A program made the position numbers and the translations under genes. From assembly GCA_041645325.1 (NCBI GenBank), contig JBAZQI010000001.1, positions 8,945 through 72,944 of the forward strand: DNA of 64,000 nt, in the 5' to 3' direction. The stretch is from an archaeon (lineage in GTDB: Archaea > Iainarchaeota > Iainarchaeia > Iainarchaeales > GCA-2688035). Shown piece by piece: positions 1-64,000 of this stretch. How positions within the stretch are numbered: position 1 is the first letter of the stretch; each line of letters begins with the position of its first letter. The notes below the pieces were generated by a model. The model saw only the letters and a list, made by a program, of their open reading frames with translations. It was not told the DNA's origin and did no database searches.

Positions 1-292
1 TGAGCGCGTAGTACAAATCCCTGATGCTTACCGTTGCCTTTTGTTCTATGACCTTTTTTATTTCCGCGGCAACAAGCATTGTCTGCATGAATTTCCTTGT
101 GTGTGCAATGTTCAGGAATTGCCTTTCACTTTTTTTGTCGCCCAGCTTTATTGTTTTGCTTTTTTGGTCAAAGTAAATGTTGTTAAGTGTCCTTACCGGC
201 AGCTCGTAGCCCGGGTTTTCGCCCTTGTTTATCTGCCTGAGCACGTCCTCGCCCGCGCTTTCCAGCCTTTTGATTACTTCAGAGTCCTTCAT
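1..292 (-). CDS. top6A: DNA topoisomerase VI subunit A (Spo11-like), N-terminal 97 codons, continues beyond window start
   Basis: ATG at 292..290 overlaps the top6B stop (ATGA). The frame stays open to position 1. Translation MKDSEVIKRLESAGEDVLRQINKGENPGYELPVRTLNNIYFDQKSKTIKLGDKKSERQFLNIAHTRKFMQTMLVAAEIKKVIEQKATVSIRDLYYAL resembles Topo VI-A N-termini. Fits the canonical top6B-top6A operon order. Not in the ORF track because no stop falls in the window. Confidence 0.6.
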   Translation of the reverse strand, partial: MKDSEVIKRLESAGEDVLRQINKGENPGYELPVRTLNNIYFDQKSKTIKLGDKKSERQFLNIAHTRKFMQTMLVAAEIKKVIEQKATVSIRDLYYAL

Positions 293-2034
293 TCCCCTTC
301 ACCCTCTTCCTTCAGGGCGCTTTTTCTCTTTTTGCCCTTTTTTTTCTCCTTTGCCTCTTTTTTTGCGTCTTTTTCAAGCTCTTCGTCAGTCAGTTCTGCT
401 TCAACCTCTTTTTCCTGCTTTTCCTCAAGCTTGAGCCTTTTCATCACTATTTCGTGCAACTTGCTTTCTATTGCCTTTACAGGCTTTCCTGTGAGATCGT
501 GCAGCGCTATTGCAACCTCTGTTGCGTATTTCAAGAACACCTTTTTCTTGGCCTGCTTTTCCGCTTCCCTTCTCTTGCCGGCAACGTACTGGTAAATTCT
601 CCTGCCTGTGTCCATTATTGCAAGCCGCAGCTCTTCCATTACTGCGTCGTCATCTGTAATAGCCTGCTTTCCTGCGCCGGTATAAGGGATGTGCACAGAC
701 AAAATGTGCACAAACACTGTCAAGGGCGCGCTGTTCATGTCCCTTATTCCGTAGCGTTTCCAGTCAACGCTTTGCACTGCCTTTGTCAAAGCGCAGCCCC
801 CGCCGTCAAACAGCAATGGCACCCTGTTTGCAAACCTCATCACTTCAACCCTTTTGATTTCGGTTTTGGTGCCGTCGCTGTTTTCAATCGTCTCGCCGCT
901 GCCCCTTCCGGCATTTCCCCCGAAGGCAACCGCAACCTCAACCTGGAACGCTATTCCCTCGCTGTAAACCTGGGGCTTTCTTTCAACAACGCTCAAAAAC
1001 TCGGGCTGGACTATTTCCCTGAGCGATGCTTCTATCCTTTCCTGCCCGATTGGCCTCAGCGCGTCAGTTCTCGGCGCAATGAACTGCATTCCCTTTATCG
1101 CCTTGACAATCTCCTCTGTTTCGTGCCACTCCAGCTTTTTCGGGTCCTTGTTCAGGTCAAAAGAAACCTGCTTTGTGATCTCTTCAATTGATTTTTCGCC
1201 CATCCTGTCAAAATCATTCTTCAAAAATGACGAAACCTTTCTCGCCTCGGTCGCCTTGGCCATTGTGAGGATTTCGTCAACAGTTGTGCCCTTGGGGTGC
1301 GGCTTGACCTCAAAGCTTCTTTCGGGAACGGCCTTTGACGTTCTTGCAAAAACATTTTTTGTCCCGTCAGGCTCGACAAAAATTATCGTGGCATGCGGGT
1401 TTGCTATGGCAGTTCTCCTCAGGTATTCCAGTGGGCCCTGCTCGCTTTTCTGGTACTTCACTTCCTTGAATTTTGCCTTGACTGCAGTGCCCTTAAAGTC
1501 CTTTTTCGTTTCCTCCATCTTGATTATTTTGGCCTCGTTTTTTTTCGGGTCAATTGTAAGCTCTGCCACAAGGGTTCTTTTTCCATCCCCCGTAATCACC
1601 TGTATTGGCTTGCCTGTAGTCATCAGGGAAAGCATGGTGCATCCGCTTGCTCCGATTCCCTGTTGGCCCCTGCTTTGCATCAGCCTGTGGAACTTTGTGC
1701 CCGCAAGCAGCTGCGCAAACGCCTTTCCAATAGTGTGCTCGGTGAGCCCGGGCCCATTGTCCTTGACCATTACCTCATAGTATTCTTCGCCAAGCTCGGA
1801 GAGTCTTACCTCTATTTCAGGCAAAACCCTTGCCTCTTCACATGCGTCAAGGGAATTTGTAACATATTCATGAATTATTGTCGTAAGAGTCCTGATTTTT
1901 CCCGTCAGGCCGAGCATCTGCTTGTTTTTCTTGAAGAACTCTGCAACAGAATGCTCCTTGAATTCCTTGGCAAGCTGTTCGGCCGTAAGGCCTGCGCCAT
2001 TGCCGCTTTCCTTTTCCGCCTTTTCCTCCGGCAT
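289..2034 (-). CDS. top6B: DNA topoisomerase VI subunit B (GHKL ATPase)
   Basis: 581 aa. N-terminal Bergerat-fold motifs (EYVTNSLDACEEA; MVKDNGPGL; GQQGIGAS), an H2TH/transducer-like middle and a lysine/glutamate-rich C-tail. Confidence 0.9.
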   Translation of the reverse strand: MPEEKAEKESGNGAGLTAEQLAKEFKEHSVAEFFKKNKQMLGLTGKIRTLTTIIHEYVTNSLDACEEARVLPEIEVRLSELGEEYYEVMVKDNGPGLTEHTIGKAFAQLLAGTKFHRLMQSRGQQGIGASGCTMLSLMTTGKPIQVITGDGKRTLVAELTIDPKKNEAKIIKMEETKKDFKGTAVKAKFKEVKYQKSEQGPLEYLRRTAIANPHATIIFVEPDGTKNVFARTSKAVPERSFEVKPHPKGTTVDEILTMAKATEARKVSSFLKNDFDRMGEKSIEEITKQVSFDLNKDPKKLEWHETEEIVKAIKGMQFIAPRTDALRPIGQERIEASLREIVQPEFLSVVERKPQVYSEGIAFQVEVAVAFGGNAGRGSGETIENSDGTKTEIKRVEVMRFANRVPLLFDGGGCALTKAVQSVDWKRYGIRDMNSAPLTVFVHILSVHIPYTGAGKQAITDDDAVMEELRLAIMDTGRRIYQYVAGKRREAEKQAKKKVFLKYATEVAIALHDLTGKPVKAIESKLHEIVMKRLKLEEKQEKEVEAELTDEELEKDAKKEAKEKKKGKKRKSALKEEGEGE

Positions 2035-2043
2035 GCAGTCACC

Positions 2044-2574
2044 TCAAAGAGTGAATTTTTCCATTCCCTTTCTTTCCCTATTAAGAAAATCCATTGCCTT
2101 TTTATGGGTTGAGCCGGACAAAAGCATTTCAACTCCTTTCCTCGCAAGCCCGACAGACTCGGGGTTTCCGATTATCGCAACCGTTTTCCCCAAAACACTT
2201 ATTTTTGTGCCTGTCGCATTTTCAATTGCATCCCTTGCCCTGCCCCCTGTTCCAATAACCCTTGCCTTCTTTGTCTGGATTGCCTTTTCGCTTCCCCCGA
2301 CAACATCTGAAACTTTTATGATTTCAAGCAGCATTTCCTCGCCAAGCAAAGCAAAGGCATTTTCCGGCGAAAAACCCCGGCCAATTGCCTTTACCACATT
2401 CACCGCGTCGTAAAAATTTGCAGTGTTTTCCTTTCCCTCAATCTCAACATCGCCTGTTTCGCTGTCCACTTCAATCACAACGCCGGCAAGCTTTTCAAGC
2501 CTTCTCTTTACCTTGCCCTCAGAACCAATCAAAACGCCGATTCTCTCCTTGGGAATCCTTATAGTCTCAAACAA
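2044..2574 (-). CDS. KH-domain RNA-binding protein (two KH modules, aDim2/Pno1-like)
   Basis: Two GXXG KH loops (IGSEGK and IGTGGR). The ORF-track N-terminus (to 2643) is encoded by a copy of the AAGCCTTGGG repeat, so the start is placed at in-frame TTG 2574 (LFETIRIPKE...). The start is uncertain. Confidence 0.65.
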   Translation of the reverse strand: MFETIRIPKERIGVLIGSEGKVKRRLEKLAGVVIEVDSETGDVEIEGKENTANFYDAVNVVKAIGRGFSPENAFALLGEEMLLEIIKVSDVVGGSEKAIQTKKARVIGTGGRARDAIENATGTKISVLGKTVAIIGNPESVGLARKGVEMLLSGSTHKKAMDFLNRERKGMEKFTL

Positions 2575-2640
2575 GCCTTTTTGCTCATGCAAAAAGCCTT
2601 GGGAAACATGCTTCGCAAATTCAAAGGGCAAAAAAGTCAC
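2572..2640. repeat. copy of AAGCCTTGGGAAAA modular hairpin repeat family
   Basis: caagcctttttgctcatgcaaaaagccttgggaaacatgcttcgcaaa... Shares modules with the copies at 30826, 36455, 45323 and 17337. Confidence 0.6.
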
Positions 2641-2805
2641 CAATATATAGTAATATATACTATATAATGGGGAAAGATTTTAAAAGCTGAGCCAATAAAA
2701 AGGCGTCTTACAGCCTCTTTTTTTCTTCAGCAAGAGCTGCCTTATCTAGGTTATTGTTTAAATACAGGGAAGCATTATTATTTACAAAAGAAGGGCGTTA
2801 AAAGC

Positions 2806-3456
2806 ATGATTTTCAACGAATGGCTTGACATTCTTATCTACAGGAAAAAGCCTGTTGACATTTCAAAAACAGGCTTGGCTGAGGGCCTGAAGCATGTTGC
2901 AATTGCAAGCGCAATAACAAGCTTTCTTGTCGGCATCTCAACATGGATTTCCCTACCTTTCATGTCAGAACTAGCAGGCTCAGAAGCCGGGGGCTACGCC
3001 CTATTTGGCGCAACGGCCGGGCCTTTAATGCTGGTAATGTACACAGTCCTGGGTCCGATTTCGACAGTAATCAGCTCGCTTATAATTGGCGGCATTCTGC
3101 ACATTTTCTCGCTGATTTTTGGCGGAAAAGGAAAATACGAAAACTACGTCGGGGTGCTTGCAAAAATTGACGCTGCGCTGCAGGGAACAATAGGCGTCCT
3201 GCTTGCCATCATACTGATTGTGGTTGCCCTCTTGGGAGCAGATGCCTATTTCGCATCAATGCCCCTTATCATTGCAATAGGCCTTATAATGGGCTTCTGG
3301 TCGCTTGTGCTTGCAGTGCTTGCTACGCAAGCCGTGCAAAAGCTTTCGCTTGGCAAGGCCATTTTGGCAGTTGTTATCATCCCGTTGATAATAGGCACAG
3401 TGCTGCTCGCTTTGCTGATTGCGCTCCTGTCTATGCTGTTTCCGCCAGCTATATAA
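2806..3456 (+). CDS. Yip1-family polytopic membrane protein
   Basis: 216 aa with five hydrophobic segments and a Yip1-like topology. Preceded by a TTTAAATACA TATA-like box at 2756-2766. Confidence 0.5.
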   Translation: MIFNEWLDILIYRKKPVDISKTGLAEGLKHVAIASAITSFLVGISTWISLPFMSELAGSEAGGYALFGATAGPLMLVMYTVLGPISTVISSLIIGGILHIFSLIFGGKGKYENYVGVLAKIDAALQGTIGVLLAIILIVVALLGADAYFASMPLIIAIGLIMGFWSLVLAVLATQAVQKLSLGKAILAVVIIPLIIGTVLLALLIALLSMLFPPAI

Positions 3457-3496
3457 GAACAGGGCTATTCGGTCACTCTTTTTGCAAAAAAGGCTT

Positions 3497-3572
3497 TTTT
3501 TTGCCTTAAAATAGCTTTAAATACAAGAAAACCCTAATTCTATTAAAAATTTCGAGGGAGGTGAAAAGCAAA
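3497..3572 (+). promoter_or_regulatory. conserved promoter/5' leader block (TATA-like TTTAAATACA + GGAGGTGA SD), duplicated at 4308-4375
   Basis: About 85% identity over roughly 70 nt between 3497-3575 and 4308-4378. Both end at the ATG of a membrane-protein gene. Confidence 0.55.
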
Positions 3573-4265
3573 ATGGATTTTGGAACAGCAATAGGAAAGC
3601 CTTTCAGCAACATAACAAACCTGGTCATTGGAATAGTGCTCATGATTATTCCAATAGTGAACATCCTCACAATACCTGGTTACCTGCTAAGGGTTGCAAA
3701 GAAAACCATGGATGGCGACAAAAAACTGCCAGGCTTTGGCAACTTTGGCGAATTGGTAATAAGCAGCATCAAAATGATAGTCGTCGGAATAGTCTACGGC
3801 ATAATAGGCATGATTGTGGCCTTTATTCTGATGCTCATACCGTTCGTGGGAGCTGTACTGGTAATCATCTGGTACATTGTCCTAACGTTCATAATCTACG
3901 CAGCAATGATGACCCTTGCGCAGACAAATGACATTGGTGCAGCGCTCGGCATACCGACAGTCACAAAGAAGGCGCTAAAAGGAAGCTTCATTATTGCAGT
4001 CATAGTGGCAGCAATAGTGACAGGCATAATAGCCTCCATAGTAGCCCTTGTGGTCATTCTCATAACTGGTGCATCATTATTGCCGCTGCTAATGAGCATG
4101 TCAGACCCGTCACTTATCATGGACCCTGCAATGGCAATGGAACTATTCACAGGCATAATGGGCATGTTCATGATACTGATGCCAATAATGATAATATTGA
4201 GCTTCATCCTAAACGTGTTCTTCATAACCATTGTCGCAGAAGCATACAAGAAAACTGCGGCATAA
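3573..4265 (+). CDS. polytopic membrane protein (DUF4013-like)
   Basis: Hydrophobic 230 aa. The N-terminal PIVNILTIPGYLLRVAK segment resembles DUF4013. ATG 3573 sits 10 nt after GGAGGTGA. Confidence 0.5.
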   Translation: MDFGTAIGKPFSNITNLVIGIVLMIIPIVNILTIPGYLLRVAKKTMDGDKKLPGFGNFGELVISSIKMIVVGIVYGIIGMIVAFILMLIPFVGAVLVIIWYIVLTFIIYAAMMTLAQTNDIGAALGIPTVTKKALKGSFIIAVIVAAIVTGIIASIVALVVILITGASLLPLLMSMSDPSLIMDPAMAMELFTGIMGMFMILMPIMIILSFILNVFFITIVAEAYKKTAA

Positions 4266-4307
4266 ATATTTGGTTTAAAGCGAAGAACACCCTTTTTCTT
4301 TTTTTTT

Positions 4308-4375
4308 CACTAAAATAGCTTTTAAATACAGGAAAACCCTTTTATATCTAAAATTTCAGGGGAGGTGAAAAGCAA
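4308..4375 (+). promoter_or_regulatory. second copy of conserved promoter/leader block
   Basis: cactaaaatagcttttaaatacaggaaaaccc...ggggaggtgaaaagcaa matches the 3497-3572 block. Confidence 0.55.
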
Positions 4376-4702
4376 ATGGCAATTAAATCAATTACAAGGA
4401 TTGACCCTGTGCAGTACGGGAAAGTGCTGGCAGTGCTATTGGCAATTATATACCTGATTATGGGGCTAGTAATGACCCTGTTTATGGGATTGATTGGCGG
4501 AATCATGGCAATGATTCCAGAGGCTGGTGGCGGATCATTTGCCGGTTTCGGTGTCGGTCTCGGCATAGGCGGCGGCTTGGCAATGACCGTTGCCATGGTT
4601 ATTTTCGGAGCAATCTTTGGCTTCGTAATGGGCGTAATCGGCGCTTTCATCTATAATTTTGTCGCAAGCAAGGTAGGCGGAATAAAAATTGACCTTGAGT
4701 GA
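4376..4702 (+). CDS. small glycine-rich membrane protein
   Basis: 108 aa with two TM segments and a GxGxG-rich loop. Has a strong SD and the duplicated leader; followed by a T12 tract (terminator-like). Confidence 0.45.
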   Translation: MAIKSITRIDPVQYGKVLAVLLAIIYLIMGLVMTLFMGLIGGIMAMIPEAGGGSFAGFGVGLGIGGGLAMTVAMVIFGAIFGFVMGVIGAFIYNFVASKVGGIKIDLE

Positions 4703-4703
4703 A

Positions 4704-4740
4704 TGCTTTTCGCTTTCCCTTTTTCTTTTTTTTTTTTAAA
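4704..4740 (+). terminator. oligo-T tract (archaeal-type terminator) after 4376..4702
   Basis: ttttcgctttccctttttcttttttttttttaaaag contains a run of 12 T. Confidence 0.4.
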
Positions 4741-4856
4741 AGCCTTTTGCCGTGGGCAAAAGCCTTGGGAAAAAGCTTCGCAAAAAAACAGGCAAAGCCA
4801 CCGCACCTGCGAAGCAAACCAATTAAATACATTCCAGCTCAAAATTCATTATTCGT

Positions 4857-5071
4857 GCCGGCGTGGCTGAGCTCGGTTGAAGGTGCTCCGCTCGAAAAGG
4901 CCTTTTTTCCTGCTGGAAAAAAGCCTTGGGAAAACCCAAATTGCTGATGCAATTTGAGGCCTTTTCTTAGAAAGAAAAGCCCTGGGAAAAGAAAGCAATG
5001 CTGATGCATTGCTAAACGCGAGGAACGGAGTAGGTCGAAAGGCCTCACAGGTTCAAATCCTGTCGCCGGCG
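4857..5071 (+). tRNA. tRNA-Ser(CGA), class II, with a ~128-nt intron at 37/38 (4897-5024)
   Basis: Acceptor GCCGGCG/CGCCGGC. D-arm GCT-GAGCTCGGTTGAA-GGT. Anticodon stem CTCCG(4886-90)/CGGAG(5026-30), loop CTCGAA|intron|A. Variable arm GGTC-GAAA-GGCC. T-arm ACAGG-TTCAAAT-CCTGT. Discriminator G. No encoded CCA. Confidence 0.6.
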
Positions 5072-5072
5072 A

Positions 5073-6509
5073 TTAGAGTTTTCTTACAGTTCCCTTGTTT
5101 GCATCAACTTCAATTAGGTCGCCTGTTTTGATTGCTTTTGTTGCAAGCCTTGTTCCGACAATGCAGGGGATGCCGAATTCTCTGGCAAGAATCGAAGCGT
5201 GGGATGTGAGACCGCCTTCGTCTGTAACAATTGCAGCGGCCTTGCTTGCGATTAAAACCATTGTTGGCTGTGTCATTGTCGTAACCATTACTTCGCCTTT
5301 TTTGAATTCCCTTAAATCCTTTTCAAGCGTTGGCAAATCCCTCACCAAAATAACCCTTGCTTTGCCTTTTGCTTTGCCAGGGCATGCAATTGTTCCGCTT
5401 ATTTCCGTCACAGAGATTTCTTTTTTGAAGCCAACTTCTTTTTCCGCAACCAACAATGCTTCTTCGCCTGAAAAAAAGCGCAGTTGCAGGTTGTCCAGCC
5501 AAAAAAGGTAAAATTTTTTTCTATTGGCGATTTCTTCTTTGCTTAATTTAATTTCACGCTCCAAGAAATTCAAAACGTCCTCAATGTTATAAGTCCACAT
5601 AAAATCATCAATCGTTTCTCCAACCCTTGCCGCAATTTCCCTGAACATGTTTTGGAACAAGAATTCAGCACCGCCCCAAACTGCTTTTGTTTCCATCCTG
5701 TCAATTGCGGACTTTTGGAAAATAAGGGCAAGTTCCGACGCTTGTTCGCTCCCTTGCAGGCCGGCCAAAATTTCCTTCTGCTTGTTTGCAAGCTCAATGC
5801 TTTTCCGCCGTATTTCATTTGTTTTCAGCAAGACCTCTGCTTCGCTTATTTTCCCCAATGGCAGGGCTTTTTCTTTTAGGAAACTTACAGCCGTGCTCTC
5901 ACTATATGTGTTAAAGAAAAGCCAGGGGTGTTTTTTTGCGTGCTCTAAAAGCGGTGTTTCATCGCCTGGCAAAGCAGCCTTTAGAAAATCTATTTCCTCC
6001 CTTTTAATAGCATCCACTTCACAAGGGGTCGTTAAAATAGTGAAATATGAGCTAATCTGCTCTTCTGAAAATGAATTCTGGTTCAGCAGCTTCTTCAATG
6101 CTTTTTCCGCCGGCTTGAGGAACTCCGGCTGTGATGCGGAAAAACAGGGCAGCAGCCTTTCATACGCGGTTACATAATGGTTGAACAGCTTGGCAAGCCC
6201 TTCGTTGCCCAGCTCCCTTAAATCCATTTTCTCCTTTTCGCTATACAATTCAAAAAAATTTTTTCGCGCGGCATTTGACTGTTCTAAAACCTTCCTGAAG
6301 AATGACTCCGCCAAAAGCTTTTTGCCTTCTTTCACGGTTTGCAGGTTATCATATTTTTTTACGTAATTGTGCAGCTGCCTGTTTTCAACCAGGGAAAAAC
6401 TGTTTTTTCTTACCGCCCCAAAAAAATGTCTCTGGGTGGCGTAATACCTGGTCCAGCACTCAGCAGAAATTGCGCTATGGCTCTCACCCCAGTCAAAAAT
6501 CCATTCCAA
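5073..6509 (-). CDS. PEP-utilizing-enzyme mobile-domain protein (PEP synthase/PPDK-like C-terminus, novel N-terminal region)
   Basis: C-terminal ...GGLTSHASILAREFGIPCIVGT... is a phosphohistidine swivel domain. The N-terminal roughly 380 aa was not recognised. Confidence 0.65.
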   Translation of the reverse strand: MEWIFDWGESHSAISAECWTRYYATQRHFFGAVRKNSFSLVENRQLHNYVKKYDNLQTVKEGKKLLAESFFRKVLEQSNAARKNFFELYSEKEKMDLRELGNEGLAKLFNHYVTAYERLLPCFSASQPEFLKPAEKALKKLLNQNSFSEEQISSYFTILTTPCEVDAIKREEIDFLKAALPGDETPLLEHAKKHPWLFFNTYSESTAVSFLKEKALPLGKISEAEVLLKTNEIRRKSIELANKQKEILAGLQGSEQASELALIFQKSAIDRMETKAVWGGAEFLFQNMFREIAARVGETIDDFMWTYNIEDVLNFLEREIKLSKEEIANRKKFYLFWLDNLQLRFFSGEEALLVAEKEVGFKKEISVTEISGTIACPGKAKGKARVILVRDLPTLEKDLREFKKGEVMVTTMTQPTMVLIASKAAAIVTDEGGLTSHASILAREFGIPCIVGTRLATKAIKTGDLIEVDANKGTVRKL

Positions 6510-6626
6510 CTTTTTCCACCCCTAAATAGGTTAAGAATAAAAGAATAAATAAGTTGCCCCTCTTTTCAAGGCTTGCCTACGTTTTTCCGAATGTCTTTTA
6601 TTAATTTGCAGGCCTAATAATTTCGG

Positions 6627-7052
6627 GTGGTTGCCTTGGATGAATGCATTTTCTGCAAAATCGTTTCGGGAAAAATTCCCGCAACAAAACTTTACGAGGA
6701 CGATTTGGTCCTAAGCTTTCTTGACATAACGCCTGCCGCCAAGGGCCATGCCCTGGTAATTCCGAAAAGGCACTATGCCACGCTTTTGGATATGCCGCAC
6801 GAGGAACTAAAGCAGGTTGCTGAGGCAGTACAAAAAATAGCGGCTGCTACAATGGTTGCCCTGCCTGGCGTTGAAGGCTTTAATGTTTTGCAGTCAAACA
6901 ATGAGGCCGCAGGCCAGGTCATTCCGCACGTGCACTTTCATGTGATTCCAAGGCATAAGGAAGACAATATCAATTTTGCATGGGAACACGGCAAGGCTGA
7001 AATGGAAGAACTGAAAAGGTATGCGGCGCTTGTCAGGCAAAAAATCAGGTGA
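6627..7052 (+). CDS. HIT-family nucleotide hydrolase
   Basis: Histidine-triad motif HVHFHVIPR; N-terminal CIFCKI. Confidence 0.85.
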   Translation: MVALDECIFCKIVSGKIPATKLYEDDLVLSFLDITPAAKGHALVIPKRHYATLLDMPHEELKQVAEAVQKIAAATMVALPGVEGFNVLQSNNEAAGQVIPHVHFHVIPRHKEDNINFAWEHGKAEMEELKRYAALVRQKIR

Positions 7053-7214
7053 TGATATGCCGGATGATGAGCAGGAAGGTTTGAGACAAAAAAGGCAACT
7101 GAAGAACCAGTATGACGATTTTTTGCACAAGATTCAGCAGGAAAAGATGAAAGAGCTTTGGGGCGGCAAAGAAGACGAGGCTTGGGAAAATGCTTGATTC
7201 CTGTGTAGTTCTTA

Positions 7215-8723
7215 CTATTCCGCCTTTTTGAACAAAATTTCGCCTTTCTTCACTTTGGTGCCTGCCTTCAGCAGGTTGAATCTGCATTCTTTCAAAGAGC
7301 CTGCTTTCACGCCTATTTGTGCATTGATTTTTTCGCTTGTTTCAGGCATGAATGGCTGCAAAAGAATTGAAATTATGCGCAGCGAGTCAGCCAAAGAGTA
7401 AAGCGTGCCATTTCGTTCCTTTTCTTCCTGTTTCCAGGGCTGTTTTTCGTTGATGAACTGGTTGCAGGCAGTTACGAATGAAAAGATTTCCGCAAGTGCG
7501 TGGTGCAGTTCCAGTTCTTTCATATGCTTTTCAATTTTTTCAAGATTAAGCTTTTTCTGCAGTTCCTTGTCAATTGTTCCCATTGGCACTGTTCCCTTGC
7601 AGTATTTTTCAATCATCACAATTGTCCTGTTCACCAGATTTCCCAATCCGTTTGCAAGCTCGTTGTTCAGCCTTTCTTTCAGCGCTTCCTCCGAGAAATT
7701 GCCGTCCTGCCCGAAAGGGATTTCCCTTAAAAGGAAGTAGCGCAGGGCATCCACGGTATAGCTGTCTGCAAGCGCTATCGGGTCTATTACAGTGCCCTTG
7801 CTTTTGCTCATCTTTTCCCCGAATTCGGTATTGATGAAGCCGTGCACAATAATGTTTGGCAGTTTAATTCCTAATGCAAGAAGCATTGTTTTCCATATAA
7901 CTTCGTGGTGCCAAACGATATCAGAGCCCACAACGTGTGTCGCCGGCCAGAACTTTTTAAATTTTTGATTTGGATATTCCACCGTGGATAAATAATTTAT
8001 CAGAGCATCAACCCAAATTGCAACGGTTAGGCCTTTGTCAAAAGGCAGTGGGATTCCCCATTTTACTTTTTCCCTTGTTATTGTCAGGTCTTTCAGCGGC
8101 TCTTTTAGCCTGTTTAAAATTTCATTCCTTTTTTTTTCCGGCCAGAGAGAATCTGGATTATTTTGCAGGTCTTCAACGAGTTTTTTTTGATATTTGCTCA
8201 TCCTGAAAAAATAACTTTTTTCCTTTACTCTTTCAGCCTCTTTTTTGTGCACAGGGCACTTTCCTTCAACCAAATCCTTTTCCATGTAAAATGTCTCACA
8301 GTCAACGCAGTAGTTTCCTTCATATTCCCCTTCGTATATATCTCCCTTTTCATAGAGTGCTTTCAGTATTTCATCAACCGTTTTTTCATGCCTCTTTTCG
8401 GTCGTCATTATAAAGTCGTCATAGGAGATGTTGAGAACCTTGCACAGTTCCCTGAACAGGTCGGAGATTTCTTCAACAAACACGCTGGGCTCTTTTCCTG
8501 TTTTTTCTGCGGCTCTCTGGATTTTCAGGCCATGGCAGTCTGTTCCTGTGCTAAAGTACACTTCGTATCCTTCAAGCCTTTTCCAGCGAGCAATGGTGTC
8601 AGTAACTATCTTTTCGTATGCATGCCCCAAATGAAACCGACTTGAGGGATAATCTATGGCCGTACTTATGAAAAAGGTTTTTTGCATATTACAACACTTC
8701 AAATAACAATCCTGGTAAATCAA
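7215..8723 (-). CDS. metG: methionyl-tRNA synthetase (short form)
   Basis: HLGHAY (HIGH) and KMSKS motifs. Zinc knuckle CVDCETF...CPVH. Confidence 0.9.
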   Translation of the reverse strand: MIYQDCYLKCCNMQKTFFISTAIDYPSSRFHLGHAYEKIVTDTIARWKRLEGYEVYFSTGTDCHGLKIQRAAEKTGKEPSVFVEEISDLFRELCKVLNISYDDFIMTTEKRHEKTVDEILKALYEKGDIYEGEYEGNYCVDCETFYMEKDLVEGKCPVHKKEAERVKEKSYFFRMSKYQKKLVEDLQNNPDSLWPEKKRNEILNRLKEPLKDLTITREKVKWGIPLPFDKGLTVAIWVDALINYLSTVEYPNQKFKKFWPATHVVGSDIVWHHEVIWKTMLLALGIKLPNIIVHGFINTEFGEKMSKSKGTVIDPIALADSYTVDALRYFLLREIPFGQDGNFSEEALKERLNNELANGLGNLVNRTIVMIEKYCKGTVPMGTIDKELQKKLNLEKIEKHMKELELHHALAEIFSFVTACNQFINEKQPWKQEEKERNGTLYSLADSLRIISILLQPFMPETSEKINAQIGVKAGSLKECRFNLLKAGTKVKKGEILFKKAE

Positions 8724-8757
8724 TAAAAAGGAAACTTTGCTTATAAAGCAAATGCCT

Positions 8758-9534
8758 TTACCTGGTGTTCATGTTGATGTTCCCAAATCTTCTGTTTCTT
8801 TCATCGATGTTTGATATTGCTGCATTTAGCGCTCTCGTTTTCGCACGGTGTTGAATGTAAGGCTTTAACGAATTAAGCAATTCAACAAGGTAAAATTTTT
8901 TGCTTATTACCAAACTCCAGTAATCTCCATTGTGCACGTATCCTTCGCGGGTAACATATCCTTTCCTTGCACCAAGACACAACTTTCTGCATTTTATCCC
9001 GAATTTTGGAAGTGTTTCAAGTATTTTTTCTAATAATGCTTTGTCATAATTTCCCAAAGCATAAACTGCCTGCCCTTTGGAAATGCCAATGTGCCCCTCT
9101 GCGTCTGTAAATCCCGCTAAAAAGGAGAAGAAAACATCTTCTTTTTGGAAGATCCAATCTGGGGCAACTTTACTTAATAAGAAGCTAAAACTTAAGGGGA
9201 GACCAACTCCGATACTTTTGGCTCCTCGTTTGTTTTTCTTTGAGATCCAAAGTGTAGAATACTTTTGGAACATGCTTTGAATCAGTTGCAGTTGTTCTTC
9301 TTTCGTTGTGCCGCATTCAATTGAGATTGTTTCACTATTTTTACCGCCTGTTCTTGCTCTCAAATCACCTATCCTAAAGCCAATTAGGTAAGCCTTTTCC
9401 AACAAATTGCCGCTAAAATCCTTCCGAGGATAAATCATTTGAGCACCCGCAGGGGTTCTTGTTTTTATCCCGTACTCTATCAATTTCTGTGCACAGTGCT
9501 TCTTGAAAATCCATATAGCTTTTCTATTTCCCAA
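8758..9534 (-). pseudogene. LAGLIDADG homing endonuclease domain (two motifs), 3' part of a frameshifted HTHx4-LAGLIDADG gene
   Basis: LIGFRIGDLRAR and LAGFTDAEGHIGISKG motifs. Its first residues (KKHCAQKLIEYGIKTR) complete the fourth HTH repeat of the upstream ORF in another frame. Confidence 0.7.
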
Positions 9535-10151
9535 CTGGAAAGCCTTTTCTTGCCGTAGAGTTCCAGCAGGGTTTCTTTACTTGGCACATTTTGATTTGGG
9601 CTTCTGGGCAGTCTTGCCTTGATTCCAAACTGCTTAAGCCTTTTCCAGATAGTAGCTTGACAGCAGTTGTATTTCTCAGCTATTTCAAAGGTTGTCAAAC
9701 CCTGTTTTATGTAAAGTTCAATTAGTTCCTTTTTGGTTATTTTTACAAAGCGGCCGTTTGAAGGCTTGGTCTTTATTTTATATTCCCTAAGCCTGTTGAG
9801 AATTGTAGTCATTTTGCAGTCAAACACTTTGGCTATTTCGCTTGGGGCAAGTTTTCTCTTTTCGTATAATTCAATCAAGTCCTCTTTTGGGATTTTTATC
9901 TTCTTTTTCTTTACAAAAAGTTTCACTGCTTCAGCAGTTGTTCTGGGCTTAATGCCATAAAATTTCAGCCAGTAGCAGATTGAGCCGGCGGTTCGGTCAA
10001 AAAGTTTCCCTATTTCTGATGTAGGACGTTTCTGCCTAGTGTACAACTCTTCCAACACTTCTTTCGAAATTTCAGCTTTCACTCTCCCACCGCACAAAAT
10101 ACGGTTTTGCCGTTTAAAATCGCTTTGAAAGAGCAGGTTTCCGCTAATCAC
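9480..10151 (-). pseudogene. four tandem ~45-aa helix-turn-helix repeats, 5' part of the frameshifted homing-endonuclease gene
   Basis: Repeats KE(V/D)L(E/I)ELY..(K/R)....EI.K......TI..RLK.(Y/F)GIK(P/T/A)R appear 4 times. GTG start overlaps the stop of a 34-codon upstream ORF (GTGA). Confidence 0.6.
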
Positions 10152-10252
10152 TGAAACCCCTCCCTATTCATGTTTTGCAGCAAGTCGTCAAAGGAAAAGC
10201 CGTCGCTGAATGGATTGCCTTTTGTTTCTGAAAGTTTTTGAGAAAAACTCAT
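10148..10252 (-). CDS. small acidic ORF (34 aa) translationally coupled to the HTH-LAGLIDADG gene
   Basis: MSFSQKLSETKGNPFSDGFSFDDLLQNMNREGFQ. Its TGA stop overlaps the downstream GTG start. Confidence 0.25.
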   Translation of the reverse strand: MSFSQKLSETKGNPFSDGFSFDDLLQNMNREGFQ

Positions 10253-10690
10253 CCATCATCACCTCCATTCAGAATGAATTTTTTCGTGGACGTCTCTGCT
10301 GCTTTTGGAGGCATTAAATCCTTTGTCCTGAGCGCAGCGAAGGCAAAGGTTTAAGCCGAGAAAAGCAGAGTCCTAAGAAAAAATTCGAAATTGGATGTGA
10401 TGGGGTTTTAATCAAACCCTTTTATTCCTTTCTGGTAAGGGTGCAGTTCGCTTTCCAAATCCTTTCTCCTTTGGCCGGTTTGCTTTCGCAATTGCTTACC
10501 TATAATTATTTCGGCGCACTAATACTTAAAGGGAATTTTTTCATACCCAACACGAATTTTTTGGTTCCCGACACAATAGCCGGCGGAATGCCATATTTTT
10601 TTTGGAATAAGGGAATTACCGGAAGCCTGCTCTCTTGGGGTGTGCTTTTAAAGGGAAAAAAGGGTATTTTTTTTATGGTGGGGGGAGAAA

Positions 10691-13600
10691 ATGGCGCTTG
10701 AGGAAGATGCTGATGATGAATCTGATTTTTCCCCTGATTTTTCTGCAAAAGCGGGGAAGGCTGGTGCGAAGCAAATTTCCCCTGATGAGGGAAGCGAAAG
10801 CCCCTATGTTTCCAAGTTTCTTGAATTTTTTGAGGCCAATTACAAGAAGGAATTGGAGCGGCTTGTTGAAAACTATCCTGACAAGAGAAGCCTTGAGGTT
10901 GACTTCAGGCTGCTTGAGCAGTTTGACATAGAGCTTGCGGACGCGATTTTGGACTCTCCTGACCTGCTGCTTGAAGCCGCAAAGGACGCGATTGAGCAGA
11001 TTGAGGTTCCTGCGCTTGAAATTGAAATCTTTTCTCCGCATGTGCGCTTTTTCAACATCCCGAAAGAGCATGAGCCTTTGGTGAGGGACATAAGCGCTGC
11101 ACAGCTTGGAAAGTTTATTGCGGTTGAAGGTGTTGTAAGGCAGATTACCACTGTGCTGCCAAAGCTCAAGGTTGCGGTGTGGAAATGCAGGCACTGCGGC
11201 AACACTTACGAGAAAGTGCAGGATGACCAGCAGCTCAAAATGCCTTCTTTCTGCGAATGCAGGCACAGGGACTTTGACCTTGTGCCGGAGCAATCCGAGT
11301 TCATTGACAGCCAGCGTGTTGAAATACAGGAGCCCTTGGAAAGGCTGAAGGGAAACGAGCAGGCCTCTACATTGCAGGTATACATTGCCGACGACCTTGT
11401 CAACAGGATAAGTGCAGGGGACAAGACAAGATTTACAGGGGTACTGAGGCTTGCGGTGCCGGACAAGAAGAAAACAGTTTACGGCAGGTACCTTGAGGCC
11501 TTTCATTTGGAGGAAACCCAGCGCGAATTCCTTGACGTTGAGATATCGCCTGAAGAGGAAAAGGAAATAAAGGATTTGGCGTCAAGCCCTGACATTTATG
11601 AAACGCTTATAAAAAGCATTGCGCCCGCAATTTACGGCCACGAAAAGGTCAAGGAATCAATCATCCTGCAGTTGTTCGGCGGCGTCAAGAAGAACCTGCC
11701 CGGCAACCAGACTGTGAGGGGAAACATCCACGTTTTGTTGGTGGGTGACCCTGGTTGCCTTGTTGCTGATGAAAGGATTGTGCTTGGCAATGGTGCAATT
11801 GAAAAAATCGGCAGCATTGGTTCAAGGCACTTGGAGGAAATAAACCTGCAGGTGCTCACAGGGCAGGGTGGCGCGAAAAGGGATACAGCAACTGTTTTCC
11901 ATTATTACAAGAGCCAGCCTGTGATTGAAATAGTTACAGAGAGTGGAAAAAGCATCAAGGGAACGCCAAACCACCCTCTTCTGTGCATTTCAAAAGAAAA
12001 CAGCCGTGTTGCAAGAAATTGGAAGCGCCTTGACGAATTCAGAGAAGGGGACAAGGTTGCGGTAGTGACTGGAATTCCCTGCACGATTACCCGTTACATT
12101 GAGACTGGCTTTAACCAATTGCCGCCTATTGGCGGGAGCAAATTCAAGGGTTCCTTACCTGAAAAGGTTACACCGGAGCTGGCTTCTTTTTTGGGTTATA
12201 TGGTTGGAGACGGCTGGGTTAGAAACTATGAAACGGCCTTTGTTGTGGCGGATAATGAAAAAGAGCTGTTGGAGCCGCTTCTCAAAATGTGTGAAAACCT
12301 GTTTGCGATAAAATCCTCTGTTGTAAGAAGAAAGCTTGAGGGAAGAAAAGTCTGGCTGAATTATGCAAGCATTTATTCGAAAAGCATTTCGCAAAACTTG
12401 CTCTTTTTGAGGGAAAAGCGTGTTCCAAACCCCATACTTAAGTCAGGCAACAAGGTTGTGGCATCCTTTTTGAAATGGCTTTTTACCGCAGACGGTTGCG
12501 TTTTCAACAATGGGCGGGGGAGGAGAGCTGTTTCATTTAAGGCAAAAAATATTGAACTGCTAAGGGACCTGCAAGTGCTTCTCCTCAGGTTTGGCATTCA
12601 CGGCAGAATAACTGGGAATTCACTTCAAATAAGGCGGGGCAGGGACATCATAAAGTTTGCGAAAAAAATCGGGTTTGCTTCAAAAAAGAAACGGGCTACA
12701 CTAAAAAAACTCGCGGAAGAAGCAAAGTCTTTTGCAGGGTTTAATTCCCAACGAAGCGAAAAAATAGTAAAAATTATTCAGCATGAGCCGGAAGATGTTT
12801 TTGATATTGAAGTTCCTGGCAGTCATCGTTTCATAGCAAACGGTGTCATCTCGCACAACACAGGCAAATCTCAGCTTCTTCAGGCCGCAAACACCATTGC
12901 GCCCAAAAGCATTTACACCGCGGGAAAAACCACGAGCGGCGTTGGATTGTGCATTGCGCCTGATTCTTTGGTGCTGAATGGCAATGGCTTTAAGAGGATT
13001 GAAGACTTTGTTGAAGAAAATTTCTGCAATGAAAAAGCGTTTGAGGAAATTCCCGGCGCATGGTCAAATATTTTTGATGGAAAGAGCCTTTCTTTGGACA
13101 ATGGGCTAAAAGCCGAAGAGGGAAAAATTTCCAAGATTTGGAGGCTAAAAGCCCCTGAAAAAATGTTTAGGGTGAAGACAAGGCTCGGAAAGGAGCTTGA
13201 GCTCACGCCGCATACTTCTCTTGTTAGACTAAAAGAGGGCAATGTTGGCTGGGTTGAGGCGCAGGAAATAAGCGAAGGCGATTTCATTGCCTGCGCAAGA
13301 AAACTGCCTGAAGGCGGCAGAAAAAACATTCCTGCAATCGGCATAATTGCGCATGACAAAAACGTGCGGATAAAGGACAATGTTGCAGTGCAATTGAAGG
13401 AAATAACCGACGGGCTTATGGCAAAGTACGGTTCTTTGCAGGAAATAGCCAAAAGCATTGGCAAAAGCAGGAATACGCTTTATTCAATCAGGAACAAAAA
13501 ATTCTATCACGGCATTTCTTTGAAGAATTTTGTTGAACTTGGCAAAGAGGCAGGATTTTCATTGGAAGCGCTTTCAGGGTGTGTTTCCACGATTTTCATA

Positions 13601-15577
13601 AGCTATGGAAAGGAAATGAAAATTCCGCGATATTTGGATAACGAGCGGCTTGCTTATTTGGCCGGCTTGGCTTTGGGTGACGGCAGCCTGTATGAGGCCG
13701 ATAGAAGTGCGTCTTTGAGGATTTTCAGCGCTTCACCGCAGCTTTTGCAGGAAGTTGACAACATTGCCCTGGATTTGTTTGGCTTGGAAGCTGAGAAGAT
13801 TGATGATGGAGTCAGGGTTCCTGCCAGGAGAATAAAATTCAGGGCTGTTTGTGAGCTTTTGAAGGCATTTGGCCTGGATAAAAGGAAAGGCAAAATAAGA
13901 ATTTCGCATCTTGCCTCGGAAATGCCTAACAATATTCTTTCAAAGCTCTTGCAGGGCTTGTTTGACACCGACGGCTGGGTTTGCAGTGGCAAAGACAGTC
14001 ACTGCATTGGCATGACAACGATTAGCAGGGATTTGGCGCAAAGCGTGCAGCTTTCTTTGCTAAAATTCGGCATCAGAAGCAAATTAAGGGAAAGAAAGAA
14101 AGCCGGCGTGCTTGCCGTTGGCAGAAAAATCTCTGTCACAAGCAGGCACAATCAGTATTGCATTGAAATAATGGGCAAAGAAAGCGTTGGGCTGTTCAAA
14201 GAGCACATCGGATTCAACCTTGCGCGAAAAAAAGAGAAATTGCAGGAACTTGCAACAAGCGTTCCAAAAGGCAACACAAACATTGATGTTGTTCCGCAAA
14301 TTCAAAGCCTGCTGAAAGCGGAGAAAGCAGAGTGGATTTACAGCAGTGGCAGGTCAAACATTTCAAAGGAAAAGCTGCAAAGGCTTGCAGGCGAGCAAGC
14401 ACTTGGCAATTCATTGTTGAAGCAATTGGCGGAATCTGATGTGATGTGGGAGCAAGTTGCGGAAAAGGTTTGCATAGAGTCGGCATACCCTTTTGTTTAT
14501 GATTTCTCGGTTGAAAAAAACCATAATTTTGTTGCAAACGGAATTTTTGTGCACAACACTGCATCTGCAGTCAAGGACGATTTTGGCGAGGGCGGCTGGA
14601 CATTGAAGGCTGGTGCGCTTGTTTTGGCCAGCGGCGGGGTTTGCATGGTGGATGAGCTTGACAAGATGGAGGCAGAGGACAGGAGCGCAATGCACGAGGC
14701 AATGGAACAGGGCATGATTTCAATAGCAAAGGCTGGCATTGTCACAAGGTTCAAGTCCGACACAAGCATCTTGGCCGCGGCAAACCCAAAGATGTCAAGG
14801 TTTGAGCCCTACCAGCCTTTCATTGAGCAGATTAATTTGCCGGCTTCGTTGATTTCAAGGTTTGACCTTTTCTTCATGATAAAGGACGTTTTGGACAAGA
14901 CAAAGGACGAGGCAATCACGGCGCACATCCTCAAAACGCACAAGGGCGGGGAAATGATTTCACAGTACAAGCAAAAGGGCAGGGTCATGCTGAAACAAGA
15001 CCAGGATGACATTGACCTTATTTCCTCGCCGCCGATACTGCCGGAATTGCTGGGAAAATACATTTCCTATGCAAGGCAAAACGTTTTCCCGATAATGAGC
15101 AAGGAGGCAATACAGCTCATTGGTGATTTTTACATCGGGCTGAGGGACATTGGGCGAAAAGAGGGAAGCTATGCGGCAACCCACAGGCAGCTTGAGGGCC
15201 TTGTAAGGCTTTCAGAGGCAAGCGCAAGGGTGCGCTTAAGCGACATTGCGGAAAAAGAGGACGCTGAAAGGGCAATAAGGCTTGTGAAGGCTTCTTTGAG
15301 CGATGTTGTCACAGACCCTGAAACAGGCAAGATTGATTATGACATCATTATGACCGGGCAGACTCACACCCAAGTTACGAACATGCGCAAAATCCTCACC
15401 ATCCTGAGGGAAAAGGCGAAAGAGCAGGACAATGTGCCGTTGCAGGATGTGCTCAACGAAGCTTCTGTGCAGGGAATTGACGCGGAAAGGGCGCGTGACC
15501 TCATAGCAAAGCTCGAAAAAAACGGCGAGCTCTACAGGCCAAGGCACAATTTCCTCAAGCCGACGAGAAACGAGTAA
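10691..15577 (+). CDS. mcm: MCM replicative helicase precursor carrying two inteins (mature about 724 aa)
   Basis: N-terminal OB/zinc (CRHCGN..CECRH). Walker A GDPG|intein|TGKSQLL. Walker B/arginine-finger region GALVLASGGVCMVDELDKM after the second intein. C-terminal wHTH. Confidence 0.9.
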   Translation: MALEEDADDESDFSPDFSAKAGKAGAKQISPDEGSESPYVSKFLEFFEANYKKELERLVENYPDKRSLEVDFRLLEQFDIELADAILDSPDLLLEAAKDAIEQIEVPALEIEIFSPHVRFFNIPKEHEPLVRDISAAQLGKFIAVEGVVRQITTVLPKLKVAVWKCRHCGNTYEKVQDDQQLKMPSFCECRHRDFDLVPEQSEFIDSQRVEIQEPLERLKGNEQASTLQVYIADDLVNRISAGDKTRFTGVLRLAVPDKKKTVYGRYLEAFHLEETQREFLDVEISPEEEKEIKDLASSPDIYETLIKSIAPAIYGHEKVKESIILQLFGGVKKNLPGNQTVRGNIHVLLVGDPGCLVADERIVLGNGAIEKIGSIGSRHLEEINLQVLTGQGGAKRDTATVFHYYKSQPVIEIVTESGKSIKGTPNHPLLCISKENSRVARNWKRLDEFREGDKVAVVTGIPCTITRYIETGFNQLPPIGGSKFKGSLPEKVTPELASFLGYMVGDGWVRNYETAFVVADNEKELLEPLLKMCENLFAIKSSVVRRKLEGRKVWLNYASIYSKSISQNLLFLREKRVPNPILKSGNKVVASFLKWLFTADGCVFNNGRGRRAVSFKAKNIELLRDLQVLLLRFGIHGRITGNSLQIRRGRDIIKFAKKIGFASKKKRATLKKLAEEAKSFAGFNSQRSEKIVKIIQHEPEDVFDIEVPGSHRFIANGVISHNTGKSQLLQAANTIAPKSIYTAGKTTSGVGLCIAPDSLVLNGNGFKRIEDFVEENFCNEKAFEEIPGAWSNIFDGKSLSLDNGLKAEEGKISKIWRLKAPEKMFRVKTRLGKELELTPHTSLVRLKEGNVGWVEAQEISEGDFIACARKLPEGGRKNIPAIGIIAHDKNVRIKDNVAVQLKEITDGLMAKYGSLQEIAKSIGKSRNTLYSIRNKKFYHGISLKNFVELGKEAGFSLEALSGCVSTIFISYGKEMKIPRYLDNERLAYLAGLALGDGSLYEADRSASLRIFSASPQLLQEVDNIALDLFGLEAEKIDDGVRVPARRIKFRAVCELLKAFGLDKRKGKIRISHLASEMPNNILSKLLQGLFDTDGWVCSGKDSHCIGMTTISRDLAQSVQLSLLKFGIRSKLRERKKAGVLAVGRKISVTSRHNQYCIEIMGKESVGLFKEHIGFNLARKKEKLQELATSVPKGNTNIDVVPQIQSLLKAEKAEWIYSSGRSNISKEKLQRLAGEQALGNSLLKQLAESDVMWEQVAEKVCIESAYPFVYDFSVEKNHNFVANGIFVHNTASAVKDDFGEGGWTLKAGALVLASGGVCMVDELDKMEAEDRSAMHEAMEQGMISIAKAGIVTRFKSDTSILAAANPKMSRFEPYQPFIEQINLPASLISRFDLFFMIKDVLDKTKDEAITAHILKTHKGGEMISQYKQKGRVMLKQDQDDIDLISSPPILPELLGKYISYARQNVFPIMSKEAIQLIGDFYIGLRDIGRKEGSYAATHRQLEGLVRLSEASARVRLSDIAEKEDAERAIRLVKASLSDVVTDPETGKIDYDIIMTGQTHTQVTNMRKILTILREKAKEQDNVPLQDVLNEASVQGIDAERARDLIAKLEKNGELYRPRHNFLKPTRNE
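11756..12859 (+). mobile_element. intein 1 (368 aa) inserted in the MCM P-loop, with LAGLIDADG homing-endonuclease domain
   Basis: Begins with Cys directly after GDPG and ends ...VISHN followed by T. Internal motifs LGYMVGDGWV and LKWLFTADGCV. Confidence 0.85.
12950..14557 (+). mobile_element. intein 2 (536 aa) in MCM AAA+ core, with LAGLIDADG domain
   Basis: Begins CIAPDSLVL... and ends ...GIFVHN followed by T. Motifs LAGLALGDGSL and LQGLFDTDGWV. Confidence 0.85.
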
Positions 15578-15647
15578 AAGCCCGTTATCCTTTGCCCAAA
15601 AGCGATAAAATAGTTATTTAAGCACTAATTCCCTTTTTTCTTTTGCC

Positions 15648-16469
15648 ATGCAGAGCGTTCTTGTAAAGCTTGTTGCCCTTTTTCTGGCAACACAGGCAAT
15701 CGGCCTTGTTGTCGGCTCTTCCCTTATTGCCGATATTGAATCAGGGCAGATGGAACAGCCCACCGTGTTCACCGACAACCCTGACGACCCTGTGAATGCA
15801 CTTGCCTTAATCGGCGGCATTCTTCTTTTCACCTTGCTGCTGCTGTTATTCATGAAATTTTTCAAGGGCGCCGGCCTGTTCAGGCTGTTTGAATTCTTTG
15901 TGGTGTTCACGGCTTCCATAATAGTTTTCAGCGTCTTTTTGCCGGGACTTGCCTTTCTTTTCGCTTTTGAGCTTGTTGCACTGAGGCTTCTTTTGCCTGA
16001 AAATGTTTCAATCAGGAACCTTGCCGCAATCATTTCCGTTGCAGGCGTTGGCGCACTCATAGGAATTTCCCTGGGCGTGATTCCTGTGCTTGTTTTCCTG
16101 ATCCTTTTGTCGGTTTATGATTTCATCGCGGTTTTCAAGACAAAGCACATGGTGAAGCTTGCAAAAGGAATTTCGAACAAAAACCTTGCCTTTACGGTTG
16201 CAATTCCGACCAAAGAGCACCAGTTTGAGCTTGGCACAGGCGACCTTGTCCTGCCGCTTGTTTTTGCCGTAAGCGTCATGAACGCAAGCATAGTGACCTA
16301 CCCTTTTTTCATTGTCCCTGCTTTGATGGTGCTTGCGGCCTCCCTCATCGGCCTGCTTTTCACAATAGGCTGGGTGAGCAGGCACATTGGGAAAGCCTTG
16401 CCTGCATTGCCTCCGCAGGCAGTGCTCATGATAATCGCCTGGCTTGCCTCAAAGGCAATTGGCTTTTAA
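15648..16469 (+). CDS. presenilin/signal-peptide-peptidase family intramembrane aspartyl protease (archaeal PSH-like)
   Basis: YD motif (LSVYDFIAV), GxGD motif (LGTGDLV) and PAL motif (KALPALPP) in successive TM helices. Confidence 0.75.
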   Translation: MQSVLVKLVALFLATQAIGLVVGSSLIADIESGQMEQPTVFTDNPDDPVNALALIGGILLFTLLLLLFMKFFKGAGLFRLFEFFVVFTASIIVFSVFLPGLAFLFAFELVALRLLLPENVSIRNLAAIISVAGVGALIGISLGVIPVLVFLILLSVYDFIAVFKTKHMVKLAKGISNKNLAFTVAIPTKEHQFELGTGDLVLPLVFAVSVMNASIVTYPFFIVPALMVLAASLIGLLFTIGWVSRHIGKALPALPPQAVLMIIAWLASKAIGF

Positions 16470-16584
16470 AAAAAGTTAAACAACCCTTCTTCTGCTTTTC
16501 TTGGAATGGCCATGAATTCCACTGGACTGGCCCTGGGCTCTTTTGAAATCGCGCTCGGCTGCTCTGAGATTTTGCAGGTATTCT

Positions 16585-16632
16585 CTGCGTTGCTTGGCTT
16601 GTGCCCTACTGCGTTGCTTGGCTTGTGCCCTT
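16585..16632. repeat. perfect 24-bp tandem direct repeat (2 units)
   Basis: ctgcgttgcttggcttgtgccct(a/t) occurs twice. It lies inside a 74-codon basic minus-strand ORF (RAQAKQRSRAQAKQR). Confidence 0.6.
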
Positions 16633-16750
16633 CTGTGCCTTTCAAGAAGTGCCTTCGTTTCGTTCCTATCCCTGATTGCCTTTGTAACCCTTACTACCAT
16701 TTTCTTTTCACCTTATATTATACTTCTTTTTTCATATTTTTAAACCTTTG

Positions 16751-17299
16751 TCACATGCCAAGCAGGTGGGCAAGCCAGGGAATTGACTCCATTCCTACGA
16801 ATCCTACCACTGCCACCAAAGAATACCTTAAAACCTTGCCAACCCAGGTTGCAAAAAAGAACCTTCTCAAATCGTACCTTATTATTCCTGCGGCGATTCC
16901 CACAATATCAAAAGGCAATGGCGTGAAAGCAAAAATGAAAATTATTGACATTCCCTTGTTGGCAAGCTTCTCCCCGATTTCAAATGTTTTTTCAACCTGC
17001 CCTTTCTTCATTTTTTTCAGCGTGTTTACGCCGACCATGCCAACCAAATATCCCGACATTTCGCCGATTGCCGCCGCGGTGCCTGTGACTATGCCGACGA
17101 GCAGTGCCGTGCCAAGGTTTGGCGCAAAGGCGGCCACGACAAACACCACCGGCTCCACAATAATGGGAAAGAAAATCGTGGCATTTGCAACTATTGTAAA
17201 AAGAAACAGTATGATGATGCCCCAGGGGTTGCCATAAACAAGGTCCCTGAAGAATTCCGCCGCTGCCTGCGGGCTTGTCACAAAAATGGAAAAATCCAT
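16751..17299 (-). CDS. DedA/VTT-domain membrane protein
   Basis: TVP38/DedA-like hydrophobic core. The start is set at MDFSIF rather than the upstream MCNCNSY. Confidence 0.7.
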   Translation of the reverse strand: MDFSIFVTSPQAAAEFFRDLVYGNPWGIIILFLFTIVANATIFFPIIVEPVVFVVAAFAPNLGTALLVGIVTGTAAAIGEMSGYLVGMVGVNTLKKMKKGQVEKTFEIGEKLANKGMSIIFIFAFTPLPFDIVGIAAGIIRYDLRRFFFATWVGKVLRYSLVAVVGFVGMESIPWLAHLLGM

Positions 17300-17336
17300 G
17301 TAGCTATTACAATTGCACAATTAATAATGTTTTCTT

Positions 17337-17575
17337 TAAGCCTTTCTTTCTAAAGAAAGAAAGCCTTGGGAAAGAAAGAAGCCTTTTTTGCTTGGGCAAA
17401 AAAGCCTTGGGAAAGAAAGAAGCCTTTTTTGCTTGGGCAAAAAAGCCTTGGGAAAAGAAATTTTCCCTTTTTTTTTCGCCAGCCCCAAGCAAAGCATGGC
17501 TTTGCGGGCCTCGTACCCTGCAGGGCACTCGGTTTTTCCAAAAGGCTGTTGGGAAAAACGCCTTCGGCAAAAGGG
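17337..17575. repeat. array of AAGCCTTGGGAAAG / GCTTGGGCAAAA modules plus palindromes upstream of aIF2-beta
   Basis: (aaagccttgggaaagaaagaagccttttttgcttgggcaaaa) occurs twice plus a partial copy. Palindromes ctttctttctaaagaaagaaag, gcaaagcatggctttgc and ccctgcaggg are also present. Confidence 0.65.
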
Positions 17576-17620
17576 TTAAAAATGCTCGCAGGGGTTAATT
17601 GGTTTATAGGCCAAAAAGTG

Positions 17621-18034
17621 ATGAAAATGGATTATGATAAAATGCTTGAGCGGCTTTACGCAGGGCTTCCTGAGAGCACAAAAAAGCATGAGCGTTTTGA
17701 GATGCCGCTTGCGGATTCTTTTGTGCAGGGCAATAAGACCATCATAAAGAATTTTTCGGCAATTCTCAAGGCAATAAACAGGGATGGCAAGCACATGTTC
17801 AAGTTCATTGCAAAGGAAACAGCCACCTCCGCCGCAATTGATGACAACAACAGGCTTGTTTTGAGCGGAAAGTTTGACCATGGGCAGGTTAACGGCCTTA
17901 TAACGAGCTATGTCAACCAGTTTATTCTGTGTCCGGAATGCAAGAGGCCTGACACAAAGGTAATGGAAAAGCAGGGCATCAGGATGCTGAAATGCGAGGC
18001 CTGCGGCGCAATAAGCAGCGTAAAAGGGCTTTGA
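17621..18034 (+). CDS. eif2b: translation initiation factor aIF2 beta subunit
   Basis: C-terminal zinc ribbon CPECKRPDT...CEACGA. The ORF-track extension upstream of 17621 is repeat-encoded and is rejected. Confidence 0.85.
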   Translation: MKMDYDKMLERLYAGLPESTKKHERFEMPLADSFVQGNKTIIKNFSAILKAINRDGKHMFKFIAKETATSAAIDDNNRLVLSGKFDHGQVNGLITSYVNQFILCPECKRPDTKVMEKQGIRMLKCEACGAISSVKGL

Positions 18035-18348
18035 AGTATAAAAGGAGGCTGGTTCAAATCCTTTGCAAGGTTCACGGTTTTGGGCAAAGCGAGGTTCTTG
18101 CCGTTTGCGACAAGGAATTGTGCGGCAAGACCCTGAAAGGGCCTTTGGCTGATTTTGCCGTAAGCAAGTGGTTTTACGGCGGGGAAGGGCTCTCCGAAAA
18201 AGAATTGAGGGCCAGGCTGCGCGAGTTTGAAAACATAAACATTGTGGGAAACAAGGCTGTTTCCATTGCATTAGCCGAAGGCGTTGTTTCCGAAGAAAAC
18301 GTCATTGACCTTTCGGGCGTAAAACATGTGCAAATATTTAAAATCTGA
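17992..18348 (+). CDS. hypothetical protein (C-terminus ...GVKHVQIFKI)
   Basis: 118-codon ORF overlapping the aIF2-beta 3' end. Its last 7 codons plus stop are duplicated downstream of the TA cassette. Confidence 0.4.
   Translation: MRGLRRNKQRKRALKYKRRLVQILCKVHGFGQSEVLAVCDKELCGKTLKGPLADFAVSKWFYGGEGLSEKELRARLREFENINIVGNKAVSIALAEGVVSEENVIDLSGVKHVQIFKI
18325..18344 (+). repeat. direct repeat DR1 (catgtgcaaatatttaaaat), the 3' end of ORF 17992..18348
   Basis: 19 of 20 nt identical to 18948-18967. Both copies encode HVQIFKI followed by a stop. Confidence 0.7.
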
Positions 18349-18441
18349 CTTGCTTTTTTTTTTGGCGCGGTGCATTTTCCGTTGTTTTAAACTGTCGGTT
18401 TTTTATAGTTCTTTTTGCATTTATCCTATTGGTGTTTGCTT

Positions 18442-18630
18442 ATGGCTAACGTGACAATGGAAATGCTTTACAAGGAAATAAAATCGCTTAGGAAAGAGGT
18501 TGAAACAGTGAAAAGCGTTCTTATTTCGGAAGAAAAAGTCAGTGCCAAGGAATTGGCTGCAATCAGGGCAACAGAAAAAGAAATGCTTGCCGGCAAGGAA
18601 AAGCCCTTTAAAGAAATATTTGGCTGCTGA
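18442..18630 (+). CDS. putative antitoxin of RelE/ParE-type TA pair
   Basis: 62 aa, coiled and acidic (MANVTMEMLYKEIKSLRKEVE...). Located 20 nt upstream of the toxin. Confidence 0.45.
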   Translation: MANVTMEMLYKEIKSLRKEVETVKSVLISEEKVSAKELAAIRATEKEMLAGKEKPFKEIFGC

Positions 18631-18649
18631 CAAGCGCTTAATTCTGGCG

Positions 18650-18943
18650 ATGTTGAAAGGCGGTTTTTTCTTGTTTGAAGCAAGGTTCAGCAACAATTCG
18701 GAGAAATTCATCAAAAACTGCGATGAAAAAATAAAGCAGCGCCTAAAACAATTGTTTTTGCGCTTGCAAGATGCGCCTGTTCCCGCAAAAGAATTTGACT
18801 TGAAAAAGATTGGCGGAAAAGACGACACTTACAGGATAAGGCTGTCAAGCTACAGGGTAACCTACACCGTCTTTTGGGAACAAAAAATCATCAGGGTATT
18901 GTTTATTGAAAGAAGGAAAGAAAGCACTTACAAACAGTTGTGA
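18650..18943 (+). CDS. RelE/ParE-family toxin
   Basis: C-terminal YRIRLSSYRVTYTVFWEQKIIRVLFIERRKESTY matches the RelE/ParE signature (R..Y...I.VL.I..RK..Y). Confidence 0.7.
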   Translation: MLKGGFFLFEARFSNNSEKFIKNCDEKIKQRLKQLFLRLQDAPVPAKEFDLKKIGGKDDTYRIRLSSYRVTYTVFWEQKIIRVLFIERRKESTYKQL

Positions 18944-18947
18944 ACAG

Positions 18948-18967
18948 CACGTGCAAATATTTAAAAT
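18948..18967 (+). repeat. direct repeat DR2 (cacgtgcaaatatttaaaat)
   Basis: Duplicate of 18325-18344, located just after the toxin stop. Confidence 0.7.
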
Positions 18968-18999
18968 ATAGTTGAATGTGAATTGGTAAAGGAGTATGC

Positions 19000-19329
19000 A
19001 TGCCGAGCAACAAAAACAGGAAAGACAAGACGAGTTCTGAAAGCATTGGAAAGCTGCGTTTTCCCAACAAGGAAAAGTGCGAGATTTTTGGCGTTGTGTC
19101 AAAGCTCATGGGCGCAAACCAGGTCAAGGCAGTCTGCCAGGACGGCGTTGAAAGGGGCTGCAGGATTCCCGGCAAGCTCAAAAAGCGCGTTTGGGTAAGG
19201 GAAGGCGACCTTGTGATTGTCAAGATTTGGGATTTCCAGCCAAGCAAGGGCGACATAATGTGGCGCTTTTTCGGGAACCAGGTTGAATGGTTCAAAAGAA
19301 AGGGCGTGCTTGAAGGCCTGCCAATCTGA
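19000..19329 (+). CDS. eif1a: translation initiation factor aIF1A
   Basis: S1-like OB fold: ...GVVSKLMGANQVKAVCQDGVERGCRIPGKLKKRVWVREGDLVIV.... Confidence 0.9.
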   Translation: MPSNKNRKDKTSSESIGKLRFPNKEKCEIFGVVSKLMGANQVKAVCQDGVERGCRIPGKLKKRVWVREGDLVIVKIWDFQPSKGDIMWRFFGNQVEWFKRKGVLEGLPI

Positions 19330-19381
19330 TTCTTTTGCTGAAAGAAATGGCTTGCCTGAAGGCCTGCCTTTGTGAAAACAT

Positions 19382-19939
19382 TCAGACATCAACCATTGCA
19401 AGCCTGATTCTTCCATCCATATTCTGGCCAAGGACAATTATGTTATGCTCAAACATCTTCCCGATGGATACCTTGGCACAGCAGTCTTTCAGTTCACCCA
19501 AAGCAGCGCGCAGTTTTTCCAAGGAAATGCCTTTGTTCAATGGATGATTAGTGAAACGCTTGCAAATCAAGGCTTGTTCCCTTTTAAGATAAGAAGAAGG
19601 CAAGCGGGATTTTTTGGCTTCAAGAAAATCAACCAATTCTGCAACTGATGGCTTTTCAAAATATTCTTGAATGCCTGTTTCATATGAGCAGGCTGGTTTC
19701 ACCAAAACAAACAATTTTGGATTGCCAAAATCCCCAAAAGAATGCATAAGCACAGAATAGGCTTCGTTGGCAACACGCAGGTCAAGAGGCCATCTTTTTG
19801 CAATAAGCCTCTTGTGCTGGCCGGTGCCAACAAGCACTTTTTTATCACGATTCACAAGCATTGAACCCGTATTCAGGTTTCGCACAAACGCCCCTGCCCT
19901 CTGCTCAAAATTCTTCAGGCGCCTTTTTCTTCCCCTCAA
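19382..19939 (-). CDS. hypothetical protein (no recognised domain)
   Basis: 185-aa ORF with a basic N-terminus. Lies between aIF1A and a secreted-protein gene. Confidence 0.4.
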   Translation of the reverse strand: MRGRKRRLKNFEQRAGAFVRNLNTGSMLVNRDKKVLVGTGQHKRLIAKRWPLDLRVANEAYSVLMHSFGDFGNPKLFVLVKPACSYETGIQEYFEKPSVAELVDFLEAKKSRLPSSYLKREQALICKRFTNHPLNKGISLEKLRAALGELKDCCAKVSIGKMFEHNIIVLGQNMDGRIRLAMVDV

Positions 19940-20029
19940 GCCAAATCACTATCTAATAGATTGTGCTTTTCTGCTTTAAAGACAATGCAGGAGCACGTTG
20001 CTATTCGTTAGCATTCTGCCGAAGGCACT

Positions 20030-20110
20030 TTTTCCCATGGCTTTTTTGCTCAAACCTTTTAGCAAAAGGTTTACGAAAAATGTTTCGCAAGCAAAAAAGG
20101 CTTTTGCCTA
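20030..20110. repeat. hairpin-module repeat region (AAAGGCTTTT family)
   Basis: aaaccttttagcaaaaggttt, cgaaaaatgtttcg and aaggcttttgcctaagc hairpins. Confidence 0.45.
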
Positions 20111-22146
20111 AGCAAAAAAACCATTATTTAAACATCGGTGTGCATAATTGTTTAGGCGATTTTGTTTTGGATTCCAGCACAAATCTTTTGCTTGGTTTTG
20201 TTGCGGTCATGGTTGCCGCCGTGGCGGTAATCGCATACCCTTATATGGCGCCGATTGATGTGCCGGCTGGCCCTAACTGGCATATCGGCCCTTCCGGCCC
20301 GGAATTCAAGGAGATTCCGCGCTTTCAAAGCTATTCTGATTTGAAGGCAGCTTTTGAGGAAGCGGGGAGCGGCGTGCGCAATGGCATGTGGGAAACAATG
20401 GGCGGCGTTGCAGTGCCAATGGCCGCCAATGCTGATTCTGCAGGCAAAGCCGTTTCGGAAGAACAATCTTCGGATTTTTCCACAACCAATGTGCAGGTGC
20501 AGGGTGTTGATGAGGCTGACATTGTGAAGACTGACGGAAAGTACGTTTACAATTTTGCCGGTGAAGAGCTTGTGATTACCGACGCTTACCCTGTTGAGGG
20601 CTCTAAAATTGTTTCGGAAACAAAGCTTGGCGGATTATCGCCGATAGAAATGTTTGTTTCCGGCGACAGGCTACTGCTTTTTGGGAGCGAATACGTTAAT
20701 TATGGCTGTGAAGACTGTGATGGAATAAAAGGCGTTTCGTCAATTGAGCGAATGCCTTACTTTTGGGGCGGCAGCAGGGCTGTTGTAAGGCTTTATGACA
20801 TTTCCGACAGGGCTTCTCCTGTGCTTGAAAAAGAGCTTGAGTTTGAAGGCAGTTATTTGGCCTCAAGGCTTGTCGGGGAAAATGCTTACTTTGTTGTGAA
20901 CAGCTGGCCGAGCTACAGGGAATGCGATGAAAGCAATGAAGAATGCATGATTCCCCTGATGGCTGATGATGGCGTTGAGAAAAAGGTTGCGGAGGCAACC
21001 GAAATAGGCTACCTTCTGCCGATGCCTGCGCAGAGCTTTGTGACCCTTGCCTCAATGAACCTTGGTTCCGGCGCGCTTGAAAAGGAAACAATTGCCGGAA
21101 GCGCGCAGGGCGTTTTTGCCTCGCAGGAAAACATTTACCTTGAGGCAAGCGTGTGGATTCCGAGGGAAACACTGCTGCCTGAGGGAACGCCCGCCGGCGA
21201 GATTGAAAGGGCTGTTTGGGGTGACACCGAGGAAACAGTTGTGAACAAGTTTGGCCTTGCCGAAGGCAAGATTGGTTACATTGGGCAGGGCAGGGTTCCA
21301 GGCCGCGTCCTGAACCAGTTTTCAATGGACGAATTTGAGGGAAATTTCAGGATTGCCACAACCATCGGGTGGAATGGCTCAAATTGCCTGTATGTTTTGA
21401 ACAAGGAAATGGAAACAATCGGAAAGCTTGAAGACCTTGCGCCAGGCGAAAGCATTTACAGCGCGCGCTTCATGGGCCCAAAGGCTTACCTTGTAACCTT
21501 CAAAAAGGTTGACCCGTTGTTTGTCATTGACCTGTCAAACCCTGTGGAACCAAAGGTCTTGGGCAAGCTCAAGATTCCCGGTTACTCCGATTATTTGCAT
21601 CCAATAGATGAAACGCACATAATCGGAATAGGCAAGGAAACAATTGAGTCGGCAAAAGGCGACTTTGCATGGTACCAGGGCATGAAGATGGCTATCTTTG
21701 ACGTGAGCGATGTTGAGCACCCTGTGGAAATGCACAAGATTGTCATCGGGGACAGGGGCACTGACAGCTATGCATTGCAGGACCACAAGGCTTTCTTGTA
21801 CGACAAGGAAAAAGAGTTGCTTGTTTTGCCCATAATGCTTGCTGAGATTCCGGAAAGCGACAAAAAGCCCTTGGATGAGGGCCAGTCATGGCCTGCTTAC
21901 GGAGAATACGTTTTCCAGGGCGCTTTTGTTTTCAAGGTGAACCTTGAAGAGGGCTTTGTGCTCAGGGGCAGGATAACCCACATAACCCCTGAAGAAGAGC
22001 TCAAGAGGGGCTATTACTTTGGCGACGATTACAGCGTGAAAAGGGCGCTGTACATAGGCAATGTCTTGTACACGCTGAGCGGAAAAATGCTGAAGGCGAA
22101 TGACCTGGGCACTTTGGAAGAACTGAAGGAATTCAGCTTCGAATGA
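20080..22146 (+). CDS. secreted/cell-surface beta-propeller protein (COG4880-like), N-terminal signal anchor
   Basis: Charged N-terminus followed by a TM segment (LLLGFVAVMVAAVAVIA). Repeated motifs of the VDEADIVKTDGKYVY / DGK.YL type suggest beta-propeller blades. The start is placed at ATG 20080; the ORF-track start at 19963 runs into repeat DNA. Confidence 0.55.
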   Translation: MFRKQKRLLPKQKNHYLNIGVHNCLGDFVLDSSTNLLLGFVAVMVAAVAVIAYPYMAPIDVPAGPNWHIGPSGPEFKEIPRFQSYSDLKAAFEEAGSGVRNGMWETMGGVAVPMAANADSAGKAVSEEQSSDFSTTNVQVQGVDEADIVKTDGKYVYNFAGEELVITDAYPVEGSKIVSETKLGGLSPIEMFVSGDRLLLFGSEYVNYGCEDCDGIKGVSSIERMPYFWGGSRAVVRLYDISDRASPVLEKELEFEGSYLASRLVGENAYFVVNSWPSYRECDESNEECMIPLMADDGVEKKVAEATEIGYLLPMPAQSFVTLASMNLGSGALEKETIAGSAQGVFASQENIYLEASVWIPRETLLPEGTPAGEIERAVWGDTEETVVNKFGLAEGKIGYIGQGRVPGRVLNQFSMDEFEGNFRIATTIGWNGSNCLYVLNKEMETIGKLEDLAPGESIYSARFMGPKAYLVTFKKVDPLFVIDLSNPVEPKVLGKLKIPGYSDYLHPIDETHIIGIGKETIESAKGDFAWYQGMKMAIFDVSDVEHPVEMHKIVIGDRGTDSYALQDHKAFLYDKEKELLVLPIMLAEIPESDKKPLDEGQSWPAYGEYVFQGAFVFKVNLEEGFVLRGRITHITPEEELKRGYYFGDDYSVKRALYIGNVLYTLSGKMLKANDLGTLEELKEFSFE

Positions 22147-22156
22147 ATTCCATTTT

Positions 22157-22975
22157 CTATTTTCTTTTAATAGTGATTATTTTGTCCGGGTCAATTTCAA
22201 GCTTGCCAGCGTTTTGAAGCGCTTTGCCTTCATCATTTAAGACCACTTTTGTTGAAAACACTTCCGGGCAGCGCCTGTAAAGCAATCTGCCTGCATCTAA
22301 TTCAGAAATATTTTCATGCCGGCTGGGTTTAAAAGAAAATAAAATTCCTGCCCTGTGCATTTCAAGCGGCGTATAGAGTACCATAAATAAGCGGTCTCGC
22401 CTGGTTGCTTGACGCGGCTCTTGAGAGGGAGCCAGATTGGGCAAATTATTTGGGCCAATTAGGCGCAAGATATCGCTGGACTTATTGTGGATTAGCGCAA
22501 GGGTCTGATTCAGCGCTACCGCAATCTTTGCTATCCTATTCCTGAGCAGCTTTGCATCCGGAACAAGCATCACAAGCCCCAGGGGTTTTCCGCCTGCTTT
22601 AATCTCAAAAGGAATCCCGAAAGAAGCATAATTGTTAATGCTGACCATTGCCCTAAGCTCTGCAAATTGTTTTTGGCGCGCTCCTTTTTTGGAAAGTCGC
22701 ATGGCCTCTTCAAGGCTTACTCCTTTTGGCGCTTTTATTCCGGCGAAATACAATGCTCTTTGTTTTCGAATCCATTTCAAATAAGGCGCTTCCCTTTCGG
22801 CATTTGGTTTCCCAGGGCCGACGGGAATTTGCCCGCCTTTAGGCATCAACCAATATCTGCGGCTCCCTCCGTGTTTCATGGTTAATAACACAGCGCACTT
22901 GGAATAAAAATATTCTGATGCCGGATTTTCCCTGCCAATTGGTAATTTAAATTGCTTTAGCCAATTATTTTTCAT
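22157..22975 (-). CDS. hypothetical protein (272 aa, unrecognised)
   Basis: Long ORF on the opposite strand between the propeller gene and the RIO kinase. Its start codon overlaps the RIO ATG (CATG), so the true start may be Met33. Confidence 0.4.
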   Translation of the reverse strand: MKNNWLKQFKLPIGRENPASEYFYSKCAVLLTMKHGGSRRYWLMPKGGQIPVGPGKPNAEREAPYLKWIRKQRALYFAGIKAPKGVSLEEAMRLSKKGARQKQFAELRAMVSINNYASFGIPFEIKAGGKPLGLVMLVPDAKLLRNRIAKIAVALNQTLALIHNKSSDILRLIGPNNLPNLAPSQEPRQATRRDRLFMVLYTPLEMHRAGILFSFKPSRHENISELDAGRLLYRRCPEVFSTKVVLNDEGKALQNAGKLEIDPDKIITIKRK

Positions 22976-23735
22976 GCAGAGCGAAGGGAAGGAAGATTTT
23001 GATTTAAGGAAATTTGTGCCGGAAGAAGAGGCAAGGAAAACATTTGCAAAGGTCTTTGACAGGCGTACGATTCAGGCTTTGCACAGGCTTGCCACGAGGG
23101 GCTATTTTGAAATGGTTGAGCATGTGATTAGCACTGGCAAGGAAGCGCATGTGTTCCAGGCTGTGGACAAAGCCGGCAATGCGAGGGCCGTGAAGGTTTA
23201 CAAAACCGGAACCTCTGATTTCAACAGGATGCGTGTTTACATTGACGGCGACAGGCGCTTTGGCAAGGTCAAGGGAAGCAAGCGCGATATTGTTTTAGCG
23301 TGGACGCAGAAGGAATTCAAGAACCTTTTGCTTATGAACAAGGCAGGCGTTGCCTGTCCCATGCCAATCGTTTTTTTTGAGAATGTGCTTGTGATGGAAT
23401 TCATCGGGAAGGGGGGAAAAGCGGCGCCGACTTTGAGGGAAGCGCCTGCCAGGGACATAAAAAAGGCTTACAAGGCCATGGTTGGCTTTCTTGCAAGGCT
23501 GTTGTTCAAGGCAGAGCTTGTCCACGCCGATTTCTCGGAATACAACATTTTGAACAACAATGAAAAGCTTGTGGTCATTGACGTTGGGCAGGCTGTTCTA
23601 ACTTCGCATCCTGAGGCAGAGGCCTTTTTTGAAAGGGACCTGAGAAATGTCGCAACCTATTTTTCAAAGCACGGGCTTGAGAAAACCCCTGAACAGGTAA
23701 AGCAGGATGTCAAGGCAATGGAAGGCAAAATTTAG
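22974..23735 (+). CDS. RIO-type serine protein kinase (Rio1-like)
   Basis: Motifs STGKEAHVF, VKVYK, LVHADFSEYNIL and IDVGQAV. Confidence 0.8.
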   Translation: MQSEGKEDFDLRKFVPEEEARKTFAKVFDRRTIQALHRLATRGYFEMVEHVISTGKEAHVFQAVDKAGNARAVKVYKTGTSDFNRMRVYIDGDRRFGKVKGSKRDIVLAWTQKEFKNLLLMNKAGVACPMPIVFFENVLVMEFIGKGGKAAPTLREAPARDIKKAYKAMVGFLARLLFKAELVHADFSEYNILNNNEKLVVIDVGQAVLTSHPEAEAFFERDLRNVATYFSKHGLEKTPEQVKQDVKAMEGKI

Positions 23736-24031
23736 GGCTGTTTTATTTTCAATTCGCTTTCTTTAAGGGCAGGCAGCACTTCTTGAAATGCTTTTTCCGC
23801 ATTTTCTTTATCAACTGTTTTTGCAGTAGTTTTGCCGCTTGCATTCAGGTCAATTTGCATCCCCTGCAGCCTTAAAATTAGAAGCGAAGGGGTTTCAATT
23901 TCAATTAGAGCGCCTTTCTTTTCAAGCAATTTTGCCGCCTTGCCCAATTCAAGCCTAAAGTGCTTTTTTGGCATGAACTGGATGTTTTTGCCGCTGTTGC
24001 ATTTCTTGCATAAAAAATCTTCAAAGAGCAT
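23732..24031 (-). CDS. hypothetical 99-aa protein downstream of PP-loop ATPase
   Basis: Reads directly after the 24032..24685 stop. N-terminal CKKC motif. Confidence 0.35.
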   Translation of the reverse strand: MLFEDFLCKKCNSGKNIQFMPKKHFRLELGKAAKLLEKKGALIEIETPSLLILRLQGMQIDLNASGKTTAKTVDKENAEKAFQEVLPALKESELKIKQP

Positions 24032-24685
24032 CTAATTTCCACCTTCTTTTCTTGCATTGAACGCTTCCAAAACAAGCCGTTGTACAGGCAGTTTTTTCTC
24101 AAATTCCTCAATTACTGCTTTTTTTGCCGCAGTGCTTGGCTTTTCCGGAATTGAACAGCAGCTGCTTGGCAGAATGCTTATTTCAAAAGTTCCCATTCGT
24201 TTTGCGATTGCCTCTATTTCAAGCTTGTCCATGCCCAGCAAGGGCCTTATTATCGGAATCTTGGCAGCACCTGCCTCTGCACTGAGATTGGGCAGTGTCT
24301 GCGATGCAACCTGGCCGAGGCTTTCGCCGCTCAGCAATGCGCTGGCGCCCTCTTCTTTTGCAAGTTTTTCGGCAATTCTCAGCATCATTCTCCTGCATAA
24401 AACGCAGTTGAATTTCCTTTCGCAGTTTTTTGCAATCTCGGCAAGAACCTTCCCAAAAGGCACTATCACCAGCTTTATTTTTCTGCCAAACCTTTTTTCC
24501 AAATGCTCTGCAACATCCCTCGCTTTCTTTTCGCTCCTTTCATCCGCAAAAGGCACAGTGCAGTAATGCAGTGCAACAACATCCAGGCCCTGTTCCAAAG
24601 CAAGCCCTACTGCCGCAGCACTGTCAATGCCTCCACTCAAAAGCGCAACAACCTTCAAACTTTTCTTTTCCGCTCTCTTCGCCAT
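24032..24685 (-). CDS. stand-alone PP-loop ATP pyrophosphatase (ThiI C-terminal-domain-like, no THUMP)
   Basis: SGGIDS P-loop and a CVLCRR cysteine pair. Confidence 0.65.
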   Translation of the reverse strand: MAKRAEKKSLKVVALLSGGIDSAAAVGLALEQGLDVVALHYCTVPFADERSEKKARDVAEHLEKRFGRKIKLVIVPFGKVLAEIAKNCERKFNCVLCRRMMLRIAEKLAKEEGASALLSGESLGQVASQTLPNLSAEAGAAKIPIIRPLLGMDKLEIEAIAKRMGTFEISILPSSCCSIPEKPSTAAKKAVIEEFEKKLPVQRLVLEAFNARKEGGN

Positions 24686-24806
24686 TAAATAGAGAATAAT
24701 GGCTCAGGGTTATTAATTTTTCCGATTTCATTGCGCTTCCTTGGGCCGCGGTGAACTACGGGTTAATAGTATACTATTATATTGATTTTGGCTGTTTGTC
24801 TTTGTT

Positions 24807-25079
24807 ATGTCCACTACAATTAGTTTTGTTGCAGAGCCTTCTTTTTCAAAGGCAATTGATGCCGTTGTTTCTAAAACCGGGCTTTACCAAAGCAAGAGCG
24901 AGTTTGTGAGGGATGCAGTTAGGGAAAAGCTTGAGCGGGTTGTGTCATTGCAAAGCGATTTGGCTGCGGTTAGGGCTTCAGGGAAAAGGCTGTTGCAAAA
25001 ATCTGTTTTTAAGGGAAATCTTTCTGCGGTGGAAAGGGATGCTTTGGCTAAAGCGTATCTAAAATCTCGCCGGGCGTGA
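24807..25079 (+). CDS. ribbon-helix-helix (CopG/Arc-like) DNA-binding protein
   Basis: SKSEFVRDAVREKLER RHH helix. Confidence 0.5.
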   Translation: MSTTISFVAEPSFSKAIDAVVSKTGLYQSKSEFVRDAVREKLERVVSLQSDLAAVRASGKRLLQKSVFKGNLSAVERDALAKAYLKSRRA

Positions 25080-25103
25080 AGCACGGCATAAATTTCTGCG
25101 TTT

Positions 25104-25571
25104 TCACAAAATCTTTTTTGCTTCTGCAGGGTGTGACCATAATTTTTCTTGCATTATTTTCCGGATTGCCTGCAGGAAGCCTTTCGCTATTTTGATTGTT
25201 GTGTCCGCATCTGACTCTTGGATTTCGCTGTTCCTTTCCAAGCCATACATGAGGTCGTGTCTCTGCAATCGAAGGGCATTGAGTTCGCTTAGGTATTTTC
25301 TTTCAATTTTGCCGCCGTATTTTTCGTTGATGTAAACATAAACTGCAAAGTGGCTTCTTTCCTTAAAGCCGTCCTTGAACAGCAGCGCTCTTGCTGAATG
25401 AAACATGGATGCGTAAGCGCTGATGATTGCGCTTTCAAACAGGTTGTGTTCGAATTCGGCTTCGGCAAGATCCAGCTTGTGCTCAGCCATTTCAATTGAA
25501 GATTTTGCTTTTTCCGGGTCGGGTTTCGATTTTGCCAGCAGGCCTTGTTCCAGGCATTGTTCAGTGTTCAT
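25104..25571 (-). CDS. HEPN-domain protein (toxin component of HEPN/MNT pair)
   Basis: Rx4HxY motif (RLQRHDLMYG). Its start overlaps the MNT stop. Confidence 0.75.
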   Translation of the reverse strand: MNTEQCLEQGLLAKSKPDPEKAKSSIEMAEHKLDLAEAEFEHNLFESAIISAYASMFHSARALLFKDGFKERSHFAVYVYINEKYGGKIERKYLSELNALRLQRHDLMYGLERNSEIQESDADTTIKIAKGFLQAIRKIMQEKLWSHPAEAKKIL

Positions 25572-26116
25572 GTAACCACGGGCTTTTCCCCAAACAAAAC
25601 AATGGAGTCATAAATGACATTTTCATAAAATACTTTGTCCTCAACAGCTTTCTTTTTCCAATCTGACAGCGAGAAGAGCGAAAAATTGGTTTCTTTGCCG
25701 AGTTTGTTTGTAAAACCAAAGTCGGTTTTGGCTTTTTGGCTGGAAATGACAAGCAGGTCAATGTCGCTTTTTTCGTCATTTGTCCCCTTTGCAAAGCTGC
25801 CATACAGCAGAATAGAAATAGGGTGCTGCATTTTTTTCACGGTTTGCTCCACAATTCTGGAATCTGCAATTTTGTCCAGGTTAAAGAGAATCTTCCACTG
25901 CCTGCACAAAGGGTTTTCCAAGTCAGCCCGGTATTGGTAAGTCTTGCCAATGATTTTCAGGCAAGCAATGCCTTTATTGCGCATGTAATCTAATGCGGTT
26001 CTTGTGGCTCCTGGGCTGAGGCACGTTTCCCTTGCCAGCCCCCTGACGGAAAAGCTTTTCATGGGCTCGGAAGTCAAAACGCGAATTGCCTTTATCAGAG
26101 CATATTTTTCCAGCAT
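25568..26116 (-). CDS. minimal nucleotidyltransferase (MNT) with N-terminal wHTH
   Basis: ILLYGSFAKGTNDEKSDIDLLVIS (GSx9-13DxD). The ORF-track start at 26182 is probably too long; Met23 sits about 25 nt downstream of a TATATTTAAATATA box. Confidence 0.7.
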   Translation of the reverse strand: MLEKYALIKAIRVLTSEPMKSFSVRGLARETCLSPGATRTALDYMRNKGIACLKIIGKTYQYRADLENPLCRQWKILFNLDKIADSRIVEQTVKKMQHPISILLYGSFAKGTNDEKSDIDLLVISSQKAKTDFGFTNKLGKETNFSLFSLSDWKKKAVEDKVFYENVIYDSIVLFGEKPVVT

Positions 26117-26467
26117 AACAATACAAAATACAATTGTATATTTAAATATAACGATGGGTTCATAGTTTACAATATAAAACAAGGGCTTTGTTGTTATGGG
26201 CGCTGCCGTGAATATTCCTTTGGAACGCGAATATTGGTATTCACGATTTTTTTCTTCGGTCTTTGCCGGAACGCCTTTCGGTTATTCCATAAATAGCGTC
26301 TTCAGGATGTGGGCTGGTAATTGCATATTCAAAACCTATATCCCGTACTCTTCTGTCCTTTCCTGTTCTTCTATCAAGCGGGTTTTTTACGCTTCTTCTG
26401 TCGATTGGCTTGATTGGCTTTAACGGCATTTAATTATCGCCATTAACCTTTTTGTTTTCCCTTCTTT

Positions 26468-27346
26468 TTATTCCTTTCTTTCTGCTTCTTTCATCAAGCT
26501 AATAAAAATCTCCCCGAACCATTCTTCCTGCCAGGCGTTTATTTTGCCGCTGTTTGCAAGGAACAGGATGGGGATGAAGCAGTTTATCATTGCAATCGGC
26601 GTGTTTTCTTCAAGCAGTGCCGAGAACATTACCAGCCCTTGGCTGTCCGCCATTTTCCTGATTTTTGTGAATACCTTGTCAACCTGTTCCGCCGCGCCTC
26701 CCTTGTTGAATTCAAGCCTGAATTCCGGAAGTTGCTTGTCGCGCAGGATGTTTTTCTTTTGCTTTGTTTTTTCCAAAATTTCGCCAATGCTTGCAACCAG
26801 TTCGTCAAGGGAAATCCTGCCTTCCCTGAACTGCCTTTGCCCCCTAAGTTCGGGAATGGCTTCTTCAATCATTGCAAGCTCTTCCCTGTTTATTTCCTTT
26901 GCCTCTGTTTCGTCCTCTTCTTCCACACTGCTCAATTTTATGCTACGCGCCTTGAGCTTGAGCAGTATGGCTGAAGCGAGGATTGCATTTGCCGGAATGC
27001 GCAAGTCTTGTTTTTCAAGCTGCTGAATCTTCTGCCAGTACAAATCGGCGAGTTCGACAACATCAATGTTCCAGGGGTCCATTTTGTTGCTTTTGACAAG
27101 CTCTATAAGTATGCTTTTCCAGGCAGGCTGGTCAATCAAATCCACAAGGTACTGTTTTTCCTGGCCTTGTGGCACGGCTTCAAGGGTGTTTGGGTCTATT
27201 TCCTGGTGGCTTTCTTTCCCAAAATCCTCTGTGCCGCCTTCTTTCCCAAAGCTTTCAGTTTCGCTTTCCTTGCCTTCCAGCTCAGAGTCATTTTCGCCGA
27301 TTTCCCCTGCTTCAGGCTCTTCGTCAAAAACTTTAGGCATAAACAA
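26468..27346 (-). CDS. scpA: segregation and condensation protein A (kleisin ScpA-like)
   Basis: Acidic N-terminal extension followed by ...DPWNIDVVELADLYWQKI... and a C-terminal winged-helix region. Confidence 0.65.
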   Translation of the reverse strand: MFMPKVFDEEPEAGEIGENDSELEGKESETESFGKEGGTEDFGKESHQEIDPNTLEAVPQGQEKQYLVDLIDQPAWKSILIELVKSNKMDPWNIDVVELADLYWQKIQQLEKQDLRIPANAILASAILLKLKARSIKLSSVEEEDETEAKEINREELAMIEEAIPELRGQRQFREGRISLDELVASIGEILEKTKQKKNILRDKQLPEFRLEFNKGGAAEQVDKVFTKIRKMADSQGLVMFSALLEENTPIAMINCFIPILFLANSGKINAWQEEWFGEIFISLMKEAERKE

Positions 27347-27443
27347 AATAGCCCTGAAAGGGTATTTAATAGTTTTCCCAAAACCAGGCCTTCAGCTTTG
27401 GGGGCCATGTAGTGCCTTAATTTGCCAAAGGTTTTTTTACGAA

Positions 27444-28697
27444 TTATGTGCCTTCTTGCCAGCTTGCAAGGTATTTTTTTTGCTCTTCGGTCAGTTCATC
27501 AATGGTTATGTCCATTGCCTTGAGCTTTAGCTGTGAAATTTCCTTGTCGACTTCCGGGGGCAAAAAGTGGACTTTTGGCCCGAGTTTTCCCTTGTTTTTT
27601 ACGCCGTATTCAAGCGCAAGGGCCTGCCCGCAAAAGCTGAGGTCCATTACTTCCGATGGATGCCCTTCTGCAGCCCCCAGGTTTACAAGCCTTCCTTCTG
27701 CGCAAAGATAAATTTTTCTGCCGTTTTTCAGGACGTATTCGTCGAGCTGCCATCTTATTCTTCTTTTTGATTTTGCCATTTTTTCGAGGCCTTTGACGTT
27801 TATTTCGCAGTCAAAGTGCCCGGAGTTTGCCATTATTGCCCCGTTTTTCATTTTTTCCATGTGCTGCGTGTCTATGACATGCTTGTCGCCTGTAACCGTA
27901 ATGAAAATGTCTCCCAAGGGCGCTGCTTCTGCAATCGGCATTACATTGTGGCCGTCCTGCCTTGCCTGAAGCGCCCTCACTGGGTTCACTTCGCAGACTG
28001 TTACTTTGGCGCCAAGGCCTTTTGCCCTGAGGGAAACCCCTTTTCCGCAGTCGCCGTATCCCGAAACCACGACGTTTTTTCCGGAAAAAAGCACGTTTGT
28101 TGCGCGCATTATGCCGTCAAGAGTGCTTTGGCCTGTTCCATAATAATTGTCAAACAAATGCTTTGTCAAATTGTCATTCACCGCAATAATCGGGTATTTC
28201 AATGCCTTGTCTTTTTCCATTGCCTTGAGCCTTATCACGCCTGTTGTTGTTTCCTCTGTTCCCACTATAAGATTTTTTATCATTTCAGGCCTTTTGCTGT
28301 GAATCTCTGAGATTAGGTCGCAGCCGTCGTCAACTGTTGCATTTGGCTTGAAGTCCAGGACCTTGTTCAAAAACCTGTAATAGTCCTCTGTTGTTTCGCC
28401 CTTGTATGCGAAAACATTAACGCCGTCTTTTGCAAGCGCAGCCGCAACATCGTCCTGTGTGCTCAGCGGATTGCAGCCTGTTATTGCCACTTCCGCGCCG
28501 CCTGCAATCAGCGTTTTTACGAGGTTTGCGGTTTCTTTTGTCACATGCAGCGCCATTCCGACGCGCAGGCCTTTCAGGGGCTTTTCTTTTTCAAAGCGTT
28601 TTCTTATTTCCCTGAGGGCAGGCATGTTCTGCTCTGCATATTCAATGTTCATTTCGCCTTGTTTTGCAAGGCTTTCGTCCTTTACTTCAAATGCCAA
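27444..28697 (-). CDS. ahcY: S-adenosyl-L-homocysteine hydrolase
   Basis: NAD-binding GYGDCGKG plus typical SAHH blocks (HMTIQTAVLIETL-like ...TTTGV...). Confidence 0.9.
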   Translation of the reverse strand: MAFEVKDESLAKQGEMNIEYAEQNMPALREIRKRFEKEKPLKGLRVGMALHVTKETANLVKTLIAGGAEVAITGCNPLSTQDDVAAALAKDGVNVFAYKGETTEDYYRFLNKVLDFKPNATVDDGCDLISEIHSKRPEMIKNLIVGTEETTTGVIRLKAMEKDKALKYPIIAVNDNLTKHLFDNYYGTGQSTLDGIMRATNVLFSGKNVVVSGYGDCGKGVSLRAKGLGAKVTVCEVNPVRALQARQDGHNVMPIAEAAPLGDIFITVTGDKHVIDTQHMEKMKNGAIMANSGHFDCEINVKGLEKMAKSKRRIRWQLDEYVLKNGRKIYLCAEGRLVNLGAAEGHPSEVMDLSFCGQALALEYGVKNKGKLGPKVHFLPPEVDKEISQLKLKAMDITIDELTEEQKKYLASWQEGT

Positions 28698-28778
28698 AAA
28701 ACCCTCTCCTGGAATGTTCTCTTTTTAAAATTTAGAGCCAGCAAACTCTTTTAAAGCAAAGCAGGAAACAGTTCTTTA

Positions 28779-29177
28779 ATGGCCGGGAAGAAAAAGCGCT
28801 CTGCGAATGGGTTGCGCATAATCCCATTCCCTTTTGGGAAATCAGTATTGAAGCTGCCTGAAAGCAGAGCGCGGTATGATACGTTGGCTGCTTGTGGGAA
28901 AGGCATTGTGGCTTTGGAAAAGAGAATATTTGAGGCAAAGAGCATTCTTGATAGGACCAAACTTCAGATAAAATTGCACGGCAAGAAAATTGAATGGAAT
29001 TCGGATGCCATTGCTTTTTTCAGGAGAATTCTCAAAGAGCCTGTGATAAGGCAGGCTGGGAAAACCAGAGCGAGGATTGCAGCGCGCATCAGGGATTTGA
29101 GGAAAGCGATTGAGGAAGAGCGCGCTGAGATGGCTGCTTTGGAGAGAAGGCTGTCTTTGTTGAAGAAAAATCTCTGA
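28779..29177 (+). CDS. hypothetical basic coiled-coil protein
   Basis: 132-aa ORF filling an otherwise empty 500-bp gap. Confidence 0.3.
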   Translation: MAGKKKRSANGLRIIPFPFGKSVLKLPESRARYDTLAACGKGIVALEKRIFEAKSILDRTKLQIKLHGKKIEWNSDAIAFFRRILKEPVIRQAGKTRARIAARIRDLRKAIEEERAEMAALERRLSLLKKNL

Positions 29178-29213
29178 TTAGCTGCCTTGCTATTTTCTTT
29201 TTGGCTCTTTGAA

Positions 29214-30119
29214 TCAGAATCTTACCATGTCCTTGAATTCATTGAACCTTTCATTGATTTCTTTTTTTGTCAGGGTTTTGAGCCTTTCCATGCCCATGCC
29301 TTCCGCGTTGAATGATGCCACGGTTGAGCCGTAGATTATGGCTTTTCTCATCAGGTCCTCGTTTACTTTTCCCTGGCTTGCAAGGAATCCCATGAGTGCC
29401 CCTGCAAAGCAGTCGCCGCAGCCTGTGGGGTCAACAACGTCTTCCAGAGGATATGCCGGTGCAACAAAGCTTCCTTGTTCCGTTGTAAGCAGTGCGCCGT
29501 GCTCCCCTTTCTTGATTATTGCAAGCTTTGAGTCAAGCTTGAGTATTTCTTTTGCCGCCTTCACAAGGCTCGGCGTGTTAAAAAGCATTCTTGCTTCGCC
29601 GTCGTTCATCAGGCAGATGTCAGCTTTTTTTACAACTTCAAGGACTTTGTCCCTCTTGTGTTCAATGTAGTAATTCATGGTGTCAGCTATTACAAGTGTC
29701 GGCCTTTTTTCCATTTGGCCAAGCACAGAGAGCTGGTCTTCCGGGTCGTTGTTGGCCAAAAGGAGGAACCCGGCTTTCCTGTAAGCTTCCGGAAGCCTTG
29801 GCTTGAAGTCTTTCAAAACATTGAATTGCACGTCAAGGGTTTTTGCAACATTTATGTCCATGCCGTATTCGCCTTTCCAGTAAAATGTCTTTCCGGGCAG
29901 GAGTTCAAGGCCTGCAAGGTCAATTCCTTTTTTTTTCAGAAAATCCATTTCTTCCGTTGGAAAGTCAGAGCCGACCGCGCTTACAATGCCGGGCTTTGCG
30001 AAGAACGAGGCGGCAACGCTTGCATATGTTCCAGAGCCGCCAAGCGTTTTTTCGGCTGAGCCAAAAGGCGTTTTTATTGAGTCAAGTGCGACGCTTCCGA
30101 AAACAACAAGGTCAACCAT
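29214..30119 (-). CDS. PfkB-family carbohydrate/nucleoside kinase (ribokinase-like)
   Basis: DTxGAGD-like motif DPTGCGDCFAGALMGFL and N-terminal GG motif. Confidence 0.8.
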   Translation of the reverse strand: MVDLVVFGSVALDSIKTPFGSAEKTLGGSGTYASVAASFFAKPGIVSAVGSDFPTEEMDFLKKKGIDLAGLELLPGKTFYWKGEYGMDINVAKTLDVQFNVLKDFKPRLPEAYRKAGFLLLANNDPEDQLSVLGQMEKRPTLVIADTMNYYIEHKRDKVLEVVKKADICLMNDGEARMLFNTPSLVKAAKEILKLDSKLAIIKKGEHGALLTTEQGSFVAPAYPLEDVVDPTGCGDCFAGALMGFLASQGKVNEDLMRKAIIYGSTVASFNAEGMGMERLKTLTKKEINERFNEFKDMVRF

Positions 30120-30776
30120 TTATTCAATCCCCCTGAGCGTTTTTTTCACATTCTTCATGTTTTCTTCAATCTCGCCGTTTGCGTCAATGACTTTCAAAAG
30201 CCCCTTTTCCCTGTAGTATTTCACGAGTGGCGCGGTTTTTTCCCTGTAGGTTTCAAGCCTTTTTTTAACGGTTTCAGGCTTGTCGTCATCCCTCTGCACC
30301 AAAGAAGAACCGCAGGCATCGCATTTTCCAGCAACCTTTGGCGGAATGTTTTTCACATGGTAGATTTTTCCGCACTTGCCGCAGCTTCTTCTCCCCGAAA
30401 GCCTTTCAATGATTGTTTTGTCGCTTGCCTCAACATCAAAAGCCGCGCTTAGCTTCAGGCCGAGCTTTTCAAGTATCCCCTCAAGCATTTCCGCCTGTGC
30501 GCTTGTCCTTGGAAAGCCGTCAAGTATAAAACCCTTTTTTTTGCCAAGCGCCCTGAGCTTGTTTTCAACAAGCTGCGCGACAAGGCAGTCATCGGCATAC
30601 TGACCTGAGGCCATTATTGCCTTCAGTTTGTTGCCCAGCTCAGTGCCGCTTGCAGCCTCTTCCCTCAGCAAATCGCCTGTGCTGATTTGTGTCAATCCAT
30701 GGGATTCGCAAAGCCTTTGCGCTATCGTGCCCTTTCCTGCTCCAGGCGGCCCCAAAAAAACAAGTCTCAAAACCAT
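30120..30776 (-). CDS. adk: adenylate kinase (zinc-lid type)
   Basis: GPPGAGKGT P-loop. Zinc lid CGKCG...CDACG. Confidence 0.9.
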   Translation of the reverse strand: MVLRLVFLGPPGAGKGTIAQRLCESHGLTQISTGDLLREEAASGTELGNKLKAIMASGQYADDCLVAQLVENKLRALGKKKGFILDGFPRTSAQAEMLEGILEKLGLKLSAAFDVEASDKTIIERLSGRRSCGKCGKIYHVKNIPPKVAGKCDACGSSLVQRDDDKPETVKKRLETYREKTAPLVKYYREKGLLKVIDANGEIEENMKNVKKTLRGIE

Positions 30777-30825
30777 TCAATCGCCAAAATAGTTTCCTGA
30801 CAAAGAATTGTAGTAATGCTATTTT

Positions 30826-30942
30826 AAGCCTTTTTGCTTCGGCAAACCTTAGAGATGCTTTGGCATCTCTTACGGTTTCTGAACCTTACAGGTTCAGAAA
30901 AAGCCTTGGGAAAAAAACGCGCCTGTTGGCGCTAAGGCTTTT
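30826..30942 (+). repeat. full-length copy (~115 bp) of AAGCCTTGGGAAAA hairpin-module element
   Basis: aagcctttttgcttcggc-aaaccttagagatgctttggcatctcttacgg-tttctgaaccttacaggttcagaaa-aagccttgggaaaaaaacgcgcctgttggcgctaaggcttttt. About 88% identical to the reverse complement of 36455-36576. Confidence 0.75.
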
Positions 30943-31864
30943 TCTTCGCCCAAAAGTCAATTACCATCTGCTGGATTTTTGGGGAAAAGCTCCTTACCTT
31001 TTCCGCCCTCAAAACCTTTGTTTCAAAGCCAAGTTCTTGCGCCGCCCCTTCAATTTCCGCAATCGCCTGCTCCGCTCCCCTGTCCCTTTCCACGAACCTG
31101 TAAAAGTGCACAATTCCCCCTTCAGGCTTCAGCGCCATCAGCGCCTCCTGCAGGAAATTTTCCCCGCCTTTTGGCAAGGGCATAACAACGCGGTCGCATT
31201 TTCCAGCAAGCCTTTCAGGAACAATTTTTTTCACATCCCCAAAAATCGGCTCTATTTTGCCCTGGCACTTGTTCAGCAAAATGTTATGTAGCATTTCCCT
31301 GTGGGCTTCCGGGTTGAGCTCTATGGCATAAGCCTTTTTCATTCCCGAAAGCCTGGCAAAAACTATTGGAAATGGCCCAACACCGGCAAAAAATGCGCCG
31401 ATTTCCTCGTTTTCTTTTATCAGCCCCGCAATCCTTTGCCTTTCCGTGCTTAATCTCGGGCTGAAGAAAACCCTGCCCAAGTGCACCTCAAACCTGCAGC
31501 CGCTTTCCTTGTATGCCGCAACCTTTGACTTTTTTCCGGCAACAACCTTTACAGGCTGAACCCTGTACTTTCCCTTGTGCTCCCCTGAAATCATGCACAC
31601 TGTTTCAAAATGCCTGTTCATGGAAAGCAATGCCTCGCCAATGACCTTTGCCTTTTTTTCAAGCCCTTTTGGCACCTGTATTACCGCAATGTTCCCTACT
31701 GAGTCAAAGCTGGCAATAAGCTTTTCCATTTCCTTTTTGGAAAGCTTTCCCTTCAGGGCCTCCTTGAGGTTGCGCGGCTGCCTTTCATCCCGCCCGTAAT
31801 GCGATTTTTTTCCCACGGCCTTTTTTGCCTGGTGTTTTGAAGCCGGCTTTTTTTCCTTGCTCAT
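30932..31864 (-). CDS. Trm5/TYW2-family SAM-dependent tRNA methyltransferase
   Basis: Met-10+ domain, FFAGVGPFPIVFA SAM motif and a lysine-rich N-terminus. Confidence 0.7.
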   Translation of the reverse strand: MSKEKKPASKHQAKKAVGKKSHYGRDERQPRNLKEALKGKLSKKEMEKLIASFDSVGNIAVIQVPKGLEKKAKVIGEALLSMNRHFETVCMISGEHKGKYRVQPVKVVAGKKSKVAAYKESGCRFEVHLGRVFFSPRLSTERQRIAGLIKENEEIGAFFAGVGPFPIVFARLSGMKKAYAIELNPEAHREMLHNILLNKCQGKIEPIFGDVKKIVPERLAGKCDRVVMPLPKGGENFLQEALMALKPEGGIVHFYRFVERDRGAEQAIAEIEGAAQELGFETKVLRAEKVRSFSPKIQQMVIDFWAKKKP

Positions 31865-31906
31865 GATACCAATATAAAAGAATTAACTTGTTAAAAATTC
31901 CTTTGG

Positions 31907-32740
31907 ATGGACCTCTCGGCTATTTTGTACGATTTTTTTGGCAGCAGGATTGCCGGCCACGGCCTGTACAGCCCTGTTGAATACCTTGTCTACGGCGCAA
32001 TAATGCTTGCGCTCCTTTTCTTCATAATTTTCCCGCTGCTTGACAGGAGGGGCGTAAAATTCAGCGAAAAATTTGCGCTTGCCCTATTGCCCTACGTTCT
32101 CCTCGGTTCTGCCCTGCGAGTGCTCGAAGATATGTCTTTCCTGCCGCGCAGCTGGAATCCCCTGGAGGCAGGCTACTATTTTGTAACGCCTGGCATTTAC
32201 CTTTTCATTGCCATTGTGGCAATTGCCGCGCTTTTGGTTTCGCTTTTTGCCTCAAAAAAATTCAGGGTTTCTTTTTACAAAATTTTTGCTGCCATTGGCC
32301 TTGTGCCGGCCATTCCCCTGCTGTTTTTTGAAATGCTGAACTTCAGGGCATGGCTCGGAGTTCTTGAAGTATTGCTGTTCGCATTCGCAACAGTTGCCTT
32401 GCTTGTCTTTGCTTTCAAAAAGCTGAAAAAGCAAATCCTTGAAAGCGGCCTGAACCGGCTGGGTGTCGCTTCGCAGGCCCTTGACGGATTTGCAACCCTT
32501 GTCGCAACGCAGTTTTTTTTCTGCGGCGAGCAGCATCCCCTGTCCGGTTTTTTGCTGGACTTTTTTCCCCTAAGCTTTGTCATTGCAAAGCTCGGCCTTG
32601 TGCTCCTGATTTTGTATTACGTGGACAGGGAGATAAAGAATGAAAACTTGCGCGGCTTCATAAAGCTTGTGATAATAGTGCTTGGCTTTGCCACAGGCCT
32701 GCGCGATTTGTTAACCTTGGGTGTGGGCACCTGCCTTTGA
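31907..32740 (+). CDS. polytopic membrane protein (archaeal DUF63-like)
   Basis: 277 aa with 6-7 TM segments. Confidence 0.5.
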   Translation: MDLSAILYDFFGSRIAGHGLYSPVEYLVYGAIMLALLFFIIFPLLDRRGVKFSEKFALALLPYVLLGSALRVLEDMSFLPRSWNPLEAGYYFVTPGIYLFIAIVAIAALLVSLFASKKFRVSFYKIFAAIGLVPAIPLLFFEMLNFRAWLGVLEVLLFAFATVALLVFAFKKLKKQILESGLNRLGVASQALDGFATLVATQFFFCGEQHPLSGFLLDFFPLSFVIAKLGLVLLILYYVDREIKNENLRGFIKLVIIVLGFATGLRDLLTLGVGTCL

Positions 32741-32789
32741 ATTGCAAACAGCATTGCCTTGTGGCATATAAAGTTTATACATTGCCACT

Positions 32790-32965
32790 TTTGCGAAGCA
32801 TTTTTCCCAAGGCTTCCGAGTACCCTGCGGGGTACGAGGCAAGAAAAGCTGTTGCTTTTCTATGTTTTGCTGTTGCAAAAAAGGCTTTGCGCGAAGCGCA
32901 TTTTTCCCAAGGCTTTTTTGCTGTTGCAAAAAAGGCTTTTTGATGAAACTTTTTTTCAAAAGTTT
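32790..32965. repeat. inverted-orientation copies of TTTTCCCAAGGCTT repeat with hairpins
   Basis: gcatttttcccaaggcttccgagtaccctgcggggtacgagg ... gcgcgaagcgcatttttcccaaggcttttttgctgttgcaaaaaaggc. Confidence 0.6.
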
Positions 32966-32983
32966 CTTGAAGAATAAGGGCTG

Positions 32984-34654
32984 TTATCCCCTCAGTGCCC
33001 GCATTACCGCAAGCAGGCCTATTATCATTGCCGCCAAAAATCCGGCTGCGCCTATGTCAGCCGTGTTTCCCATTGCGGTTTGGATGTTTGTGAACAGCAT
33101 TATTCCGGAACCAAGGATGAGCGCCGACACTATGAGGCTTATGCTTATGGTGTTGCTGCTTTTTTTGAGGCTCCTGCTCAGCTCGTCAATGTTTTTGGCT
33201 TCTATCGAAACCTTGAGGTCGTCTTCCTCAAGCTTTTTGAATATTTTTAACATGCTTTCCGGAAGCCTTTTTATGAGCCTGTCGAATTCAAAGTAGTTGT
33301 CCCTGAAGGCCCTGATTAGATAACCCGGCTTGGTTTTTTCTTCCATTATTTTTTGGATATATGGCGTTGCCTTTTCAACGAGGTTGAAGTTCGGATCAAG
33401 CGTTTCCACCGTGTTCTGGGCAACGCTTATGCTTCTCAGGAAAAGAAGGTATTCCTGCGGAACCCTTGCCTTGTGCTTTACCATTGCCCTTATCAAGGCG
33501 TTTCCAAACCCTTCAAAGTCTATTTTTTCGTAGCCTATGTCGTAAAAATAGTCCATTATGTCCGCGAGGTCCAGCATGAATTTTTGCTCGTCGTCAAGGC
33601 TGTCAATGACACCCATTGCCTGCAACTGCCTTGTCAGGCCCTTTACGTTTCTTTCAACTATCAGCACAATCATTGCCGCAACGTTGTTTATTGATTCCTC
33701 GTTCAGCCTGCCTATCATGCCGAAATCAACAAGGCTCAGTATCGGCTTGTTTTTGCGGATGTGCACAAAAACGTTTCCGGGGTGAGGATCTGCCTGGAAA
33801 AAGCCGTAGACAAGCATCTGCCTGAAAAAGCAGTCCGTGTAAAGGCTTGCAATCTCTTTTTTGAGCTGGCTTTTCTTGCTGTGAAAAAACTTGCTTATTT
33901 TCCTGCCCTGCACCCTTTCAAGCGTCAAAACCTTCGCTGTGCTGTAATCCCTGTAAACCTTTGGAATCACAATGTTTGCATCATTCCTGAAGTTCATTCC
34001 AAAGTGCTCGGCGTTGGTGGCTTCCCTCTTGTAGTCAAGCTCTTTCATTATTGTTTCGCCGAATTCCTTGGCTATGTTTGTCGGATTGTAGTAGTGCGTT
34101 TCCGTGATGTTTTTCTCGACAAGCTCTGCAATGAACTTCATTATGCGGAGGTCTTCCCCGATAATGCGCGTTATGTTGGGCCTCTGCACTTTGACCGCAA
34201 CACGCCTTCCGTTGTGCATGGTTGCAAGGTGCACCTGGCCTATTGATGCCGCGGCAACCGGCGTTTTTTCAAAGTGCTTGAATAGCGTGTCAACCGATTT
34301 GCCGAGCTCTTCCTTTATGATTTTCTCGGTCTCCTCAAAAGGAAAAGGCGGTACGTTGTCCTGAAGCTTTTTCATCTCTTCAATGTACTCTTCTTTCACA
34401 AGGTCCGGCCTTGTGCTCAGCATCTGCCCGAATTTTATGAACGTGGGGCCGAGCTCTTCAAAGATTTTGCGCAGTTTCACAGGCCCAGGGATTTCTTCCT
34501 TGCATTCCTCGCTTCCCTCAAGGCATTTCAGGAAGGGGTACTTTCCCTTCATCTGCGTTACTTCCCTCGAGGTCTCCCATCCATACTTGAGGAAAACCCT
34601 CATTATTTCAAGGAATCTCTTAATGTCCCCCGGCGTCTCAAGAAAGCTGAGCAT
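32984..34654 (-). CDS. ABC1/UbiB-family atypical kinase
   Basis: AAASIGQVH, VAVKVQRP and HADPHPGN motifs. Two C-terminal TM helices. Confidence 0.85.
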   Translation of the reverse strand: MLSFLETPGDIKRFLEIMRVFLKYGWETSREVTQMKGKYPFLKCLEGSEECKEEIPGPVKLRKIFEELGPTFIKFGQMLSTRPDLVKEEYIEEMKKLQDNVPPFPFEETEKIIKEELGKSVDTLFKHFEKTPVAAASIGQVHLATMHNGRRVAVKVQRPNITRIIGEDLRIMKFIAELVEKNITETHYYNPTNIAKEFGETIMKELDYKREATNAEHFGMNFRNDANIVIPKVYRDYSTAKVLTLERVQGRKISKFFHSKKSQLKKEIASLYTDCFFRQMLVYGFFQADPHPGNVFVHIRKNKPILSLVDFGMIGRLNEESINNVAAMIVLIVERNVKGLTRQLQAMGVIDSLDDEQKFMLDLADIMDYFYDIGYEKIDFEGFGNALIRAMVKHKARVPQEYLLFLRSISVAQNTVETLDPNFNLVEKATPYIQKIMEEKTKPGYLIRAFRDNYFEFDRLIKRLPESMLKIFKKLEEDDLKVSIEAKNIDELSRSLKKSSNTISISLIVSALILGSGIMLFTNIQTAMGNTADIGAAGFLAAMIIGLLAVMRALRG

Positions 34655-34693
34655 TCAATTCCCCTTTCAAATCTGCTTTTTCAGTTTCCTTTA

Positions 34694-34930
34694 TCATTTA
34701 GCCCTGTGAAGTTTATCAACTTCTGCAGGCGTCAATTCTGACAATATTGGTATTAGACTAAGACTGACATTTTTGTCACGAATCAACTCGTTGAGTCTTT
34801 TTGGACCCCCTTCTGTTGCAAGAATTCTTCTGAATTCTTCCAGATCCATCCTTTTGCTTGGTGTTGTTATGAGTGGGCTCGTTTGTCTTTTTCCTCGACC
34901 ATAACTACGAATTCTTTTAACTATTCCCAT
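34694..34930 (-). CDS. hypothetical small protein
   Basis: 78-aa ORF abutting the upstream gene. Confidence 0.3.
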   Translation of the reverse strand: MGIVKRIRSYGRGKRQTSPLITTPSKRMDLEEFRRILATEGGPKRLNELIRDKNVSLSLIPILSELTPAEVDKLHRAK

Positions 34931-35283
34931 TAAGATCTCTCCCTTTTAGATTTTTTCTTTTTGCCGGACTTTTCAGCTTTTCTTTTCTTATTTTCAAGGA
35001 TCGTGATCTGCCTTGAAAGGTTCTGAATAACGCGGTTCATTTCCGCAAGGTCATTGCTGCTGTAAAGCCTTGTCTTCAAAGCCTTTTTTTTCATCCTCTT
35101 GCGCATTGTTTCAAGCTGCCTTTGCTGTTCCGCAAGCCAGGCGTAAACCATTTTTTCGCCTTCGTTCGAGCTCAGCTTTTTTGATTTCTCAAGCCTTTTC
35201 ACGGCCTTGTTGAAATTGTCCCCGCTTATTTTAACGAGCCCCAGGGCAAAATTCATCCCGTCCCTTATAACATCTTTCGGCAT
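34930..35283 (-). CDS. coiled-coil protein (phasin-like?)
   Basis: ATG 35283 sits 9 nt after GGAGGT. Sequence MPKDVIRDGMNFALGLVKISGDNFNKAVKRLEK... with a lysine-rich tail. Confidence 0.45.
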   Translation of the reverse strand: MPKDVIRDGMNFALGLVKISGDNFNKAVKRLEKSKKLSSNEGEKMVYAWLAEQQRQLETMRKRMKKKALKTRLYSSNDLAEMNRVIQNLSRQITILENKKRKAEKSGKKKKSKRERS

Positions 35284-35557
35284 AAAAAAACCTCCGGTAA
35301 CGTTTGATTGGTTATTAAATGGAATTCGCACTTAATAAAACTAACTATTTGCTGAGCGGTAAAGTAAACGTCGCCTAGCATATACAATTATTACGAAGTA
35401 GAGCTGGCGGGCATTTCAGAGCTGAGAAAAATATGGGTCGAGAGCCTGCAAAGCCCGAGCCGTTAAATCGCTGTTATGCAAAATTGAGCGATAGCGAGAA
35501 GTGCAACGTCCACGAGAAATGCGAAGCATTTCGAAGGCGTATAATGCAGGGGCAAAA

Positions 35558-35890
35558 TTACTTATTCTTATTAATCAATTCTATTAACGCTTTTCTTTTC
35601 CAAACTACTAATTTATATTCTTGGCCAGAAACCAATTTTATAAGAATTCCATTTGGAACTATTCCCAGAGTATTTCTTGGTTTTACTTCTTGTATTTGGT
35701 TTAATGGAACCTCTAACGTTTGTTTCTGAATATTGATTGCATGGGGCTCAAAAATAAGTCGCTGATTTGTAATTTTCAATCTGCCGCCAACAGCTTCTAT
35801 TCCTCTGAACAAATTTGCAGCCCTATCAACAAGAATTTGTTCATTTTTCTTTGGTTCGAATGTCATAGTATATTTTGCCCCTACCGGCAA
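35558..35890 (-). CDS. bacterial-PH/GRAM-like domain protein
   Basis: ITNQRLIFEP... segment typical of bPH_2/GRAM folds. Confidence 0.4.
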   Translation of the reverse strand: MPVGAKYTMTFEPKKNEQILVDRAANLFRGIEAVGGRLKITNQRLIFEPHAINIQKQTLEVPLNQIQEVKPRNTLGIVPNGILIKLVSGQEYKLVVWKRKALIELINKNK

Positions 35891-35901
35891 AGCCGGAAAA
35901 A

Positions 35902-36303
35902 TCAGCTTCCTTTTTTCCTGACTACCTTTACCTGGTCGCCCCAGCGCACGTACTCCACCTCAACGCCTGAGGCAAGGCCCTGGATGTCAGCCGGCTTTTT
36001 GACGTCAAAGGTCTCATAGGAGGTCAAATCCATTATCTGCGCAATGTCGCCCATTACGGCAACGACCTGTGCACTACCCTTGACCATTATCGGAACCTCG
36101 GCATCCATGCCGGTTGACTTCAAAAGGCCGCGTTTGTTTCCCAAAAAAACGTCTATGGCCACGATCCTTGCCTTTGCAGAACCGTGCTTTCCCGGCTTTG
36201 ACTTGTCGGCTGTCTTGACCTGGCAGACAAAACCGTCAATAAGAACATAGCTGCCTGGTTTCAGGCTTCCTATATTGGTAAACTTCTTTTCCCCTTCAGT
36301 CAA
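35902..36303 (-). CDS. eif5a: translation initiation factor 5A (aIF5A)
   Basis: Hypusine loop TGKHGSAKA and SH3-like plus OB domains. Confidence 0.9.
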   Translation of the reverse strand: MTEGEKKFTNIGSLKPGSYVLIDGFVCQVKTADKSKPGKHGSAKARIVAIDVFLGNKRGLLKSTGMDAEVPIMVKGSAQVVAVMGDIAQIMDLTSYETFDVKKPADIQGLASGVEVEYVRWGDQVKVVRKKGS

Positions 36304-36353
36304 AAAAACACCTTGAATACATTAGCCAGCTTCACTTTAAATATCTTTTCGCT

Positions 36354-36434
36354 AGCCGCCACAGCCGGCTGGTCTGAGTGCCATCTTCGCGCCTTTGTGG
36401 CGCTCGATGCCACAGGCTCGTTGTTGCTCGCCAA
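36354..36434 (+). repeat. family-2 repeat copy A (AGCCGCCACAGCCGGCTGGT ... GGCTCGTTGTTGCTCGCCAA)
   Basis: Conserved 5' and 3' ends shared with copies at 39356, 39755 and 53277. The central hairpin is gcgcc-tttgt-ggcgc. Confidence 0.6.
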
Positions 36435-36454
36435 TTAGCCGTTACGCTTGAAAG

Positions 36455-36576
36455 CCGGGCTTTGCGCCATCAGGCGCATTTTTCCCAAGGCTTTTTCTGA
36501 ACCGGTAAGGTTCAGAAACCGTAAGAGATGCCAAAGCATCTCTAAGGTTTTCCGCAGAAAAAAGGCTTTGCGCCCT
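36455..36576 (-). repeat. full-length copy of AAGCCTTGGGAAAA element (reverse orientation)
   Basis: Reverse complement aligns module by module with 30826-30942, including the agagatgc/gcatctct and tctgaacc/ggttcaga hairpins. Confidence 0.75.
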
Positions 36577-36747
36577 TGCAACCTGTTTTGCAGTCTGCCC
36601 TTTTTTGGCTGCTTTTTTGCCGGTTCCTGCCTTTTGCCCGGCTGCAATGCTTTTAAGAAACCTTTTTGTTATTTATTTGATTATTCAATTATATATTCCT
36701 TGTTGGTGTTTCCCTTGGTTTTGGATGATGTAAAGAAAAGGTTTGAC

Positions 36748-37185
36748 ATGGTTATCAAGAATGAGAAGCGGAAAAACATAGCTGTTTTTGTCGACGGCCC
36801 GAACATCCTGCGCAAGGAGCTTGGCATTAACCTGGTTGACATAAAAAAGGTTTTGGAAAAATACGGCAACCTTAAGATTGCCAGGGTTTTCCTGAACCAG
36901 TTTGCCTCAAACAAGCTTGTTGAGGCTGTTGTCAACGAGGGATTTGAGACAGTGCTGACAGTGGGCGACATTGACGTTGCAATGGCCTGCGATGCTACTG
37001 AGGCAATTTTCAACAAGGCAATCCATTCCATTGCGTTTGTGACGCGTGACTCTGACTTTTTGCCTGCAATGATGAAGGCAAAGCGCTATGGCAAGCAGAC
37101 AATTGCGGTTATGGCTGAAGAGGCCTCGGCGGCAGCCTTAAAAAACACTGCCGATGTAGTAATTGTGCTGGGTGCATCAAAATGA
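36748..37185 (+). CDS. NYN/LabA-like (PIN-like) domain protein
   Basis: IAVFVDGPNI...TRDSDF motifs typical of the NYN fold. Confidence 0.6.
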   Translation: MVIKNEKRKNIAVFVDGPNILRKELGINLVDIKKVLEKYGNLKIARVFLNQFASNKLVEAVVNEGFETVLTVGDIDVAMACDATEAIFNKAIHSIAFVTRDSDFLPAMMKAKRYGKQTIAVMAEEASAAALKNTADVVIVLGASK

Positions 37186-37670
37186 ACATTCCTGTCGGAA
37201 CAATTGAAGAGCAAAGAAAGGCCTTTTCCGAGTCAAACCCTTTTGAAAAGCTTGCAGGGCTCTTGAGAACCGGTTTTGACGGTTACCTTATAGCCACAAT
37301 CGAGGGTGTTTCCGGCCTTGAAGAGGGCCTGCTTTTGATAAGGGACAAAGAAATCACGGGCGCGGTTTTTGAGGCGCTGCGCATCAACAAGCAGCTTTTT
37401 GGGCCAGAGGCATTGCGCCTTGTTTTCAACCTGCTAAGGGCAAAGAAAGGCGTTTTTGACGTGAACAGGCTCAGCAGGCAGCAGATTGATTTGATAATTG
37501 CCTTCAATGAAAAGCTTGTGCTTTCCAAGCCCTTGGATGAATCCTTGCTTTTGAAGCTTGAGCCGTCTTCCTACCAGCCTGCGCTTGTTTCAAAGGCGTT
37601 TGAAATAGAGCTTGAGTCAACGGATTCAAGGCACGGCCTTCTGGAGAAAATGGGGCTTGGGTCAATCTGA
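37182..37670 (+). CDS. hypothetical protein (possible roadblock/LC7-like fold)
   Basis: 162 aa. The GYLIATIEGVSGLEEGLLLIRD segment is weakly roadblock-like. Overlaps the NYN stop (ATGA). Confidence 0.4.
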   Translation: MNIPVGTIEEQRKAFSESNPFEKLAGLLRTGFDGYLIATIEGVSGLEEGLLLIRDKEITGAVFEALRINKQLFGPEALRLVFNLLRAKKGVFDVNRLSRQQIDLIIAFNEKLVLSKPLDESLLLKLEPSSYQPALVSKAFEIELESTDSRHGLLEKMGLGSI

Positions 37671-37788
37671 AACCAGGTGCAGTGGAAAAAAGGGGGCTGT
37701 GATGCTGTTTTTTAAAGGGCTTGGAGCAATCCGCCTTCTTTTTTAATTGGTTTCGCTGTTGCCAGTATTATATCGGTGGCTTTGAAAT

Positions 37789-38250
37789 ATGCGGGGTTTG
37801 AGTTATTTTTTCACGAGATTTGCGGCAAAGGTTCTTGATTTTGACCACACTTCCCTTCCCGAACAGCAGTTTGCAATGATTCAGGACATGCTTGCAAACG
37901 AAACAGTGCAGGTCAAGGGAAAGGATATGCAGGAGCTTTTGTCCTGCCTCAAAAGAAAGCACCTTGTCAACAGCATTACCATAAGAAGGCTCAGGGACGG
38001 CATTGTGTTCAGCAGCAACGGCAACGGCCAAGTCGAAAGCAATAACGCCTCGCAGATTGTCGACTTTGTAAACAAGACCTTTTCTTCCGCTGACCTTGTG
38101 ACAATGCGCACTGAAAAGGAATGGGTGATGCTTTTGCCTTTCAACGGCAGCATTTTTGTGGTAAAGGCAAACAGCGCCCTTTCCGGAATAGAGCTAAGGG
38201 CTCTTGCGCGCGAAACAGAGTCCTTGCTGAAAAAAAGGGCAATTGCCTGA
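37789..38250 (+). CDS. hypothetical protein
   Basis: 153-aa ORF upstream of MinD. Confidence 0.35.
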   Translation: MRGLSYFFTRFAAKVLDFDHTSLPEQQFAMIQDMLANETVQVKGKDMQELLSCLKRKHLVNSITIRRLRDGIVFSSNGNGQVESNNASQIVDFVNKTFSSADLVTMRTEKEWVMLLPFNGSIFVVKANSALSGIELRALARETESLLKKRAIA

Positions 38251-38315
38251 AAATGCCAAAAAGCAATATTTTTTAACATTAAAGGGCTATAATACCGCAA
38301 CAGGGTGATTGATTA

Positions 38316-39110
38316 ATGGGGAAAATAATAACAATTGCATCGGGAAAAGGCGGCGTTGGAAAAACAACGCTCACAGCAAACGTAGGCATAGCGCTTGCCC
38401 AAAAAAACTTCAAAGTGCTTCTCATTGACGCCGACATTGCAATGGCAAACCTGAGCCTGCTGCTTGGAATGCAGTCCTCGCCCATAACGCTCCATGATGT
38501 GCTCGTCGGAGAGAGCGATGTTGAAGACGCAATATACGAGGGGCCTGCGGGTGTCAACTTTATTCCAAGCGGCTTGAGCCTTGAATCCTACAGGCGCGTT
38601 GACACAGAGCGCCTTGAAGGCGTGGTAAGGAAGGTTGCGGCAAAGTACGATTTTGTGCTCCTTGACGCGCCTCCGGGAATAGAAAAAAACGTGATGTCCG
38701 CGCTTGCCGCGGCCGACGAAGTTCTCCTGATTACAATGCCCCTTTCCCCAAGCATTGCCGACATGCTCAAGACAAAGATTGTGAGCCAAAGGCTTGGCTC
38801 AAACCCGATTGGCATTGTGGTAAACTTCAGCACCGGCGAAAAAGGCGAAATAAGGAACGAGGACATAATGAAAATGCTTGAGCTGCCTGTTTACGGCACA
38901 ATCCCTTACGACCCGGAGGTAAGGCGGAGTTACATGCAGCAGAACGTGCAGCCTGTCATGATCAGAAAGCCCACAACCCCCGCCGCAATTGAAATGAGAA
39001 AGATTGCCGCAAGGATTGCGGGAGTGAAGGCGCAGGAGTTCCTTCAGGGCGCAAAGAAGCACGAAGGGTTTTTAAGCAGGTTGCTGGCAAAATTCAGAAA
39101 AGGCAAATGA
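38316..39110 (+). CDS. minD: MinD/ParA-family P-loop ATPase
   Basis: Deviant Walker A SGKGGVGKTT and a switch region; 264 aa. Confidence 0.85.
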   Translation: MGKIITIASGKGGVGKTTLTANVGIALAQKNFKVLLIDADIAMANLSLLLGMQSSPITLHDVLVGESDVEDAIYEGPAGVNFIPSGLSLESYRRVDTERLEGVVRKVAAKYDFVLLDAPPGIEKNVMSALAAADEVLLITMPLSPSIADMLKTKIVSQRLGSNPIGIVVNFSTGEKGEIRNEDIMKMLELPVYGTIPYDPEVRRSYMQQNVQPVMIRKPTTPAAIEMRKIAARIAGVKAQEFLQGAKKHEGFLSRLLAKFRKGK

Positions 39111-39133
39111 TTCTTGTAAGGGGGACCAATTTT

Positions 39134-39352
39134 ATGGCAAACAGACCATTTGACATGCTCAATGACGCATTGGGAAAAGAAGTACTCATTGTGCTCAAAG
39201 GAAACACGCTGGTAAGGGGAACGCTCAAGGCGTTTGACGTGCACCTCAACCTCGTGCTGGACAATGCGGAACAGCTGGAAAACGGCGAAACAAAAACAAA
39301 ATACGGCAAGCTCATGGTAAGAGGCGACAGCGTAGTCCTCATAAGCGCATAA
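39134..39352 (+). CDS. Sm-like archaeal protein (SmAP/LSm)
   Basis: Sm1/Sm2 motifs ...VLIVLKGNTLVRGTLKAFDVHLNLVLDNAEQL...MVRGDSVVLIS. Confidence 0.85.
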   Translation: MANRPFDMLNDALGKEVLIVLKGNTLVRGTLKAFDVHLNLVLDNAEQLENGETKTKYGKLMVRGDSVVLISA

Positions 39353-39355
39353 AAG

Positions 39356-39439
39356 AGCCGACACGTCCGGCTGGTACGAGCAAGGGCCCTATTTCGCTCC
39401 CTTTTGGTCGCTCAATAGGGCGGCTTCGCTGGCAAGTCC
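39356..39439 (+). repeat. family-2 repeat copy D (diverged 3' end)
   Basis: agccgacacgtccggctggtacgag ... central hairpin ccctatt/aataggg. Lies 4 nt after the Sm stop. Confidence 0.55.
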
Positions 39440-39541
39440 TTCTTCTTATGGGAAAAAAAACTTTGGAAAAAACCCGTGTTCAATGTCACGAGTTCACTTC
39501 GTTCGCATTTTTAACCTTTTCTTGAAACTATTTTTCATTAA

Positions 39542-39613
39542 GGGCCCTTGGTCTAGTGGTATGATGCTCGGTTGGCAATCGGGAGGTCGCGGGTTCAATT
39601 CCCGCAGGGTCCA
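39542..39613 (+). tRNA. tRNA-Ala(GGC)
   Basis: Acceptor GGGCCCT/AGGGTCC with the G3:U70 alanine identity pair. Anticodon loop TTGGCAA. T-arm GCGGG-TTCAATT-CCCGC. Discriminator A. Confidence 0.85.
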
Positions 39614-39639
39614 AAACCCATTGAGCCCAAGCGAAATGG

Positions 39640-39732
39640 GTTCTCCTGTGGCAGTTGTAATTTTCCAAAGGCTTTTGTGCAACAGCCTTTAACAAAGGCT
39701 GGCGAAAAATGCTTCGCGAGCACAAAAGGCTT
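39640..39732. repeat. AAGGCTTTT-family hairpin modules inside the insert downstream of tRNA-Ala
   Basis: ttccaaaggcttttgtgcaacagcctttaacaaaggctggcgaaaaatgcttcgcgagcacaaaaggctttt. Confidence 0.55.
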
Positions 39733-39754
39733 TTCAATTCCCGCAGGGTCCAAA
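39733..39754 (+). repeat. 22-bp duplicate of the tRNA-Ala 3' end (ttcaattcccgcagggtccaaa)
   Basis: Identical to 39594-39615. Lies 117 bp downstream of the tRNA. Confidence 0.75.
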
Positions 39755-39823
39755 GCCGCCACTGCCGGCTGGTCAGGGTACGATTGCCTTCGGCAATCCT
39801 ACAGGCTCGCTATTGCTCGCCAT
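39755..39823 (+). repeat. family-2 repeat copy B
   Basis: gccgccactgccggctggtcagg...gattgcc-ttc-ggcaatc...ggctcgctattgctcgcca. Confidence 0.6.
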
Positions 39824-39932
39824 TGTGCAAAGTGAAATGGTTTTTTTGCCAAAAGTGCCGCAAATTGGCTTTAATGTTGTTTTTGGCAGCTGACGAAAGC
39901 TTTTTTTAGGCGGTAGGCGTATTCTATTTGAA

Positions 39933-41597
39933 ATGGTTTCCAAAAAGGAGCTTCTTTTGAAGAGCATCCGCGAACTGCTCGCCTTGAACGTTTCCGACAA
40001 GGAAATAGCGATGAACCTCAAAGAGGTTGGCATTGACGAGGCCAATGCAAAAGCCCTTATTCTTGAGGCAAGGCAGCCAGAGGCGCCTGCGCAGGCCCAG
40101 GAGCCTGAGGCAAAGTCTGTTCCTTTCTTTGGCGGCTTTGGGCTGAAAAAAGAGGGCAAAAGCGTTTCGCCTGAAGAAGAGGCAAAAGAGGTTGTGGCTG
40201 AAAGGGAGCAGGCGACTGAAGACCTTGCTGCCGAATCCGTTGAGGGTGAAGAAGAGCCTGAAGGAGGGTCGGAAGAGATTGCGGAAGGCCTTGGCTTTTG
40301 GGACAAATCCGGGGAAAAAAAGCCGGCTAAGGGCAAGGCGGAAAAGAAAGCGCCTTTTGCCTCCGTTGAAACGCCGCCGCTTGGGATTTTTAAAAAAAAT
40401 TCCCTTGATTCGGAGGACGGGGCGGATGAAGCAGGCGAGGATGCCCCTGCAAGAAAAGAAAAGCCAAGCCTTGTCGAGGACATCCTGGTGAGCAAGCTTT
40501 GGGAGAAAGGAATTTTTGCAACCGTAAACCAGAAGCTTGCTGAAATGGAAGACCTCAGAAGGGACCTTGATGCTGTGCTTGACAAAAAGGTTGCGGATGC
40601 AAGCAAAAGGGAAATGGAAAAAATAAAGGTTTTGTTTGACAGCCAGCGCGCGCTTTTGGTGAGCAAGGTTGATTCCGAGCTTGAGGCAAAGGCAAAGGGC
40701 TTTGCGGAAATGATTGAGATGAAGCTCAGGGAAATGCGGGGCATAAACAAGCAGATTGCCTCCCAGATTGAAACAGTGAAGGAAATGGAGCGCGGCTCAA
40801 AGGTCAGTGCCGATGCCATTTCACAAAGGCTGGAGGAAGCCGACAAGCTCAAGGAACGCATTCTCTCCTCGCTGAACGGCGAGCTCATAAACACCAGGAG
40901 CGAAAGCAGGTCCCTTGTGGAGGAAATGGGCAAAAAGCTCGGTGACATGGATGAAAGGATAAACAAGACGCTGCAGCTTGAAAACCAGATTGTTGAAGGG
41001 CTTGTCAAGGAAGCCGAGCGCAGGGTTGTAGCCCTGCTTGAGGAAAAGTCCGCAGAGTTTTCAGCCGAAACCAAGAGTAGAATCGAGGATATTGGAAAAC
41101 TCAAGGATTCCTTCAAAGCGGCCCAAAAAGCCGAGTTTGCAGAGACCGAAGAGGGCATTGCCGCAAAGCTTTCCTTGTTTGAGGAAATGATTGGCAAAAA
41201 CGGCCGGGCCCAGAAGGCCGAGCTTGCAAAGGCGGAAGAGGGCATTGCCGCAAAGCTTTCCTTGTTTGAGGAAAGGGCTGACAAAAAGCTTGAGGCGCTG
41301 GACAAGCTGCAAAAGCAGATTTCCCTGGATTTCAAGCCTGAAAAATTCAGGCAGACAATGCAGGAGCTCAACGAGTTCAAGGCCCAGTTCGTTGACGCAA
41401 TAAAGCAGAACGCCGAAAGCTTCAACGAGGGAATAAAGAATCTGAACCAGCAAAGCCAGGTGATTGAAAGGCAGTTCATGTTACGTGCGGAAAAAATAGA
41501 CAAAAAGATTGCGGAACTCGATGCCTTTGAAAAAAGTTTCGCAAAAGAAATGGGCCTTGCAATAGAAAAAATCCCGAAAAAGGGCAGCGGGAAATAG
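39933..41597 (+). CDS. long coiled-coil protein with acidic N-terminal region and internal 29-aa tandem repeat
   Basis: 554 aa with predicted heptad-rich sequence. A 40-bp perfect DNA direct repeat at 41148-41187 and 41235-41274 encodes EEGIAAKLSLFEE. Confidence 0.55.
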   Translation: MVSKKELLLKSIRELLALNVSDKEIAMNLKEVGIDEANAKALILEARQPEAPAQAQEPEAKSVPFFGGFGLKKEGKSVSPEEEAKEVVAEREQATEDLAAESVEGEEEPEGGSEEIAEGLGFWDKSGEKKPAKGKAEKKAPFASVETPPLGIFKKNSLDSEDGADEAGEDAPARKEKPSLVEDILVSKLWEKGIFATVNQKLAEMEDLRRDLDAVLDKKVADASKREMEKIKVLFDSQRALLVSKVDSELEAKAKGFAEMIEMKLREMRGINKQIASQIETVKEMERGSKVSADAISQRLEEADKLKERILSSLNGELINTRSESRSLVEEMGKKLGDMDERINKTLQLENQIVEGLVKEAERRVVALLEEKSAEFSAETKSRIEDIGKLKDSFKAAQKAEFAETEEGIAAKLSLFEEMIGKNGRAQKAELAKAEEGIAAKLSLFEERADKKLEALDKLQKQISLDFKPEKFRQTMQELNEFKAQFVDAIKQNAESFNEGIKNLNQQSQVIERQFMLRAEKIDKKIAELDAFEKSFAKEMGLAIEKIPKKGSGK

Positions 41598-41608
41598 CCT
41601 GTTTTGAA

Positions 41609-41680
41609 TGGGCCCGGGGAGAATCGGACTCCCGATCTTATCCATGTCAAGGATACGTCATGCCACTAGACCACGAGCCC
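41609..41680 (-). tRNA. tRNA-Val(GAC)
   Basis: Minus strand reads GGGCTCG-TG-GTCT-AGTGGCA-TGAC-G-TATCC-TTGACAT-GGATA-AGATC-GGGAG-TCCGATT-CTCCC-CGGGCCC-A. Confidence 0.85.
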
Positions 41681-41712
41681 AGCAATAACAAAGGTTTCCT
41701 GAAAAACCTTAA

Positions 41713-42684
41713 TTAACCTTTCCCTGCAATCCTTTCAGCCATTTTGCATGCCTTGCATTCCTTTTCGCTTGATGGCTCGCCGCATTTTTCGCATGAAAAA
41801 AGCTCTTTTTTTCCAAGTTTCTCAAAGGCAAGCGGCTTGACCTGCTGGAAGAACCGCATTATGCTGAACATTGTTCCCGGATAGCTTGCCTCAAGGTGGT
41901 TCAATATGCCCCTGAAATCATTCCTTTTTGCCTGCCACTTGAACGGGCAGCATTGGCCTGAATAATGCATTATGCCTGCGAATTGCGCGAAGGAAATCAC
42001 TTCGTTTTCAGGGCAAAGGCAAAGCGGCTTTATCCTTGGGACCATTCCGCCAGTGCCAGGGCTTTTTGGCCCAAGCCTTGCAAAATGCAGCAGGTCGGCA
42101 TCGCAGACATTCATCAAAACGCTTTGGGCCTCGTCGTCAAGGTTGTGGCCTGTGGCAATCTTTGCAGCGCCCATTTTTTTTGCATGCTTGTTCAAAAGCT
42201 GCCTTCTTAGCACGCCGCAGTAAGCGCACGTGCTTCCAATCTCTTTTTTTGCGCCTGTTTTCCTCATCACATCAACCATTGTGAAGCCGAATTCTTCCGC
42301 AAAAGAAACTCTTGTGAAAGGCACCTTCCATTTTTTGCAGTTTTTTTCCGCAATGTCAAGCGCCTTGTCCCTGTAGCCCGAAATGCCCTCATCAACAAGC
42401 AATGCCTCTATCGGATTGCTTTTTCCGAAAATCTTTTTCAGGATGAACAGCGTTGTTCCCGAATCCTTGCCGCCGGAATAAGCGACAACGATTTTTTCCC
42501 TTCCTTCAACAAGCCTGTTTTCCCTTATTGTCCGCCTTACCCTCTTTTCAAAAAAATGCAAAAAGTGCTTTTTGCAAAAGCGGTGCGGGCCGTAAGAAAG
42601 GGAAATAACCGCTTTTTTCTTGCACTCAACGCACTTCTGCTGCATAACTGAAATGGGGCTGCAAAGGAATTTTAAAAGAAGCAT
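41713..42684 (-). CDS. PP-loop tRNA 2-thiolation protein (NcsA/TtuA/Ctu1-like)
   Basis: N-terminal CxxC...CxxH zinc finger, SGGKDS PP-loop, C-terminal CEKCGE...CKACK. Confidence 0.75.
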   Translation of the reverse strand: MLLLKFLCSPISVMQQKCVECKKKAVISLSYGPHRFCKKHFLHFFEKRVRRTIRENRLVEGREKIVVAYSGGKDSGTTLFILKKIFGKSNPIEALLVDEGISGYRDKALDIAEKNCKKWKVPFTRVSFAEEFGFTMVDVMRKTGAKKEIGSTCAYCGVLRRQLLNKHAKKMGAAKIATGHNLDDEAQSVLMNVCDADLLHFARLGPKSPGTGGMVPRIKPLCLCPENEVISFAQFAGIMHYSGQCCPFKWQAKRNDFRGILNHLEASYPGTMFSIMRFFQQVKPLAFEKLGKKELFSCEKCGEPSSEKECKACKMAERIAGKG

Positions 42685-42725
42685 TTGCGTATTTCGGAAA
42701 ATTTAAATATGGCAAAAATCATAAT

Positions 42726-44255
42726 GTGCATGGAATGAAAAGGATTTTTTTCGCACTATTTTTTTTCCTTATAATATTCAGCGCCTGCCATGCAGACGGC
42801 GGCATCATGCCAATGCCTGACTATGAGGACAGCGTTTTCATGCCGGAGCAAAAGGCAGTTATCATTTGGGATGGCTCAACAGAAGAGATGATACTTGAGT
42901 CAAAGATTACAACGGCGGATATTGCAAACTTTGCCTGGCTTATTCCAATTGAGTCAAGCACAAAGCCGGTTGTGGAGGCTGCGGACGAGCAGGTTTTCTT
43001 TGACCTGGCTGAACTGTTCAGGCCAAAGGAAAAGGACTTGGCAAGGGGAATTTTCCCCCAAGCCGGAACTCTGTCTGACAATGGAGGCGTTGAGGTCGTG
43101 GAAGAGCTTAAGGTTGACATTTATGACATTGCAATCCTCAAGGCAACAGATTCAGGCGCATTGATTGAATGGCTTAACGGCAATGGCTATTCTTTCCCAA
43201 GCGCTTTTCCAAACCTCCTTGACGAGTTTGTGCAGAAGGGCAATGTTTACTTCATTGCGAACAAGATAAACCTGCAGAACAAGTACCCTGGCTTGAATCC
43301 AACAAAGCAGGATTTTGAGTGCGCGCAGGCCATTGCCTCTGACCCCTGGTTGGGGCAAAGCTTTTATGGGAGCGTGGATGAAATTGCAGGGCGAATTGAA
43401 TATACCGGTATGATAGACGACCCTAGATGCGCTGGTGCGTCAGCGGAGCCAACGGCTGTGCTTGTTTCCCTCAGGCTTGGTATTGCAACGCCCCTGAAAA
43501 TAACTTTCACGCCAAGCAGGCCTTTTTATCCCATGAAACTAAGCAGCCTGAACTTGGGTGATGGCAAGGCCCTTGTTTACTTTGTTTCAGGCAAGGCGTT
43601 CAAGGACAGCACCGGCATTTTTTCTACAAAGAACATGCTTCAATTCCAGGGCGACTATCTTTCAGAGTATGGCATAAGCAATGGCGATTCAATAACTCTG
43701 CTTGAATGGCAGGGCAGTTACTCTTCTTTGGAGCAAGATTCTTTCTTTGAAGAAACGCCTTTTGTCCCGGAGCTTGACCCGAACTTTGTGCCGTTGCCTG
43801 AAATAACCGCAGAGTATGCTGTTGGCTTTGTGTTATTCTTTTTCTTCTTTTTTGTGCCACTTGCAATTCCATTGGTGCTGATTCCGTTCCTCTTCGGAAT
43901 GCTCATCAAATGGCTTTTGGATGAAAAAAAGAAGAAGAAAAGCTTTTTTGCAAAGTGGAATGGCCTGCCTTCCTGTGCATTGATTGCATTCTTTGCCCTG
44001 CTTGGGCCCCTGTATTTTGCGCTTATCTTTTCAATCGGTTTCCTTTACTCGACTACCTTGGAAGAAATTTTGAATGCTGTTTTTATTTTTGCTTTTATTT
44101 TCTTGCCCTATTATGCCTCGATGGCTTGTGGTTTCCTTTTCAAAAAAACAAGGCCTATGTTTAGGTTTGTACTGATTCCCCTTGCAGTTTACATTGCTTT
44201 CTTTGCGGTGCTGCTGTTATTCTCTGGCATTATTTTTGGGATTTGGCCTGATTAA
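42726..44255 (+). CDS. exported protein with signal peptide and C-terminal multi-TM anchor
   Basis: N-terminal hydrophobic leader ending in a cysteine (FSAC). Roughly 340-aa soluble region followed by 4 TM helices. Confidence 0.5.
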   Translation: MHGMKRIFFALFFFLIIFSACHADGGIMPMPDYEDSVFMPEQKAVIIWDGSTEEMILESKITTADIANFAWLIPIESSTKPVVEAADEQVFFDLAELFRPKEKDLARGIFPQAGTLSDNGGVEVVEELKVDIYDIAILKATDSGALIEWLNGNGYSFPSAFPNLLDEFVQKGNVYFIANKINLQNKYPGLNPTKQDFECAQAIASDPWLGQSFYGSVDEIAGRIEYTGMIDDPRCAGASAEPTAVLVSLRLGIATPLKITFTPSRPFYPMKLSSLNLGDGKALVYFVSGKAFKDSTGIFSTKNMLQFQGDYLSEYGISNGDSITLLEWQGSYSSLEQDSFFEETPFVPELDPNFVPLPEITAEYAVGFVLFFFFFFVPLAIPLVLIPFLFGMLIKWLLDEKKKKKSFFAKWNGLPSCALIAFFALLGPLYFALIFSIGFLYSTTLEEILNAVFIFAFIFLPYYASMACGFLFKKTRPMFRFVLIPLAVYIAFFAVLLLFSGIIFGIWPD

Positions 44256-44350
44256 AACTAACCTTTAAAAATGCTTGGGATTAACTAATCCTTATTGAAA
44301 AACCAGTCTTTAAATGCTTCTTTCAGGCTGTTTTTTTGAAGTGATTTTCA

Positions 44351-44956
44351 ATGGGCGCAGCAAAGCACATTCAGGAAACGTTCCAAAAGGAATTCAAGGG
44401 CCAAAAGGACGACTTGTTCAACTACAAGGCCTTGCAGAGCGAGCGCCTGATAGGCTTCAGGAAGGAAAAAAAATCCGTTGTGCGCCTGGAAAAGCCGACA
44501 AACATTGCCAGGGCAAGAACGCTTGGCTACAAGGCAAAAAAGGGCTTCGTTGTTGCAAGGGTCAGAATCAGAAAAGGAAGCGGCCTGCACAGAAGGCCTG
44601 TTTCGGGAAGAAGGCCAAAAAGAATGGGCACCCAAAAGCTCACAAGAAGGCAGAACATCCAGGCAATGGCCGAGCAAAGGGCAAGCAGGAAATTTGAAAA
44701 CTGTGAAGTGCTTAATTCTTATTACATTGGCGACGACGGCAAGATGCATTATTACGAGGTCATTCTTGTTGATACCTCAGCGCCGGAAATAAAATCCGAC
44801 AGGGAAATAAACTGGATTTGCGATCCAAACCAGAGGGGCAGGGCATTCAGGGGCCTGACAAGCAGGGGCAAGAAAAGCAGGGGCCTGCGCAGAAAAGGCA
44901 ACGGCGCGGAAAAAATCAGGCCTTCTTTGAGAGCGCACCACAGGCAAGCAAAATGA
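44351..44956 (+). CDS. rpl15e: 50S ribosomal protein L15e
   Basis: Basic 201 aa with L15e blocks (ARVRIRKGSGLHRRPVSGRRPKRMG...). Confidence 0.85.
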   Translation: MGAAKHIQETFQKEFKGQKDDLFNYKALQSERLIGFRKEKKSVVRLEKPTNIARARTLGYKAKKGFVVARVRIRKGSGLHRRPVSGRRPKRMGTQKLTRRQNIQAMAEQRASRKFENCEVLNSYYIGDDGKMHYYEVILVDTSAPEIKSDREINWICDPNQRGRAFRGLTSRGKKSRGLRRKGNGAEKIRPSLRAHHRQAK

Positions 44957-45004
44957 ATTGCCTCCTTTTTTAATCCTTTTTTTGCACTATTTTTCTTGGT
45001 TTGA

Positions 45005-45658
45005 ATGAATCTGCCGACGCGCGAACAATGCCTTGCATTGCTTGAAAAATACAATATTCCCAGGCACATTGTAAGGCACTCGCTTGCGGTTGAAAGGGTT
45101 GCGGTTTTTCTTGCAAAAAAATTCAACGAAGCAGGCATTCCAGTGGATGCCGGGCTTGTGAGCAGGGGCGCGCTCTTGCATGACATTGACAAGATTGAAA
45201 CCTTGAAAGAGGGCTTTGGGCACCTGCACGGCAAAATGGGCAGGGAAATCCTTGAAAAAGAGGGCTTTCCTGAAATCGGAAAAATTGCGGAGGCGCATCA
45301 TTTGGAAAGGGTGCTTTCTCTGAAGCCTTTTTTCCCGCGGGAAAAAAGCCTTGGGAAAAGTGCGCCTGTTGGCGCAAAGCCTTTTTTGCTTGGGCAAAAA
45401 AGCCTTGGGAAAAGTGCGCCTGTTGGCGCAAAGCCTTTTGACTGCTGGGAGGAAAAGATTGTTTATTATGCCGACAAGCGCGTCAACCACGACAAAATTG
45501 TTTCCCTTGACGAGCGTTTTGATTATTTGCTCAAAAGATATGGCATTGAAAAGGGCATTCGCCGCACATTCCTGCATTGCAAACCTCTTGTGGAAAAGCT
45601 TGAAAAGGAGATTTTCTCAAAAATAGATGCAGGTCCTGAATTGGAGGGATTGTCTTGA
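45005..45658 (+). CDS. HD-domain phosphohydrolase carrying an in-frame repeat-element insertion
   Basis: H..HD..K metal motifs (RHSLAVE, LLHDIDK, YYADKRVNHD). Residues encoded by 45323-45440 (KSLGKSAPVGAKPF, twice) derive from the AAGCCTTGGGAAAA repeat. Confidence 0.7.
   Translation: MNLPTREQCLALLEKYNIPRHIVRHSLAVERVAVFLAKKFNEAGIPVDAGLVSRGALLHDIDKIETLKEGFGHLHGKMGREILEKEGFPEIGKIAEAHHLERVLSLKPFFPREKSLGKSAPVGAKPFLLGQKSLGKSAPVGAKPFDCWEEKIVYYADKRVNHDKIVSLDERFDYLLKRYGIEKGIRRTFLHCKPLVEKLEKEIFSKIDAGPELEGLS
45323..45440 (+). repeat. two tandem partial copies of AAGCCTTGGGAAAA-GTGCGCCTGTTGGCGCAAAGCCTTTT module, in-frame within the HD gene
   Basis: Direct sequence repeat with ttttcccgcgggaaaa and gcgcctgttggcgc palindromes. 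Confidence 0.75.
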
Positions 45659-45990
45659 GTGGAATGAAAAAGGAAAAGCCCGTGAGAAAGCTTTTGCGGA
45701 AATGCCAGCGCGCAAAAAGGCGTTACATTTTGTTCAGCCTTGCCCCGGGCTCCTGCGCCAATGCAAAACAGGCTTTTGACCTTGTGATGGGCTGTTTTTC
45801 TGATGAGCAAAGGAAGTGTTTTGGGACTTGGTTTATTGAATTCAACCCCAAGAAAAGCCTTGGCATTTTGAGGTGCAGGCTTGATTGCCTTGAGGAAACC
45901 AAGAGCGGGCTTGATGCAATTCCCGAAAGGTTTGGGGCAAAAATTGTCAGGGCAAGCGGCACGCTGAAAGCTTTAAGGCGCGGAAAATAG
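45655..45990 (+). CDS. RNase P protein subunit Pop5 (Rnp2)
   Basis: RRYILFSL...SGTLKAL pattern. Sits at the head of the psmA/exosome cluster, as in other archaea. Confidence 0.65.
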   Translation: MSGMKKEKPVRKLLRKCQRAKRRYILFSLAPGSCANAKQAFDLVMGCFSDEQRKCFGTWFIEFNPKKSLGILRCRLDCLEETKSGLDAIPERFGAKIVRASGTLKALRRGK

Positions 45991-46087
45991 TCGAAACTTG
46001 CCTCTCTAAGAACCTTTTTATAACTTCCGTTCTTCAAATTATAAAGTATAGGGAAAAGGGAAAAAAGAGTGTTTTTTTGAGGGGTTT

Positions 46088-46816
46088 TTGATGTATCCTG
46101 GTTCTCGGAAGAGCAGCGCGTACGATCGTGTTTCCACAATGTTCAGTCCTGACGGCAGGCTGTACCAGGTTGAGTATGCGAGCAAGATTGTTGAGCAGGG
46201 CACTTTGGGCGCTGCTGCGATTTACGACAAGGGCATTGTTTTTTCCGCGGACAAGAATGTCACAAGCAGGCTTTTGAAGCCTGCGAGCATTGAAAAGATT
46301 TTCAAGGTTGACCATCACATTGGCGCGATAAGCAGCGGCCTTGTGGGCGATGCAAGACGGCTTGTGCAGCTTGCGAGAAAAGAAGCGCAGGAAAACCGCA
46401 TGTATTACGACGAGGACATTCAGGTTGAGACCCTTGTGAAGCAGATTTCGGGAATAAAGCAGCTGTTCACGCAGTATGCCGGAATGAGGCCTTTTGGGGT
46501 TTCGTTCATAATCGGCGGCGTTGATGAAAGCGGTTCAAGGCTTTTTGAGACCGAGCCTTCGGGCGCACTGGCGGAATATTCCGCGATAACGATTGGAAAG
46601 GGAAAGAAAGAGGCAATGGCTTTTCTTGAAAAGAGTTACAAGGACGGCCTTGGCTTTGACCAGACGGTTTCATTGCTTCTTGAGGCGCTGGAGAAGGGCC
46701 TTGGGGAAAAGGAAAAGCTTGACGTTAACAGGTTGGATTTCGCTTTTGTTGAAAAAGGGAAGCCTTTTGAAAGGGTTTCCCAGCAAAAGCTCAAATCTTT
46801 TTTAGGGAAAAAGTAA
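46088..46816 (+). CDS. psmA: proteasome alpha subunit
   Basis: YDRVSTMFSPDGRLYQVEYA N-terminal signature. Confidence 0.9.
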   Translation: MMYPGSRKSSAYDRVSTMFSPDGRLYQVEYASKIVEQGTLGAAAIYDKGIVFSADKNVTSRLLKPASIEKIFKVDHHIGAISSGLVGDARRLVQLARKEAQENRMYYDEDIQVETLVKQISGIKQLFTQYAGMRPFGVSFIIGGVDESGSRLFETEPSGALAEYSAITIGKGKKEAMAFLEKSYKDGLGFDQTVSLLLEALEKGLGEKEKLDVNRLDFAFVEKGKPFERVSQQKLKSFLGKK

Positions 46817-46843
46817 AGGAATTTGAAAGAGGTTTTTTGACCA

Positions 46844-47539
46844 ATGGTCAAACTGGAAGAGGCTGTGACCGCAAGGTTTGACAGCCATGGTGAAAAATTT
46901 GAGATTCTCGTTGATCCGGACCTTGCGTTGGAGCTGCGGAAGGGAAAAAACGTGAGCATGTCGGATTTGCTTGCTGTTGAAACGGTGTTCAAGGATGCCG
47001 CAAAGGGAAGCGAGCAGAGCCCGGCTGCCTTAAGCAAGGCGTTTGGCACAACCAATGTTTTTGATGTTGCAAAGAAGATTGTGAAGGACGGTGAGGTCGA
47101 GCTTACAACGGAGCAAAGGCGCAGGATAAGGGACGCCAAGGTAAAAGAGGTTGTTGAGTTCATTGCAAGGAATGCGGTGAATCCGCAGACCAATGCGCCT
47201 CACCCGGTTCAGAGGATTGAGAACGCTTTGGTTGAGGCAAAGGTGAAGATTGACGAAATGAAAAGCGTTGAGGAACAGCTTCCGGCCATTTTGAAGGAGC
47301 TGAAGAAACTGCTTCCGATTTCGATGGAGCAAATCCAGATTGCGGTTAAGATTCCCGCAATTCACGCCGCAAAGGCAGAGCACGTGCTGCACAAGTACAA
47401 GATTATGAAGGAGGGCTGGCAGGGCGATGGCAGCCTTATTGCTGTTGTTGAAATGCCGGCCGGCCTCAAGCAGGATTTTTTGAACGACCTGAACAACCTG
47501 TGTCATGGTGACATTGAGACAAAAATTTTGGAGAAGTGA
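46844..47539 (+). CDS. SBDS-family ribosome maturation protein
   Basis: FEILVDPDLALELRKG FYSH domain. Confidence 0.85.
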   Translation: MVKLEEAVTARFDSHGEKFEILVDPDLALELRKGKNVSMSDLLAVETVFKDAAKGSEQSPAALSKAFGTTNVFDVAKKIVKDGEVELTTEQRRRIRDAKVKEVVEFIARNAVNPQTNAPHPVQRIENALVEAKVKIDEMKSVEEQLPAILKELKKLLPISMEQIQIAVKIPAIHAAKAEHVLHKYKIMKEGWQGDGSLIAVVEMPAGLKQDFLNDLNNLCHGDIETKILEK

Positions 47540-47545
47540 TTTTGG

Positions 47546-48217
47546 ATGGATAACGAAATTCAGGCTGTAGCGCCCCAAGAGGGTGCAAAGGCCGAACACA
47601 AAAAGAAGATGATTGTCGTGCCGGGCGACCTGGTTACCGAAGAGAGAAAAAAGCTTGGTCAGCATGTCTTTATTGAAGACGGGAAGGTTTACTCGGATGC
47701 TTTGGGAATAACTTACCCTGATTCCGAGATTGCGTATGTCGTGCCTTTGGCCGGTGTTTACATTCCGCAAAGGGACGATCTTATTGTCGGGATTATTGAA
47801 AGGGAAACAGTGAAGGGCTATATGGTCAACATAAACAGCATTTATCCGAGTTACCTTTCGGCTGACAAGTGCAGGGATGTTCTTCAGAAGGCAAGCGTTG
47901 TGAGCGCAAAGGTTGATGCGGTGAATGAGATAAACGAGGCCGAGCTGTTTGATGTCAGGGTTTTTTACGGCGGAGAAATCCTTTCCGTGAACCCTTCAAA
48001 GGTGCCGAGGATAATCGGGAAAAACGGGAGCATGCTTTTGGTTCTCAAGGAGGGCACGGGCTGCAACCTGCTTGTCGGCAGGAACGGCTGGGTCTGGATA
48101 AAGGGCGGCGACGTGAAAAAGCTTGCCGATGCAATCAAGCTTATCGAGTCCGAAGCCCATTTGGACAACCTTACAGTGAAGGTTGAAGCGTTTTTAAAAG
48201 GGAAAAAGGTGAATTGA
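47546..48217 (+). CDS. rrp4: exosome RNA-binding subunit Rrp4 (S1 + KH)
   Basis: S1 fold PGDLV...VYIPQRDDLIVGII; KH GxxG IGKNGS. Confidence 0.85.
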   Translation: MDNEIQAVAPQEGAKAEHKKKMIVVPGDLVTEERKKLGQHVFIEDGKVYSDALGITYPDSEIAYVVPLAGVYIPQRDDLIVGIIERETVKGYMVNINSIYPSYLSADKCRDVLQKASVVSAKVDAVNEINEAELFDVRVFYGGEILSVNPSKVPRIIGKNGSMLLVLKEGTGCNLLVGRNGWVWIKGGDVKKLADAIKLIESEAHLDNLTVKVEAFLKGKKVN

Positions 48218-48218
48218 G

Positions 48219-48956
48219 ATGGCTAAAAAACAGGAAAAAATAGAGTATGTGAAAAACGGGAAGAGATTGGACGGAAGAAAGGTTGACGAATTGAGGCCTG
48301 TAAAGATGGAGGTCGGCGTTTTGTCGAATGCCGACGGTTCGGCTTACCTTGAGTGGGGGCAGAACAAAGTTCTGGTCGGGGTGCACGGCCCAAAGGAGGC
48401 TTTGCCAAAGCACAAGCAGAACCCCTACAAGGGCCTTGTGAGGTACACTTACAGGATGGCTACCTTCAGCGTTCCTGACAGGAAGAATCCGAGGCCCGGA
48501 AGGCGCGAGTCGGAGATAAGCAAGGTTTCAGGCGAGGCTTTGGAAAAGGCAATTTTCCTTGAAAAGTTTCCCAATACTGCAATAGACATCTATGTTGAGA
48601 TTTTTGACAGCAATGCAGGCACCAGGGTCGCGGCCTTGACTGCGGCAAGCCTTGCGCTTGCTGACGCAGGAATTCCGATGAGGGATTTGGTGTGCGCTGT
48701 CGGCGTCGGAAAGGCGGGCGGCGAGATAATCCTTGACCTGAACAAGGACGAGGAGGACGCGCCTGACGCGGTAGACATTCCGATTGCCATAATGCCGCGC
48801 ACAGAGGAAATAGTGCTGCTGCAGATGGATGGCTTGCTGACAAAGCCTGAGTGGAACAAGGCTGTAAAGCTCGGCATTGAGGGCTGCAAGCGGATTTATG
48901 AGATGCAGAAGCAGGCTTTGAGGAAAAAGTATGCCGAAGCGGAACAGGAGATGTGA
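48219..48956 (+). CDS. rrp41: exosome catalytic subunit Rrp41 (RNase PH fold)
   Basis: GRKVDELRP...ADGSAYLEWG RNase PH signature. Confidence 0.9.
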   Translation: MAKKQEKIEYVKNGKRLDGRKVDELRPVKMEVGVLSNADGSAYLEWGQNKVLVGVHGPKEALPKHKQNPYKGLVRYTYRMATFSVPDRKNPRPGRRESEISKVSGEALEKAIFLEKFPNTAIDIYVEIFDSNAGTRVAALTAASLALADAGIPMRDLVCAVGVGKAGGEIILDLNKDEEDAPDAVDIPIAIMPRTEEIVLLQMDGLLTKPEWNKAVKLGIEGCKRIYEMQKQALRKKYAEAEQEM

Positions 48957-49741
48957 TTTGGATGGAAAATATCATTTGGGATTTGAGAACGGACAATGTT
49001 GTTTCCCTGATAAAGGATGGGAAAAGGGCTGATGGCAGGAAGCTTGACGAGTACCGGAAGATTGAGGTTGTGAAGGGAATAAGCGAGAATGCCGACGGAA
49101 GCGCAATGGTAAAGCTTGGCAGCACAGGGGTTGTTGCCGGCGTAAAGCTTGTGCCCGGCCAGCCTTATCCGGACAACCCTGACGAGGGCACGATAAGCGT
49201 TAGCTTGGAGCTTTTGCCGCTTGCCGATCCAACCTATGAGGTTGGTCCGCCCAGGGACGACGCAATAGAGATTGCGCGCGTTGTTGACAGGGGCATAAGG
49301 GAAAGCAAGGCTATTGATTTCAAAGGCCTTTGCATCCGCGAGGGCGAACTGGCGTGGATTGCCTTTGTAGACTTTTATGTCACAAACAACGATGGCAACG
49401 CCTTTGACGCCGGAAGCATTGCATGCCTGGCCGCGTTGAATGAAACAAGGTTTCCAAAGCTTGACGGCGATGCCATTGTGAAGCACGAGTACAGCGGCAA
49501 GCTCAAGCTCTCAAAGCAGCCTTTGCTTTCAACCTTTTCAAAGATTGGCGGCAAGATTGTCGTTGACCCTTGCCTTGCCGAGGAAAAGGCCCAGGAGGCA
49601 AGATTCAGCTGTGCGGTTGCCGATGACAAGGCATTGTGCGCTTTCCAGAAAGGCGAGGGCGGTTCTTTCAAGGCAAGTGAAATAGACGAATGCATTGAAC
49701 TGGCTTTCAAGCACGCAAAGGAAATAAGGAAACTGGTGTAA
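48953..49741 (+). CDS. rrp42: exosome subunit Rrp42 (RNase PH-like, non-catalytic)
   Basis: Second RNase PH-like ring subunit; overlaps the Rrp41 stop by 4 nt. Confidence 0.85.
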   Translation: MIWMENIIWDLRTDNVVSLIKDGKRADGRKLDEYRKIEVVKGISENADGSAMVKLGSTGVVAGVKLVPGQPYPDNPDEGTISVSLELLPLADPTYEVGPPRDDAIEIARVVDRGIRESKAIDFKGLCIREGELAWIAFVDFYVTNNDGNAFDAGSIACLAALNETRFPKLDGDAIVKHEYSGKLKLSKQPLLSTFSKIGGKIVVDPCLAEEKAQEARFSCAVADDKALCAFQKGEGGSFKASEIDECIELAFKHAKEIRKLV

Positions 49742-49754
49742 GGGGTTTTGCAAG

Positions 49755-50105
49755 ATGGGCAACACGAAAAAAGTCGGAACAGCGGGGCGTTTTGGCTCGC
49801 GCTACGGCATTGGAATAAGGAAAAAGCTTCTGAAGATTGAGTCCAAGCAGGAGAAGAATTACCATTGCCCTTTCTGCGGCTTCAAAAAGGTCGGGAGAAG
49901 GGCCGCAGGCCTTTATGTGTGCAGGAAATGCCAGGCAACCTTTGCCGGCGGCGCTTATCTGCCTTCAACCCTGCCTGGCTCGATAATCAGGAAAACTGTT
50001 TCGCAGAAGGGTTTTGCTTCAGAGGCAAAGGCGCTTGAGGCAATAATGGAGCATGTTTCCGAAGAGGAAGTTCAGGAAGAAAAGAAGGGAAGGGAAAAGA
50101 AATAG
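49755..50105 (+). CDS. rpl37ae: ribosomal protein L37Ae with C-terminal acidic extension
   Basis: CPFCG...CRKC zinc ribbon and an N-terminal basic block. Confidence 0.8.
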   Translation: MGNTKKVGTAGRFGSRYGIGIRKKLLKIESKQEKNYHCPFCGFKKVGRRAAGLYVCRKCQATFAGGAYLPSTLPGSIIRKTVSQKGFASEAKALEAIMEHVSEEEVQEEKKGREKK

Positions 50106-50122
50106 TTTTTGAGGGTGAAAAA

Positions 50123-50260
50123 ATGGCAAGCTACAAGTGTATAAAATGCGGGCATTTTGTTTCCGCGTTGCAGCCCGGGATGGTAAGGTGCCCTTCTTGC
50201 GCCAACAGAATCCTTTACAAGATGAGGGACAATGTTGCAAAAGACGTCAAGGCAAGATGA
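50123..50260 (+). CDS. rpoP: RNA polymerase subunit P (Rpo12/RpoP)
   Basis: 45 aa, MASYKCIKCGHF...CPSCANRILYK zinc ribbon. Too short to appear in the ORF track. Confidence 0.65.
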   Translation: MASYKCIKCGHFVSALQPGMVRCPSCANRILYKMRDNVAKDVKAR

Positions 50261-50495
50261 GTTCAGCCTTTCCCTGGAACTGTGTTTTTCCGGCAGGGAA
50301 ATGGCGGAGGCTTTGCAGAGGGCAATTTTGCCGGAGCTGAAGGAAAGGCATCTGAAAAGAAGCAGCGTTTCGCTTGGTATTAAAAAAGGAATTATTTCAA
50401 TTAATATCAGGTCGCAGGACGCTGTTGCAATGAGGGCTTCTTTGAACGGGTGCCTGAATTCAATTATTCTTGCAGAAAGTGTTATGGAGGTCTGA
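50232..50495 (+). CDS. putative KEOPS subunit Pcc1-like small protein
   Basis: About 80 aa with a beta-alpha-beta-like pattern. Sits where Pcc1 lies in other archaeal superoperons. The start is uncertain (overlaps rpoP). Confidence 0.35.
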   Translation: MLQKTSRQDEFSLSLELCFSGREMAEALQRAILPELKERHLKRSSVSLGIKKGIISINIRSQDAVAMRASLNGCLNSIILAESVMEV

Positions 50496-50497
50496 AG

Positions 50498-50848
50498 ATG
50501 GCTGAGATTGATAAATCAAAAATAGCGGAATTTGAGAGGGGGCGAGCCCAGCTGTTCGGCATCTCACAGCAGAAACAGCAGCTGCAGATTCAGAGCATGG
50601 CTTTGAAGCAGGCCCTTGAGGAACTGGAGAAAACAAAGGAAAAAAGGGTCTACAAAGCGGTTGGCAACATCCTTATACAGGAGGATACAGTCAAGGTCAA
50701 GAAAGAGCTTGAGGAAAAGAAGACTTCAACTGACTTAAGGCTAAAGACCATGCAGAAGCAGGAAGACAGCCTTATCAACAGGCTCAACAAGCTCAAGTCA
50801 GAGTTTGAGTCAGGCGCCAAGAAAGCCGAAAAAGAAGACAAAAAGTGA
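50498..50848 (+). CDS. pfdB: prefoldin beta subunit
   Basis: Two coiled-coil arms flanking a beta hairpin. Confidence 0.8.
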   Translation: MAEIDKSKIAEFERGRAQLFGISQQKQQLQIQSMALKQALEELEKTKEKRVYKAVGNILIQEDTVKVKKELEEKKTSTDLRLKTMQKQEDSLINRLNKLKSEFESGAKKAEKEDKK

Positions 50849-51861
50849 TGCCTTTGGTCAGGCCCCTTTCTTCATTCAAGGGCAAAAACATCCTGCTGGT
50901 AACCCATTCGGGCTGTGACGTTGACGCAATCTGCGCCGCAGCTTCGCTGTTTTTTTTCCTCAAAAGGAAAAATAGGGCTGAGATTCTTGTGCCAGAGCAC
51001 ATTGCCCTGCCGGCAAAAACCTTTGCAAAAAAGCTTGGGATCCCTTACAAGGTTGTGAAGAGCGCTTCGCTGAAGGGCTTTGACTGCCTTTTTCTGGTTG
51101 ACTTCAATGAACTGAAGATGGCGGGCGCCCTGGAACCGGAAATAAGCGCCTTCAAAGGGCAGATTTTCCTTGTAGACCACCACAGGCAGGCACAAAAAAG
51201 CATTGCAAGCCAGCAAAACAGCCTTGTTGACCCAAATGCCGTTGCCTCCTGCGAGCTTGTGTTTGACTGGCTTAAAAAAAGCGGCGTTGCGCTTGACAAA
51301 AAAACAGCAACATGCATTGCAGCAGGCATTGTCACAGACTCGGCTTTTTTTCTCACCGCAAACAGCAGGACCTTTGCAATAATGTCCGAAGCCATGGAAA
51401 AAAGCGGCCGCACTTTTTCATCAATTCCCCCGCTTTTTTCAGTGAAGCAGACCTTTGACGAAAAAGTTGCAAAGCTCAAGGCCGCAAAACGCGCCCGAAT
51501 TTTTCTCGTCTCAGATTACGTTGTTGTTGCATCCGACGTGGGCGCCTTTGAGGCAGATGCGGCTTCAGCGCTCACAAGAATCGGCGCAGACATTGCTTTT
51601 GTCGGGGATTCCAACGAAGGAAAGCTGCGAATAAGCGGCAGGGCATTGCAGAACGTGGTAAAAAAAGAAGGGTTTGACCTTGCAAAGCACGTTTTCCAAA
51701 GGTTTCCAAGTGAATTCGGCGGAAGCGGCGGAGGGCATGCCGGCGCTGCCGGTTTCAATGGCAAGGGCAAGGACATAAATGCCGCGCTGATGCAATGCGT
51801 TTCCCTCACAAGGGAATATTTCAAAAAAAGAAAGGGCTACAGGTTCAAGGAATACTCTTAG
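50845..51861 (+). CDS. DHH-family phosphoesterase (NrnA/RecJ-like)
   Basis: LLVTHSGCDVDAIC, FLVDHH and GGGH motifs. Confidence 0.75.
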   Translation: MMPLVRPLSSFKGKNILLVTHSGCDVDAICAAASLFFFLKRKNRAEILVPEHIALPAKTFAKKLGIPYKVVKSASLKGFDCLFLVDFNELKMAGALEPEISAFKGQIFLVDHHRQAQKSIASQQNSLVDPNAVASCELVFDWLKKSGVALDKKTATCIAAGIVTDSAFFLTANSRTFAIMSEAMEKSGRTFSSIPPLFSVKQTFDEKVAKLKAAKRARIFLVSDYVVVASDVGAFEADAASALTRIGADIAFVGDSNEGKLRISGRALQNVVKKEGFDLAKHVFQRFPSEFGGSGGGHAGAAGFNGKGKDINAALMQCVSLTREYFKKRKGYRFKEYS

Positions 51862-51864
51862 AAG

Positions 51865-52548
51865 CTACTTGGCCTTTTCCACAACCTTCAGCAGGTCCGC
51901 AGGCTCTTTCAGCACAAAATCGGCCTTTGATTTCGCCTTTACAATCTGCCCGTATTCCGCAAGCGCTGTTTTCATTCCCATTGCCTTTGCGCCCTTTATG
52001 TCCCTTTCAGGGTTGTCTCCGACAAAAAGAATTTCCTCCGGCTTCAGGCCGAGCTTTTTTATTGCCTGCCTGAATGGCAGCCTGCTTGGCTTCAGTCTTC
52101 CGGTGTCCTCCAAGGCGACAACAACGTCAAAAAATTCGGAAAGGTTCATTTCGGCGAGGCGCAGCCATGCCTGCATTCTCGGCGCATCGCTCACAATGCC
52201 CAGCTTGAGGCCGAACGATTTAAGCTTTATCAGCGTTTCCCTCACCCTTGGATAAGGGGCCATGCTTCCTGCCTTCATGCGCCTGTAGGCCGCAATGCCG
52301 CTCGCAAGCACCCTGTAATCAACCCCGCCATTGACCTTTCTTAAAAGCCTTTCAAAGATTCGCTGGTCTTCCCAGCCGAAGTCGTCGTACATTCTGAAAA
52401 GAATCCCGCAAGCTTTTTCTTCGCTTATGCCCAGGCCAGCCTCAATCATTGCCCTTATGGCAGCCGAACTGCACTGCCTCTTGAACTGCATGAAATCAAC
52501 AAGCGTATTGTCAAGGTCAAACAAAACCGCGTTCAACACCATGACCAT
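51865..52548 (-). CDS. HAD-superfamily hydrolase
   Basis: LFDLDNTLVD motif I; (S/T) motif II; K...GDNPERD motifs III/IV. Confidence 0.8.
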   Translation of the reverse strand: MVMVLNAVLFDLDNTLVDFMQFKRQCSSAAIRAMIEAGLGISEEKACGILFRMYDDFGWEDQRIFERLLRKVNGGVDYRVLASGIAAYRRMKAGSMAPYPRVRETLIKLKSFGLKLGIVSDAPRMQAWLRLAEMNLSEFFDVVVALEDTGRLKPSRLPFRQAIKKLGLKPEEILFVGDNPERDIKGAKAMGMKTALAEYGQIVKAKSKADFVLKEPADLLKVVEKAK

Positions 52549-52602
52549 AATTGGTCAAATTATCCTTTTAAACACTTCCGAACCAAAGCCAATTTACCGA
52601 AC

Positions 52603-52731
52603 ATGAACTGCCCAAAATGCGGAATGGAAATGAGACATGTTGACCTGGTGCAGGTTGTAGGCACAAATATTTTCATAACCCTAGAGTGCCCTTCCTGCCA
52701 TTACAGGGCGGAGCGGCAGGCAAAGCCGTGA
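52603..52731 (+). CDS. 42-aa zinc-ribbon protein
   Basis: MNCPKCGMEMRHVDLVQVVGTNIFITLECPSCHYRAERQAKP with two CxxC pairs. Below the ORF-track length cutoff. Confidence 0.4.
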   Translation: MNCPKCGMEMRHVDLVQVVGTNIFITLECPSCHYRAERQAKP

Positions 52732-52881
52732 TTCAGGCAACCTTTCTTCTTGGCTTTGGAGTTCTTCCGCCAAATATTATTCCCAGCCTTTGCATTCTTT
52801 GCTGTATTGTTTGCCTGCGCTTTATTCTTTTTTCTACTGCAGTCAGTCGTCTGAGCCCTTCTGTTATTGCCATATTTTTTT

Positions 52882-53208
52882 TCACTCCAGCTGCTTCAGC
52901 CTTACAAAACAGTTTTCGCAGATGAATTTTTCGTTGAAGTCAATGCCGTTCATGCCGCCTGTGCCGCAAAGGATGCAGATTTTTCCGTGCTGTGGCAGTG
53001 AAAAGTTTTCCGCCCAGGCCCTCAAAAGCTCCCATGAAACCCACTTTGGCATGAACAATTCGCGAAAAACGCTTTTGTCGTTCTTTTGAATGCGCTCAAA
53101 CTGGCTTGGCATGACTTTCCTGTGGAGGCCTTTCAGGAAATTCACCTTTTCCAAATCGCCTTTTCTCATCAAATCATTTACCGTCTGTTCAAAAAATTCA
53201 TTTGCCAT
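52882..53208 (-). CDS. hypothetical protein with C-terminal zinc ribbon
   Basis: CILCGTGG...CENCF. Confidence 0.45.
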   Translation of the reverse strand: MANEFFEQTVNDLMRKGDLEKVNFLKGLHRKVMPSQFERIQKNDKSVFRELFMPKWVSWELLRAWAENFSLPQHGKICILCGTGGMNGIDFNEKFICENCFVRLKQLE

Positions 53209-53235
53209 AAAACCACTTCATTCCCATTTTATCAC

Positions 53236-53276
53236 TTCAGGTAAATAACCTTTTTTCCATTCTTAATCTTTGCCCT
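53236..53276 (+). repeat. 41-bp direct repeat DR1, a duplicate of the 3' end (last 14 codons + stop) of gene 53353..53769
   Basis: ttcaggtaaataaccttttttccattcttaatctttgccct versus 53357-53397 tttaggtaaatgactttttttccattcttaatctttgccct. Both reverse complements encode RAKIKNGKKVIYLK followed by a stop. Confidence 0.75.
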
Positions 53277-53350
53277 AGCCGTCACGTCCGGCTGGTACGG
53301 GCACAACCTCGCTTGGGCTCGGTTGAGCCGGCTCGCTGCTGCTCGCACTT
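53277..53350 (+). repeat. family-2 repeat copy C, bracketed by the 41-bp direct repeats
   Basis: agccgtcacgtccggctggtacggg...ggctcggttgagcc...ggctcgctgctgctcgca. Confidence 0.6.
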
Positions 53351-53352
53351 AA

Positions 53353-53769
53353 TCATTTTAGGTAAATGACTTTTTTTCCATTCTTAATCTTTGCCCTTTT
53401 TGCGTATTTTTCCAGGTAGTGCACCGTGCTCTTTGAAATGCCTGTAACGCGCTCCACTTCGCGCAGGCTCTGGTAGTCCTTTCTCATTTCAAGCGCCTGC
53501 TGCATTTTCTCCAAAGGCATTGAAATCGGCCTTCCCGGCCTTGCCACTGTTTCCAAAACAACGCCTTTTTGCCAGAGCAATGCAACGCTTTTCTTCGGCA
53601 TTCTTGCAATGCAGCTTTTGCTTGCGCTCGCAGTTTCAAGCATTGCGCATTTTTTCAGGATTCCTTCAAGCAATTCCTTTTTTACCGGCCTGACAAAATG
53701 CAGTTTTGCCGCTTCCTTCGGAATATCCCTGGCGTCCATTCCCGGCAAAACAGAAAAAATCATGCACAA
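53353..53769 (-). CDS. HTH DNA-binding protein (resolvase/sigma-70 region 4-like HTH at C-terminus)
   Basis: SLREVERVTGISKSTVHYLEKY helix-turn-helix. Confidence 0.5.
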   Translation of the reverse strand: MCMIFSVLPGMDARDIPKEAAKLHFVRPVKKELLEGILKKCAMLETASASKSCIARMPKKSVALLWQKGVVLETVARPGRPISMPLEKMQQALEMRKDYQSLREVERVTGISKSTVHYLEKYAKRAKIKNGKKVIYLK

Positions 53770-53789
53770 ATATTAGGACAAAGCCTTAT

Positions 53790-54719
53790 TTAAGAATTAG
53801 CCCTTTTTCCCCTGACCTTTCCCGCAATCTTGCTTTTTGCCGCATACTTTATGCCGCTGAGCACGTCTTTTTTCCTGAAGGTTATCCTGTCGAAAGAAAT
53901 GCCCTGTTTTGTTTCCCTTACATACGGGCCTGCCCATTTCACATTGCCTTTGTCCTGCAGCGCCTCCAGAATGCCCTCAGGGCCTGCCTTGCCTTTCACT
54001 TCGAGCTTCACAATGCCCGAGCCTATTGCCTGCGGGTTGTGTGCGTCGCTTCCAGCCGTAATAAAGGCCGCCTTTTGCGCGAGCTCAAAAGGCTTGATGC
54101 CCCTTTCTATTATTTCCCTGCCTTTCTTGTCAAGCTTTTCCTTGCCTTTTGCGCCCAGCCTGCTAAGCCTTGTTTTTCTGCCAATCCTGCTTTTTTCCAG
54201 GAAGTCAAAAAAGTTCATGGGCTTTTTCACCCAGCTTGTTGAGTAAAAAAACGAGCCGACGTTGCCGAACATTCCGTTGAATGCCTCAACGCCGATTTTT
54301 TCCTTTTCCACAAGCGCGTTCAGCTTTTTTTCGCCCAAAATGAATGCCGCGCTGTCGTTTGAAAACCCCCAGGGGTGCGAAATTCCCAAAAGGAAGCCGT
54401 GTTTTTTTGCCAGCTCCAAAGCGTCTTTCACCAAAACCTTTTTGCCAAAAAGCTTTTCCAAATCATAAATGCCCTGGTCTTTGCCAAGCACCAGCATGTG
54501 CCCTGCCTCGCTTGTTATTTCCATTCCGGGAATCAGGGCAATGCCTTTTGGCTTTTCCTCAAAGAGCATTTCGTAGGCCAGCCCTGGCTTTTCGTAAGAG
54601 TGCTCTGTTATCGCTATGGCCCCAAGCTTTCTCGCCTTTACAGCTTTCCAGTACGCCTTTGGCTTCACGCCCTTTTCAAGCAGGTGCGTGTGAAAGTCTA
54701 TTGCCAGCTCCGCCATCAA
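53790..54719 (-). CDS. PHP-domain metal-dependent phosphoesterase
   Basis: IDFHTH...AITEHS...GSDAH histidine motifs. Confidence 0.75.
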   Translation of the reverse strand: MMAELAIDFHTHLLEKGVKPKAYWKAVKARKLGAIAITEHSYEKPGLAYEMLFEEKPKGIALIPGMEITSEAGHMLVLGKDQGIYDLEKLFGKKVLVKDALELAKKHGFLLGISHPWGFSNDSAAFILGEKKLNALVEKEKIGVEAFNGMFGNVGSFFYSTSWVKKPMNFFDFLEKSRIGRKTRLSRLGAKGKEKLDKKGREIIERGIKPFELAQKAAFITAGSDAHNPQAIGSGIVKLEVKGKAGPEGILEALQDKGNVKWAGPYVRETKQGISFDRITFRKKDVLSGIKYAAKSKIAGKVRGKRANS

Positions 54720-54773
54720 ATAAATTTGTTCAGAAAACTATTTAAATCAAGAAACGCCCTATCTCTTCCGGTT

Positions 54774-55487
54774 ATGATTGCTCCTTTCACCACTTTTCTG
54801 AACGCATTGCTTCTTGCGCTGATTCTTGCTGTTGTGCATCTTTTTTCCGAAAGGTACGCGGGCCATGCAAAAAAATTCCACGTCCAGACGCTTTCTTTTT
54901 CTGCAGGCCTTTTCCTCGGCCTTATTTTCCTCTACCTTTTGCCCGAGTTCTTCAAGGGAATTGGCCACGTGGGCGAAAGCATCTACATCCTGATGCTTGC
55001 GGGCTTTGTCTGCATGCATTTGGGCGAAAAGTACGTTTACCAGCACGTGAAGGACAAGAAGGAGAAGCTGCAGGACCTTGCCTCAATCCACGTGCTCGGC
55101 TTTTTCATAAACCATTTTATTGTCGGAATAACCCTGTTCCTTGCCTTCAGCATAGAGGGCCCGTTGTCCGGCTTCCTTATTTTCATTCCGCTGTTGCTGC
55201 ACACTTTTTCAAGCAGCCTTTCGCTTAACGACATTGACGAAAAGCTCAAGAGCAAAACCATTTCCTGTGCCGTGCTGCCGCTTGCCCCGGTAATCGGAGT
55301 TGCCTTTGCCTACATGATGAACCTCAGCCCTTACCTGTACTATCTGATGTTTTCCTTTGTCCTCGGCGCAATGCTTTACATTGCGGTTAGGGACACACTG
55401 CCGCGCAACGACCTGGGGAAGCCGTTTTTCTTCCTTACCGGCGTTTTGCTGAGCGTTCTCATCCTCACCCTAATTTCGGTCATCTGA
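54774..55487 (+). CDS. ZIP-family divalent metal transporter (ZupT-like)
   Basis: Eight TM segments and the HxxxE/HNFxxG-type motifs (HVLGFFINHFIVG). Confidence 0.7.
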   Translation: MIAPFTTFLNALLLALILAVVHLFSERYAGHAKKFHVQTLSFSAGLFLGLIFLYLLPEFFKGIGHVGESIYILMLAGFVCMHLGEKYVYQHVKDKKEKLQDLASIHVLGFFINHFIVGITLFLAFSIEGPLSGFLIFIPLLLHTFSSSLSLNDIDEKLKSKTISCAVLPLAPVIGVAFAYMMNLSPYLYYLMFSFVLGAMLYIAVRDTLPRNDLGKPFFFLTGVLLSVLILTLISVI

Positions 55488-55660
55488 AACCCATTGCCAG
55501 CTGGGAAGCAGACTGATTGGGGGAAGCAAAAGGCGGTTTGCAAAGCAGGAAGCATTTATTGCACGGTGATTTTTGTCAAAATGGGGTTTGGAATAAAAAT
55601 AATTACCTGCTGGAAAAGCAGTGGTTGGGAAATAAAAGCATTTGATGAGGAGGAGAAAAA

Positions 55661-55993
55661 ATGAGGTGTGTTTGCGGAAACAAATTGCAGGAAATAGAAA
55701 CAGAAATGGATTTTTTTGACGGCAACCTGATAATGAGGAATGTAAAGGCTTTCTATTGCAGCAAATGCAAGGAAGAGCTTTTTGATTCAAAAGAAGGCGA
55801 CAGGATGTTTGACCTGGTGTCAAAATTAAGCCCGCAATGCGCTTTTGAATCAAGAAAAAAAATTGCAAGGGTGGGAAACAGCTATGCCATACCTGTGTCC
55901 AAAGAAATAGCGGATTACCTGCAAATAAAAAAGGGCGGGGATATTCTCGTAAAAGTAAAAAGCCCAAAAAAGCTGGTAATAGAAATACAGTAA
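55661..55993 (+). CDS. zinc-ribbon + AbrB/MazE-like swapped-hairpin domain protein
   Basis: N-terminal CVCG..CSKC. C-terminal ARVGNSYAIPVSKEIADYLQIKKGDILVKV. Confidence 0.55.
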   Translation: MRCVCGNKLQEIETEMDFFDGNLIMRNVKAFYCSKCKEELFDSKEGDRMFDLVSKLSPQCAFESRKKIARVGNSYAIPVSKEIADYLQIKKGGDILVKVKSPKKLVIEIQ

Positions 55994-56109
55994 CAACAGC
56001 GCTTTCAGCGCCTTCCGCACCCAAATCATGCCGGTCCGTCAACAGGCCGCAAAAACTATGGGCGGCGGAATTGGCAGGAAATTCCACCTGCTTCAATGCA
56101 GGCAGGCAC

Positions 56110-56724
56110 ATGTTTAAATTGGAAAAAAGCCTTATTCTTCCACAAAAAGGTGTTTTCTTGCTGAACAATTTTTACGACAAGTTCATTTTTGCCAACGCCC
56201 TGAAATACAAGAACAACAACTTTTTCCTCGCTGACCTGCCGTTCCTTGTCTGCCCGGTGGAGCTGCTTTCAGGGCTGCTTGAAACACAGGACCAGGATTT
56301 TGAAAGAAAGCTTTACCTTGCGATAAGGGAAAGCGTTTCAAAGCACCTCATTCCGTCATTTGGCGCTGAATTTGGCCTAAGAGGCAAGCCTCTTGTTGAC
56401 TTTCTCGAAAAGTACTTTGTGGCTTCCGGCTGGGGCACAATAAGCAATATTGACCTTGACTTTGAGGCAAAAAAGGCGATTGTAAGGGTCTCAAACAACC
56501 CTGTGTCAAGCAGGCTCCATTTCCGCGCAGCAGCGCCGGCAGACCACATTCTCCGCGGCGTCCTGGCCGGCATTTTCTCGCGCGTCTTTGAGGAAAAAAT
56601 GGACTGCGTTGAAACCCATTGCTGTGCCCTGGGCGAACAGGAATGCGAATTCATAATAAAAAAACAGCACGATTTTGACTTCTCGGACAAAAGGGTAATG
56701 CGGCAGGTAGAACTGCTGCTATAA
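56110..56724 (+). CDS. V4R (4-vinyl reductase) domain protein
   Basis: C-terminal ...CVETHCCALGEQECEFIIKK with the V4R cysteine/CEF signature. Confidence 0.55.
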   Translation: MFKLEKSLILPQKGVFLLNNFYDKFIFANALKYKNNNFFLADLPFLVCPVELLSGLLETQDQDFERKLYLAIRESVSKHLIPSFGAEFGLRGKPLVDFLEKYFVASGWGTISNIDLDFEAKKAIVRVSNNPVSSRLHFRAAAPADHILRGVLAGIFSRVFEEKMDCVETHCCALGEQECEFIIKKQHDFDFSDKRVMRQVELLL

Positions 56725-56790
56725 CTTTTTTGCGCCAACAGGGTTCACATCTTTATAAGAATACTTTGCAGGAAATTTTTTCTTGTTGCA

Positions 56791-57534
56791 ATGATTCTTG
56801 GGATTTCAACAGGCTGTTTCTGGCAGTCCGGTTTGCCGGAACTCAAAATTCTGCGTTTTTTGAGGCGTCTCCCTGAGCTTGATGCCATTGAACTGGTTTT
56901 CGCTTTTCCCGAAGAGCTTTTTGATTTCAGACCGAAGCGCGAAGATATTGCGTTTTTGCACTCAAAAAAGCACGTTTCCCTGCATGCGCCTTTCAATGAA
57001 GTGGAATACAAGAATAATGCAAAATCCAAAAAACTTCTTGCCGCCCTGAATTCACTGGCACTGAAATGCGAAGCAGAGAATGTTGTTTTCCACGCGCACA
57101 CAATAAAGGATTTTTCCCTTTTTGAAGGCATTGATTTTGCGCCCCTGGCTGAAAACCTGGTCTCAAAAAAAGGCATGGAGCGGCTGGTTTCCGTGCAGCA
57201 ATGCAAGGATTTTTTGTCATCGCATGAAAACTTTGGCTTCTGCTTTGACGTCGGCGATTCCCTGGCTGAAAGAATCAAGCCAAAAGACTTTTTTGCCCTT
57301 AAGAACAGGCTAAAGGAAGCCCACATTCATTTTCCAAGTCTTGAAAAAGGCAAACTCAAACCTCACTGTCTGCCTTCAAAAACCGGCAAAAAATTCCTTG
57401 ACGAGGTTAAGGCAATCCCTTTTCCGGACGTCCCCCTCATATTTGAAGGATATTTTCCTTCAGCCGAACAGGATATTGCAACAAAAGAAATAGAACTATT
57501 CAAAACACTCATGGATTGCAAAAGCAAAATTTAA
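56791..57534 (+). CDS. sugar-phosphate isomerase/epimerase (xylose-isomerase-like TIM barrel)
   Basis: MILGISTGCF... VVFHAHT and the pattern of catalytic acidic residues. Confidence 0.55.
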   Translation: MILGISTGCFWQSGLPELKILRFLRRLPELDAIELVFAFPEELFDFRPKREDIAFLHSKKHVSLHAPFNEVEYKNNAKSKKLLAALNSLALKCEAENVVFHAHTIKDFSLFEGIDFAPLAENLVSKKGMERLVSVQQCKDFLSSHENFGFCFDVGDSLAERIKPKDFFALKNRLKEAHIHFPSLEKGKLKPHCLPSKTGKKFLDEVKAIPFPDVPLIFEGYFPSAEQDIATKEIELFKTLMDCKSKI

Positions 57535-57582
57535 TCCAATTCCCCCTCCTTTTTAAATAATTTCCATGCAATTACTCTTATC

Positions 57583-58422
57583 ATGGCATTGTCTTTTTCG
57601 ATTGTTGCTGCTAATCCTGCTTCCACTGAAGATTTCATTATTCTTGCTTTGAGCCAAAGGTTTCCCTTGTCAGCCAAGGAAATCTATTCTACCTTGAGAA
57701 GAGATGGTTTCGGAGCTTCTTATCAGGCTGTTCACAAGAAGCTGAAGGAATTGGAAAAAGATTCTATTATAGTTAAAGATGGCCGTAAATACCTGATTAA
57801 TAGGAACTGGATTTTGAATGCAAAATCTTTTCTAGAGCGAATGGACAGAGATCTGATTAGATCTGACAAGAAAGTTGAGGCAAAGGAGGCTGTTTGTCTT
57901 TCTTTTGATTCTTACAATGACTTTAGCACACATATGCTGGAAGAATTCGTAAAGGAAAGAGAGTTAGAACCAGGCGGAATTTGCGTAACCTGCCAAAAGC
58001 ACTTTTATTGGATTCTCAGCATCAGCAAGCGCGATTATGCGCTCTTGAGAAAGCTGGGTTCGGGTGGAAAGAGTTACATTGTTTGCGAGGGCAATTCTCC
58101 TATTGACAAATTGCTTGCTCCGATTTACAGAAAGCTTGGCTGGAAAGTTGTTACAGGCATAAATTACTCTGAAAATTACGACCTAATAGTCTACAGGGAC
58201 TGGATTCACCAGATTTTCTTCTCAGAAAAGCAAAAGAGAATAGTTGAAAAAGTTTGTAAAGAAGTTCACGGCTTAGAGGGCTTTACCTCAAATTTTTACA
58301 AAGAATACTTTGAAAACAAAGGCAAAATAAAGGTGATTATATTCAAAGACTGCGAATTGGCAAGGCAGCTGAGGGCAGATGTCCTAAAACACTTCAAAAG
58401 CGCAGGCCTAACCCCCAAATAG
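57583..58422 (+). CDS. wHTH + C-terminal unknown-domain protein, paralog A
   Basis: N-terminal LSAKEIYSTL....SYQAVHKKLKEL winged helix. The C-terminal domain aligns with 61674..62480 (about 25-30% identity by eye). Confidence 0.55.
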   Translation: MALSFSIVAANPASTEDFIILALSQRFPLSAKEIYSTLRRDGFGASYQAVHKKLKELEKDSIIVKDGRKYLINRNWILNAKSFLERMDRDLIRSDKKVEAKEAVCLSFDSYNDFSTHMLEEFVKERELEPGGICVTCQKHFYWILSISKRDYALLRKLGSGGKSYIVCEGNSPIDKLLAPIYRKLGWKVVTGINYSENYDLIVYRDWIHQIFFSEKQKRIVEKVCKEVHGLEGFTSNFYKEYFENKGKIKVIIFKDCELARQLRADVLKHFKSAGLTPK

Positions 58423-58501
58423 GTCTATGATGCCATTTTTACTTTATAAGAAAAATTTATATACAAGCGGCGTTTTATAATACCAATAAGGATGTTTTAT
58501 T

Positions 58502-59269
58502 TTGGTTGACATCGAAAGAACAAAGTTTGGGATTCAAGGCCTTGATAAAGCGCTGATGGGCGGGATTCCGCAAGGAAACATTGTGCTGGTTAGTGGCGGT
58601 GCAGGAACCGGAAAGAGCACCCTTTGCTTGCAGTTCCTAGTCAATGGTGTAACTGCCTTTGGGGAAAAAGCGCTTTACATTAGTACAGAGCAGACTGAAG
58701 GAGAGTTGCAAAAGCAGGCAAGTAGTTTTGGCTGGGACCTGAAAAGGCTTGAGGAAAAAAACCTTCTGAAAATTATTTTCTTTGACATCACGCACGGAGA
58801 CAATTTCCTGCAGCAAGTTGATTTAACTATTAAAGAATTCAAACCCAAACGCATTGTAATTGACAGCATGACCACTTTGACTGATTCCCTCATCATTGGT
58901 GGCATGAGTGAAGACAGTGCATTCTCCTTGGTTCAAGTCCTTGAATCAGTTTCGCCTATACCAAGAACGGAGCAAATAATCGCAAAAAGCATACTATACA
59001 AATTAATAGCAGAACTAAAAAAATACAAGCTTACCACGATTCTCACATCTGAACTCTACGAAGAGGCAAAACGCCTAAGCGCGGACGGAATATCAGAATT
59101 CATAACGGATGGGGTAATCATACTGCACTACATAGAAATCGGGGCAAGTGACTACAGAAGTATGGAAATAAGAAAAATGAGATACTCAGACTATGGCAAA
59201 GACGTAATACCCTACAACATCACTAGCAAAGGAATAGAAATTGTGGAAGAAGAAAAAACCAAATTCTAA
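58502..59269 (+). CDS. KaiC/RadA-like single-domain RecA-superfamily ATPase
   Basis: GIQGLDKALMGGIPQGNIVLVSGGAGTGKST Walker A. Walker B ...RIVIDS. Confidence 0.8.
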   Translation: MVDIERTKFGIQGLDKALMGGIPQGNIVLVSGGAGTGKSTLCLQFLVNGVTAFGEKALYISTEQTEGELQKQASSFGWDLKRLEEKNLLKIIFFDITHGDNFLQQVDLTIKEFKPKRIVIDSMTTLTDSLIIGGMSEDSAFSLVQVLESVSPIPRTEQIIAKSILYKLIAELKKYKLTTILTSELYEEAKRLSADGISEFITDGVIILHYIEIGASDYRSMEIRKMRYSDYGKDVIPYNITSKGIEIVEEEKTKF

Positions 59270-59492
59270 CCTATTTCTCACATATGTGGCAAAAAGCAGT
59301 TATATTACTTTCACATATATTACATACAATGACTGCTGATTTTCGTTCGAGCAAAAATCAGCTACTACCTACAGCAACTCGAAAAAAGGCAAAATCAGAA
59401 CCAAGCACCTAGGGCCAAGCACTATAACAGCACGGTCAATGGAAATGGAAAAAATCAGAATAATACACGAAATGATGAAGGAAGCGTAAAAA

Positions 59493-60017
59493 ATGTTTGA
59501 CGTAGTGAAAAAATTGTTACTTGCAAGACAACTCTCTTTAGAAAAAGGTCACATAAAATTACTTGAAGTGCCAGTAAATGTTATCCCTGTTTCTGTCATT
59601 GCTTACTTAGAGAAAATACTTATAGACACTTTTGGTTATGAAGAAGCGAGAAAGAAAATTTACCAAGGAGGCTATGAAGGGGGGCGAGATTTCTGTAATA
59701 AGTTTGTGGAAAGATATCGTATGAAAACCCCCCGGGAAATAATTGAGTGGGAGTTGAATATTGTCACAATGGCGGGGTGGGGTGAACTAGAGTTAAAGAG
59801 GTTAGATGCTAAAAAAGGGTCTGCTCTTGTGATTGTAAAAAACTCTTCTGTAGCTGAAATGTTAGGACCGTATGGTAAATCAATCGATTTTTTTATGGAA
59901 GGTTTTATGGCAGGCGGTAGTTCAATTGCGTTGGGTATGCCAATGAAGGTTACTGAAGTCAAATGTAAATCCAAGGGCGATTCTTTCTGTGAGTTTTTGT
60001 TTGAGAGCGAAATGTAG
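59493..60017 (+). CDS. V4R-domain protein
   Basis: C-terminal CKSKGDSFCEFLFE V4R signature. Confidence 0.55.
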   Translation: MFDVVKKLLLARQLSLEKGHIKLLEVPVNVIPVSVIAYLEKILIDTFGYEEARKKIYQGGYEGGRDFCNKFVERYRMKTPREIIEWELNIVTMAGWGELELKRLDAKKGSALVIVKNSSVAEMLGPYGKSIDFFMEGFMAGGSSIALGMPMKVTEVKCKSKGDSFCEFLFESEM

Positions 60018-60034
60018 TGGTCTCTGAATCTTGA

Positions 60035-60892
60035 TTGAGTGGTTTGATGTCAAAAATTTCACATTTTTTCCATCTTATCGTTCCACAGTACATTCCAATG
60101 GCACTTACCAGTCTTCTAGTAGGTGCCGTTTTTTCAATTAGTTCTTTGCCTGATTGGCGTTTTTGGATTGCAGCTTTTTCTCTTTCTTGTATTGTAGGTG
60201 GTTTCAACTCTTTTAATGCAATCGCGGATAAAGAGATAGACCGAATTAACAAACCTTATAGGCCAATTCCATCTAAGAAAATCACTGAGAGAGAAGCTTT
60301 GTTGTTCGCCGCTTTGCTATATTTTGTTGCTTTGTTTTCTGCGTTTCTTATTAACCTGGTTTTTTTTGTAATCATTTTTATTTCAACGCTTCTTACAATA
60401 GCATATTCTTATCCTGGTTTAGATTTAAAGAAACGATTCTTTTTTGGAACTCTTAGTGTAACCTTTTTCTATGCCGTCCTATGTCCATTGGCTGGATGGG
60501 CTCTTTATCCATTGGAAGAAATTCCCCTCTCTATAATTTTTTTCTTGTTCTTTTTTGGTTTAAGTTTGGCTATCTCAAAAGATTTTATGGATATGCTGGG
60601 AGACTCTTGCAACAAGGCTAACACCTTTCCTGTTAGGTTAGGATATAATCAAAGTATCGGCTTTGTATTTCTTTTCTTGACCTTTTCATTTGGCTTTTTG
60701 ATTTTTTTGGTCAGTCAAAAAATTTTACGTTCAGAATATCTCTTTATTTTGATTTTTTTCCCTCTATTGATTCTAAATATAAACATTCTCAGAAGGAAAA
60801 CTATTTTGTTTACTAAAAATAATGTGTTTGGAAGAACAATAATTCTTATAATAATCCTTGAATTAACTCTTATTTTGTTGGAAATAACCTAA
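60035..60892 (+). CDS. UbiA-superfamily prenyltransferase (DGGGP-synthase-like)
   Basis: NAIADKEIDRINKPYRPIPS (first Asp of the NDxxDxxxD motif replaced by Ala) and a second Asp-rich motif DFMDMLGD. Eight to nine TM segments. Confidence 0.7.
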   Translation: MSGLMSKISHFFHLIVPQYIPMALTSLLVGAVFSISSLPDWRFWIAAFSLSCIVGGFNSFNAIADKEIDRINKPYRPIPSKKITEREALLFAALLYFVALFSAFLINLVFFVIIFISTLLTIAYSYPGLDLKKRFFFGTLSVTFFYAVLCPLAGWALYPLEEIPLSIIFFLFFFGLSLAISKDFMDMLGDSCNKANTFPVRLGYNQSIGFVFLFLTFSFGFLIFLVSQKILRSEYLFILIFFPLLILNINILRRKTILFTKNNVFGRTIILIIILELTLILLEIT

Positions 60893-61488
60893 ATAGTTAT
60901 CTTCAGCGCTTCTAACCATATGTAGACTATGGTTTCTAAAACGATCAGGTTTACCCCTACTAGCCCGCCTAGGACGACGACTTGTTGTTTCCATCCTTTT
61001 ACTTTTTCGGTTGCAAATTTGTAGGCGAATACGAAGAGGCTTATTGCAAATATCCAGCCGATAAAGTTTACGAGTGGTGCTCCAAACCATATTGATTCTG
61101 GTGTCCATAGCCAAAATTTGTATGCAAACGCAAGGGGCTCAAGCATTATAATATCAAATAATGTTGCTGTTGTGGCAGTCATTGTTTCTATTTTAACAAG
61201 ATTTTTGATATGGAACTTGCTTGTTATTATATAGTAACCAACAAATATAACTGTGGCCCATGCTAACGGTACATAGAGCGGAACACCAAGTGCATAGATT
61301 GTATACGTTGCTGCATAGTAATATCTATGAAAAATAAAAATCGAGAAAAATTCTATCAGCCACCCCCACATAGCAGCTGGCACCATAAATAAGAGCGCAG
61401 TTTTTACGCCTTTTTTTCTTGAGAAAAAAACAAATGCCAGCAAAAAGGCGCCAATCCAAAAAAATTCAAATAAGAGATGCACCAACAT
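60889..61488 (-). CDS. aromatic-rich polytopic membrane protein (unrecognised)
   Basis: 199 aa, 5-6 TM segments. Convergent with the UbiA gene, with a 4-nt overlap. Confidence 0.45.
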   Translation of the reverse strand: MLVHLLFEFFWIGAFLLAFVFFSRKKGVKTALLFMVPAAMWGWLIEFFSIFIFHRYYYAATYTIYALGVPLYVPLAWATVIFVGYYIITSKFHIKNLVKIETMTATTATLFDIIMLEPLAFAYKFWLWTPESIWFGAPLVNFIGWIFAISLFVFAYKFATEKVKGWKQQVVVLGGLVGVNLIVLETIVYIWLEALKITI

Positions 61489-61673
61489 TAAATCGCCCTT
61501 TATAGCTTATTTTGTTTTCTTCAATTCCTCTAAATTATAGCCTCTCTACAGTAGCTAATTATTGAACTTCGTATTTTTTAACGATTTCTTTTCTGTTAAA
61601 TATATCTGTTTATGTCGATTAATTTTTCTTTGCCTGAGTTGGTGCAAGCAGTTCTGGTGTAAGGGACCGCATT

Positions 61674-62480
61674 GTGAGTATTCTCGGTGAGGAGTGGCCT
61701 CTTTCCGCGAAGGAGGTTTTTAACAGGGTTTGCAGGGCTTTGAACAAGACTGTTTCTTACCAGGCAGTTCACAAGGTTTTGAAGCAGCTGGTTTTTGAGG
61801 GTGTGTTGCGCGTTGACAGCGGCAAGTACCGGCTCGATGCTAGCTGGATTGACAACTTAAAAAAGATTGTCAATGAATTGGATTCGAAGTACAACTCGGT
61901 GGACAAAACCCATATTGTAGGGGGGAAAGTGATTAATCTTACTTTTAACAACTACAATCAGATGGGGCGGTTCTTTGTTTACAAATTTCTAAACGGAGAT
62001 TTCAATCCTGAAAACAGGCCTTCGCTTTGTCTGATGCAGCACACTTGGCCGACAATAGGCTTGTCGGACGAGGATTATGTTGCTGTTCGGAAGGGGCTGA
62101 AGAGAACGCTTCATTATTGCATCGTGGAGGGCGGCACTTTTCTGGACAAGTGGTTTGTCACGCTGCTTGAAAAGCTGGGGAAAAAGTGCGTAACTGGCAC
62201 TAAGCCGCCGGGCAACGCTGACTTGGTTGTTGAAGGCGATTACATTGCGCAGGTTTTCTTTCCCTATGATTTCAGAAAGAATTTCAATGCCCAGTACGAA
62301 AAAATAAAAAAAGCGGACCAACTTGACATATTCAACGTTTTCATCGAAATCCTGGGAAAAGACGCCAAAATTACCGTGCTCATAACGGAAAATCAGCTTC
62401 TTGCAGAGCAGTTGAGAAGAGAATCAATAAGTATTTTTAACAGAAGCGGAGCGAAAACTCAAAGCCAAAAATTGCATTGA
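61674..62480 (+). CDS. wHTH + C-terminal unknown-domain protein, paralog B
   Basis: LSAKEVFNRV....SYQAVHKVLKQL. The C-terminus aligns with paralog A (VEGG/VCEG...KLG.K.VTG...DL(V/I)V..D(Y/W)I.Q(V/I)FF). Confidence 0.55.
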   Translation: MSILGEEWPLSAKEVFNRVCRALNKTVSYQAVHKVLKQLVFEGVLRVDSGKYRLDASWIDNLKKIVNELDSKYNSVDKTHIVGGKVINLTFNNYNQMGRFFVYKFLNGDFNPENRPSLCLMQHTWPTIGLSDEDYVAVRKGLKRTLHYCIVEGGTFLDKWFVTLLEKLGKKCVTGTKPPGNADLVVEGDYIAQVFFPYDFRKNFNAQYEKIKKADQLDIFNVFIEILGKDAKITVLITENQLLAEQLRRESISIFNRSGAKTQSQKLH

Positions 62481-62673
62481 TTTGGGTTTGGGAACCCCCC
62501 CTTAGGGCATTTGTTTTTTTGGCCTTTTTGGTTTTTCTGGCGTGTCCTGGCTTGTCGGCAGGGGTAAGAGTGAAAGGGTTGCAAAAAGACAGCGGAATTC
62601 ATTTATAAGGAATGACCAGGCATTTCCAAATTCAAGCTTCGCGTTTCCATTCCTTAAACAGAATGCTCATGCT

Positions 62674-62985
62674 TCAGATTATTTCGGCAATTTTTTCGGA
62701 TTCTGGTCTGCGGTAAAGGCAGCCGTCTTTCTCCACAATGCAGTTTTTTGAAAACGCGTCCATTATTTTTTTCAGCTTGCCGTTCCTGATAAGCGTGTTT
62801 TTTTCAATGTCCTCCAAAGAAAAGTAGCAGTTTTTTTCGCGCAGAATGCAGAGCAATGCCATTACATGGCTTGGCCCGGCTTCCGGAACCTTTTGCGCAA
62901 GAATGCGGAGCATTGCCGCCTCCTTTACAGTTGTGCCAGCCACCCAAACCCCTTTTTTGTTTGAAGGCAGGGTGCTCGGGCGCAA
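62674..62985 (-). CDS. small winged-helix protein
   Basis: MarR/ArsR-like helix pattern in MLRILAQ...; about 80 aa from Met25. Confidence 0.35.
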   Translation of the reverse strand: MRPSTLPSNKKGVWVAGTTVKEAAMLRILAQKVPEAGPSHVMALLCILREKNCYFSLEDIEKNTLIRNGKLKKIMDAFSKNCIVEKDGCLYRRPESEKIAEII

Positions 62986-63291
62986 AGCCAGGCGAGCGCC
63001 CTGCCGCGAGCAGGCTCACAATTTCTTGGTTGCCCGCAAAAAGAAACGCGGCTTTCGGGCTATTATATCCATGGTTTAAAAAAGTTAAACCAGAAGGTTT
63101 ACTTGACACATAGCCTTTATTGCTCAATGCAAGAAATATGAAAAGGTATAGTGAAGGGATTATGCCGAAAATTATTTTTCTCATGACTGGCAGTTTTTTT
63201 GAATCTCCGCACCTATGCCTTCAGCAGGCGTGGCATTCAAGCTTCTATTTAAAAGAAGTTATATTGCAAATTTTATTGTGGGGACAAAATT

Positions 63292-64000
63292 ATGGTTGGG
63301 GTAATTGAACCGGTAATCCTGGCAGTTTTACTGATTATTCTGGGTGCCTTGAGCATTAGGATTGTCAGGCCGACAGGCAGGGCGATTGTTGAAAGGTTTG
63401 GAAAATACCACTGTTTTGCTACTCCGGGAATAAATTTTATTCTGCCGTTTATTGACAGGCTGTACCCGGTAAACATTACCGAACAGATAACAGAATTGGA
63501 ACAGCAGGAAGTCATTACTGGCGATAACCTTAATGCAATGGTTGACGCGCAGGTTTATTACAAGATTTTGTCAGACGAGGAAAATGTTAAAAAAAGCCAG
63601 TACAATGTTAACAAGGTTGACTATCAGATTGTCGCATTGGCAAGGACTACATTGCGCAATGTAATCGGTTCAATGACCTTGAAAGAGGTTAACAGCGCAA
63701 GAAATGTCATAAACGAAAAGCTTGGCACTGCGTTGGAAAAGGAAGCCTCCAAATGGGGTGTTGAGATTGTCCGTGCCGAATTGAAGGAAGTTACTCCTCC
63801 TGCCGCAGTACAGACTACAATGAACCAGATTGTGGTTGCGGAAAACGAAAAGATTGCAGCAAAAGACTTTGCAATTGCCCAGCAGACTCGCGCCGACGGA
63901 GAAAGAATGGCGACAGTGAAGATTGCTGAGGGAAACGCACAGGCAGTGCAAATTGAGGCTGCCGCAAAAGCATATCAGATAAAGCTGGTGAACGAATCCG
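63292..64000 (+). CDS. SPFH/band-7 (stomatin/prohibitin-like) membrane protein, 5' part, runs off window end
   Basis: N-terminal TM helix followed by IVRPTGRAIVERFGKY...GINFILPFIDR...ITGDNLNAMVDAQVYYKI...TLRNVIGSMTLKEVNSAR SPFH core. No stop before position 64000, so it is absent from the ORF track. Confidence 0.75.
   Translation, partial: MVGVIEPVILAVLLIILGALSIRIVRPTGRAIVERFGKYHCFATPGINFILPFIDRLYPVNITEQITELEQQEVITGDNLNAMVDAQVYYKILSDEENVKKSQYNVNKVDYQIVALARTTLRNVIGSMTLKEVNSARNVINEKLGTALEKEASKWGVEIVRAELKEVTPPAAVQTTMNQIVVAENEKIAAKDFAIAQQTRADGERMATVKIAEGNAQAVQIEAAAKAYQIKLVNES

Follow-up and report, generated by a model that had tools for sequence, protein, structure and literature searches.

A duplicated tRNA-Ala tail and trailer in an Iainarchaeales genome, tentatively explained by passive partial tandem duplication

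Results and discussion

An intact tRNA-Ala(GGC) gene is followed by a second copy of its tail

Behind the intact tRNA-Ala(GGC) gene of an Iainarchaeales archaeon we found a second copy of the last 20 nt of the gene, and the repeated unit comprises the tRNA tail together with its trailer. The distal tail is the one that has its native flank, the intervening trailer is conserved between clades, and the arrangement is polymorphic among relatives. We class it as a tRNA-fragment recombination scar that displays the homologous flank and the copy-number variation and decay looked for in a local partial tandem duplication. The explanation we favour, to which we give somewhat less than an even chance, is passive partial tandem duplication via illegitimate or homology-anchored recombination between variants of the locus; no active mobile element is indicated. 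All positions refer to the window, the 64,000-nt stretch of contig JBAZQI010000001.1 (assembly GCA_041645325.1) that was analysed, and loci of other assemblies carry our own labels (L001 and so on).

ARAGORN called tRNA-Ala(GGC) at 39542-39613, with Rfam in agreement, and the 22-mer TTCAATTCCCGCAGGGTCCAAA reported in the first-pass annotation was confirmed as two exact copies, at 39594-39615 and 39733-39754 (offset 139 bp). A search for further copies found no third site with three or fewer mismatches in the window, and 100 shuffles put the chance expectation for such a repeat at 0; the match stretches to 25 nt if one mismatch is allowed. The 20 nt held in common with relatives begin with the first base of the T-loop and end with the discriminator, and the final AA of the 22-mer belongs to the flank. 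The features of the locus are as follows.

39480-39541, plus strand: upstream region of the type we call P2 (TTCGCATTTTTAAC...CTATTTTTCATTAA), conserved in relatives; putative promoter
39542-39613, plus strand: intact tRNA-Ala(GGC) gene that has a G3:U70 pair and encodes no CCA (ARAGORN; Rfam tRNA, 61.7 bits)
39594-39615, plus strand: repeat copy 1, 20 nt made up of T-loop, 3' halves of T-stem and acceptor stem, and discriminator, with AA behind them
39617-39664, plus strand: X-left trailer module, the hairpin CCCATT-GAGCCCAAGCGA-AATGGG (39617-39640) followed by the T-rich TTCTCCTGTGGCAGTTGTAATTTT
39665-39732, plus strand: family-1 (AAGGCTTTT-type) palindrome with arms at 39667-39680 and 39720-39733 (inverted repeats, fold)
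39683-39701, plus strand: hairpin CAGCCTTT-AAC-AAAGGCTG, enclosed by the family-1 palindrome
39733-39754, plus strand: repeat copy 2, outside any tRNA; this tail belongs to the older or native unit
39754-39821, plus strand: family-2 copy B, with the hairpin-B subtype TACGATTGCC/GGCAATCCTAC (nhmmer E=3e-10)
39820-39878, plus strand: X', where the X trailer recurs in decayed form (CCATTGTGCAAAGTGAAATGG...), by local alignment to 39617-39680

Genes for eIF5A, an NYN protein, a MinD/ParA protein and an Sm protein (39107-39352) surround the locus, and downstream of it lie a gene for a lineage-specific 554-aa protein (39933-41597) and then tRNA-Val. The P2 region probably serves as the promoter of tRNA-Ala. 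The same type stands upstream of tRNA-Ala in L008, L046/L049, L051 and the second tRNA of L012, and another upstream type, P1, occurs in L011, L026, L048 and the first tRNA of L012.

As had been proposed from inspection by eye, copy 2 lies outside any second tRNA: neither ARAGORN nor Rfam reported a tRNA or pseudo-tRNA at 39616-39760, even at E<=10. This blank speaks against a second tRNA, a pseudo-tRNA or a split or intron-containing tRNA, and three independent assemblies (L001-L003) carry the identical sequence and arrangement, which is therefore not an assembly artefact. One relative (L012) does have a second full tRNA-Ala gene at the locus and long introns occur in the tRNA-Ala genes of some relatives, yet we regard this whole group of explanations as barely credible. 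An intron or split tRNA was also tried by hand and rejected, a bulge-helix-bulge whose outer helix is the T-stem being impossible (both strands of its 4-bp helix would read UUCA).

The spacer is a conserved trailer of the lineage

The 117-bp spacer between the two tails, which we call X, had been described as AAGGCTTTT-type modules throughout. That description holds for the right 68 nt (39665-39732), but the left 48 nt (39617-39664) form a distinct conserved module. The hairpin enclosed by the palindrome corresponds to the one that abuts the second 20-mer in L012, L026 and L043. X-left is 98% identical to its counterpart in L008 and 88-92% identical to those in L011, L012 and L026. Despite this similarity between clades, four-fold sites of the MinD gene are just 39-46% identical between clades A and B (defined below) and thus saturated, indicating that X is lineage DNA that is either constrained or recently exchanged. 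In L008, where the second tail is absent, X serves as a plain tRNA trailer. Judged by these comparisons, X is neither decaying foreign sequence nor cargo, and the earlier view of the spacer as foreign cargo gives way to that of a trailer module belonging to the tRNA itself, joined to resident hairpin repeats and with a decayed trailer copy behind copy B.

Within the window, the 12-nt X-left loop occurs only in the hairpin at 39617-39640 (minus strand) and, at 53309-53320 (plus strand), in hairpin B of the family-2 copy that starts at 53277. Local alignments of family-2 to the minus strand of X reached z = 5-9, and a family-2 profile gave weak matches to X (nhmmer E = 2-10), on which account X was rejected as a full family-2 member. 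X thus carries a family-2-type hairpin in reversed orientation, a claim limited to the shared hairpin and local similarity. We found no terminal inverted repeats of the spacer, the inverted repeats in 39530-39860 all being internal hairpins.

Homology between the two units is not confined to the short repeat. X' aligns to 39617-39680 with 43 of 66 columns identical (z = 4.3; 2 of 1000 shuffles equally good; 81% identity over aligned bases, with many indels) and also to the X of L011 (z = 5.0). In L011 itself, X starts anew behind the degenerate second tail (z = 7.9). Since X' is homologous to X beyond copy B, the duplicated unit is the tRNA tail plus trailer: the homology goes past the repeat into the flank, where it is broken by copy B, and the units differ in that one has family-2 and the other lacks it. 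A tail-plus-trailer unit is predicted by partial tandem duplication of native DNA, not by a cargo-carrying element.

The distal copy has the native flank and the duplication is polymorphic among relatives

Positions 39733-39822, which hold copy 2 and copy B, are 87% identical over 92 nt to the tRNA end and family-2 of L046, and 39733-39848 are 82% identical over 117 nt to the tRNA end, family-2 and start of X in L011. Copy 2 therefore has the native flank, and the 20-mer with X is the extra segment. At the "empty" site of relatives the tRNA is followed directly by the sequence that trails the distal repeat in the window. The geometry expected of recombination at a tRNA 3' end, a repeat from T-loop to discriminator with native flank behind copy 2, was borne out.

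We collected orthologous loci via homologues of the 554-aa protein and DNA patterns. A genome scan with the degenerate 20-mer returned 33 loci, of which roughly one in three was relevant, and a metagenome scan with a pattern from the tRNA anticodon to the 3' end returned two loci only. The tree of the 554-aa orthologs contains clade A (window, L008, L009, L011), its sister clade B (L012, L026, L043, L049, L048), the outgroups L033, L050, L051 and L052, and a distant pair, L027 and L042. The gene order Sm - tRNA-Ala(GGC) - 554-aa gene is kept in all loci compared, and the following arrangements were observed behind the tRNA.

Outgroups (L033, L050, L051, L052) and L046/L049: tRNA, 1-3 nt, family-2; unduplicated
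L048: tRNA, then just a short spacer
L008 (97% relative): tRNA, X-left, family-1 modules; neither second tail nor copy B
Window: tRNA, X, 22-mer, family-2 copy B
L043: X, 20-mer, family-2; the contig begins inside X, with the tRNA off the contig
L026: tRNA, X, second tail cut to 14 nt, family-2
L012: first tRNA, two identical 95-nt units of X plus 20-mer, family-2, second tRNA-Ala(GGC) behind an upstream region of its own
L011: tRNA, family-2, X, a degenerate tail CCCGCAGGGTTCA and a renewed start of X
L027 (distant): tRNA and, after 52 nt, TTCGATTCCCGCAGGATCCA

The synteny comparison called for by the first-pass annotation thus did reveal unduplicated sites (L046/L049, L033, L050, L051, L052 and L048); in L046/L049 a T follows the tRNA and then a family-2 copy of the same subtype as copy B. 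The duplicated layout is found in at least five further lineages, amplified in one and eroded in two, and is missing from at least eight, the 97% relative included. Mapped on the 554-aa tree, the tail count among relatives is 1, 2 or 3, with truncated and degenerate tails besides, and even the sister genomes L043 and L049 differ in duplication state. L012 carries a third 20-mer that is a hybrid of its two resident tRNA tails, and in the distant L027 the left boundary of the repeat falls within 2 nt of the first T-loop base. The duplication is therefore neither a one-off nor private to this genome; it is common to two sister clades, within which it has been amplified, eroded or lost.

Recombination between locus variants is the preferred explanation

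According to the explanation we prefer, the spacer behind tRNA-Ala would be a hot spot for the gain, loss and exchange of small hairpin modules. Recombination would have joined the tRNA gene of another variant of the locus, from its first T-loop base onward, to the end of trailer X, the partner being a sister chromosome or the DNA of a related strain, and one of the two variants would have had family-2 behind the tRNA and the other not. The product would then consist of a first unit (tRNA body, 20-mer and X) and a second (20-mer, family-2 copy B and decayed X'). The tRNA would have remained intact and the second 20-mer, having no partner strands, would be inert; later, unequal crossing-over between 20-mers could add or remove units and other deletions could erode them. 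We infer that the founding junction was illegitimate or microhomology-based and not enzyme-specified; different alleles probably took part in the founding event, and the second 20-mer is presumably functionless.

Several observations agree with this course of events. The states seen in relatives fit unequal exchange followed by decay, with L012 amplified, L026 truncated, L011 degenerate, and L048, L049 and L008 having lost the duplication. The two tandem tRNA-Ala(GGC) genes of L012, together with swaps of P1 and P2 among close relatives, show that locus variants have recombined. In these trailers a T-rich arm can run into TTCAA, as in GGCTTTTTTCAAC of L008 and in TTTTTTTCAATTG behind the second tRNA of L012; such sequences offer microhomology with the T-loop TTCAATT. 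Homologous recombination has also been documented in a Diapherotrites population (PMC5905446).

Other observations weigh against passive duplication. The boundary sits exactly at the first T-loop base, and also (within 2 nt) in the distant L027; this base is the classic crossover site of tRNA-targeting integrases. A perfect 22-mer beside the decayed X' has a chance of about 0.01 from substitutions alone and would require a recent event, gene conversion or selection. Junction microhomology is short, and in clade B, where GGCTG is joined to TTCAATT, it is not evident. The event history lacks a unique reconstruction, family-2 standing in unit 1 of L011 and in unit 2 of the window.

Tandem duplication arises by illegitimate, microhomology-mediated or homology-facilitated recombination. 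The locus resembles such duplications in its head-to-tail array of gene tail and trailer, its variable copy number and its mosaics of promoters and modules, but differs from them in having a breakpoint exactly at the T-loop in two lineages and a perfect short repeat, neither of which a random junction predicts. The locus shows the plasticity of tiny DPANN (Iainarchaeia-like) intergenic spacers, in which the promoters, trailers and modules around a single tRNA gene differ between close relatives through swaps, duplications and losses, with the flanking genes still syntenic, and it advises caution in annotation, as a tRNA tail fragment is not necessarily the marker of a prophage or island.

An integrase-type scar is a possible but unlikely reading

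The first-pass annotation had compared the repeat with the footprint of site-specific integration. In such an att scar, a small or remnant element with its own tRNA tail would have integrated in the T-loop and its recombinase would since have been lost; an att-flanked insert resembling a CIME could then also accrete in tandem. This reading, which we consider possible but unlikely, would account for the span of the repeat from the first T-loop base to the discriminator, for the native flank behind copy 2 and the sites at which the tRNA stands directly before family-2, for the tandem units and the hybrid third 20-mer of L012, and for L027 as an independent case with the same boundary. Mycobacteriophage Ms6 uses a 26-bp tRNA-Ala T-arm core, with exchange probably in the T-loop (PMC1762012), and in archaea partial tRNA genes left by element integration are common (PMC9897764).

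The searches for the machinery of such an event argue in the other direction. Among about 60 window genes (40 ORFs scanned with Pfam, about 20 others covered by existing annotation) we found no integrase or transposase. Besides housekeeping genes, the set includes HTH proteins, a HEPN/nucleotidyltransferase pair, an MCM gene that holds two inteins and a free LAGLIDADG ORF, and a few short ORFs gave no Pfam match. Next to the tRNA in the loci of relatives no recombinase was found either, frameshifted IS66-like ORFs in L027 (recognised from sequence alone, by eye and not by profile search) excepted. The 22-mer gave 0 matches in IMG/VR viral contigs. In a separate search the family-2 motif gave four IMG/VR matches, all of them in high-GC coding sequence and set aside as chance.

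Nor does the insert look like that of an element: it consists of 75-119 bp of host-type trailer and repeats, with homology picking up again past copy B, and the second duplication in the window, described below, differs in target and length. Where genes have been inserted behind the tRNA (L049, L051, L052 and L027), no distal 20-mers with four or fewer mismatches were found around them, so that the inserted genes of L049, L051 and L052 stand without the flanks an att scar would have. Of the integration footprint, then, the geometry and the empty sites stood up, but no integrase, no viral 22-mer and no foreign cargo were found. Nothing found speaks positively for the suggested remnant of a larger element, and a miniature element using the same targeting keeps a place among the readings but is not the leading one.

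Comparison with known systems runs along the same lines. Att-flanked integrations in Thermococcaceae (PMC9897764) and in Ms6 (PMC1762012) share the direct repeat beginning at the T-loop, the regenerated tRNA and the displaced tail with native flank; however, they span 9-23 kb or more and include an integrase, whereas here 75-119 bp of host-type DNA are involved, the homology runs on past the repeat and an integrase was not found. CIMEs, which keep their att flanks after losing the genes for integration and transfer and which accrete in tandem (PMC5704250), resemble our locus in the att-like repeats on both sides, the absence of a recombinase gene and the tandem array in L012. They are, though, kilobase-sized decayed bacterial ICEs or IMEs with demonstrated in-cis mobilisation, and here no parent element or integrase is known. 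Casposon or CRISPR-type integration likewise brackets inserted DNA with a duplicated tRNA 3'-end segment and can give tandem arrays. Casposon duplications measure about 14-15 bp, and Cas1 and terminal inverted repeats are required (PMC4779613, PMC4046053); all three are absent here. Measured against the definition of an integrative element, the locus offers a repeat and an empty site, and a recombinase, foreign cargo and a viral attP were not found.

An RNA-level role for the second tail is very unlikely

The second 20-mer could also have been retained for a role at the RNA level. In one variant of this model it would sequester the trailer segment CCUGUGGCAGUUG, for which CAAUUCCCGCAGG is a possible pairing partner; in another it would provide an alternative 3' strand, with the tRNA body guiding the end-processing of a downstream family-2 RNA. 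The MFE fold of 39530-39840 is predicted to pair the trailer segment with copy 2 and leave the tRNA free (z = -3.8), and at three variable positions of the segment in relatives pairing is still possible throughout, via G-U. The perfect 22-mer next to a decayed X' and the start of family-2 just 1-3 nt past GGGTCCA in every genome examined would also suit such a role. The predicted pairing nevertheless requires G-U pairs and a mismatch, compensatory double changes are absent, and copy 2 is truncated in L026, degenerate in L011 and missing from at least eight lineages including the 97% relative. We consider an RNA-level role very unlikely.

Family-2 modules are conserved, structured and positionally stable

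With nhmmer we identified four family-2 copies in the window, all on the plus strand, starting at 36354, 39356 (copy D), 39754 (copy B) and 53277. The reported family-2 copies on both sides of the tRNA are real: copy B begins at the last A of the 22-mer, and about 105 bp separate the end of copy D from the tRNA downstream of it. Two copies lie outside the duplications:

39356-39436, plus strand: family-2 copy D, two-hairpin, beginning 4 nt past the Sm stop codon (nhmmer E=2e-11)
36354-36425, plus strand: fourth family-2 copy, without flanking duplication (nhmmer E=1.5e-12)

A post-Sm module in the position of copy D is present in L008, L011, L046, L051 and L052, and copy B is 86% and 80% identical to the family-2 behind the tRNA in L046 and L026, respectively. 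Hairpin A of the module has 5 bp (AGCCG-7 nt-CGGCT) and is backed by compensatory changes (AU/CG and GC/CG/UA) across 17 copies from 11 loci; the sequence of hairpin B varies by subtype, and these subtypes are common to different clades, yet unlike in close relatives at the same site. Behind both Sm and the tRNA the position of family-2 is stable across genera. Flanking repeats were found around the 53277 copy alone among the family-2 copies of the window and relatives; the other close direct repeats seen in 20 loci are either arrays of family-1 or repeats within coding sequence.

Family-2 and the X trailer are non-coding and conserved far beyond neutral expectation, and neither has an Rfam match: within 39340-39940 only the tRNA passes, with nothing meaningful at E<=10. 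In the literature on DPANN archaea we found neither these repeats nor this tRNA arrangement described. Candidate functions for family-2 and X are 3'-end formation, small RNAs and protein-binding sites, and these conserved, unannotated sequences, with the recurrent gene-tail duplications beside them, are the parts of the locus most worth following.

A second gene-tail duplication encloses a family-2 copy

A further duplication in the window affects a protein-coding gene and comprises the following parts.

53222-53276, minus strand: distal copy of the 3' end of a 136-aa gene, still encoding RAKIKNGKKVIYLK and a stop (87% over 55 nt, z = 26; translation by eye)
53277-53342, plus strand: family-2 copy between the two 3'-end copies (nhmmer E=3.5e-10)
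53343-53397, minus strand: true 3' end of the gene at 53353-53769 (last 45 nt plus 10 nt)

The gene (53353-53769, minus strand) encodes a conserved 136-aa protein with 54 homologues that ends ...KNGKKVIYLK, and the distal copy codes for the same 14 residues plus stop. In L053, which comes from the genome of L012, the last 38 nt of the 136-aa gene stand in direct tandem with no module between them, and in L054 and L055 the tail is unduplicated. Gene-tail duplication is thus recurrent in the lineage, at different targets and lengths, and as the two duplications in the window have different gene targets, no single site-specific enzyme would serve both.

That both window duplications enclose a family-2-type module, in equal orientation relative to the gene, would under passive duplication be coincidence or a preference of the modules for gene ends. 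It might instead mean that family-2-type modules are non-autonomous mobile elements whose insertion at gene 3' ends duplicates 20-55 nt of target, X being a reversed module and the L053 tandem the footprint left after module loss. The duplication without a module in L053, the hairpin-B subtypes that cross clades and vary between close relatives at one site, and the nesting of family-1 modules within family-2 in L052 could all be read in this sense. We doubt that the modules are mobile, however: the remaining family-2 copies in the window and relatives stand without flanking repeats, the duplications are unequal in length (20, 38 and 55 nt), terminal inverted repeats are missing from X, whose likeness to family-2 is confined to one hairpin (nhmmer E = 2-10), a transposase was not found, and the post-Sm and post-tRNA copies are positionally stable across genera. 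We doubt more strongly a bolder form of this idea, in which the two-hairpin modules and the reversed X represent a new small archaeal mobile element that inserts at gene 3' boundaries while the gene survives. All three tail duplications (tRNA-Ala, 53222-53397 and L053) would then be module footprints, made by a hitherto undescribed DPANN insertion mechanism that generates long target duplications of variable length.

REP/REPIN- and MITE-like intergenic hairpin repeats occur in bacteria. Families 1 and 2 are similarly short, structured, multi-copy and intergenic, often lie behind genes and can be nested or in tandem; unlike those repeats, they come without a RAYT or transposase, terminal inverted repeats or a short target duplication of fixed length, and family-2 keeps its position across genera. 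As regards MITEs in particular, neither terminal inverted repeats nor a fixed-length target duplication was found. The four differences between the two copies at 53222-53397 are all synonymous third-position transitions, an outcome with a probability of about 1% by chance and suggestive only, the copies in L053 differing non-synonymously.

Conservation and placement of the two-hairpin module

The family-2 repeat is a conserved module of two hairpins, A and B, for which we found no match in Rfam. Copies were located in the window and in the loci of relatives (designated L) as follows.

Family-2 copies
36354-36425, window
39356-39436, window
39754-39821, window (copy B)
53277-53342, window
Relatives: L008, L011, L012, L015, L018, L026, L033, L043, L046, L050-L052

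Compensatory changes are present in hairpin A, which on the + strand also contains some G-U pairs, and hairpin B occurs as about four subtypes common to several clades. In many genomes the module begins 1-3 nt 3' of tRNA-Ala (GGC and CGC), and in many it begins 0-5 nt past the stop codon of the Sm gene. Possible identities for family-2 are a small RNA that has so far escaped annotation and a 3'-end element.

Four of the contigs carrying family-2 modules (L026, L043, L015 and L033) bear record titles naming Chloroflexota/Chloroflexi or Thaumarchaeota, and all four display the Iainarchaeia-type synteny of Sm, tRNA-Ala and the gene for the 554-aa protein; these contigs are probably mis-binned in their MAGs.

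Duplicated tails of tRNA-Ala and of the 136-aa gene

When the window was compared with L008, a 97% relative, we observed an indel of about 150 nt (window 39686-39834 versus about 523-545 in L008) that holds both copy B and the second copy of the 22-mer from the tRNA-Ala(GGC) 3' end. Because TTGTGCAA(C)AG repeats bound this indel at its edges, its sequence suggests a deletion or insertion through microhomology.

The relative L012 carries a tandem pair of tRNA-Ala(GGC) genes (5426-5498 and 5844-5915) that differ in what lies upstream of them. The second gene, which contains several wobble pairs and a mismatch in its T-stem, is possibly in decay, and the third 20-mer (the tRNA part of the 22-mer) in this array is a hybrid combining both tRNA tails. 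In another relative, L027, three successive ORFs (3293-4679) adjoin tRNA-Ala and a diverged tail copy; read by eye, they resemble a putative frameshifted IS66-family transposase.

In the window (53222-53397), a conserved 136-aa gene likewise has two copies of its 3' end, one on each side of a family-2 copy, and in the L012 genome (L053 2870-2945) this 3' end is repeated in direct tandem without the module. These tail copies are more similar within a genome than to their orthologues. The distal copy adjoins the next gene (108 aa) on the upstream side and might carry its promoter.

Family-1 hairpins and tRNA-Ala introns

Family-1 hairpin modules (AAGCCTTTTTTGC..GCAAAAAAGCCTTGGGAAAAG) are arrayed in tandem with periods of 41 and 54 nt, and in L052 (1155-1215) one is nested within a family-2 hairpin. 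Family-1-like hairpins also fill the long introns, about 60-100 nt at the anticodon loop, of three tRNA-Ala genes that ARAGORN misses.

Family-1 modules and intron-bearing tRNA-Ala genes
4744-4995, window, family-1
17338-17460, window, family-1
32796-32940, window, family-1
45323-45430, window, family-1
about 1405-1551, L052, tRNA-Ala
about 540-638, L018, tRNA-Ala
about 750-862, L036, tRNA-Ala

Other genes and repeats

The gene for the 554-aa coiled-coil-like protein contains an in-frame 87-nt tandem repeat (88% identical; window 41120-41287) that is also found in L008 and L009. Free-standing LAGLIDADG endonuclease-like ORFs, whose location differs from genome to genome, lie directly 3' of this gene in L009 (2762-3736) and L050 (4879-5676) and also occur in the window (8761-10151), where one adjoins a multi-HTH ORF. 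Two inteins with LAGLIDADG domains reside within the MCM helicase gene (1628 aa; window 10691-15577). At 25107-26182, a HEPN gene neighbors a nucleotidyltransferase gene, forming a toxin-antitoxin-like module. Three consecutive Yip1/DUF4013-type membrane protein genes are each preceded by a repeat of about 79 nt with a TTTAAATA box, an arrangement that resembles an array of tandem paralogues whose promoters have been duplicated.

Repeated upstream regions (about 79 nt) with the TTTAAATA box
2757-2789, window
3494-3572, window
4298-4376, window

Follow-up and report, generated by a model that had tools for sequence, protein, structure and literature searches.

A dispersed hairpin repeat probably entered an HD-domain hydrolase gene of a DPANN archaeon in frame

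Can a repeat element enter a protein-coding gene of an archaeon and be carried along in its reading frame? The question is raised by one gene in the 64,000-nt stretch of archaeal DNA analyzed here (the window), for which a preliminary description, based on the sequence alone, had proposed an in-frame insertion reminiscent of Rickettsia palindromic elements (RPEs). The gene concerned is:

45005-45658, + strand: HD/HDIG phosphohydrolase gene carrying the insert, 217 aa (ORF list, Pfam, NCBIfam)

Its product is identical to NCBI entry MFA4855017.1 (protein P0001) and matches PF01966 (HD) in Pfam with an E-value of 1.5e-11 as well as the HDIG model TIGR00277 in NCBIfam. All seven residues found invariant in the homolog alignment of the family (H25, H59, D60, H98, D157, R159, R171) are kept. 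The nearest folds are YqeK- and PgpH-type HD hydrolases; a sequence search of PDB using the single HD protein gave no match, and a search using a profile of the HD family returned remote HD proteins only. The gene order L15e - HD - Rpp14-like - proteasome alpha is preserved in three assemblies. The reading frame on the + strand runs uninterrupted through the repeat, and the translation contains ...LERVLSLKPFFPREKSLGKSAPVGAKPFLLGQKSLGKSAPVGAKPFDCWEEK... Tandem Repeats Finder (TRF) reports 2.2 copies with a period of 54 and 92% matches at 45323-45439, and the 40-mer quoted in the preliminary description occurs exactly twice (45346-45385 and 45400-45439; 0 expected in shuffles). The tandem repeat placed in frame inside this ORF is therefore real, while its right-hand end, previously set at 45440, was one base off.

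Orthologs were compared in order to decide whether the segment is an insertion relative to the family, a check which the preliminary description had itself suggested. In the alignment of 113 homologs, 110 lack the segment between ..LERVLS and KPFDCWEEK; it is present only in the window protein, the near-identical P0002 and the 95%-related P0003. Insert-free orthologs (about 110) have a length of roughly 180 aa. Measured against a 181-aa ortholog, the extra material comprises 108 nt or 36 aa (37 aa against 180-aa orthologs), and the earlier estimate of about 39 added residues was too high. Empty sites are seen at the DNA level in the two nearest orthologs without insert, reading AAG AGC CCT TTT GAT in L003 and CCG AAG CCA TTC GGT in L004. 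Thus, the ortholog comparison identifies the segment as an insertion. Its parts are as follows:

45323-45331, + strand: left copy of the 9-nt direct repeat AAGCCTTTT, native Lys-Pro-Phe codons and presumed insertion site
45332-45439, + strand: inserted DNA, 108 nt = 36 codons = two 54-nt units (DNA alignment of window, L001, L002 and L003; blastn breakpoints)
45328-45347, + strand: hairpin A1, TTTTTT-CCCGCGGG-AAAAAA (RNA and DNA folds, family-wide covariation at the stem top)
45348-45361, + strand: linker GCCTTGGGAAAAGT, coding for S-L-G-K (consensus of 200 unique copies, motif counts)
45362-45375, + strand: hairpin B1, GCGCC-TGTT-GGCGC (RNA and DNA folds)
45382-45401, + strand: hairpin A2, TTTTTT-GCTTGGGC-AAAAAA (fold)
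45416-45429, + strand: hairpin B2, same sequence as B1
45431-45439, + strand: second copy of AAGCCTTTT, closing the insert

The insert thus contains four hairpins, with fold z-scores of -2.2 (RNA) and -3.6 (DNA). A2 differs from A1 at 5 apex positions and retains the hairpin; its apex also opens the insert of L002 in the DNA alignment. B1 recurs in intergenic copies at 30918-30932 and 36464-36477, and the linker is the best-conserved part of the repeat family among the 200 unique copies. T runs of at least 6 are frequent in the sense strand of genes here (1.3 per kb). No stop codon is found in any of the six frames of the element. The HD gene remains open because of this property and because the copy measures 2 x 54 nt. 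The ..KSLGK.. frame is the only one of the six which combines the absence of Cys and Trp with the lowest net charge. Searching Rfam at the gathering score yielded only two intron-less tRNAs and left the insert unmatched, and at E<=1 only sub-threshold noise was obtained over the HD insert and over 4700-5100.

In the protein, the helix with His98 precedes the insert and the helix with Asp157 follows it. An AlphaFold model (mean pLDDT 89) renders residues ~107-147 as coil with a pLDDT of 51-54, flanked by helices 100-106 and 148-158. The proposed location on a loop is borne out by this model. The floppy 36-residue loop most likely leaves the enzyme unbroken. dN/dS between the HD genes of the window and L002, both carrying an insert, is 0.31, a value based on 38 substitutions (17 synonymous and 21 non-synonymous) and higher than in insert-free comparisons (0.17-0.21). 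By this codon-based measure, the gene has been under purifying selection since the insertion.

Several allelic states of the insert were found among close relatives. L001 and L211 stem from the same organism as the window (24.9 kb at 100% identity and another 20.6 kb with 3 SNPs). The HD allele of L001 contains one unit and that of the window two, the difference being exactly 54 nt in otherwise 99.99% identical sequence, although this comparison rests on two short-read assemblies, in which collapse is possible in principle. L002 (95% identical) carries a 210-nt composite at the same HD site, whose modules match an intergenic element of the window at 30826-30943. Lengths at the site among close relatives are therefore 0, 54, 108 or 210 nt, and insert-bearing alleles occur in three independent assemblies (the window contig, ENA ERZ27249422 and ENA ERZ4903072). 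As read from these assemblies, the insert is polymorphic in both copy number and composition. A site just after the L15e stop varies as well: it is empty in the window and L003, and holds 35 nt in L004 and 136 nt in L002.

The inserted unit belongs to a dispersed family. A family unit is modular and consists of AAGCC, a T-run/A-run hairpin, GCCTTGGGAAAA and a second hairpin. Its core AAAGCCTTGGGAAA has 16 matches in the window versus 0.23 expected, and intergenic copies of the ~54-nt unit in the window show 85-95% identity. The following copies outside protein-coding genes were delimited:

2573-2633, + strand: single module, immediately upstream of and antisense to a KH-domain gene
4731-4790, + strand: single module 3' of the gene 4376-4702
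4897-5024, + strand: 128-nt intron of a tRNA-Ser(CGA) gene (about 4857-5072), two family units (ARAGORN intron mode)
17338-17475, + strand: intergenic array of three 41-nt units upstream of aIF2-beta (17582-18034) (TRF, repeat family, Pfam, public gene call)
30826-30943, + strand: intergenic composite element with an A hairpin, two further hairpins, linker and B hairpin
32790-32949, - strand: intergenic array between the convergent genes DUF63 (31907-32740, +) and ABC1 kinase (32984-34654, -)
36458-36568, - strand: second full-length composite element in opposite orientation, intergenic

The composite at 30826-30943 is the closest relative in the window of the 210-nt insert of L002, and 95 nt of it form an inverted pair with 36474-36568 at 94% identity; L001 gave a blastn match as well. 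Beyond the window, members of the family occur across Iainarchaeia-type genomes and in metagenomes, mostly in intergenic DNA and in arrays spaced 41-57 nt. Several Iainarchaeum-type MAGs contain loci with multiple hits which have only the repeat in common with the window, and matches to a pattern with 29 specified bases occur in 96 metagenome stretches. Hairpin A covaries: the bases at the stem top pair in 95% of 102 different apex sequences versus 50% in shuffles (GC in 23, CG in 18), and TNCG makes up 31% of the 4-nt loops. The corresponding statistic for the downstream hairpin in the 200-copy consensus is uninformative, its background being 92%. The statement that the KSLGK module inflates the N-termini of other ORFs applies only to mechanical or automatic ORF calls, for example an open frame at 17354-18034 upstream of aIF2-beta and a public KH gene call reaching 2631; the stretches concerned are upstream DNA, and only the calls present them as protein.

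In-frame copies reading ..KSLGK.. were found in four genes (HD, Dus, a class-I aaRS and HGSNAT), and the frame is identical in all four. HD and Dus were verified against orthologs, whereas the class-I aaRS and HGSNAT insertions have ORF and Pfam support only; for HGSNAT this consists of a Pfam domain covering 247 residues versus 222 profile positions. The Dus gene of another species has a 54-nt copy positioned after the TIM-barrel domain and missing from 94%-identical orthologs, and one Dus relative has a nested 108-nt version. An alignment of Dus with PDB ended before the insert, and the status of the insertion was settled by the ortholog search. Every coding insert whose size could be measured has a length divisible by 3 (HD 54, 108 and 210 nt; Dus 54 and 108 nt). 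About 4 of the ~170 arrays examined sit in genes, by a search for coding insertions to which in-frame cases are the most visible, and no genes split out of frame were seen around these arrays in a scan judged by eye and not by homology. One candidate for a gene split by the element, L199, was rejected; it has a chance GCCTTGGGAAA inside an intact ORF with a metallo-beta-lactamase fold. The 41-aa insert peptide matched one 48-aa spurious ORF in a word-indexed database, and an exhaustive search against representative sequences gave three matches, two of them to unrelated repeat proteins.

Based on these results, we consider it likely that a dispersed modular hairpin repeat entered the HD gene in frame and is translated as a tolerated, disordered surface loop. 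The element would have entered at a pre-existing AAGCC(T/A)TT (Lys-Pro-Phe) site, located in the short loop between the helices of His98 and Asp157. The resulting segment would be a Lys/Ser/Gly/Pro-rich disordered loop on the surface which the enzyme tolerates, and the insert is probably neutral or nearly so. Once established, it would behave like a small coding minisatellite, in which slippage or recombination between the exact 40-nt repeats removes or adds units and additional modules nest. As to the mode of insertion, targeting to AAGCC-like sites might occur via microhomology-mediated copying or by some enzyme, which is meant as a proposal only. Concerning target duplication, the 9-nt AAGCCTTTT stands on both sides of the HD insert and overlaps the element's own motif, the Dus insert has AAGCC at its left junction and AAACC at its right one, the latter being diverged, and no clear duplication was seen at the L15e site. 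Terminal inverted repeats are absent; the HD, Dus and composite copies have the same direct motif at both ends (AAGCC... / ...AAAGCC). Among the genes called between 691 and 55658 of the window (55 kb), no transposase family was found, including RAYT and IS200/IS605.

The tRNA-Ser(CGA) intron leads to a different view of the same DNA. About 22 of the 30 tRNA introns predicted by ARAGORN in the collected loci begin with the module, which starts at or beside the 5' splice site after position 37 in many isoacceptors. The HD insert could thus be a tRNA-type intron in a protein gene, excised by the splicing endonuclease and RtcB ligase to give a protein of ~181 aa; archaeal protein-gene introns are known (PMC2738675), and a broad specificity is possible in DPANN-type endonucleases (PMC3239211). 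However, in the tRNAs a bulge-helix-bulge forms when the intron's tRNA-specific 3' tail pairs with the anticodon loop, and the HD insert lacks a tail of this kind. Enumeration with relaxed criteria found no bulge-helix-bulge fitting excision of 108, 54 or 210 nt in the three HD alleles; these criteria recover the tRNA-Ser(CGA) intron (outer helix of 7 bp, central CTCG/CGAG, bulges AAA and GAA, intron of 128) but not the tRNA-Leu intron of L014, so that their sensitivity is imperfect, and strict criteria missed the tRNA-Ser control, which has no inner helix. The sole candidate common to the three alleles is weak (an outer helix of 3 bp with two G-U pairs) and would remove 21 nt of native codons as well. 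Further, spliced introns need neither a length in multiples of 3 nor one frame in four genes. The lack of a fitting bulge-helix-bulge together with insert lengths in multiples of 3 therefore favors translation over splicing, and excision of the HD insert from the mRNA is very unlikely. A wider version takes the repeat for a mobile tRNA intron or its derivative: in this Iainarchaeia-type lineage, one module family would have settled at the canonical intron position in many tRNA genes, with further landings in intergenic DNA and ORFs, or its ORF copies would be cut from mRNA by an endonuclease of relaxed specificity. At 41-57 nt, the tandem units come close in size to minimal introns (46-58 nt), which would fit copying from excised circularized intron RNA or multimeric intermediates. 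This origin appears unlikely to us; if true, it would by either route tie tRNA-intron mobility directly to the remodeling of protein genes.

A function of the insert, as a recruited protein segment or as a cis-acting RNA or DNA signal (attenuator, terminator, RNA-stability hairpins), has in its favor the covariation of hairpin A and the share of TNCG loops, pointing to selection on structure at the level of the family, as well as the recurrence of one peptide frame in four genes. Nevertheless, selection against the peptides of the five other frames would explain this recurrence equally well, the AlphaFold model assigns the insert no structure, and the lack of the insert in nearly all orthologs along with its variable length in close relatives is the pattern of a tolerated passenger. 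T6 tracts were considered as internal terminators, but this idea was dropped since such runs are common in genes of this genome and thus nothing special. We regard a selected function as quite unlikely. A purely local origin, in which low-complexity or tandem expansion by slippage of AAGCCTTTT created the segment and no dispersed element was inserted, would agree with the native nature of the flanking 9-nt repeat and with unit numbers differing between near-identical genomes. However, slippage accounts for a change in copy number and not for the origin of a unit that is also present in the intergenic DNA of the window, in genes of other species, in tRNA introns and in metagenome stretches, and of L002 modules matching an intergenic element; local expansion is highly improbable. 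Finally, since tandem repeats are easily mis-assembled and the sequence stems from a metagenome-assembled genome, the repeat might mark damaged or chimeric sequence, the gene being a decaying pseudogene or an artefact. An intact ORF with its catalytic residues, the dN/dS value and insert alleles in three independent assemblies with conserved synteny make this scarcely credible.

In-frame colonization of genes by selfish hairpin repeats has been described for Rickettsia and a few other bacteria. The likeness to RPEs drawn in the preliminary description holds for the way of working: a dispersed, hairpin-forming repeat sits within unrelated housekeeping genes, in frame and in one particular frame, encodes a recurring peptide, is inserted where the fold tolerates it (here by the AlphaFold model only), and has no transposase of its own. 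It does not extend to membership in the family, and we therefore interpret the HD insert as an RPE-like in-frame insertion in an archaeon, outside the RPE family. Its host is a DPANN archaeon, and we claim no relationship at the sequence level; the element is set apart by the published descriptions of RPEs as conserved elements of ~100-150 bp, nearly half of which lie in ORFs (Ogata et al. 2000, via PMC10969869). In contrast, the archaeal units measure 35-54 nt, are modular with conserved linkers and variable hairpins, and are found in genes in only ~4 of ~170 arrays. They also fill tRNA introns, which is no RPE feature.

Other known systems share parts of this picture. Like RAYT-associated REP/BIME sequences and prokaryotic MITEs, the family consists of short imperfect palindromes following a conserved short motif (AAGCC here, GTAG in REPs), in mosaic arrays mostly at gene ends, with presence/absence polymorphism and new copies nesting in old ones. 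Unlike these, it is archaeal, has the same direct motif at both ends instead of terminal inverted repeats, shows no clear target duplication of fixed length, and has copies in tRNA introns and ORFs; nor does a transposase, whether RAYT, IS200/IS605 or another, occur among the genes tabulated for 55 kb of the window. Spread of tRNA introns between tRNA genes by intron transposition is documented in Thermoproteales (PMC4090602), and a bulge-helix-bulge intron is spliced out of the Cbf5 pre-mRNA of Crenarchaeota (PMC2738675). Similarly, one family occupies the canonical 37/38 position in many tRNA genes here, and one of its copies lies inside a protein-coding gene; yet the HD copy has no bulge-helix-bulge matching its boundaries and leaves the reading frame intact, an indication of translation, and the majority of family copies lie between genes, outside any tRNA context. 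With coding minisatellites or VNTRs, the insert shares a 54-nt (18-codon) unit whose number differs between 99.99%-identical genomes, but its unit is imported from a dispersed family, and the two units differ by compensatory changes at the hairpin apex.

For annotation, the family is a warning: being free of stop codons, its repeats make ORF calls too long, and they mask intron-bearing tRNAs from tRNA finders run with default settings. An RPE-like phenomenon is now found in a DPANN archaeon and is caught in progress, with empty, one-unit, two-unit and composite alleles among close relatives in two or more genes verified against orthologs. The modules found in these genes also build the tRNA introns of this lineage, which thus offers a system to ask how archaeal tRNA introns spread and whether they seed new protein segments.

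The HD gene (45005-45658, + strand) stays open across a tandem repeat at 45323-45439 (period 54 nt, 2.2 copies, 92% matches). It specifies a product of 217 aa, an HD/HDIG phosphohydrolase (PF01966, E 1.5e-11; TIGR00277) whose sequence is that of NCBI MFA4855017.1, a protein of an unclassified archaeal MAG. The 40-mer singled out in a preliminary description occurs exactly twice (45346-45385 and 45400-45439; zero expected). The in-frame tandem repeat described there is real and its reading is supported, including the start coordinate; the end, however, lies at 45439 instead of 45440, and the extra residues number 36-37 rather than 39.

Searching a database with the protein gave 1,450 homologs, nearly all of them 176-188 aa long, and alignments of 18 and 113 sequences were analyzed. 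Residues between ..LERVLS and KPFDCWEEK are present in just three proteins, namely the window protein, P0002 (199 aa) and P0003 (251 aa), and the 113-sequence alignment confirms the suspected insertion relative to the family. The family-invariant residues in this alignment (H25, H59, D60, H98, D157, R159, R171) are all present in the window protein. In an AlphaFold2 model built from the same 113 sequences (mean pLDDT 89, pTM 0.84), residues ~107-147 form a coil (pLDDT 51-54) flanked by helices 100-106 and 148-158. As had been anticipated, the model places the insert in a predicted loop, here the one linking the His98-bearing and Asp157-bearing helices. The closest solved folds are YqeK- and PgpH-type HD hydrolases, with low similarity. 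In the flanking codons, dN/dS between the window and its insert-bearing relative L002 is 0.31 (17 synonymous, 21 non-synonymous changes), so the HD gene has remained under purifying selection since insertion. Against insert-free relatives the ratio is 0.17-0.21, and selection is perhaps somewhat relaxed.

DNA of four relatives was fetched for comparison at the HD site. The site is empty in L003 (88% identity; ...CTT GAA AAG AGC CCT TTT GAT TGC TGG) and L004 (85% identity; ...TCC CCG AAG CCA TTC GGT TGC TGG). The window reads ...TCT CTG AAG CCT TTT (108 nt) GAC TGC TGG, the 108 nt finishing with a second AAGCCTTTT. L001 and L211, parts of one ENA contig from a different sample, share 100% identity with the window across 24.9 kb and show 3 SNPs in a further 20.6 kb; their sole length difference is exactly one 54-nt unit fewer. 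In L002 (about 95% identical) the insert at the HD site is 210 nt long; its first hairpin and final ~45 nt are common to the window insert, while the middle holds additional hairpins matching the intergenic element at 30826-30943. Judged by these empty and variable alleles, occupancy of the HD site is limited to one shallow clade and variable within it.

The HD insert folds into a chain of four hairpins. Each unit of the insert consists of AAGCC, T6-apex-A6 (hairpin A), GCCTTGGGAAAAGT, GCGCC-TGTT-GGCGC (hairpin B) and A. This layout is seen repeatedly in the window; the core AAAGCCTTGGGAAA has 16 matches there at up to one mismatch, versus 0.23 expected.

Other repeat copies in the window, all outside protein genes
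2573-2633, repeat copy
4731-5001, repeat copy
17338-17475, repeat copy
20024-20105, repeat copy
30826-30943, repeat copy
32790-32949, repeat copy
36458-36568, repeat copy
39655-39734, repeat copy

Hairpin A has 102 distinct apex sequences among 191 instances; the pair at the top of its stem covaries (GC in 23 and CG in 18 distinct 8-mers; paired in 95% versus 50% in shuffles), and TNCG accounts for 31% of the 4-nt loops. No family matching the element was found in Rfam. When one genome of each species was scanned with a 17-mer, bacteria gave background singletons; multiple matches came from several Candidatus Iainarchaeum MAGs and a few other DPANN MAGs, with at least 9 loci in the ‘uncultured archaeon’ MAG CAYHBD01. 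The multi-hit archaeal loci have nothing in common with the window DNA except the repeat. Further, 96 metagenome stretches match the 29-specified-base pattern AAGCC T6 N7-10 A6 GCCTTGGGAAAA.

The stop-free repeats also lengthen ORF calls; as regards automatic calls only, this agrees with the earlier remark that the module inflates the starts of other ORFs. The public call of the KH-domain gene (2044-2631, - strand) takes as its start codon a TTG that lies within the module at 2573-2606 or beyond it, and the open frame of aIF2-beta (17354-18034, + strand) continues upstream for ~75 codons, across the array at 17338-17475, the public call starting at 17582. In the region 39542-39755, tRNA-Ala(GGC) (39542-39613, + strand) is followed by ~120 nt with degenerate antisense modules; a duplicate of its last 18 nt, CAATTCCCGCAGGGTCCA, lies at 39733-39750, followed by AAGCC. 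This layout, which recurs at a tRNA of another species (L008:1150-1420), resembles attL/attR of an integrated element, with repeats as the only “cargo”. Directly after the duplicated tRNA end lies a conserved small hairpin, AGCCG-NCACNNC-CGGCT-GGT (family D17), of which the window has four copies, all intergenic.

Copies of the D17 hairpin
36354-36380, + strand
39356-39382, + strand
39754-39780, + strand
53277-53303, + strand

Other repeats and insertions were seen in the window. An 87-nt (29-codon) tandem duplication with 87-88% identity (41120-41287) lies in an ORF of 554 aa that has no Pfam match; the public call places this ORF on the + strand at about 39933-41597. Two neighbouring genes each have, immediately upstream, one copy of a 79-nt direct repeat (3494-3572 and 4298-4376; 77% identity), which includes a TTTAAATA box and GGAGGTGA and appears to be a duplicated promoter or leader. 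Precomputed Pfam hits mark two intein/LAGLIDADG insertions in the MCM helicase gene (10691-15577, + strand; 1628 aa), and just upstream of it is a free-standing ORF (8758-9438, - strand) with a weak LAGLIDADG hit.

Scanning the surroundings of 225 occurrences of the core (0.7 Mb) in all six frames, with candidates checked using Pfam, detected the element inside the ORF of four real genes.

Genes carrying the element within the ORF
45005-45658, + strand, HD gene of the window
L035, Dus tRNA-dihydrouridine synthase
L020, class-I aminoacyl-tRNA synthetase, 975 aa, insert after the anticodon-binding domain
L134, HGSNAT-type membrane acyltransferase, domain of 247 residues versus 222 profile positions

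The Dus gene of L035 has 54 nt extra (..KPFFPLEKSLGKSAPDGANLL..) compared with its orthologs, which at 94%, 88% and lower identity read ..ILGNKP-IAR.. and carry no insert. One insert-free Dus, P0128 (MFA4855382.1), is probably that of the window's own genome, since its NCBI accession series matches that of the window HD protein. Another Dus, P0124, has 108 nt extra, the second 54 nt being a two-hairpin piece nested in the linker between GCCT and TGGG. In a relative's Dus (L209:2222-2339), a second 54-nt two-hairpin piece sits at this linker point of the first insert, again in frame. Existing copies seem to be preferred as targets by new modules. The empty Dus site reads AAC AAA CCG ATT and the filled one begins AAC AAGCC T6; by their junction sequences, the element therefore adjoins an AA(G/A)CC pentamer in both HD and Dus. 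An intergenic site directly after the L15e stop codon (44952-44956) has no insert in the window or in L003; L004 has a single module of 35 nt there (~230-265) and L002 a composite of 136 nt (2961-3101). Either modules were inserted here more than once or they were lost precisely.

Modules of the family are also found in tRNA genes. A tRNA at 4856-5072 (+ strand), missed by default ARAGORN and Rfam, was found by ARAGORN in intron mode. The label Pro(cgg) assigned by this mode is a mislabel, as the long variable arm and the anticodon CGA fit Ser; considering variable arm and helix geometry, the gene is most likely tRNA-Ser(CGA). Its intron (128 nt, 4897-5024, after position 37) comprises two units of the repeat family. 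In the collected loci (L112-L209, L014, L035, L036), intron mode predicted introns in 30 of 53 tRNAs. About 22 of the 30, a biased rate as the loci were picked for carrying the element, start with (A)AGCC, a T-rich hairpin, GCC and TTGGGAAAA at the 5′ splice site or a few bases from it, and many of them are variants beyond the reach of the search pattern. Such introns occur in Pro, Tyr, Gly, Ile, Ser, Glu, Leu, His, Thr, Asp and Ala tRNA genes. The intron 3′ tails are tRNA-specific and pair with the anticodon loop, forming the bulge-helix-bulge (BHB) motif. This looks like lineage-wide spread of one tRNA intron family. Near element copies, introns of many isoacceptors have in common the module AGCC / T-rich hairpin / GCCTTGGGAAAA.

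All six frames of the element are without stop codons and, therefore, openness by itself says little on translation. The measured coding inserts are all multiples of 3 (HD 54, 108 and 210 nt; Dus 54 and 108 nt); periods in intergenic arrays are 41, 51, 54 and 56 nt. One common frame of the six is used in HD, Dus, aaRS and HGSNAT (chance under random use about (1/6)^3 = 0.005) and yields a Cys/Trp-free peptide rich in Pro, Gly, Ser and Lys. Inspection by eye revealed no out-of-frame split genes around arrays, only adjacent separate genes and one false alarm. The lengths and the common frame argue for translation of the insert. On the other hand, the modules shared with tRNA introns raise the possibility that the HD insert is removed from the mRNA by splicing, and it was tested as an intron for this reason. 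Under criteria which recover the tRNA-Ser intron, none of the three alleles has a BHB motif whose excision would take out its 108, 54 or 210 nt. One motif alone is common to all three; two of the 3 bp in its outer helix are G-U, and its use would cost 21 nt of native codons. Since multiple-of-3 lengths and a single frame across genes also speak against it, splicing is unlikely, and translation remains the favoured reading.

Copies of the element come and go over short time scales, have AAGCC-like neighbours and nest in existing copies, and unit number differs between near-identical genomes. A single slippage or recombination event between the 40-nt exact repeats of the window would give the L001 allele. 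The element shows no terminal inverted repeats and no clean fixed-length duplication, and no transposase was found among the genes covering 691-55658. Among the most plausible routes, new copies might arrive via microhomology-mediated copying at AAGCC(TTT) sites or, alternatively, through a putative hairpin-recognising enzyme of the REP/RAYT kind.

In-frame insertion as such has precedent in the Rickettsia palindromic elements (RPE), selfish hairpin repeats tolerated in frame in unrelated housekeeping genes (PMC10969869). The present element is functionally alike in being tolerated in frame in unrelated genes, but differs in domain of life, unit size, architecture and genic share of copies; the likeness drawn originally thus holds for the phenomenon and not for RPE membership. 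A conserved short motif plus palindrome and mosaic clusters recall REP/BIME, whereas MITEs differ by their terminal inverted repeats. The modules shared with tRNA introns recall how introns have passed from one tRNA gene to another in Thermoproteales (PMC4090602), and also the intron of Cbf5 mRNA (PMC2738675), but the genic copy in HD has no splice motif. A full-text literature search turned up no account of repeats like these in Iainarchaeia/Diapherotrites. The interest of the element lies in its archaeal host, in alleles caught in transition and in modules identical with tRNA-intron sequences.

Follow-up and report, generated by a model that had tools for sequence, protein, structure and literature searches.

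A folded repeat element between duplicated gene ends in an Iainarchaeota-type archaeon, probably a young insertion with a long target duplication

Introduction

Several kinds of small repeat resemble the element described here. MITEs are short, non-coding and non-autonomous, occur as dispersed intergenic copies with filled and empty sites, and duplicate 2-10 nt of their target. REP/BIME sequences with RAYT and the palindrome-associated elements derived from IS200/IS605 are hairpin-based, lack terminal inverted repeats and do not duplicate their target. Integrative elements, such as the prophages in icd and the elements in tRNA genes, bring a replacement 3' end for the gene that they enter. SINEs and tRNA-linked retroposons are small structured RNA-like units with variable target duplications and one precise end; we know of no SINE-like retroposon described in archaea. 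Rickettsia palindromic elements and the Correia elements of Neisseria are small folded repeats that are tolerated in operons and reading frames, without long junction duplications. The genomes of DPANN archaea are tiny and tightly packed, and are generally regarded as repeat-poor.

Here we analyse one copy (copy C) of a folded repeat, family 2, in a 64-kb stretch of DNA (the window) from an Iainarchaeota-type archaeon. Apart from the length of the duplication, family 2 shares with MITEs the properties listed above, but it lacks terminal inverted repeats, has a single invariant end and has no related transposase among the top Pfam families nearby; its target duplications are 13-57 nt long and are absent from 45 of 57 copies. 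With REP/BIME-RAYT and IS200/IS605-derived elements it has in common its hairpins, its mosaics of modules, one end placed at a short preferred target motif, and the location of all four window copies on one strand. Unlike them, copy C and 11 others have long duplications, the motif is weak (only the C at -4, at 72%), and no Y1/HUH gene is seen nearby among the top Pfam families. As with integrative elements, the 3' end of a gene is present twice with its frame preserved and with synonymous differences, and duplicated tRNA pieces run from the T-loop to the 3' end; however, the whole insert is only 121 bp, there is no enzyme ORF, the repeats are usually the host's own, and the sites are many. 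The link to tRNAs, the variable length of the duplications and the single precise end recall SINEs, although there is no tail and no known partner reverse transcriptase, and an RNA intermediate is hypothetical. Reading frames stay open through the element as they do in the Rickettsia and Neisseria repeats, to which it is unrelated in sequence and from which it differs in its long junction duplications. The class of event is familiar; it is the features of the element and its mobilisation that make it unusual.

Results

The end of an HTH-like gene is present twice

The locus is a junction between two minus-strand genes. From upstream to downstream in the direction of those genes, its features are as follows.

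53353..53763, minus strand: HTH-like gene (136 aa) of a family conserved in Iainarchaeota/Diapherotrites-type archaea
53353..53397, minus strand: DR2, the proximal repeat copy, which now terminates the HTH ORF and has 4 synonymous differences from DR1
53277..53350, plus strand in the AGCCG reading: family-2 copy C, delimited by family alignment, covariation and folding; its minus-strand reading is sense with both flanking genes
53330-53346: 3' domain of copy C, GGCTCGCTGCTGCTCGC
53304-53308 and 53321-53325: paired arms (CAACC and GGTTG) of the middle hairpin of copy C
53283-53301: 5' hairpin domain of copy C, from family alignment, covariation and folding
53232..53276, minus strand: DR1, the distal, displaced copy of the HTH gene end, to which the native spacer and the beginning of the downstream gene are still attached
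52882..53208, minus strand: zinc-ribbon gene (108 aa, weak Gin match), downstream of the HTH gene and co-directional with it

An earlier note on this DNA had reported two 41-bp direct repeats, about 90% identical, that duplicate the HTH gene end around a single family-2 element while leaving the coding sequence intact, and we were able to confirm each part of this. The 41-mers at 53236-53276 and 53357-53397 differ at 3 positions and are the sole matches in the window at up to 3 mismatches (chance expectation, none). The repeats are fuller than 41 nt: each is 45 nt long (53232-53276 and 53353-53397), and the minus-strand translation of both is RAKIKNGKKVIYLK-stop, the last 14 codons and stop codon of the gene. 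Self-BLAST of the window returned a flanking repeat of 46 nt (91.3% identity), and a looser extension reached 55 nt (87%). Exactly one family-2 copy (53277-53350, 74 nt) lies between them, and the HTH coding sequence stays intact.

The ORF 53353..53769 truly ends in DR2. We place the start of the gene at the conserved ATG at 53763, giving 136 aa, which is also the length of nearly all 57 homologues. The few homologues that are named belong to Candidatus Diapherotrites or Iainarchaeum, and some have a precomputed DUF1699_N match; a Pfam search with the window's own copy of the protein gave no match. In relatives the gene order is PHP-like, HTH, 108-aa zinc-ribbon (weak Gin match), HAD hydrolase and DHH phosphoesterase, with the HTH and zinc-ribbon genes in the same direction and nearly touching. 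The gene content of the window is housekeeping, including Topo VI, MCM with inteins, ribosomal proteins and tRNA synthetases.

DR1 and DR2 differ at 4 of 45 positions, every one a synonymous third codon position (AAA/AAG, GTC/GTT, CTA/CTG and AAA/AAG, one of them a C/T difference). In the closest relative, L004 (93% protein identity), the gene end is 95.6% identical to DR1 and 86.7% identical to DR2. All four differences are changes on DR2, with DR1 keeping the L004 codons, and three of the four bases special to DR2 are shared with L002, a more distant lineage. We take DR1 for the original sequence, with the native upstream context of the next gene, and DR2 completes the HTH protein. If there had been only duplication followed by drift, 4 changes on the constrained copy and 0 on the free one would be unlikely (p ~0.004, a rough estimate). 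Relaxed constraint or allelic recombination fits 4 synonymous changes on the functional copy better than simple age does, and a relaxed dual constraint and an allelic recombination event ending at the insert would both give the same pattern on DR2.

Three other candidates were rejected on the structure of the locus. A diversity-generating retroelement does not fit four synonymous differences of which one is C/T, and no reverse transcriptase was seen among the top Pfam families of the window; an intron removed by the splicing endonuclease is excluded by the direct repeats, which cannot form the required helix; and stop-codon read-through would soon meet a TAG (frame 2) in the in-frame continuation after the HTH stop.

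Relatives have an empty site and strains differ in their alleles

Alignment with relatives confirmed that the element is an insertion. The site is empty in nine of them, in which the HTH stop codon is 5-55 nt from the next start (5 nt in L188, 9 in L186, 10 in L187, 15 in L004 and L185, 23 in L182, L183 and L184, and 55 in L001), compared to 144 nt for the window. What is missing in the relatives is precisely one repeat copy together with the element, and DR1 and the sequence that follows it are colinear with their spacer.

The identical 136-aa protein is encoded on at least seven contigs from other samples. Among near-identical strains the element and its repeats are gained, lost and reshuffled. 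The window allele is found base-for-base across both junctions in L190, L192 and L193, making four assemblies including the window. L191 has the same element between perfect 57-nt repeats, each consisting of the 45-nt gene end plus TTAAGTGCGAGC, and L189 is the same up to a scaffold gap, a run of N that may conceal tandem amplification of repeat-element units. L194 has one copy of the 57-mer and no element, and differs from L191 by exactly one 121-nt unit. The outgroups have neither the element nor the 12-mer TTAAGTGCGAGC, which is similar to the far end that other copies of the element usually have (AATTGGCGAGC, TTTGCGAGC). Because of this resemblance, L194 is probably a recombination or excision product that retains a piece of the element, and more than one order of events among the alleles would fit. 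The window allele is like L191 on its gene side and like the outgroups on its far side, so that it may be either the original insertion or a recombinant.

These comparisons make doubtful the earlier inference, drawn from the point differences between DR1 and DR2, that the event is not very recent: relatives with a 90-93% identical HTH protein lack the insert, and strains with the identical protein may be filled, have 57-nt repeats or be unfilled. Copies B and B2 of the window, in contrast to copy C, have counterparts at matching positions in a relative with a 74% identical HTH protein.

Family 2 is a dispersed repeat with one invariant end and a covarying fold

The window contains four family-2 copies (starting at 36354, 39356, 39754 and 53277), all in the same orientation. 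The three besides copy C are:

36354..36433, plus strand: copy A, between divergent genes, with no flanking repeat and with a degenerate partial 5' domain after it at about 36437
39356..39430, plus strand: copy B, with a short 3' domain, starting a few nucleotides past the TAA stop of an upstream plus-strand ORF, which we take to be Lsm-like
39754..39823, plus strand: copy B2, the ancestral neighbour of a tRNA-Ala gene

To find other members we scanned a collection of genomes with the 17-base signature AGCCGNCACNNCCGGCTGGT. The signature has many chance matches in high-GC bacteria; the real copies were on low-GC contigs, some belonging to Iainarchaeum MAGs and others to two MAGs that are probably mis-binned. 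A stricter pattern gave 62 metagenome loci, and in all we obtained about 57 distinct family-2 copies, on low-GC contigs of Iainarchaeum type. In the data searched, the family is restricted to Iainarchaeota-type DPANN archaea, and the viral contigs that we searched contained no copies. No Rfam family matched any copy at gathering or E-value thresholds (the best matches by E-value were far below gathering scores), and only two tRNAs in the window reached a gathering score. Literature searches found no description of the family. It thus appears to be an undescribed, lineage-restricted family of folded repeats.

The members are non-coding and strongly folded, copy C being roughly 64-75 nt long. 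Their 5' domain is invariant, with the form AGCCG-N-CAC-XY-CCGGCTGG-T-Y'X'-G. Of 58 copies, 55 have an XY that is complementary to Y'X', and four combinations occur (GT/AC, GC/GC, TG/CA and AG/CT). In this hairpin 96% of cells are paired, and none of 500 shuffles reached the score observed. The middle region consists of one or more hairpins whose stem sequences vary between copies while the pairing is kept, and some of the loops contain further small hairpin repeats of the genome. The 3' domain is long (GGCTCGCTnnnGCTCGCC), short (GGCTTCGC) or absent, and is followed by 3-20 nt of A/T-rich filler; among 19 3' domains, 16 have a 5' domain present. By folding energy the minus strand is the more stable in 33 of 45 copies, compared to 57% in controls, which is a weak basis for choosing a functional strand.

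Copy C has no terminal inverted repeats, the only palindrome in 53270-53356 being internal and 6 nt long, and the element ends AGCCG... and ...GCTCGC are not complementary. The family is on these grounds not a MITE, and with no R''/R' core pair and with housekeeping genes as neighbours it is not an integron attC site. Outside the AGCCG end there is a bias that can be written C-V-W-W: C at -4 in 42 of 58 copies (72%), not T at -3, and A or T at -2 and -1. We interpret this as a target preference, because its bases belong to the duplicated target in the copies that have flanking repeats. No link was found between hairpin subfamily and flanking target.

The genes next to family-2 copies are housekeeping genes, as far as the top Pfam families show. 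We found no transposase, integrase or reverse transcriptase in the top 25 Pfam families for the 72 ORFs of the window, and none in the top 25 for 143 ORFs next to other copies; no Y1/HUH transposase or TnpB was among the top families for either set.

Long flanking duplications occur at tight gene junctions

The earlier note had proposed inspecting the flanks of other family-2 copies for duplicated gene ends, with their absence as grounds for refutation. About 12 of 57 copies do have flanking direct repeats, so the note's reading is not refuted, and the other 45 have none. The latter count against reading the family's copies as insertions with target duplication, which then requires the extra assumption that they are old. 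Repeat lengths elsewhere are 13-25 nt, clustering at 20-23 nt, compared to 46 nt here and 57 nt in L191, and the left repeat copy always ends at the AGCCG end. On inspection, the duplicated targets contained no symmetric half-sites, and we found no distant partner of the left flank within any locus, which would be a sign of a large integrated element.

At all the protein-gene junctions with repeats that we could resolve (the window, L055, L048, L111, L155, L139 and L011), the two genes are co-directional and abut or overlap, the reverse complement of the element is sense with both, and the duplicated piece spans the gene junction. The gene ends involved, other than that in the window, are:

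L111, L155, L139 and the partial contig L167: end of a 240-aa gene (...LNG-stop) whose stop overlaps the next start (ATGGCTGA)
L011: ...YWAWQK-stop, with an ATGA overlap
L055: ...LGVGTCL-stop
L048: ...IGGLRC-stop

Outside this resolved set, L033 and L131 have flanking repeats of related sequence, and in L144 and L168 the last 20-22 nt of a tRNA are duplicated; L168 is a tandem array of the form repeat-element-repeat-element-repeat, an arrangement that occurs at tRNA-Cys.

At these sites the upstream gene retains its C-terminus and stop codon through the first repeat, and the downstream gene retains its ribosome-binding and start context through the second. Selection would therefore act on both copies, and this would account for the visibility of repeats only at abutting or overlapping gene (or tRNA) junctions. 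In L139, one repeat has drifted with its coding sequence kept and the other has drifted with GGAGG...ATG kept, as such selection would explain. The window pair, with four synonymous changes on the coding copy and none on the other, would fit the same selection on both, and would fit allelic recombination as well.

A possible ORF bridges the split gene pair

The window contains a possible bridging ORF:

53232..53348, minus strand: 38 codons, beginning with a GTG 4 nt after the HTH stop, running in frame through the element and ending on the DR1 stop

Analogous ORFs that start at or next to the upstream stop codon are present in L055, L111, L155, L167 and, roughly, L139. Their frame through the element reads ...CAG CCG GNC GTG ACG GCT, and they terminate at the leftover stop codon in the second repeat, as far from the downstream start as in the native arrangement. 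At three orthologous sites the repeat-to-repeat distances are 91, 100 and 85 nt, which keep the same phase. The bridging frame is open in 7 of 9 repeat-flanked copies compared to 14 of 36 others, a post-hoc comparison with a roughly estimated p ~0.003. This suggests that the putative ORF may preserve the translational coupling of the split gene pair.

Family 2 is associated with tRNA ends, and the tRNA-Ala site of the window is a different case

In eight cases a complete tRNA gene is followed, 0-2 nt past its 3' end and on the same strand, by the start of a family-2 copy. Several of the tRNAs concerned have long introns and are missed by default scans. Two further copies abut the 5' end of a tRNA on the opposite strand. 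None of the eight copies directly after tRNA genes has flanking repeats.

In the window, the tRNA-Ala gene at 39542-39613 had been described as a parallel to the HTH locus, with a gene end duplicated around an inserted element. It does have a duplicated end, but family 2 lies outside the repeat pair and a different block, of 117 nt, was inserted instead, between the tRNA gene and its old neighbour, copy B2:

39616..39754, plus strand: separate insertion at tRNA-Ala, consisting of about 117 nt of other hairpin-repeat material and a 22-nt copy of the tRNA 3' end (39733-39754, duplicating 39594-39615)

The relative L179 has a tRNA-Ala(GGC) gene followed by one T and then a family-2 copy, and it also has a diverged family-2 copy directly after the stop codon of the upstream ORF, at the position of copy B. 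We regard copies B2 and B as old residents, because the same positions are occupied in L179.

The second parallel proposed, a TA cassette, was not found in the window. The candidate regions proved to be membrane-protein paralogues (2.7-4.7 kb), an internal repeat in the SAH hydrolase gene (27.5-28.2 kb), adenylate-kinase/TRM5-type genes (30.3-31.2 kb) and Pcc1/prefoldin (50.2-50.8 kb).

Discussion

On balance, and with modest confidence, we interpret copy C as a young, lineage-specific insertion of a non-autonomous structured element that made a long target duplication and was later reshaped by recombination. The element would have landed between two tightly coupled, co-directional genes, its AGCCG end being joined right after a C-V-W-W target (here CCCT) situated 45 nt inside the HTH gene, so that the stretch from the joining point to just past the stop codon would come to lie on both sides of the element. 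Movement would be in trans, by some enzyme. A long staggered break, filled in after joining, may have produced the duplication (mostly about 20-25 nt, at this locus 46-57 nt). Such duplications would stay visible only where both copies are selected, at junctions between abutting or overlapping genes, and unequal recombination between the repeats could later add or remove units. As for the four synonymous changes of DR2, they may stem from a relaxed dual constraint, or else from allelic recombination with an endpoint at the insert. Several observations weigh against this reading: no transposase, integrase or reverse transcriptase is among the top Pfam families of the window or of the ORFs beside other copies; 45 of 57 copies have no flanking repeat, and none of the eight directly after a tRNA gene has one; a target duplication of 20-57 nt exceeds, to our knowledge, that of any transposon class; simple drift would rarely place all four changes on DR2; and the single-copy allele L194 retains 12 nt that resemble an end of the element.

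A more elaborate picture, which we think unlikely in its full form, is of a new kind of archaeal element whose RNA derives from tRNA trailers, which spreads through an RNA intermediate or by means of a ruler-type integrase making duplications of about 20-57 nt, and which persists through a bridging ORF that restores coupling.

We also weighed two rival mechanisms. In the first, a tiny element mobilised in trans, carrying its own gene 3' end, would undergo site-specific integration of the tyrosine-recombinase type, making the proximal repeat imported and the distal one native. This agrees with the purely synonymous differences of DR2 from DR1, with the match of three of its four special bases to L002 and of DR1 to the nearest relative, with the tandem arrays at one site, and with the occupation of the same sites in several diverged genomes. 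The duplicated tRNA pieces (window tRNA-Ala, L144 and L168) span the T-loop to the tRNA 3' end, the classical integrase sublocation, but any duplication of about 22 nt ending at the tRNA 3' end would likewise start in the T-loop. Against this mechanism, a double-stranded circle of 121 bp is physically implausible, no integrase is visible in the top Pfam results, viral contigs have no family-2 matches, and the 57-nt repeats of L191 are perfect. Different family-2 variants are present at one and the same site (L111, L155 and L167), with repeats that match each genome's own gene, and local duplication therefore fits better than a travelling core. We consider site-specific integration quite unlikely.

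The second is SINE-like copying, in which tRNA 3' trailers would be cut to give a small RNA, and this RNA would be copied into nicked targets by reverse transcription. For the eight copies that lie 0-2 nt after a same-strand tRNA, cleavage by RNase Z would create the AGCCG 5' end. That end is always precise, the other is ragged (a long, short or missing 3' domain and 3-20 nt of A/T-rich filler), the repeats are of variable length (13-57 nt), the target motif is nick-like and weak, and the structure is strong and conserved, all of which are in keeping with an RNA route. It is nevertheless quite improbable in our judgement: the top Pfam results show no reverse transcriptase near any copy, the copies have no tail rich in A or U, the presence of a 5' domain with 16 of 19 3' domains gives no obvious sign of polar truncation, and the clustering of repeat lengths at 20-23 nt suggests a fixed stagger over a random second nick.

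We think it very unlikely that family 2 is a resident signal that does not move and functions as RNA or DNA, perhaps at transcript ends or in processing, with the 121-nt structure arising from tandem duplication and recombination only. The old copies beside tRNA-Ala and the upstream ORF stop are indeed conserved in position in a relative, the covariation shows selection for the fold, and the alleles could be interconverted by unequal crossing-over. However, nine relatives have no family-2 sequence at the locus, and therefore the element arrived here from elsewhere; the copies are dispersed in many unrelated contexts, sometimes nested or in tandem and with other repeats in their loops, and none matches an Rfam family. 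Although the two repeats look like two alleles of one gene end, a metagenome assembly artefact joining two strain variants can be dismissed with near certainty, since at least three other assemblies (L190, L192 and L193) have identical junctions, and the same architecture recurs at about 11 other loci in unrelated assemblies.

Folded repeats of one family are thus dense in an Iainarchaeota-type lineage (four copies in 64 kb), and near-identical strains continue to gain and lose them. The family falls outside the usual classes in having no inverted ends, no enzyme gene nearby among the top Pfam families, one precise end, unusually long duplications and a close tie to tRNA ends. The locus shows how a compact operon survives an insertion, the duplicated junction keeping both the end of the upstream gene and the start context of the downstream one. 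If the RNA-intermediate reading is true, family 2 would be the first SINE-like retroposon in Archaea, and the discovery of a mobilising enzyme or an RNA intermediate could reveal a new archaeal mechanism of insertion.

Hairpin repeats in and beside tRNA genes

The intergenic regions of the window contain a dense family of hairpin repeats, AAGCCTTTTTTGC..GCAAAAAAGCCTTGGGAAA, with units of about 41-54 nt that are often in tandem. Units of this family are also found in relatives, within the loops of family-2 elements (the folded repeats with an invariant AGCCG end), at loci L151, L178, L169 and L141. The AAGCCTTTTTTGC..GCAAAAAAGCCTTGGGAAA repeats in the window are located at:

2579-2606
4745-4772
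4898-4994
17338-17460
32865-32948
45323-45440

When introns were allowed, ARAGORN called a tRNA gene with a 128-nt intron, which we read as tRNA-Ser(CGA); neither the default ARAGORN run nor Rfam made a call at this position:

4856-5073, plus strand: intron-containing tRNA gene

Its intron consists of two copies of AGGCCTTTT-hairpin-AAAAGCCTTGGGAAAA, the most frequent small hairpin repeat in the window. The same pattern of hairpin-repeat introns is seen in relatives–for example, in L141, where the intron of a tRNA-Ser is 102 nt long, and in L122 and L127.

At the tRNA-Ala gene, other hairpin-repeat material lies between two copies of the gene's 3' end:

39594-39615 and 39733-39754: perfect 22-nt duplication of the tRNA-Ala 3' end, from the T-loop to the end
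39616-39732: 117-nt insert between the two copies

The insert includes a module resembling the middle hairpin of family 2 (CCCATTTCGCTTGGGCTCAATGGG, minus strand), and it is absent from the relative L179.

Other features of the window

Three further features involve a very long reading frame and repeated sequence in or upstream of genes:

10691-15577, plus strand: ORF of 1628 amino acids
41120-41287: tandem repeat of an 81-nt unit within a long ORF on the minus strand (39773-41650), with a period of 87 nt and 88% identity
3494-3572, 4298-4376 and also 2757-2789: blocks with a TTTAAATAC box ... GGAGGTGAAAAGCAAATG

A Pfam summary of the window ORFs, in which matches are not assigned to individual ORFs, includes MCM, intein-splicing and two LAGLIDADG matches, which suggests that the 1628-residue ORF may be an MCM gene with an intein. 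The TTTAAATAC/GGAGGTGAAAAGCAAATG blocks are similar to one another and lie upstream of each of three consecutive membrane-protein genes; this resembles a tandem series of paralogous cassettes in which the promoter and leader regions were copied too.

Arrangement and orientation of family-2 copies

Copy A of family 2 (36354) is followed directly by part of a second unit:

36437-36460: partial, degenerate family-2 5' domain (AGCCGTTACGCTTGAAAGCCGG)

Head-to-tail or nested units are frequent in relatives (L134, L179, L118, L011 and L170). At L189, the scaffold has a run of Ns (approximately 2060-2160) exactly after the second 57-nt repeat copy at the HTH locus, where the assembler may have failed on further tandem repeat-element units in that strain.

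At three family-2 copies outside the window (L118:4713, L132:5927 and L159:3159), the upstream gene on the same strand as AGCCG has a TAG stop codon spanning the junction, with T from the flank and AG from the element; these copies have no flanking duplication.

All four family-2 copies in the window (36354, 39356, 39754 and 53277) share one orientation. The octamer CCGGCTGG occurs eight times on the plus strand of the window and never on the minus strand; four of these eight matches, all within genes, look like chance occurrences. There may be a strand or replication bias.
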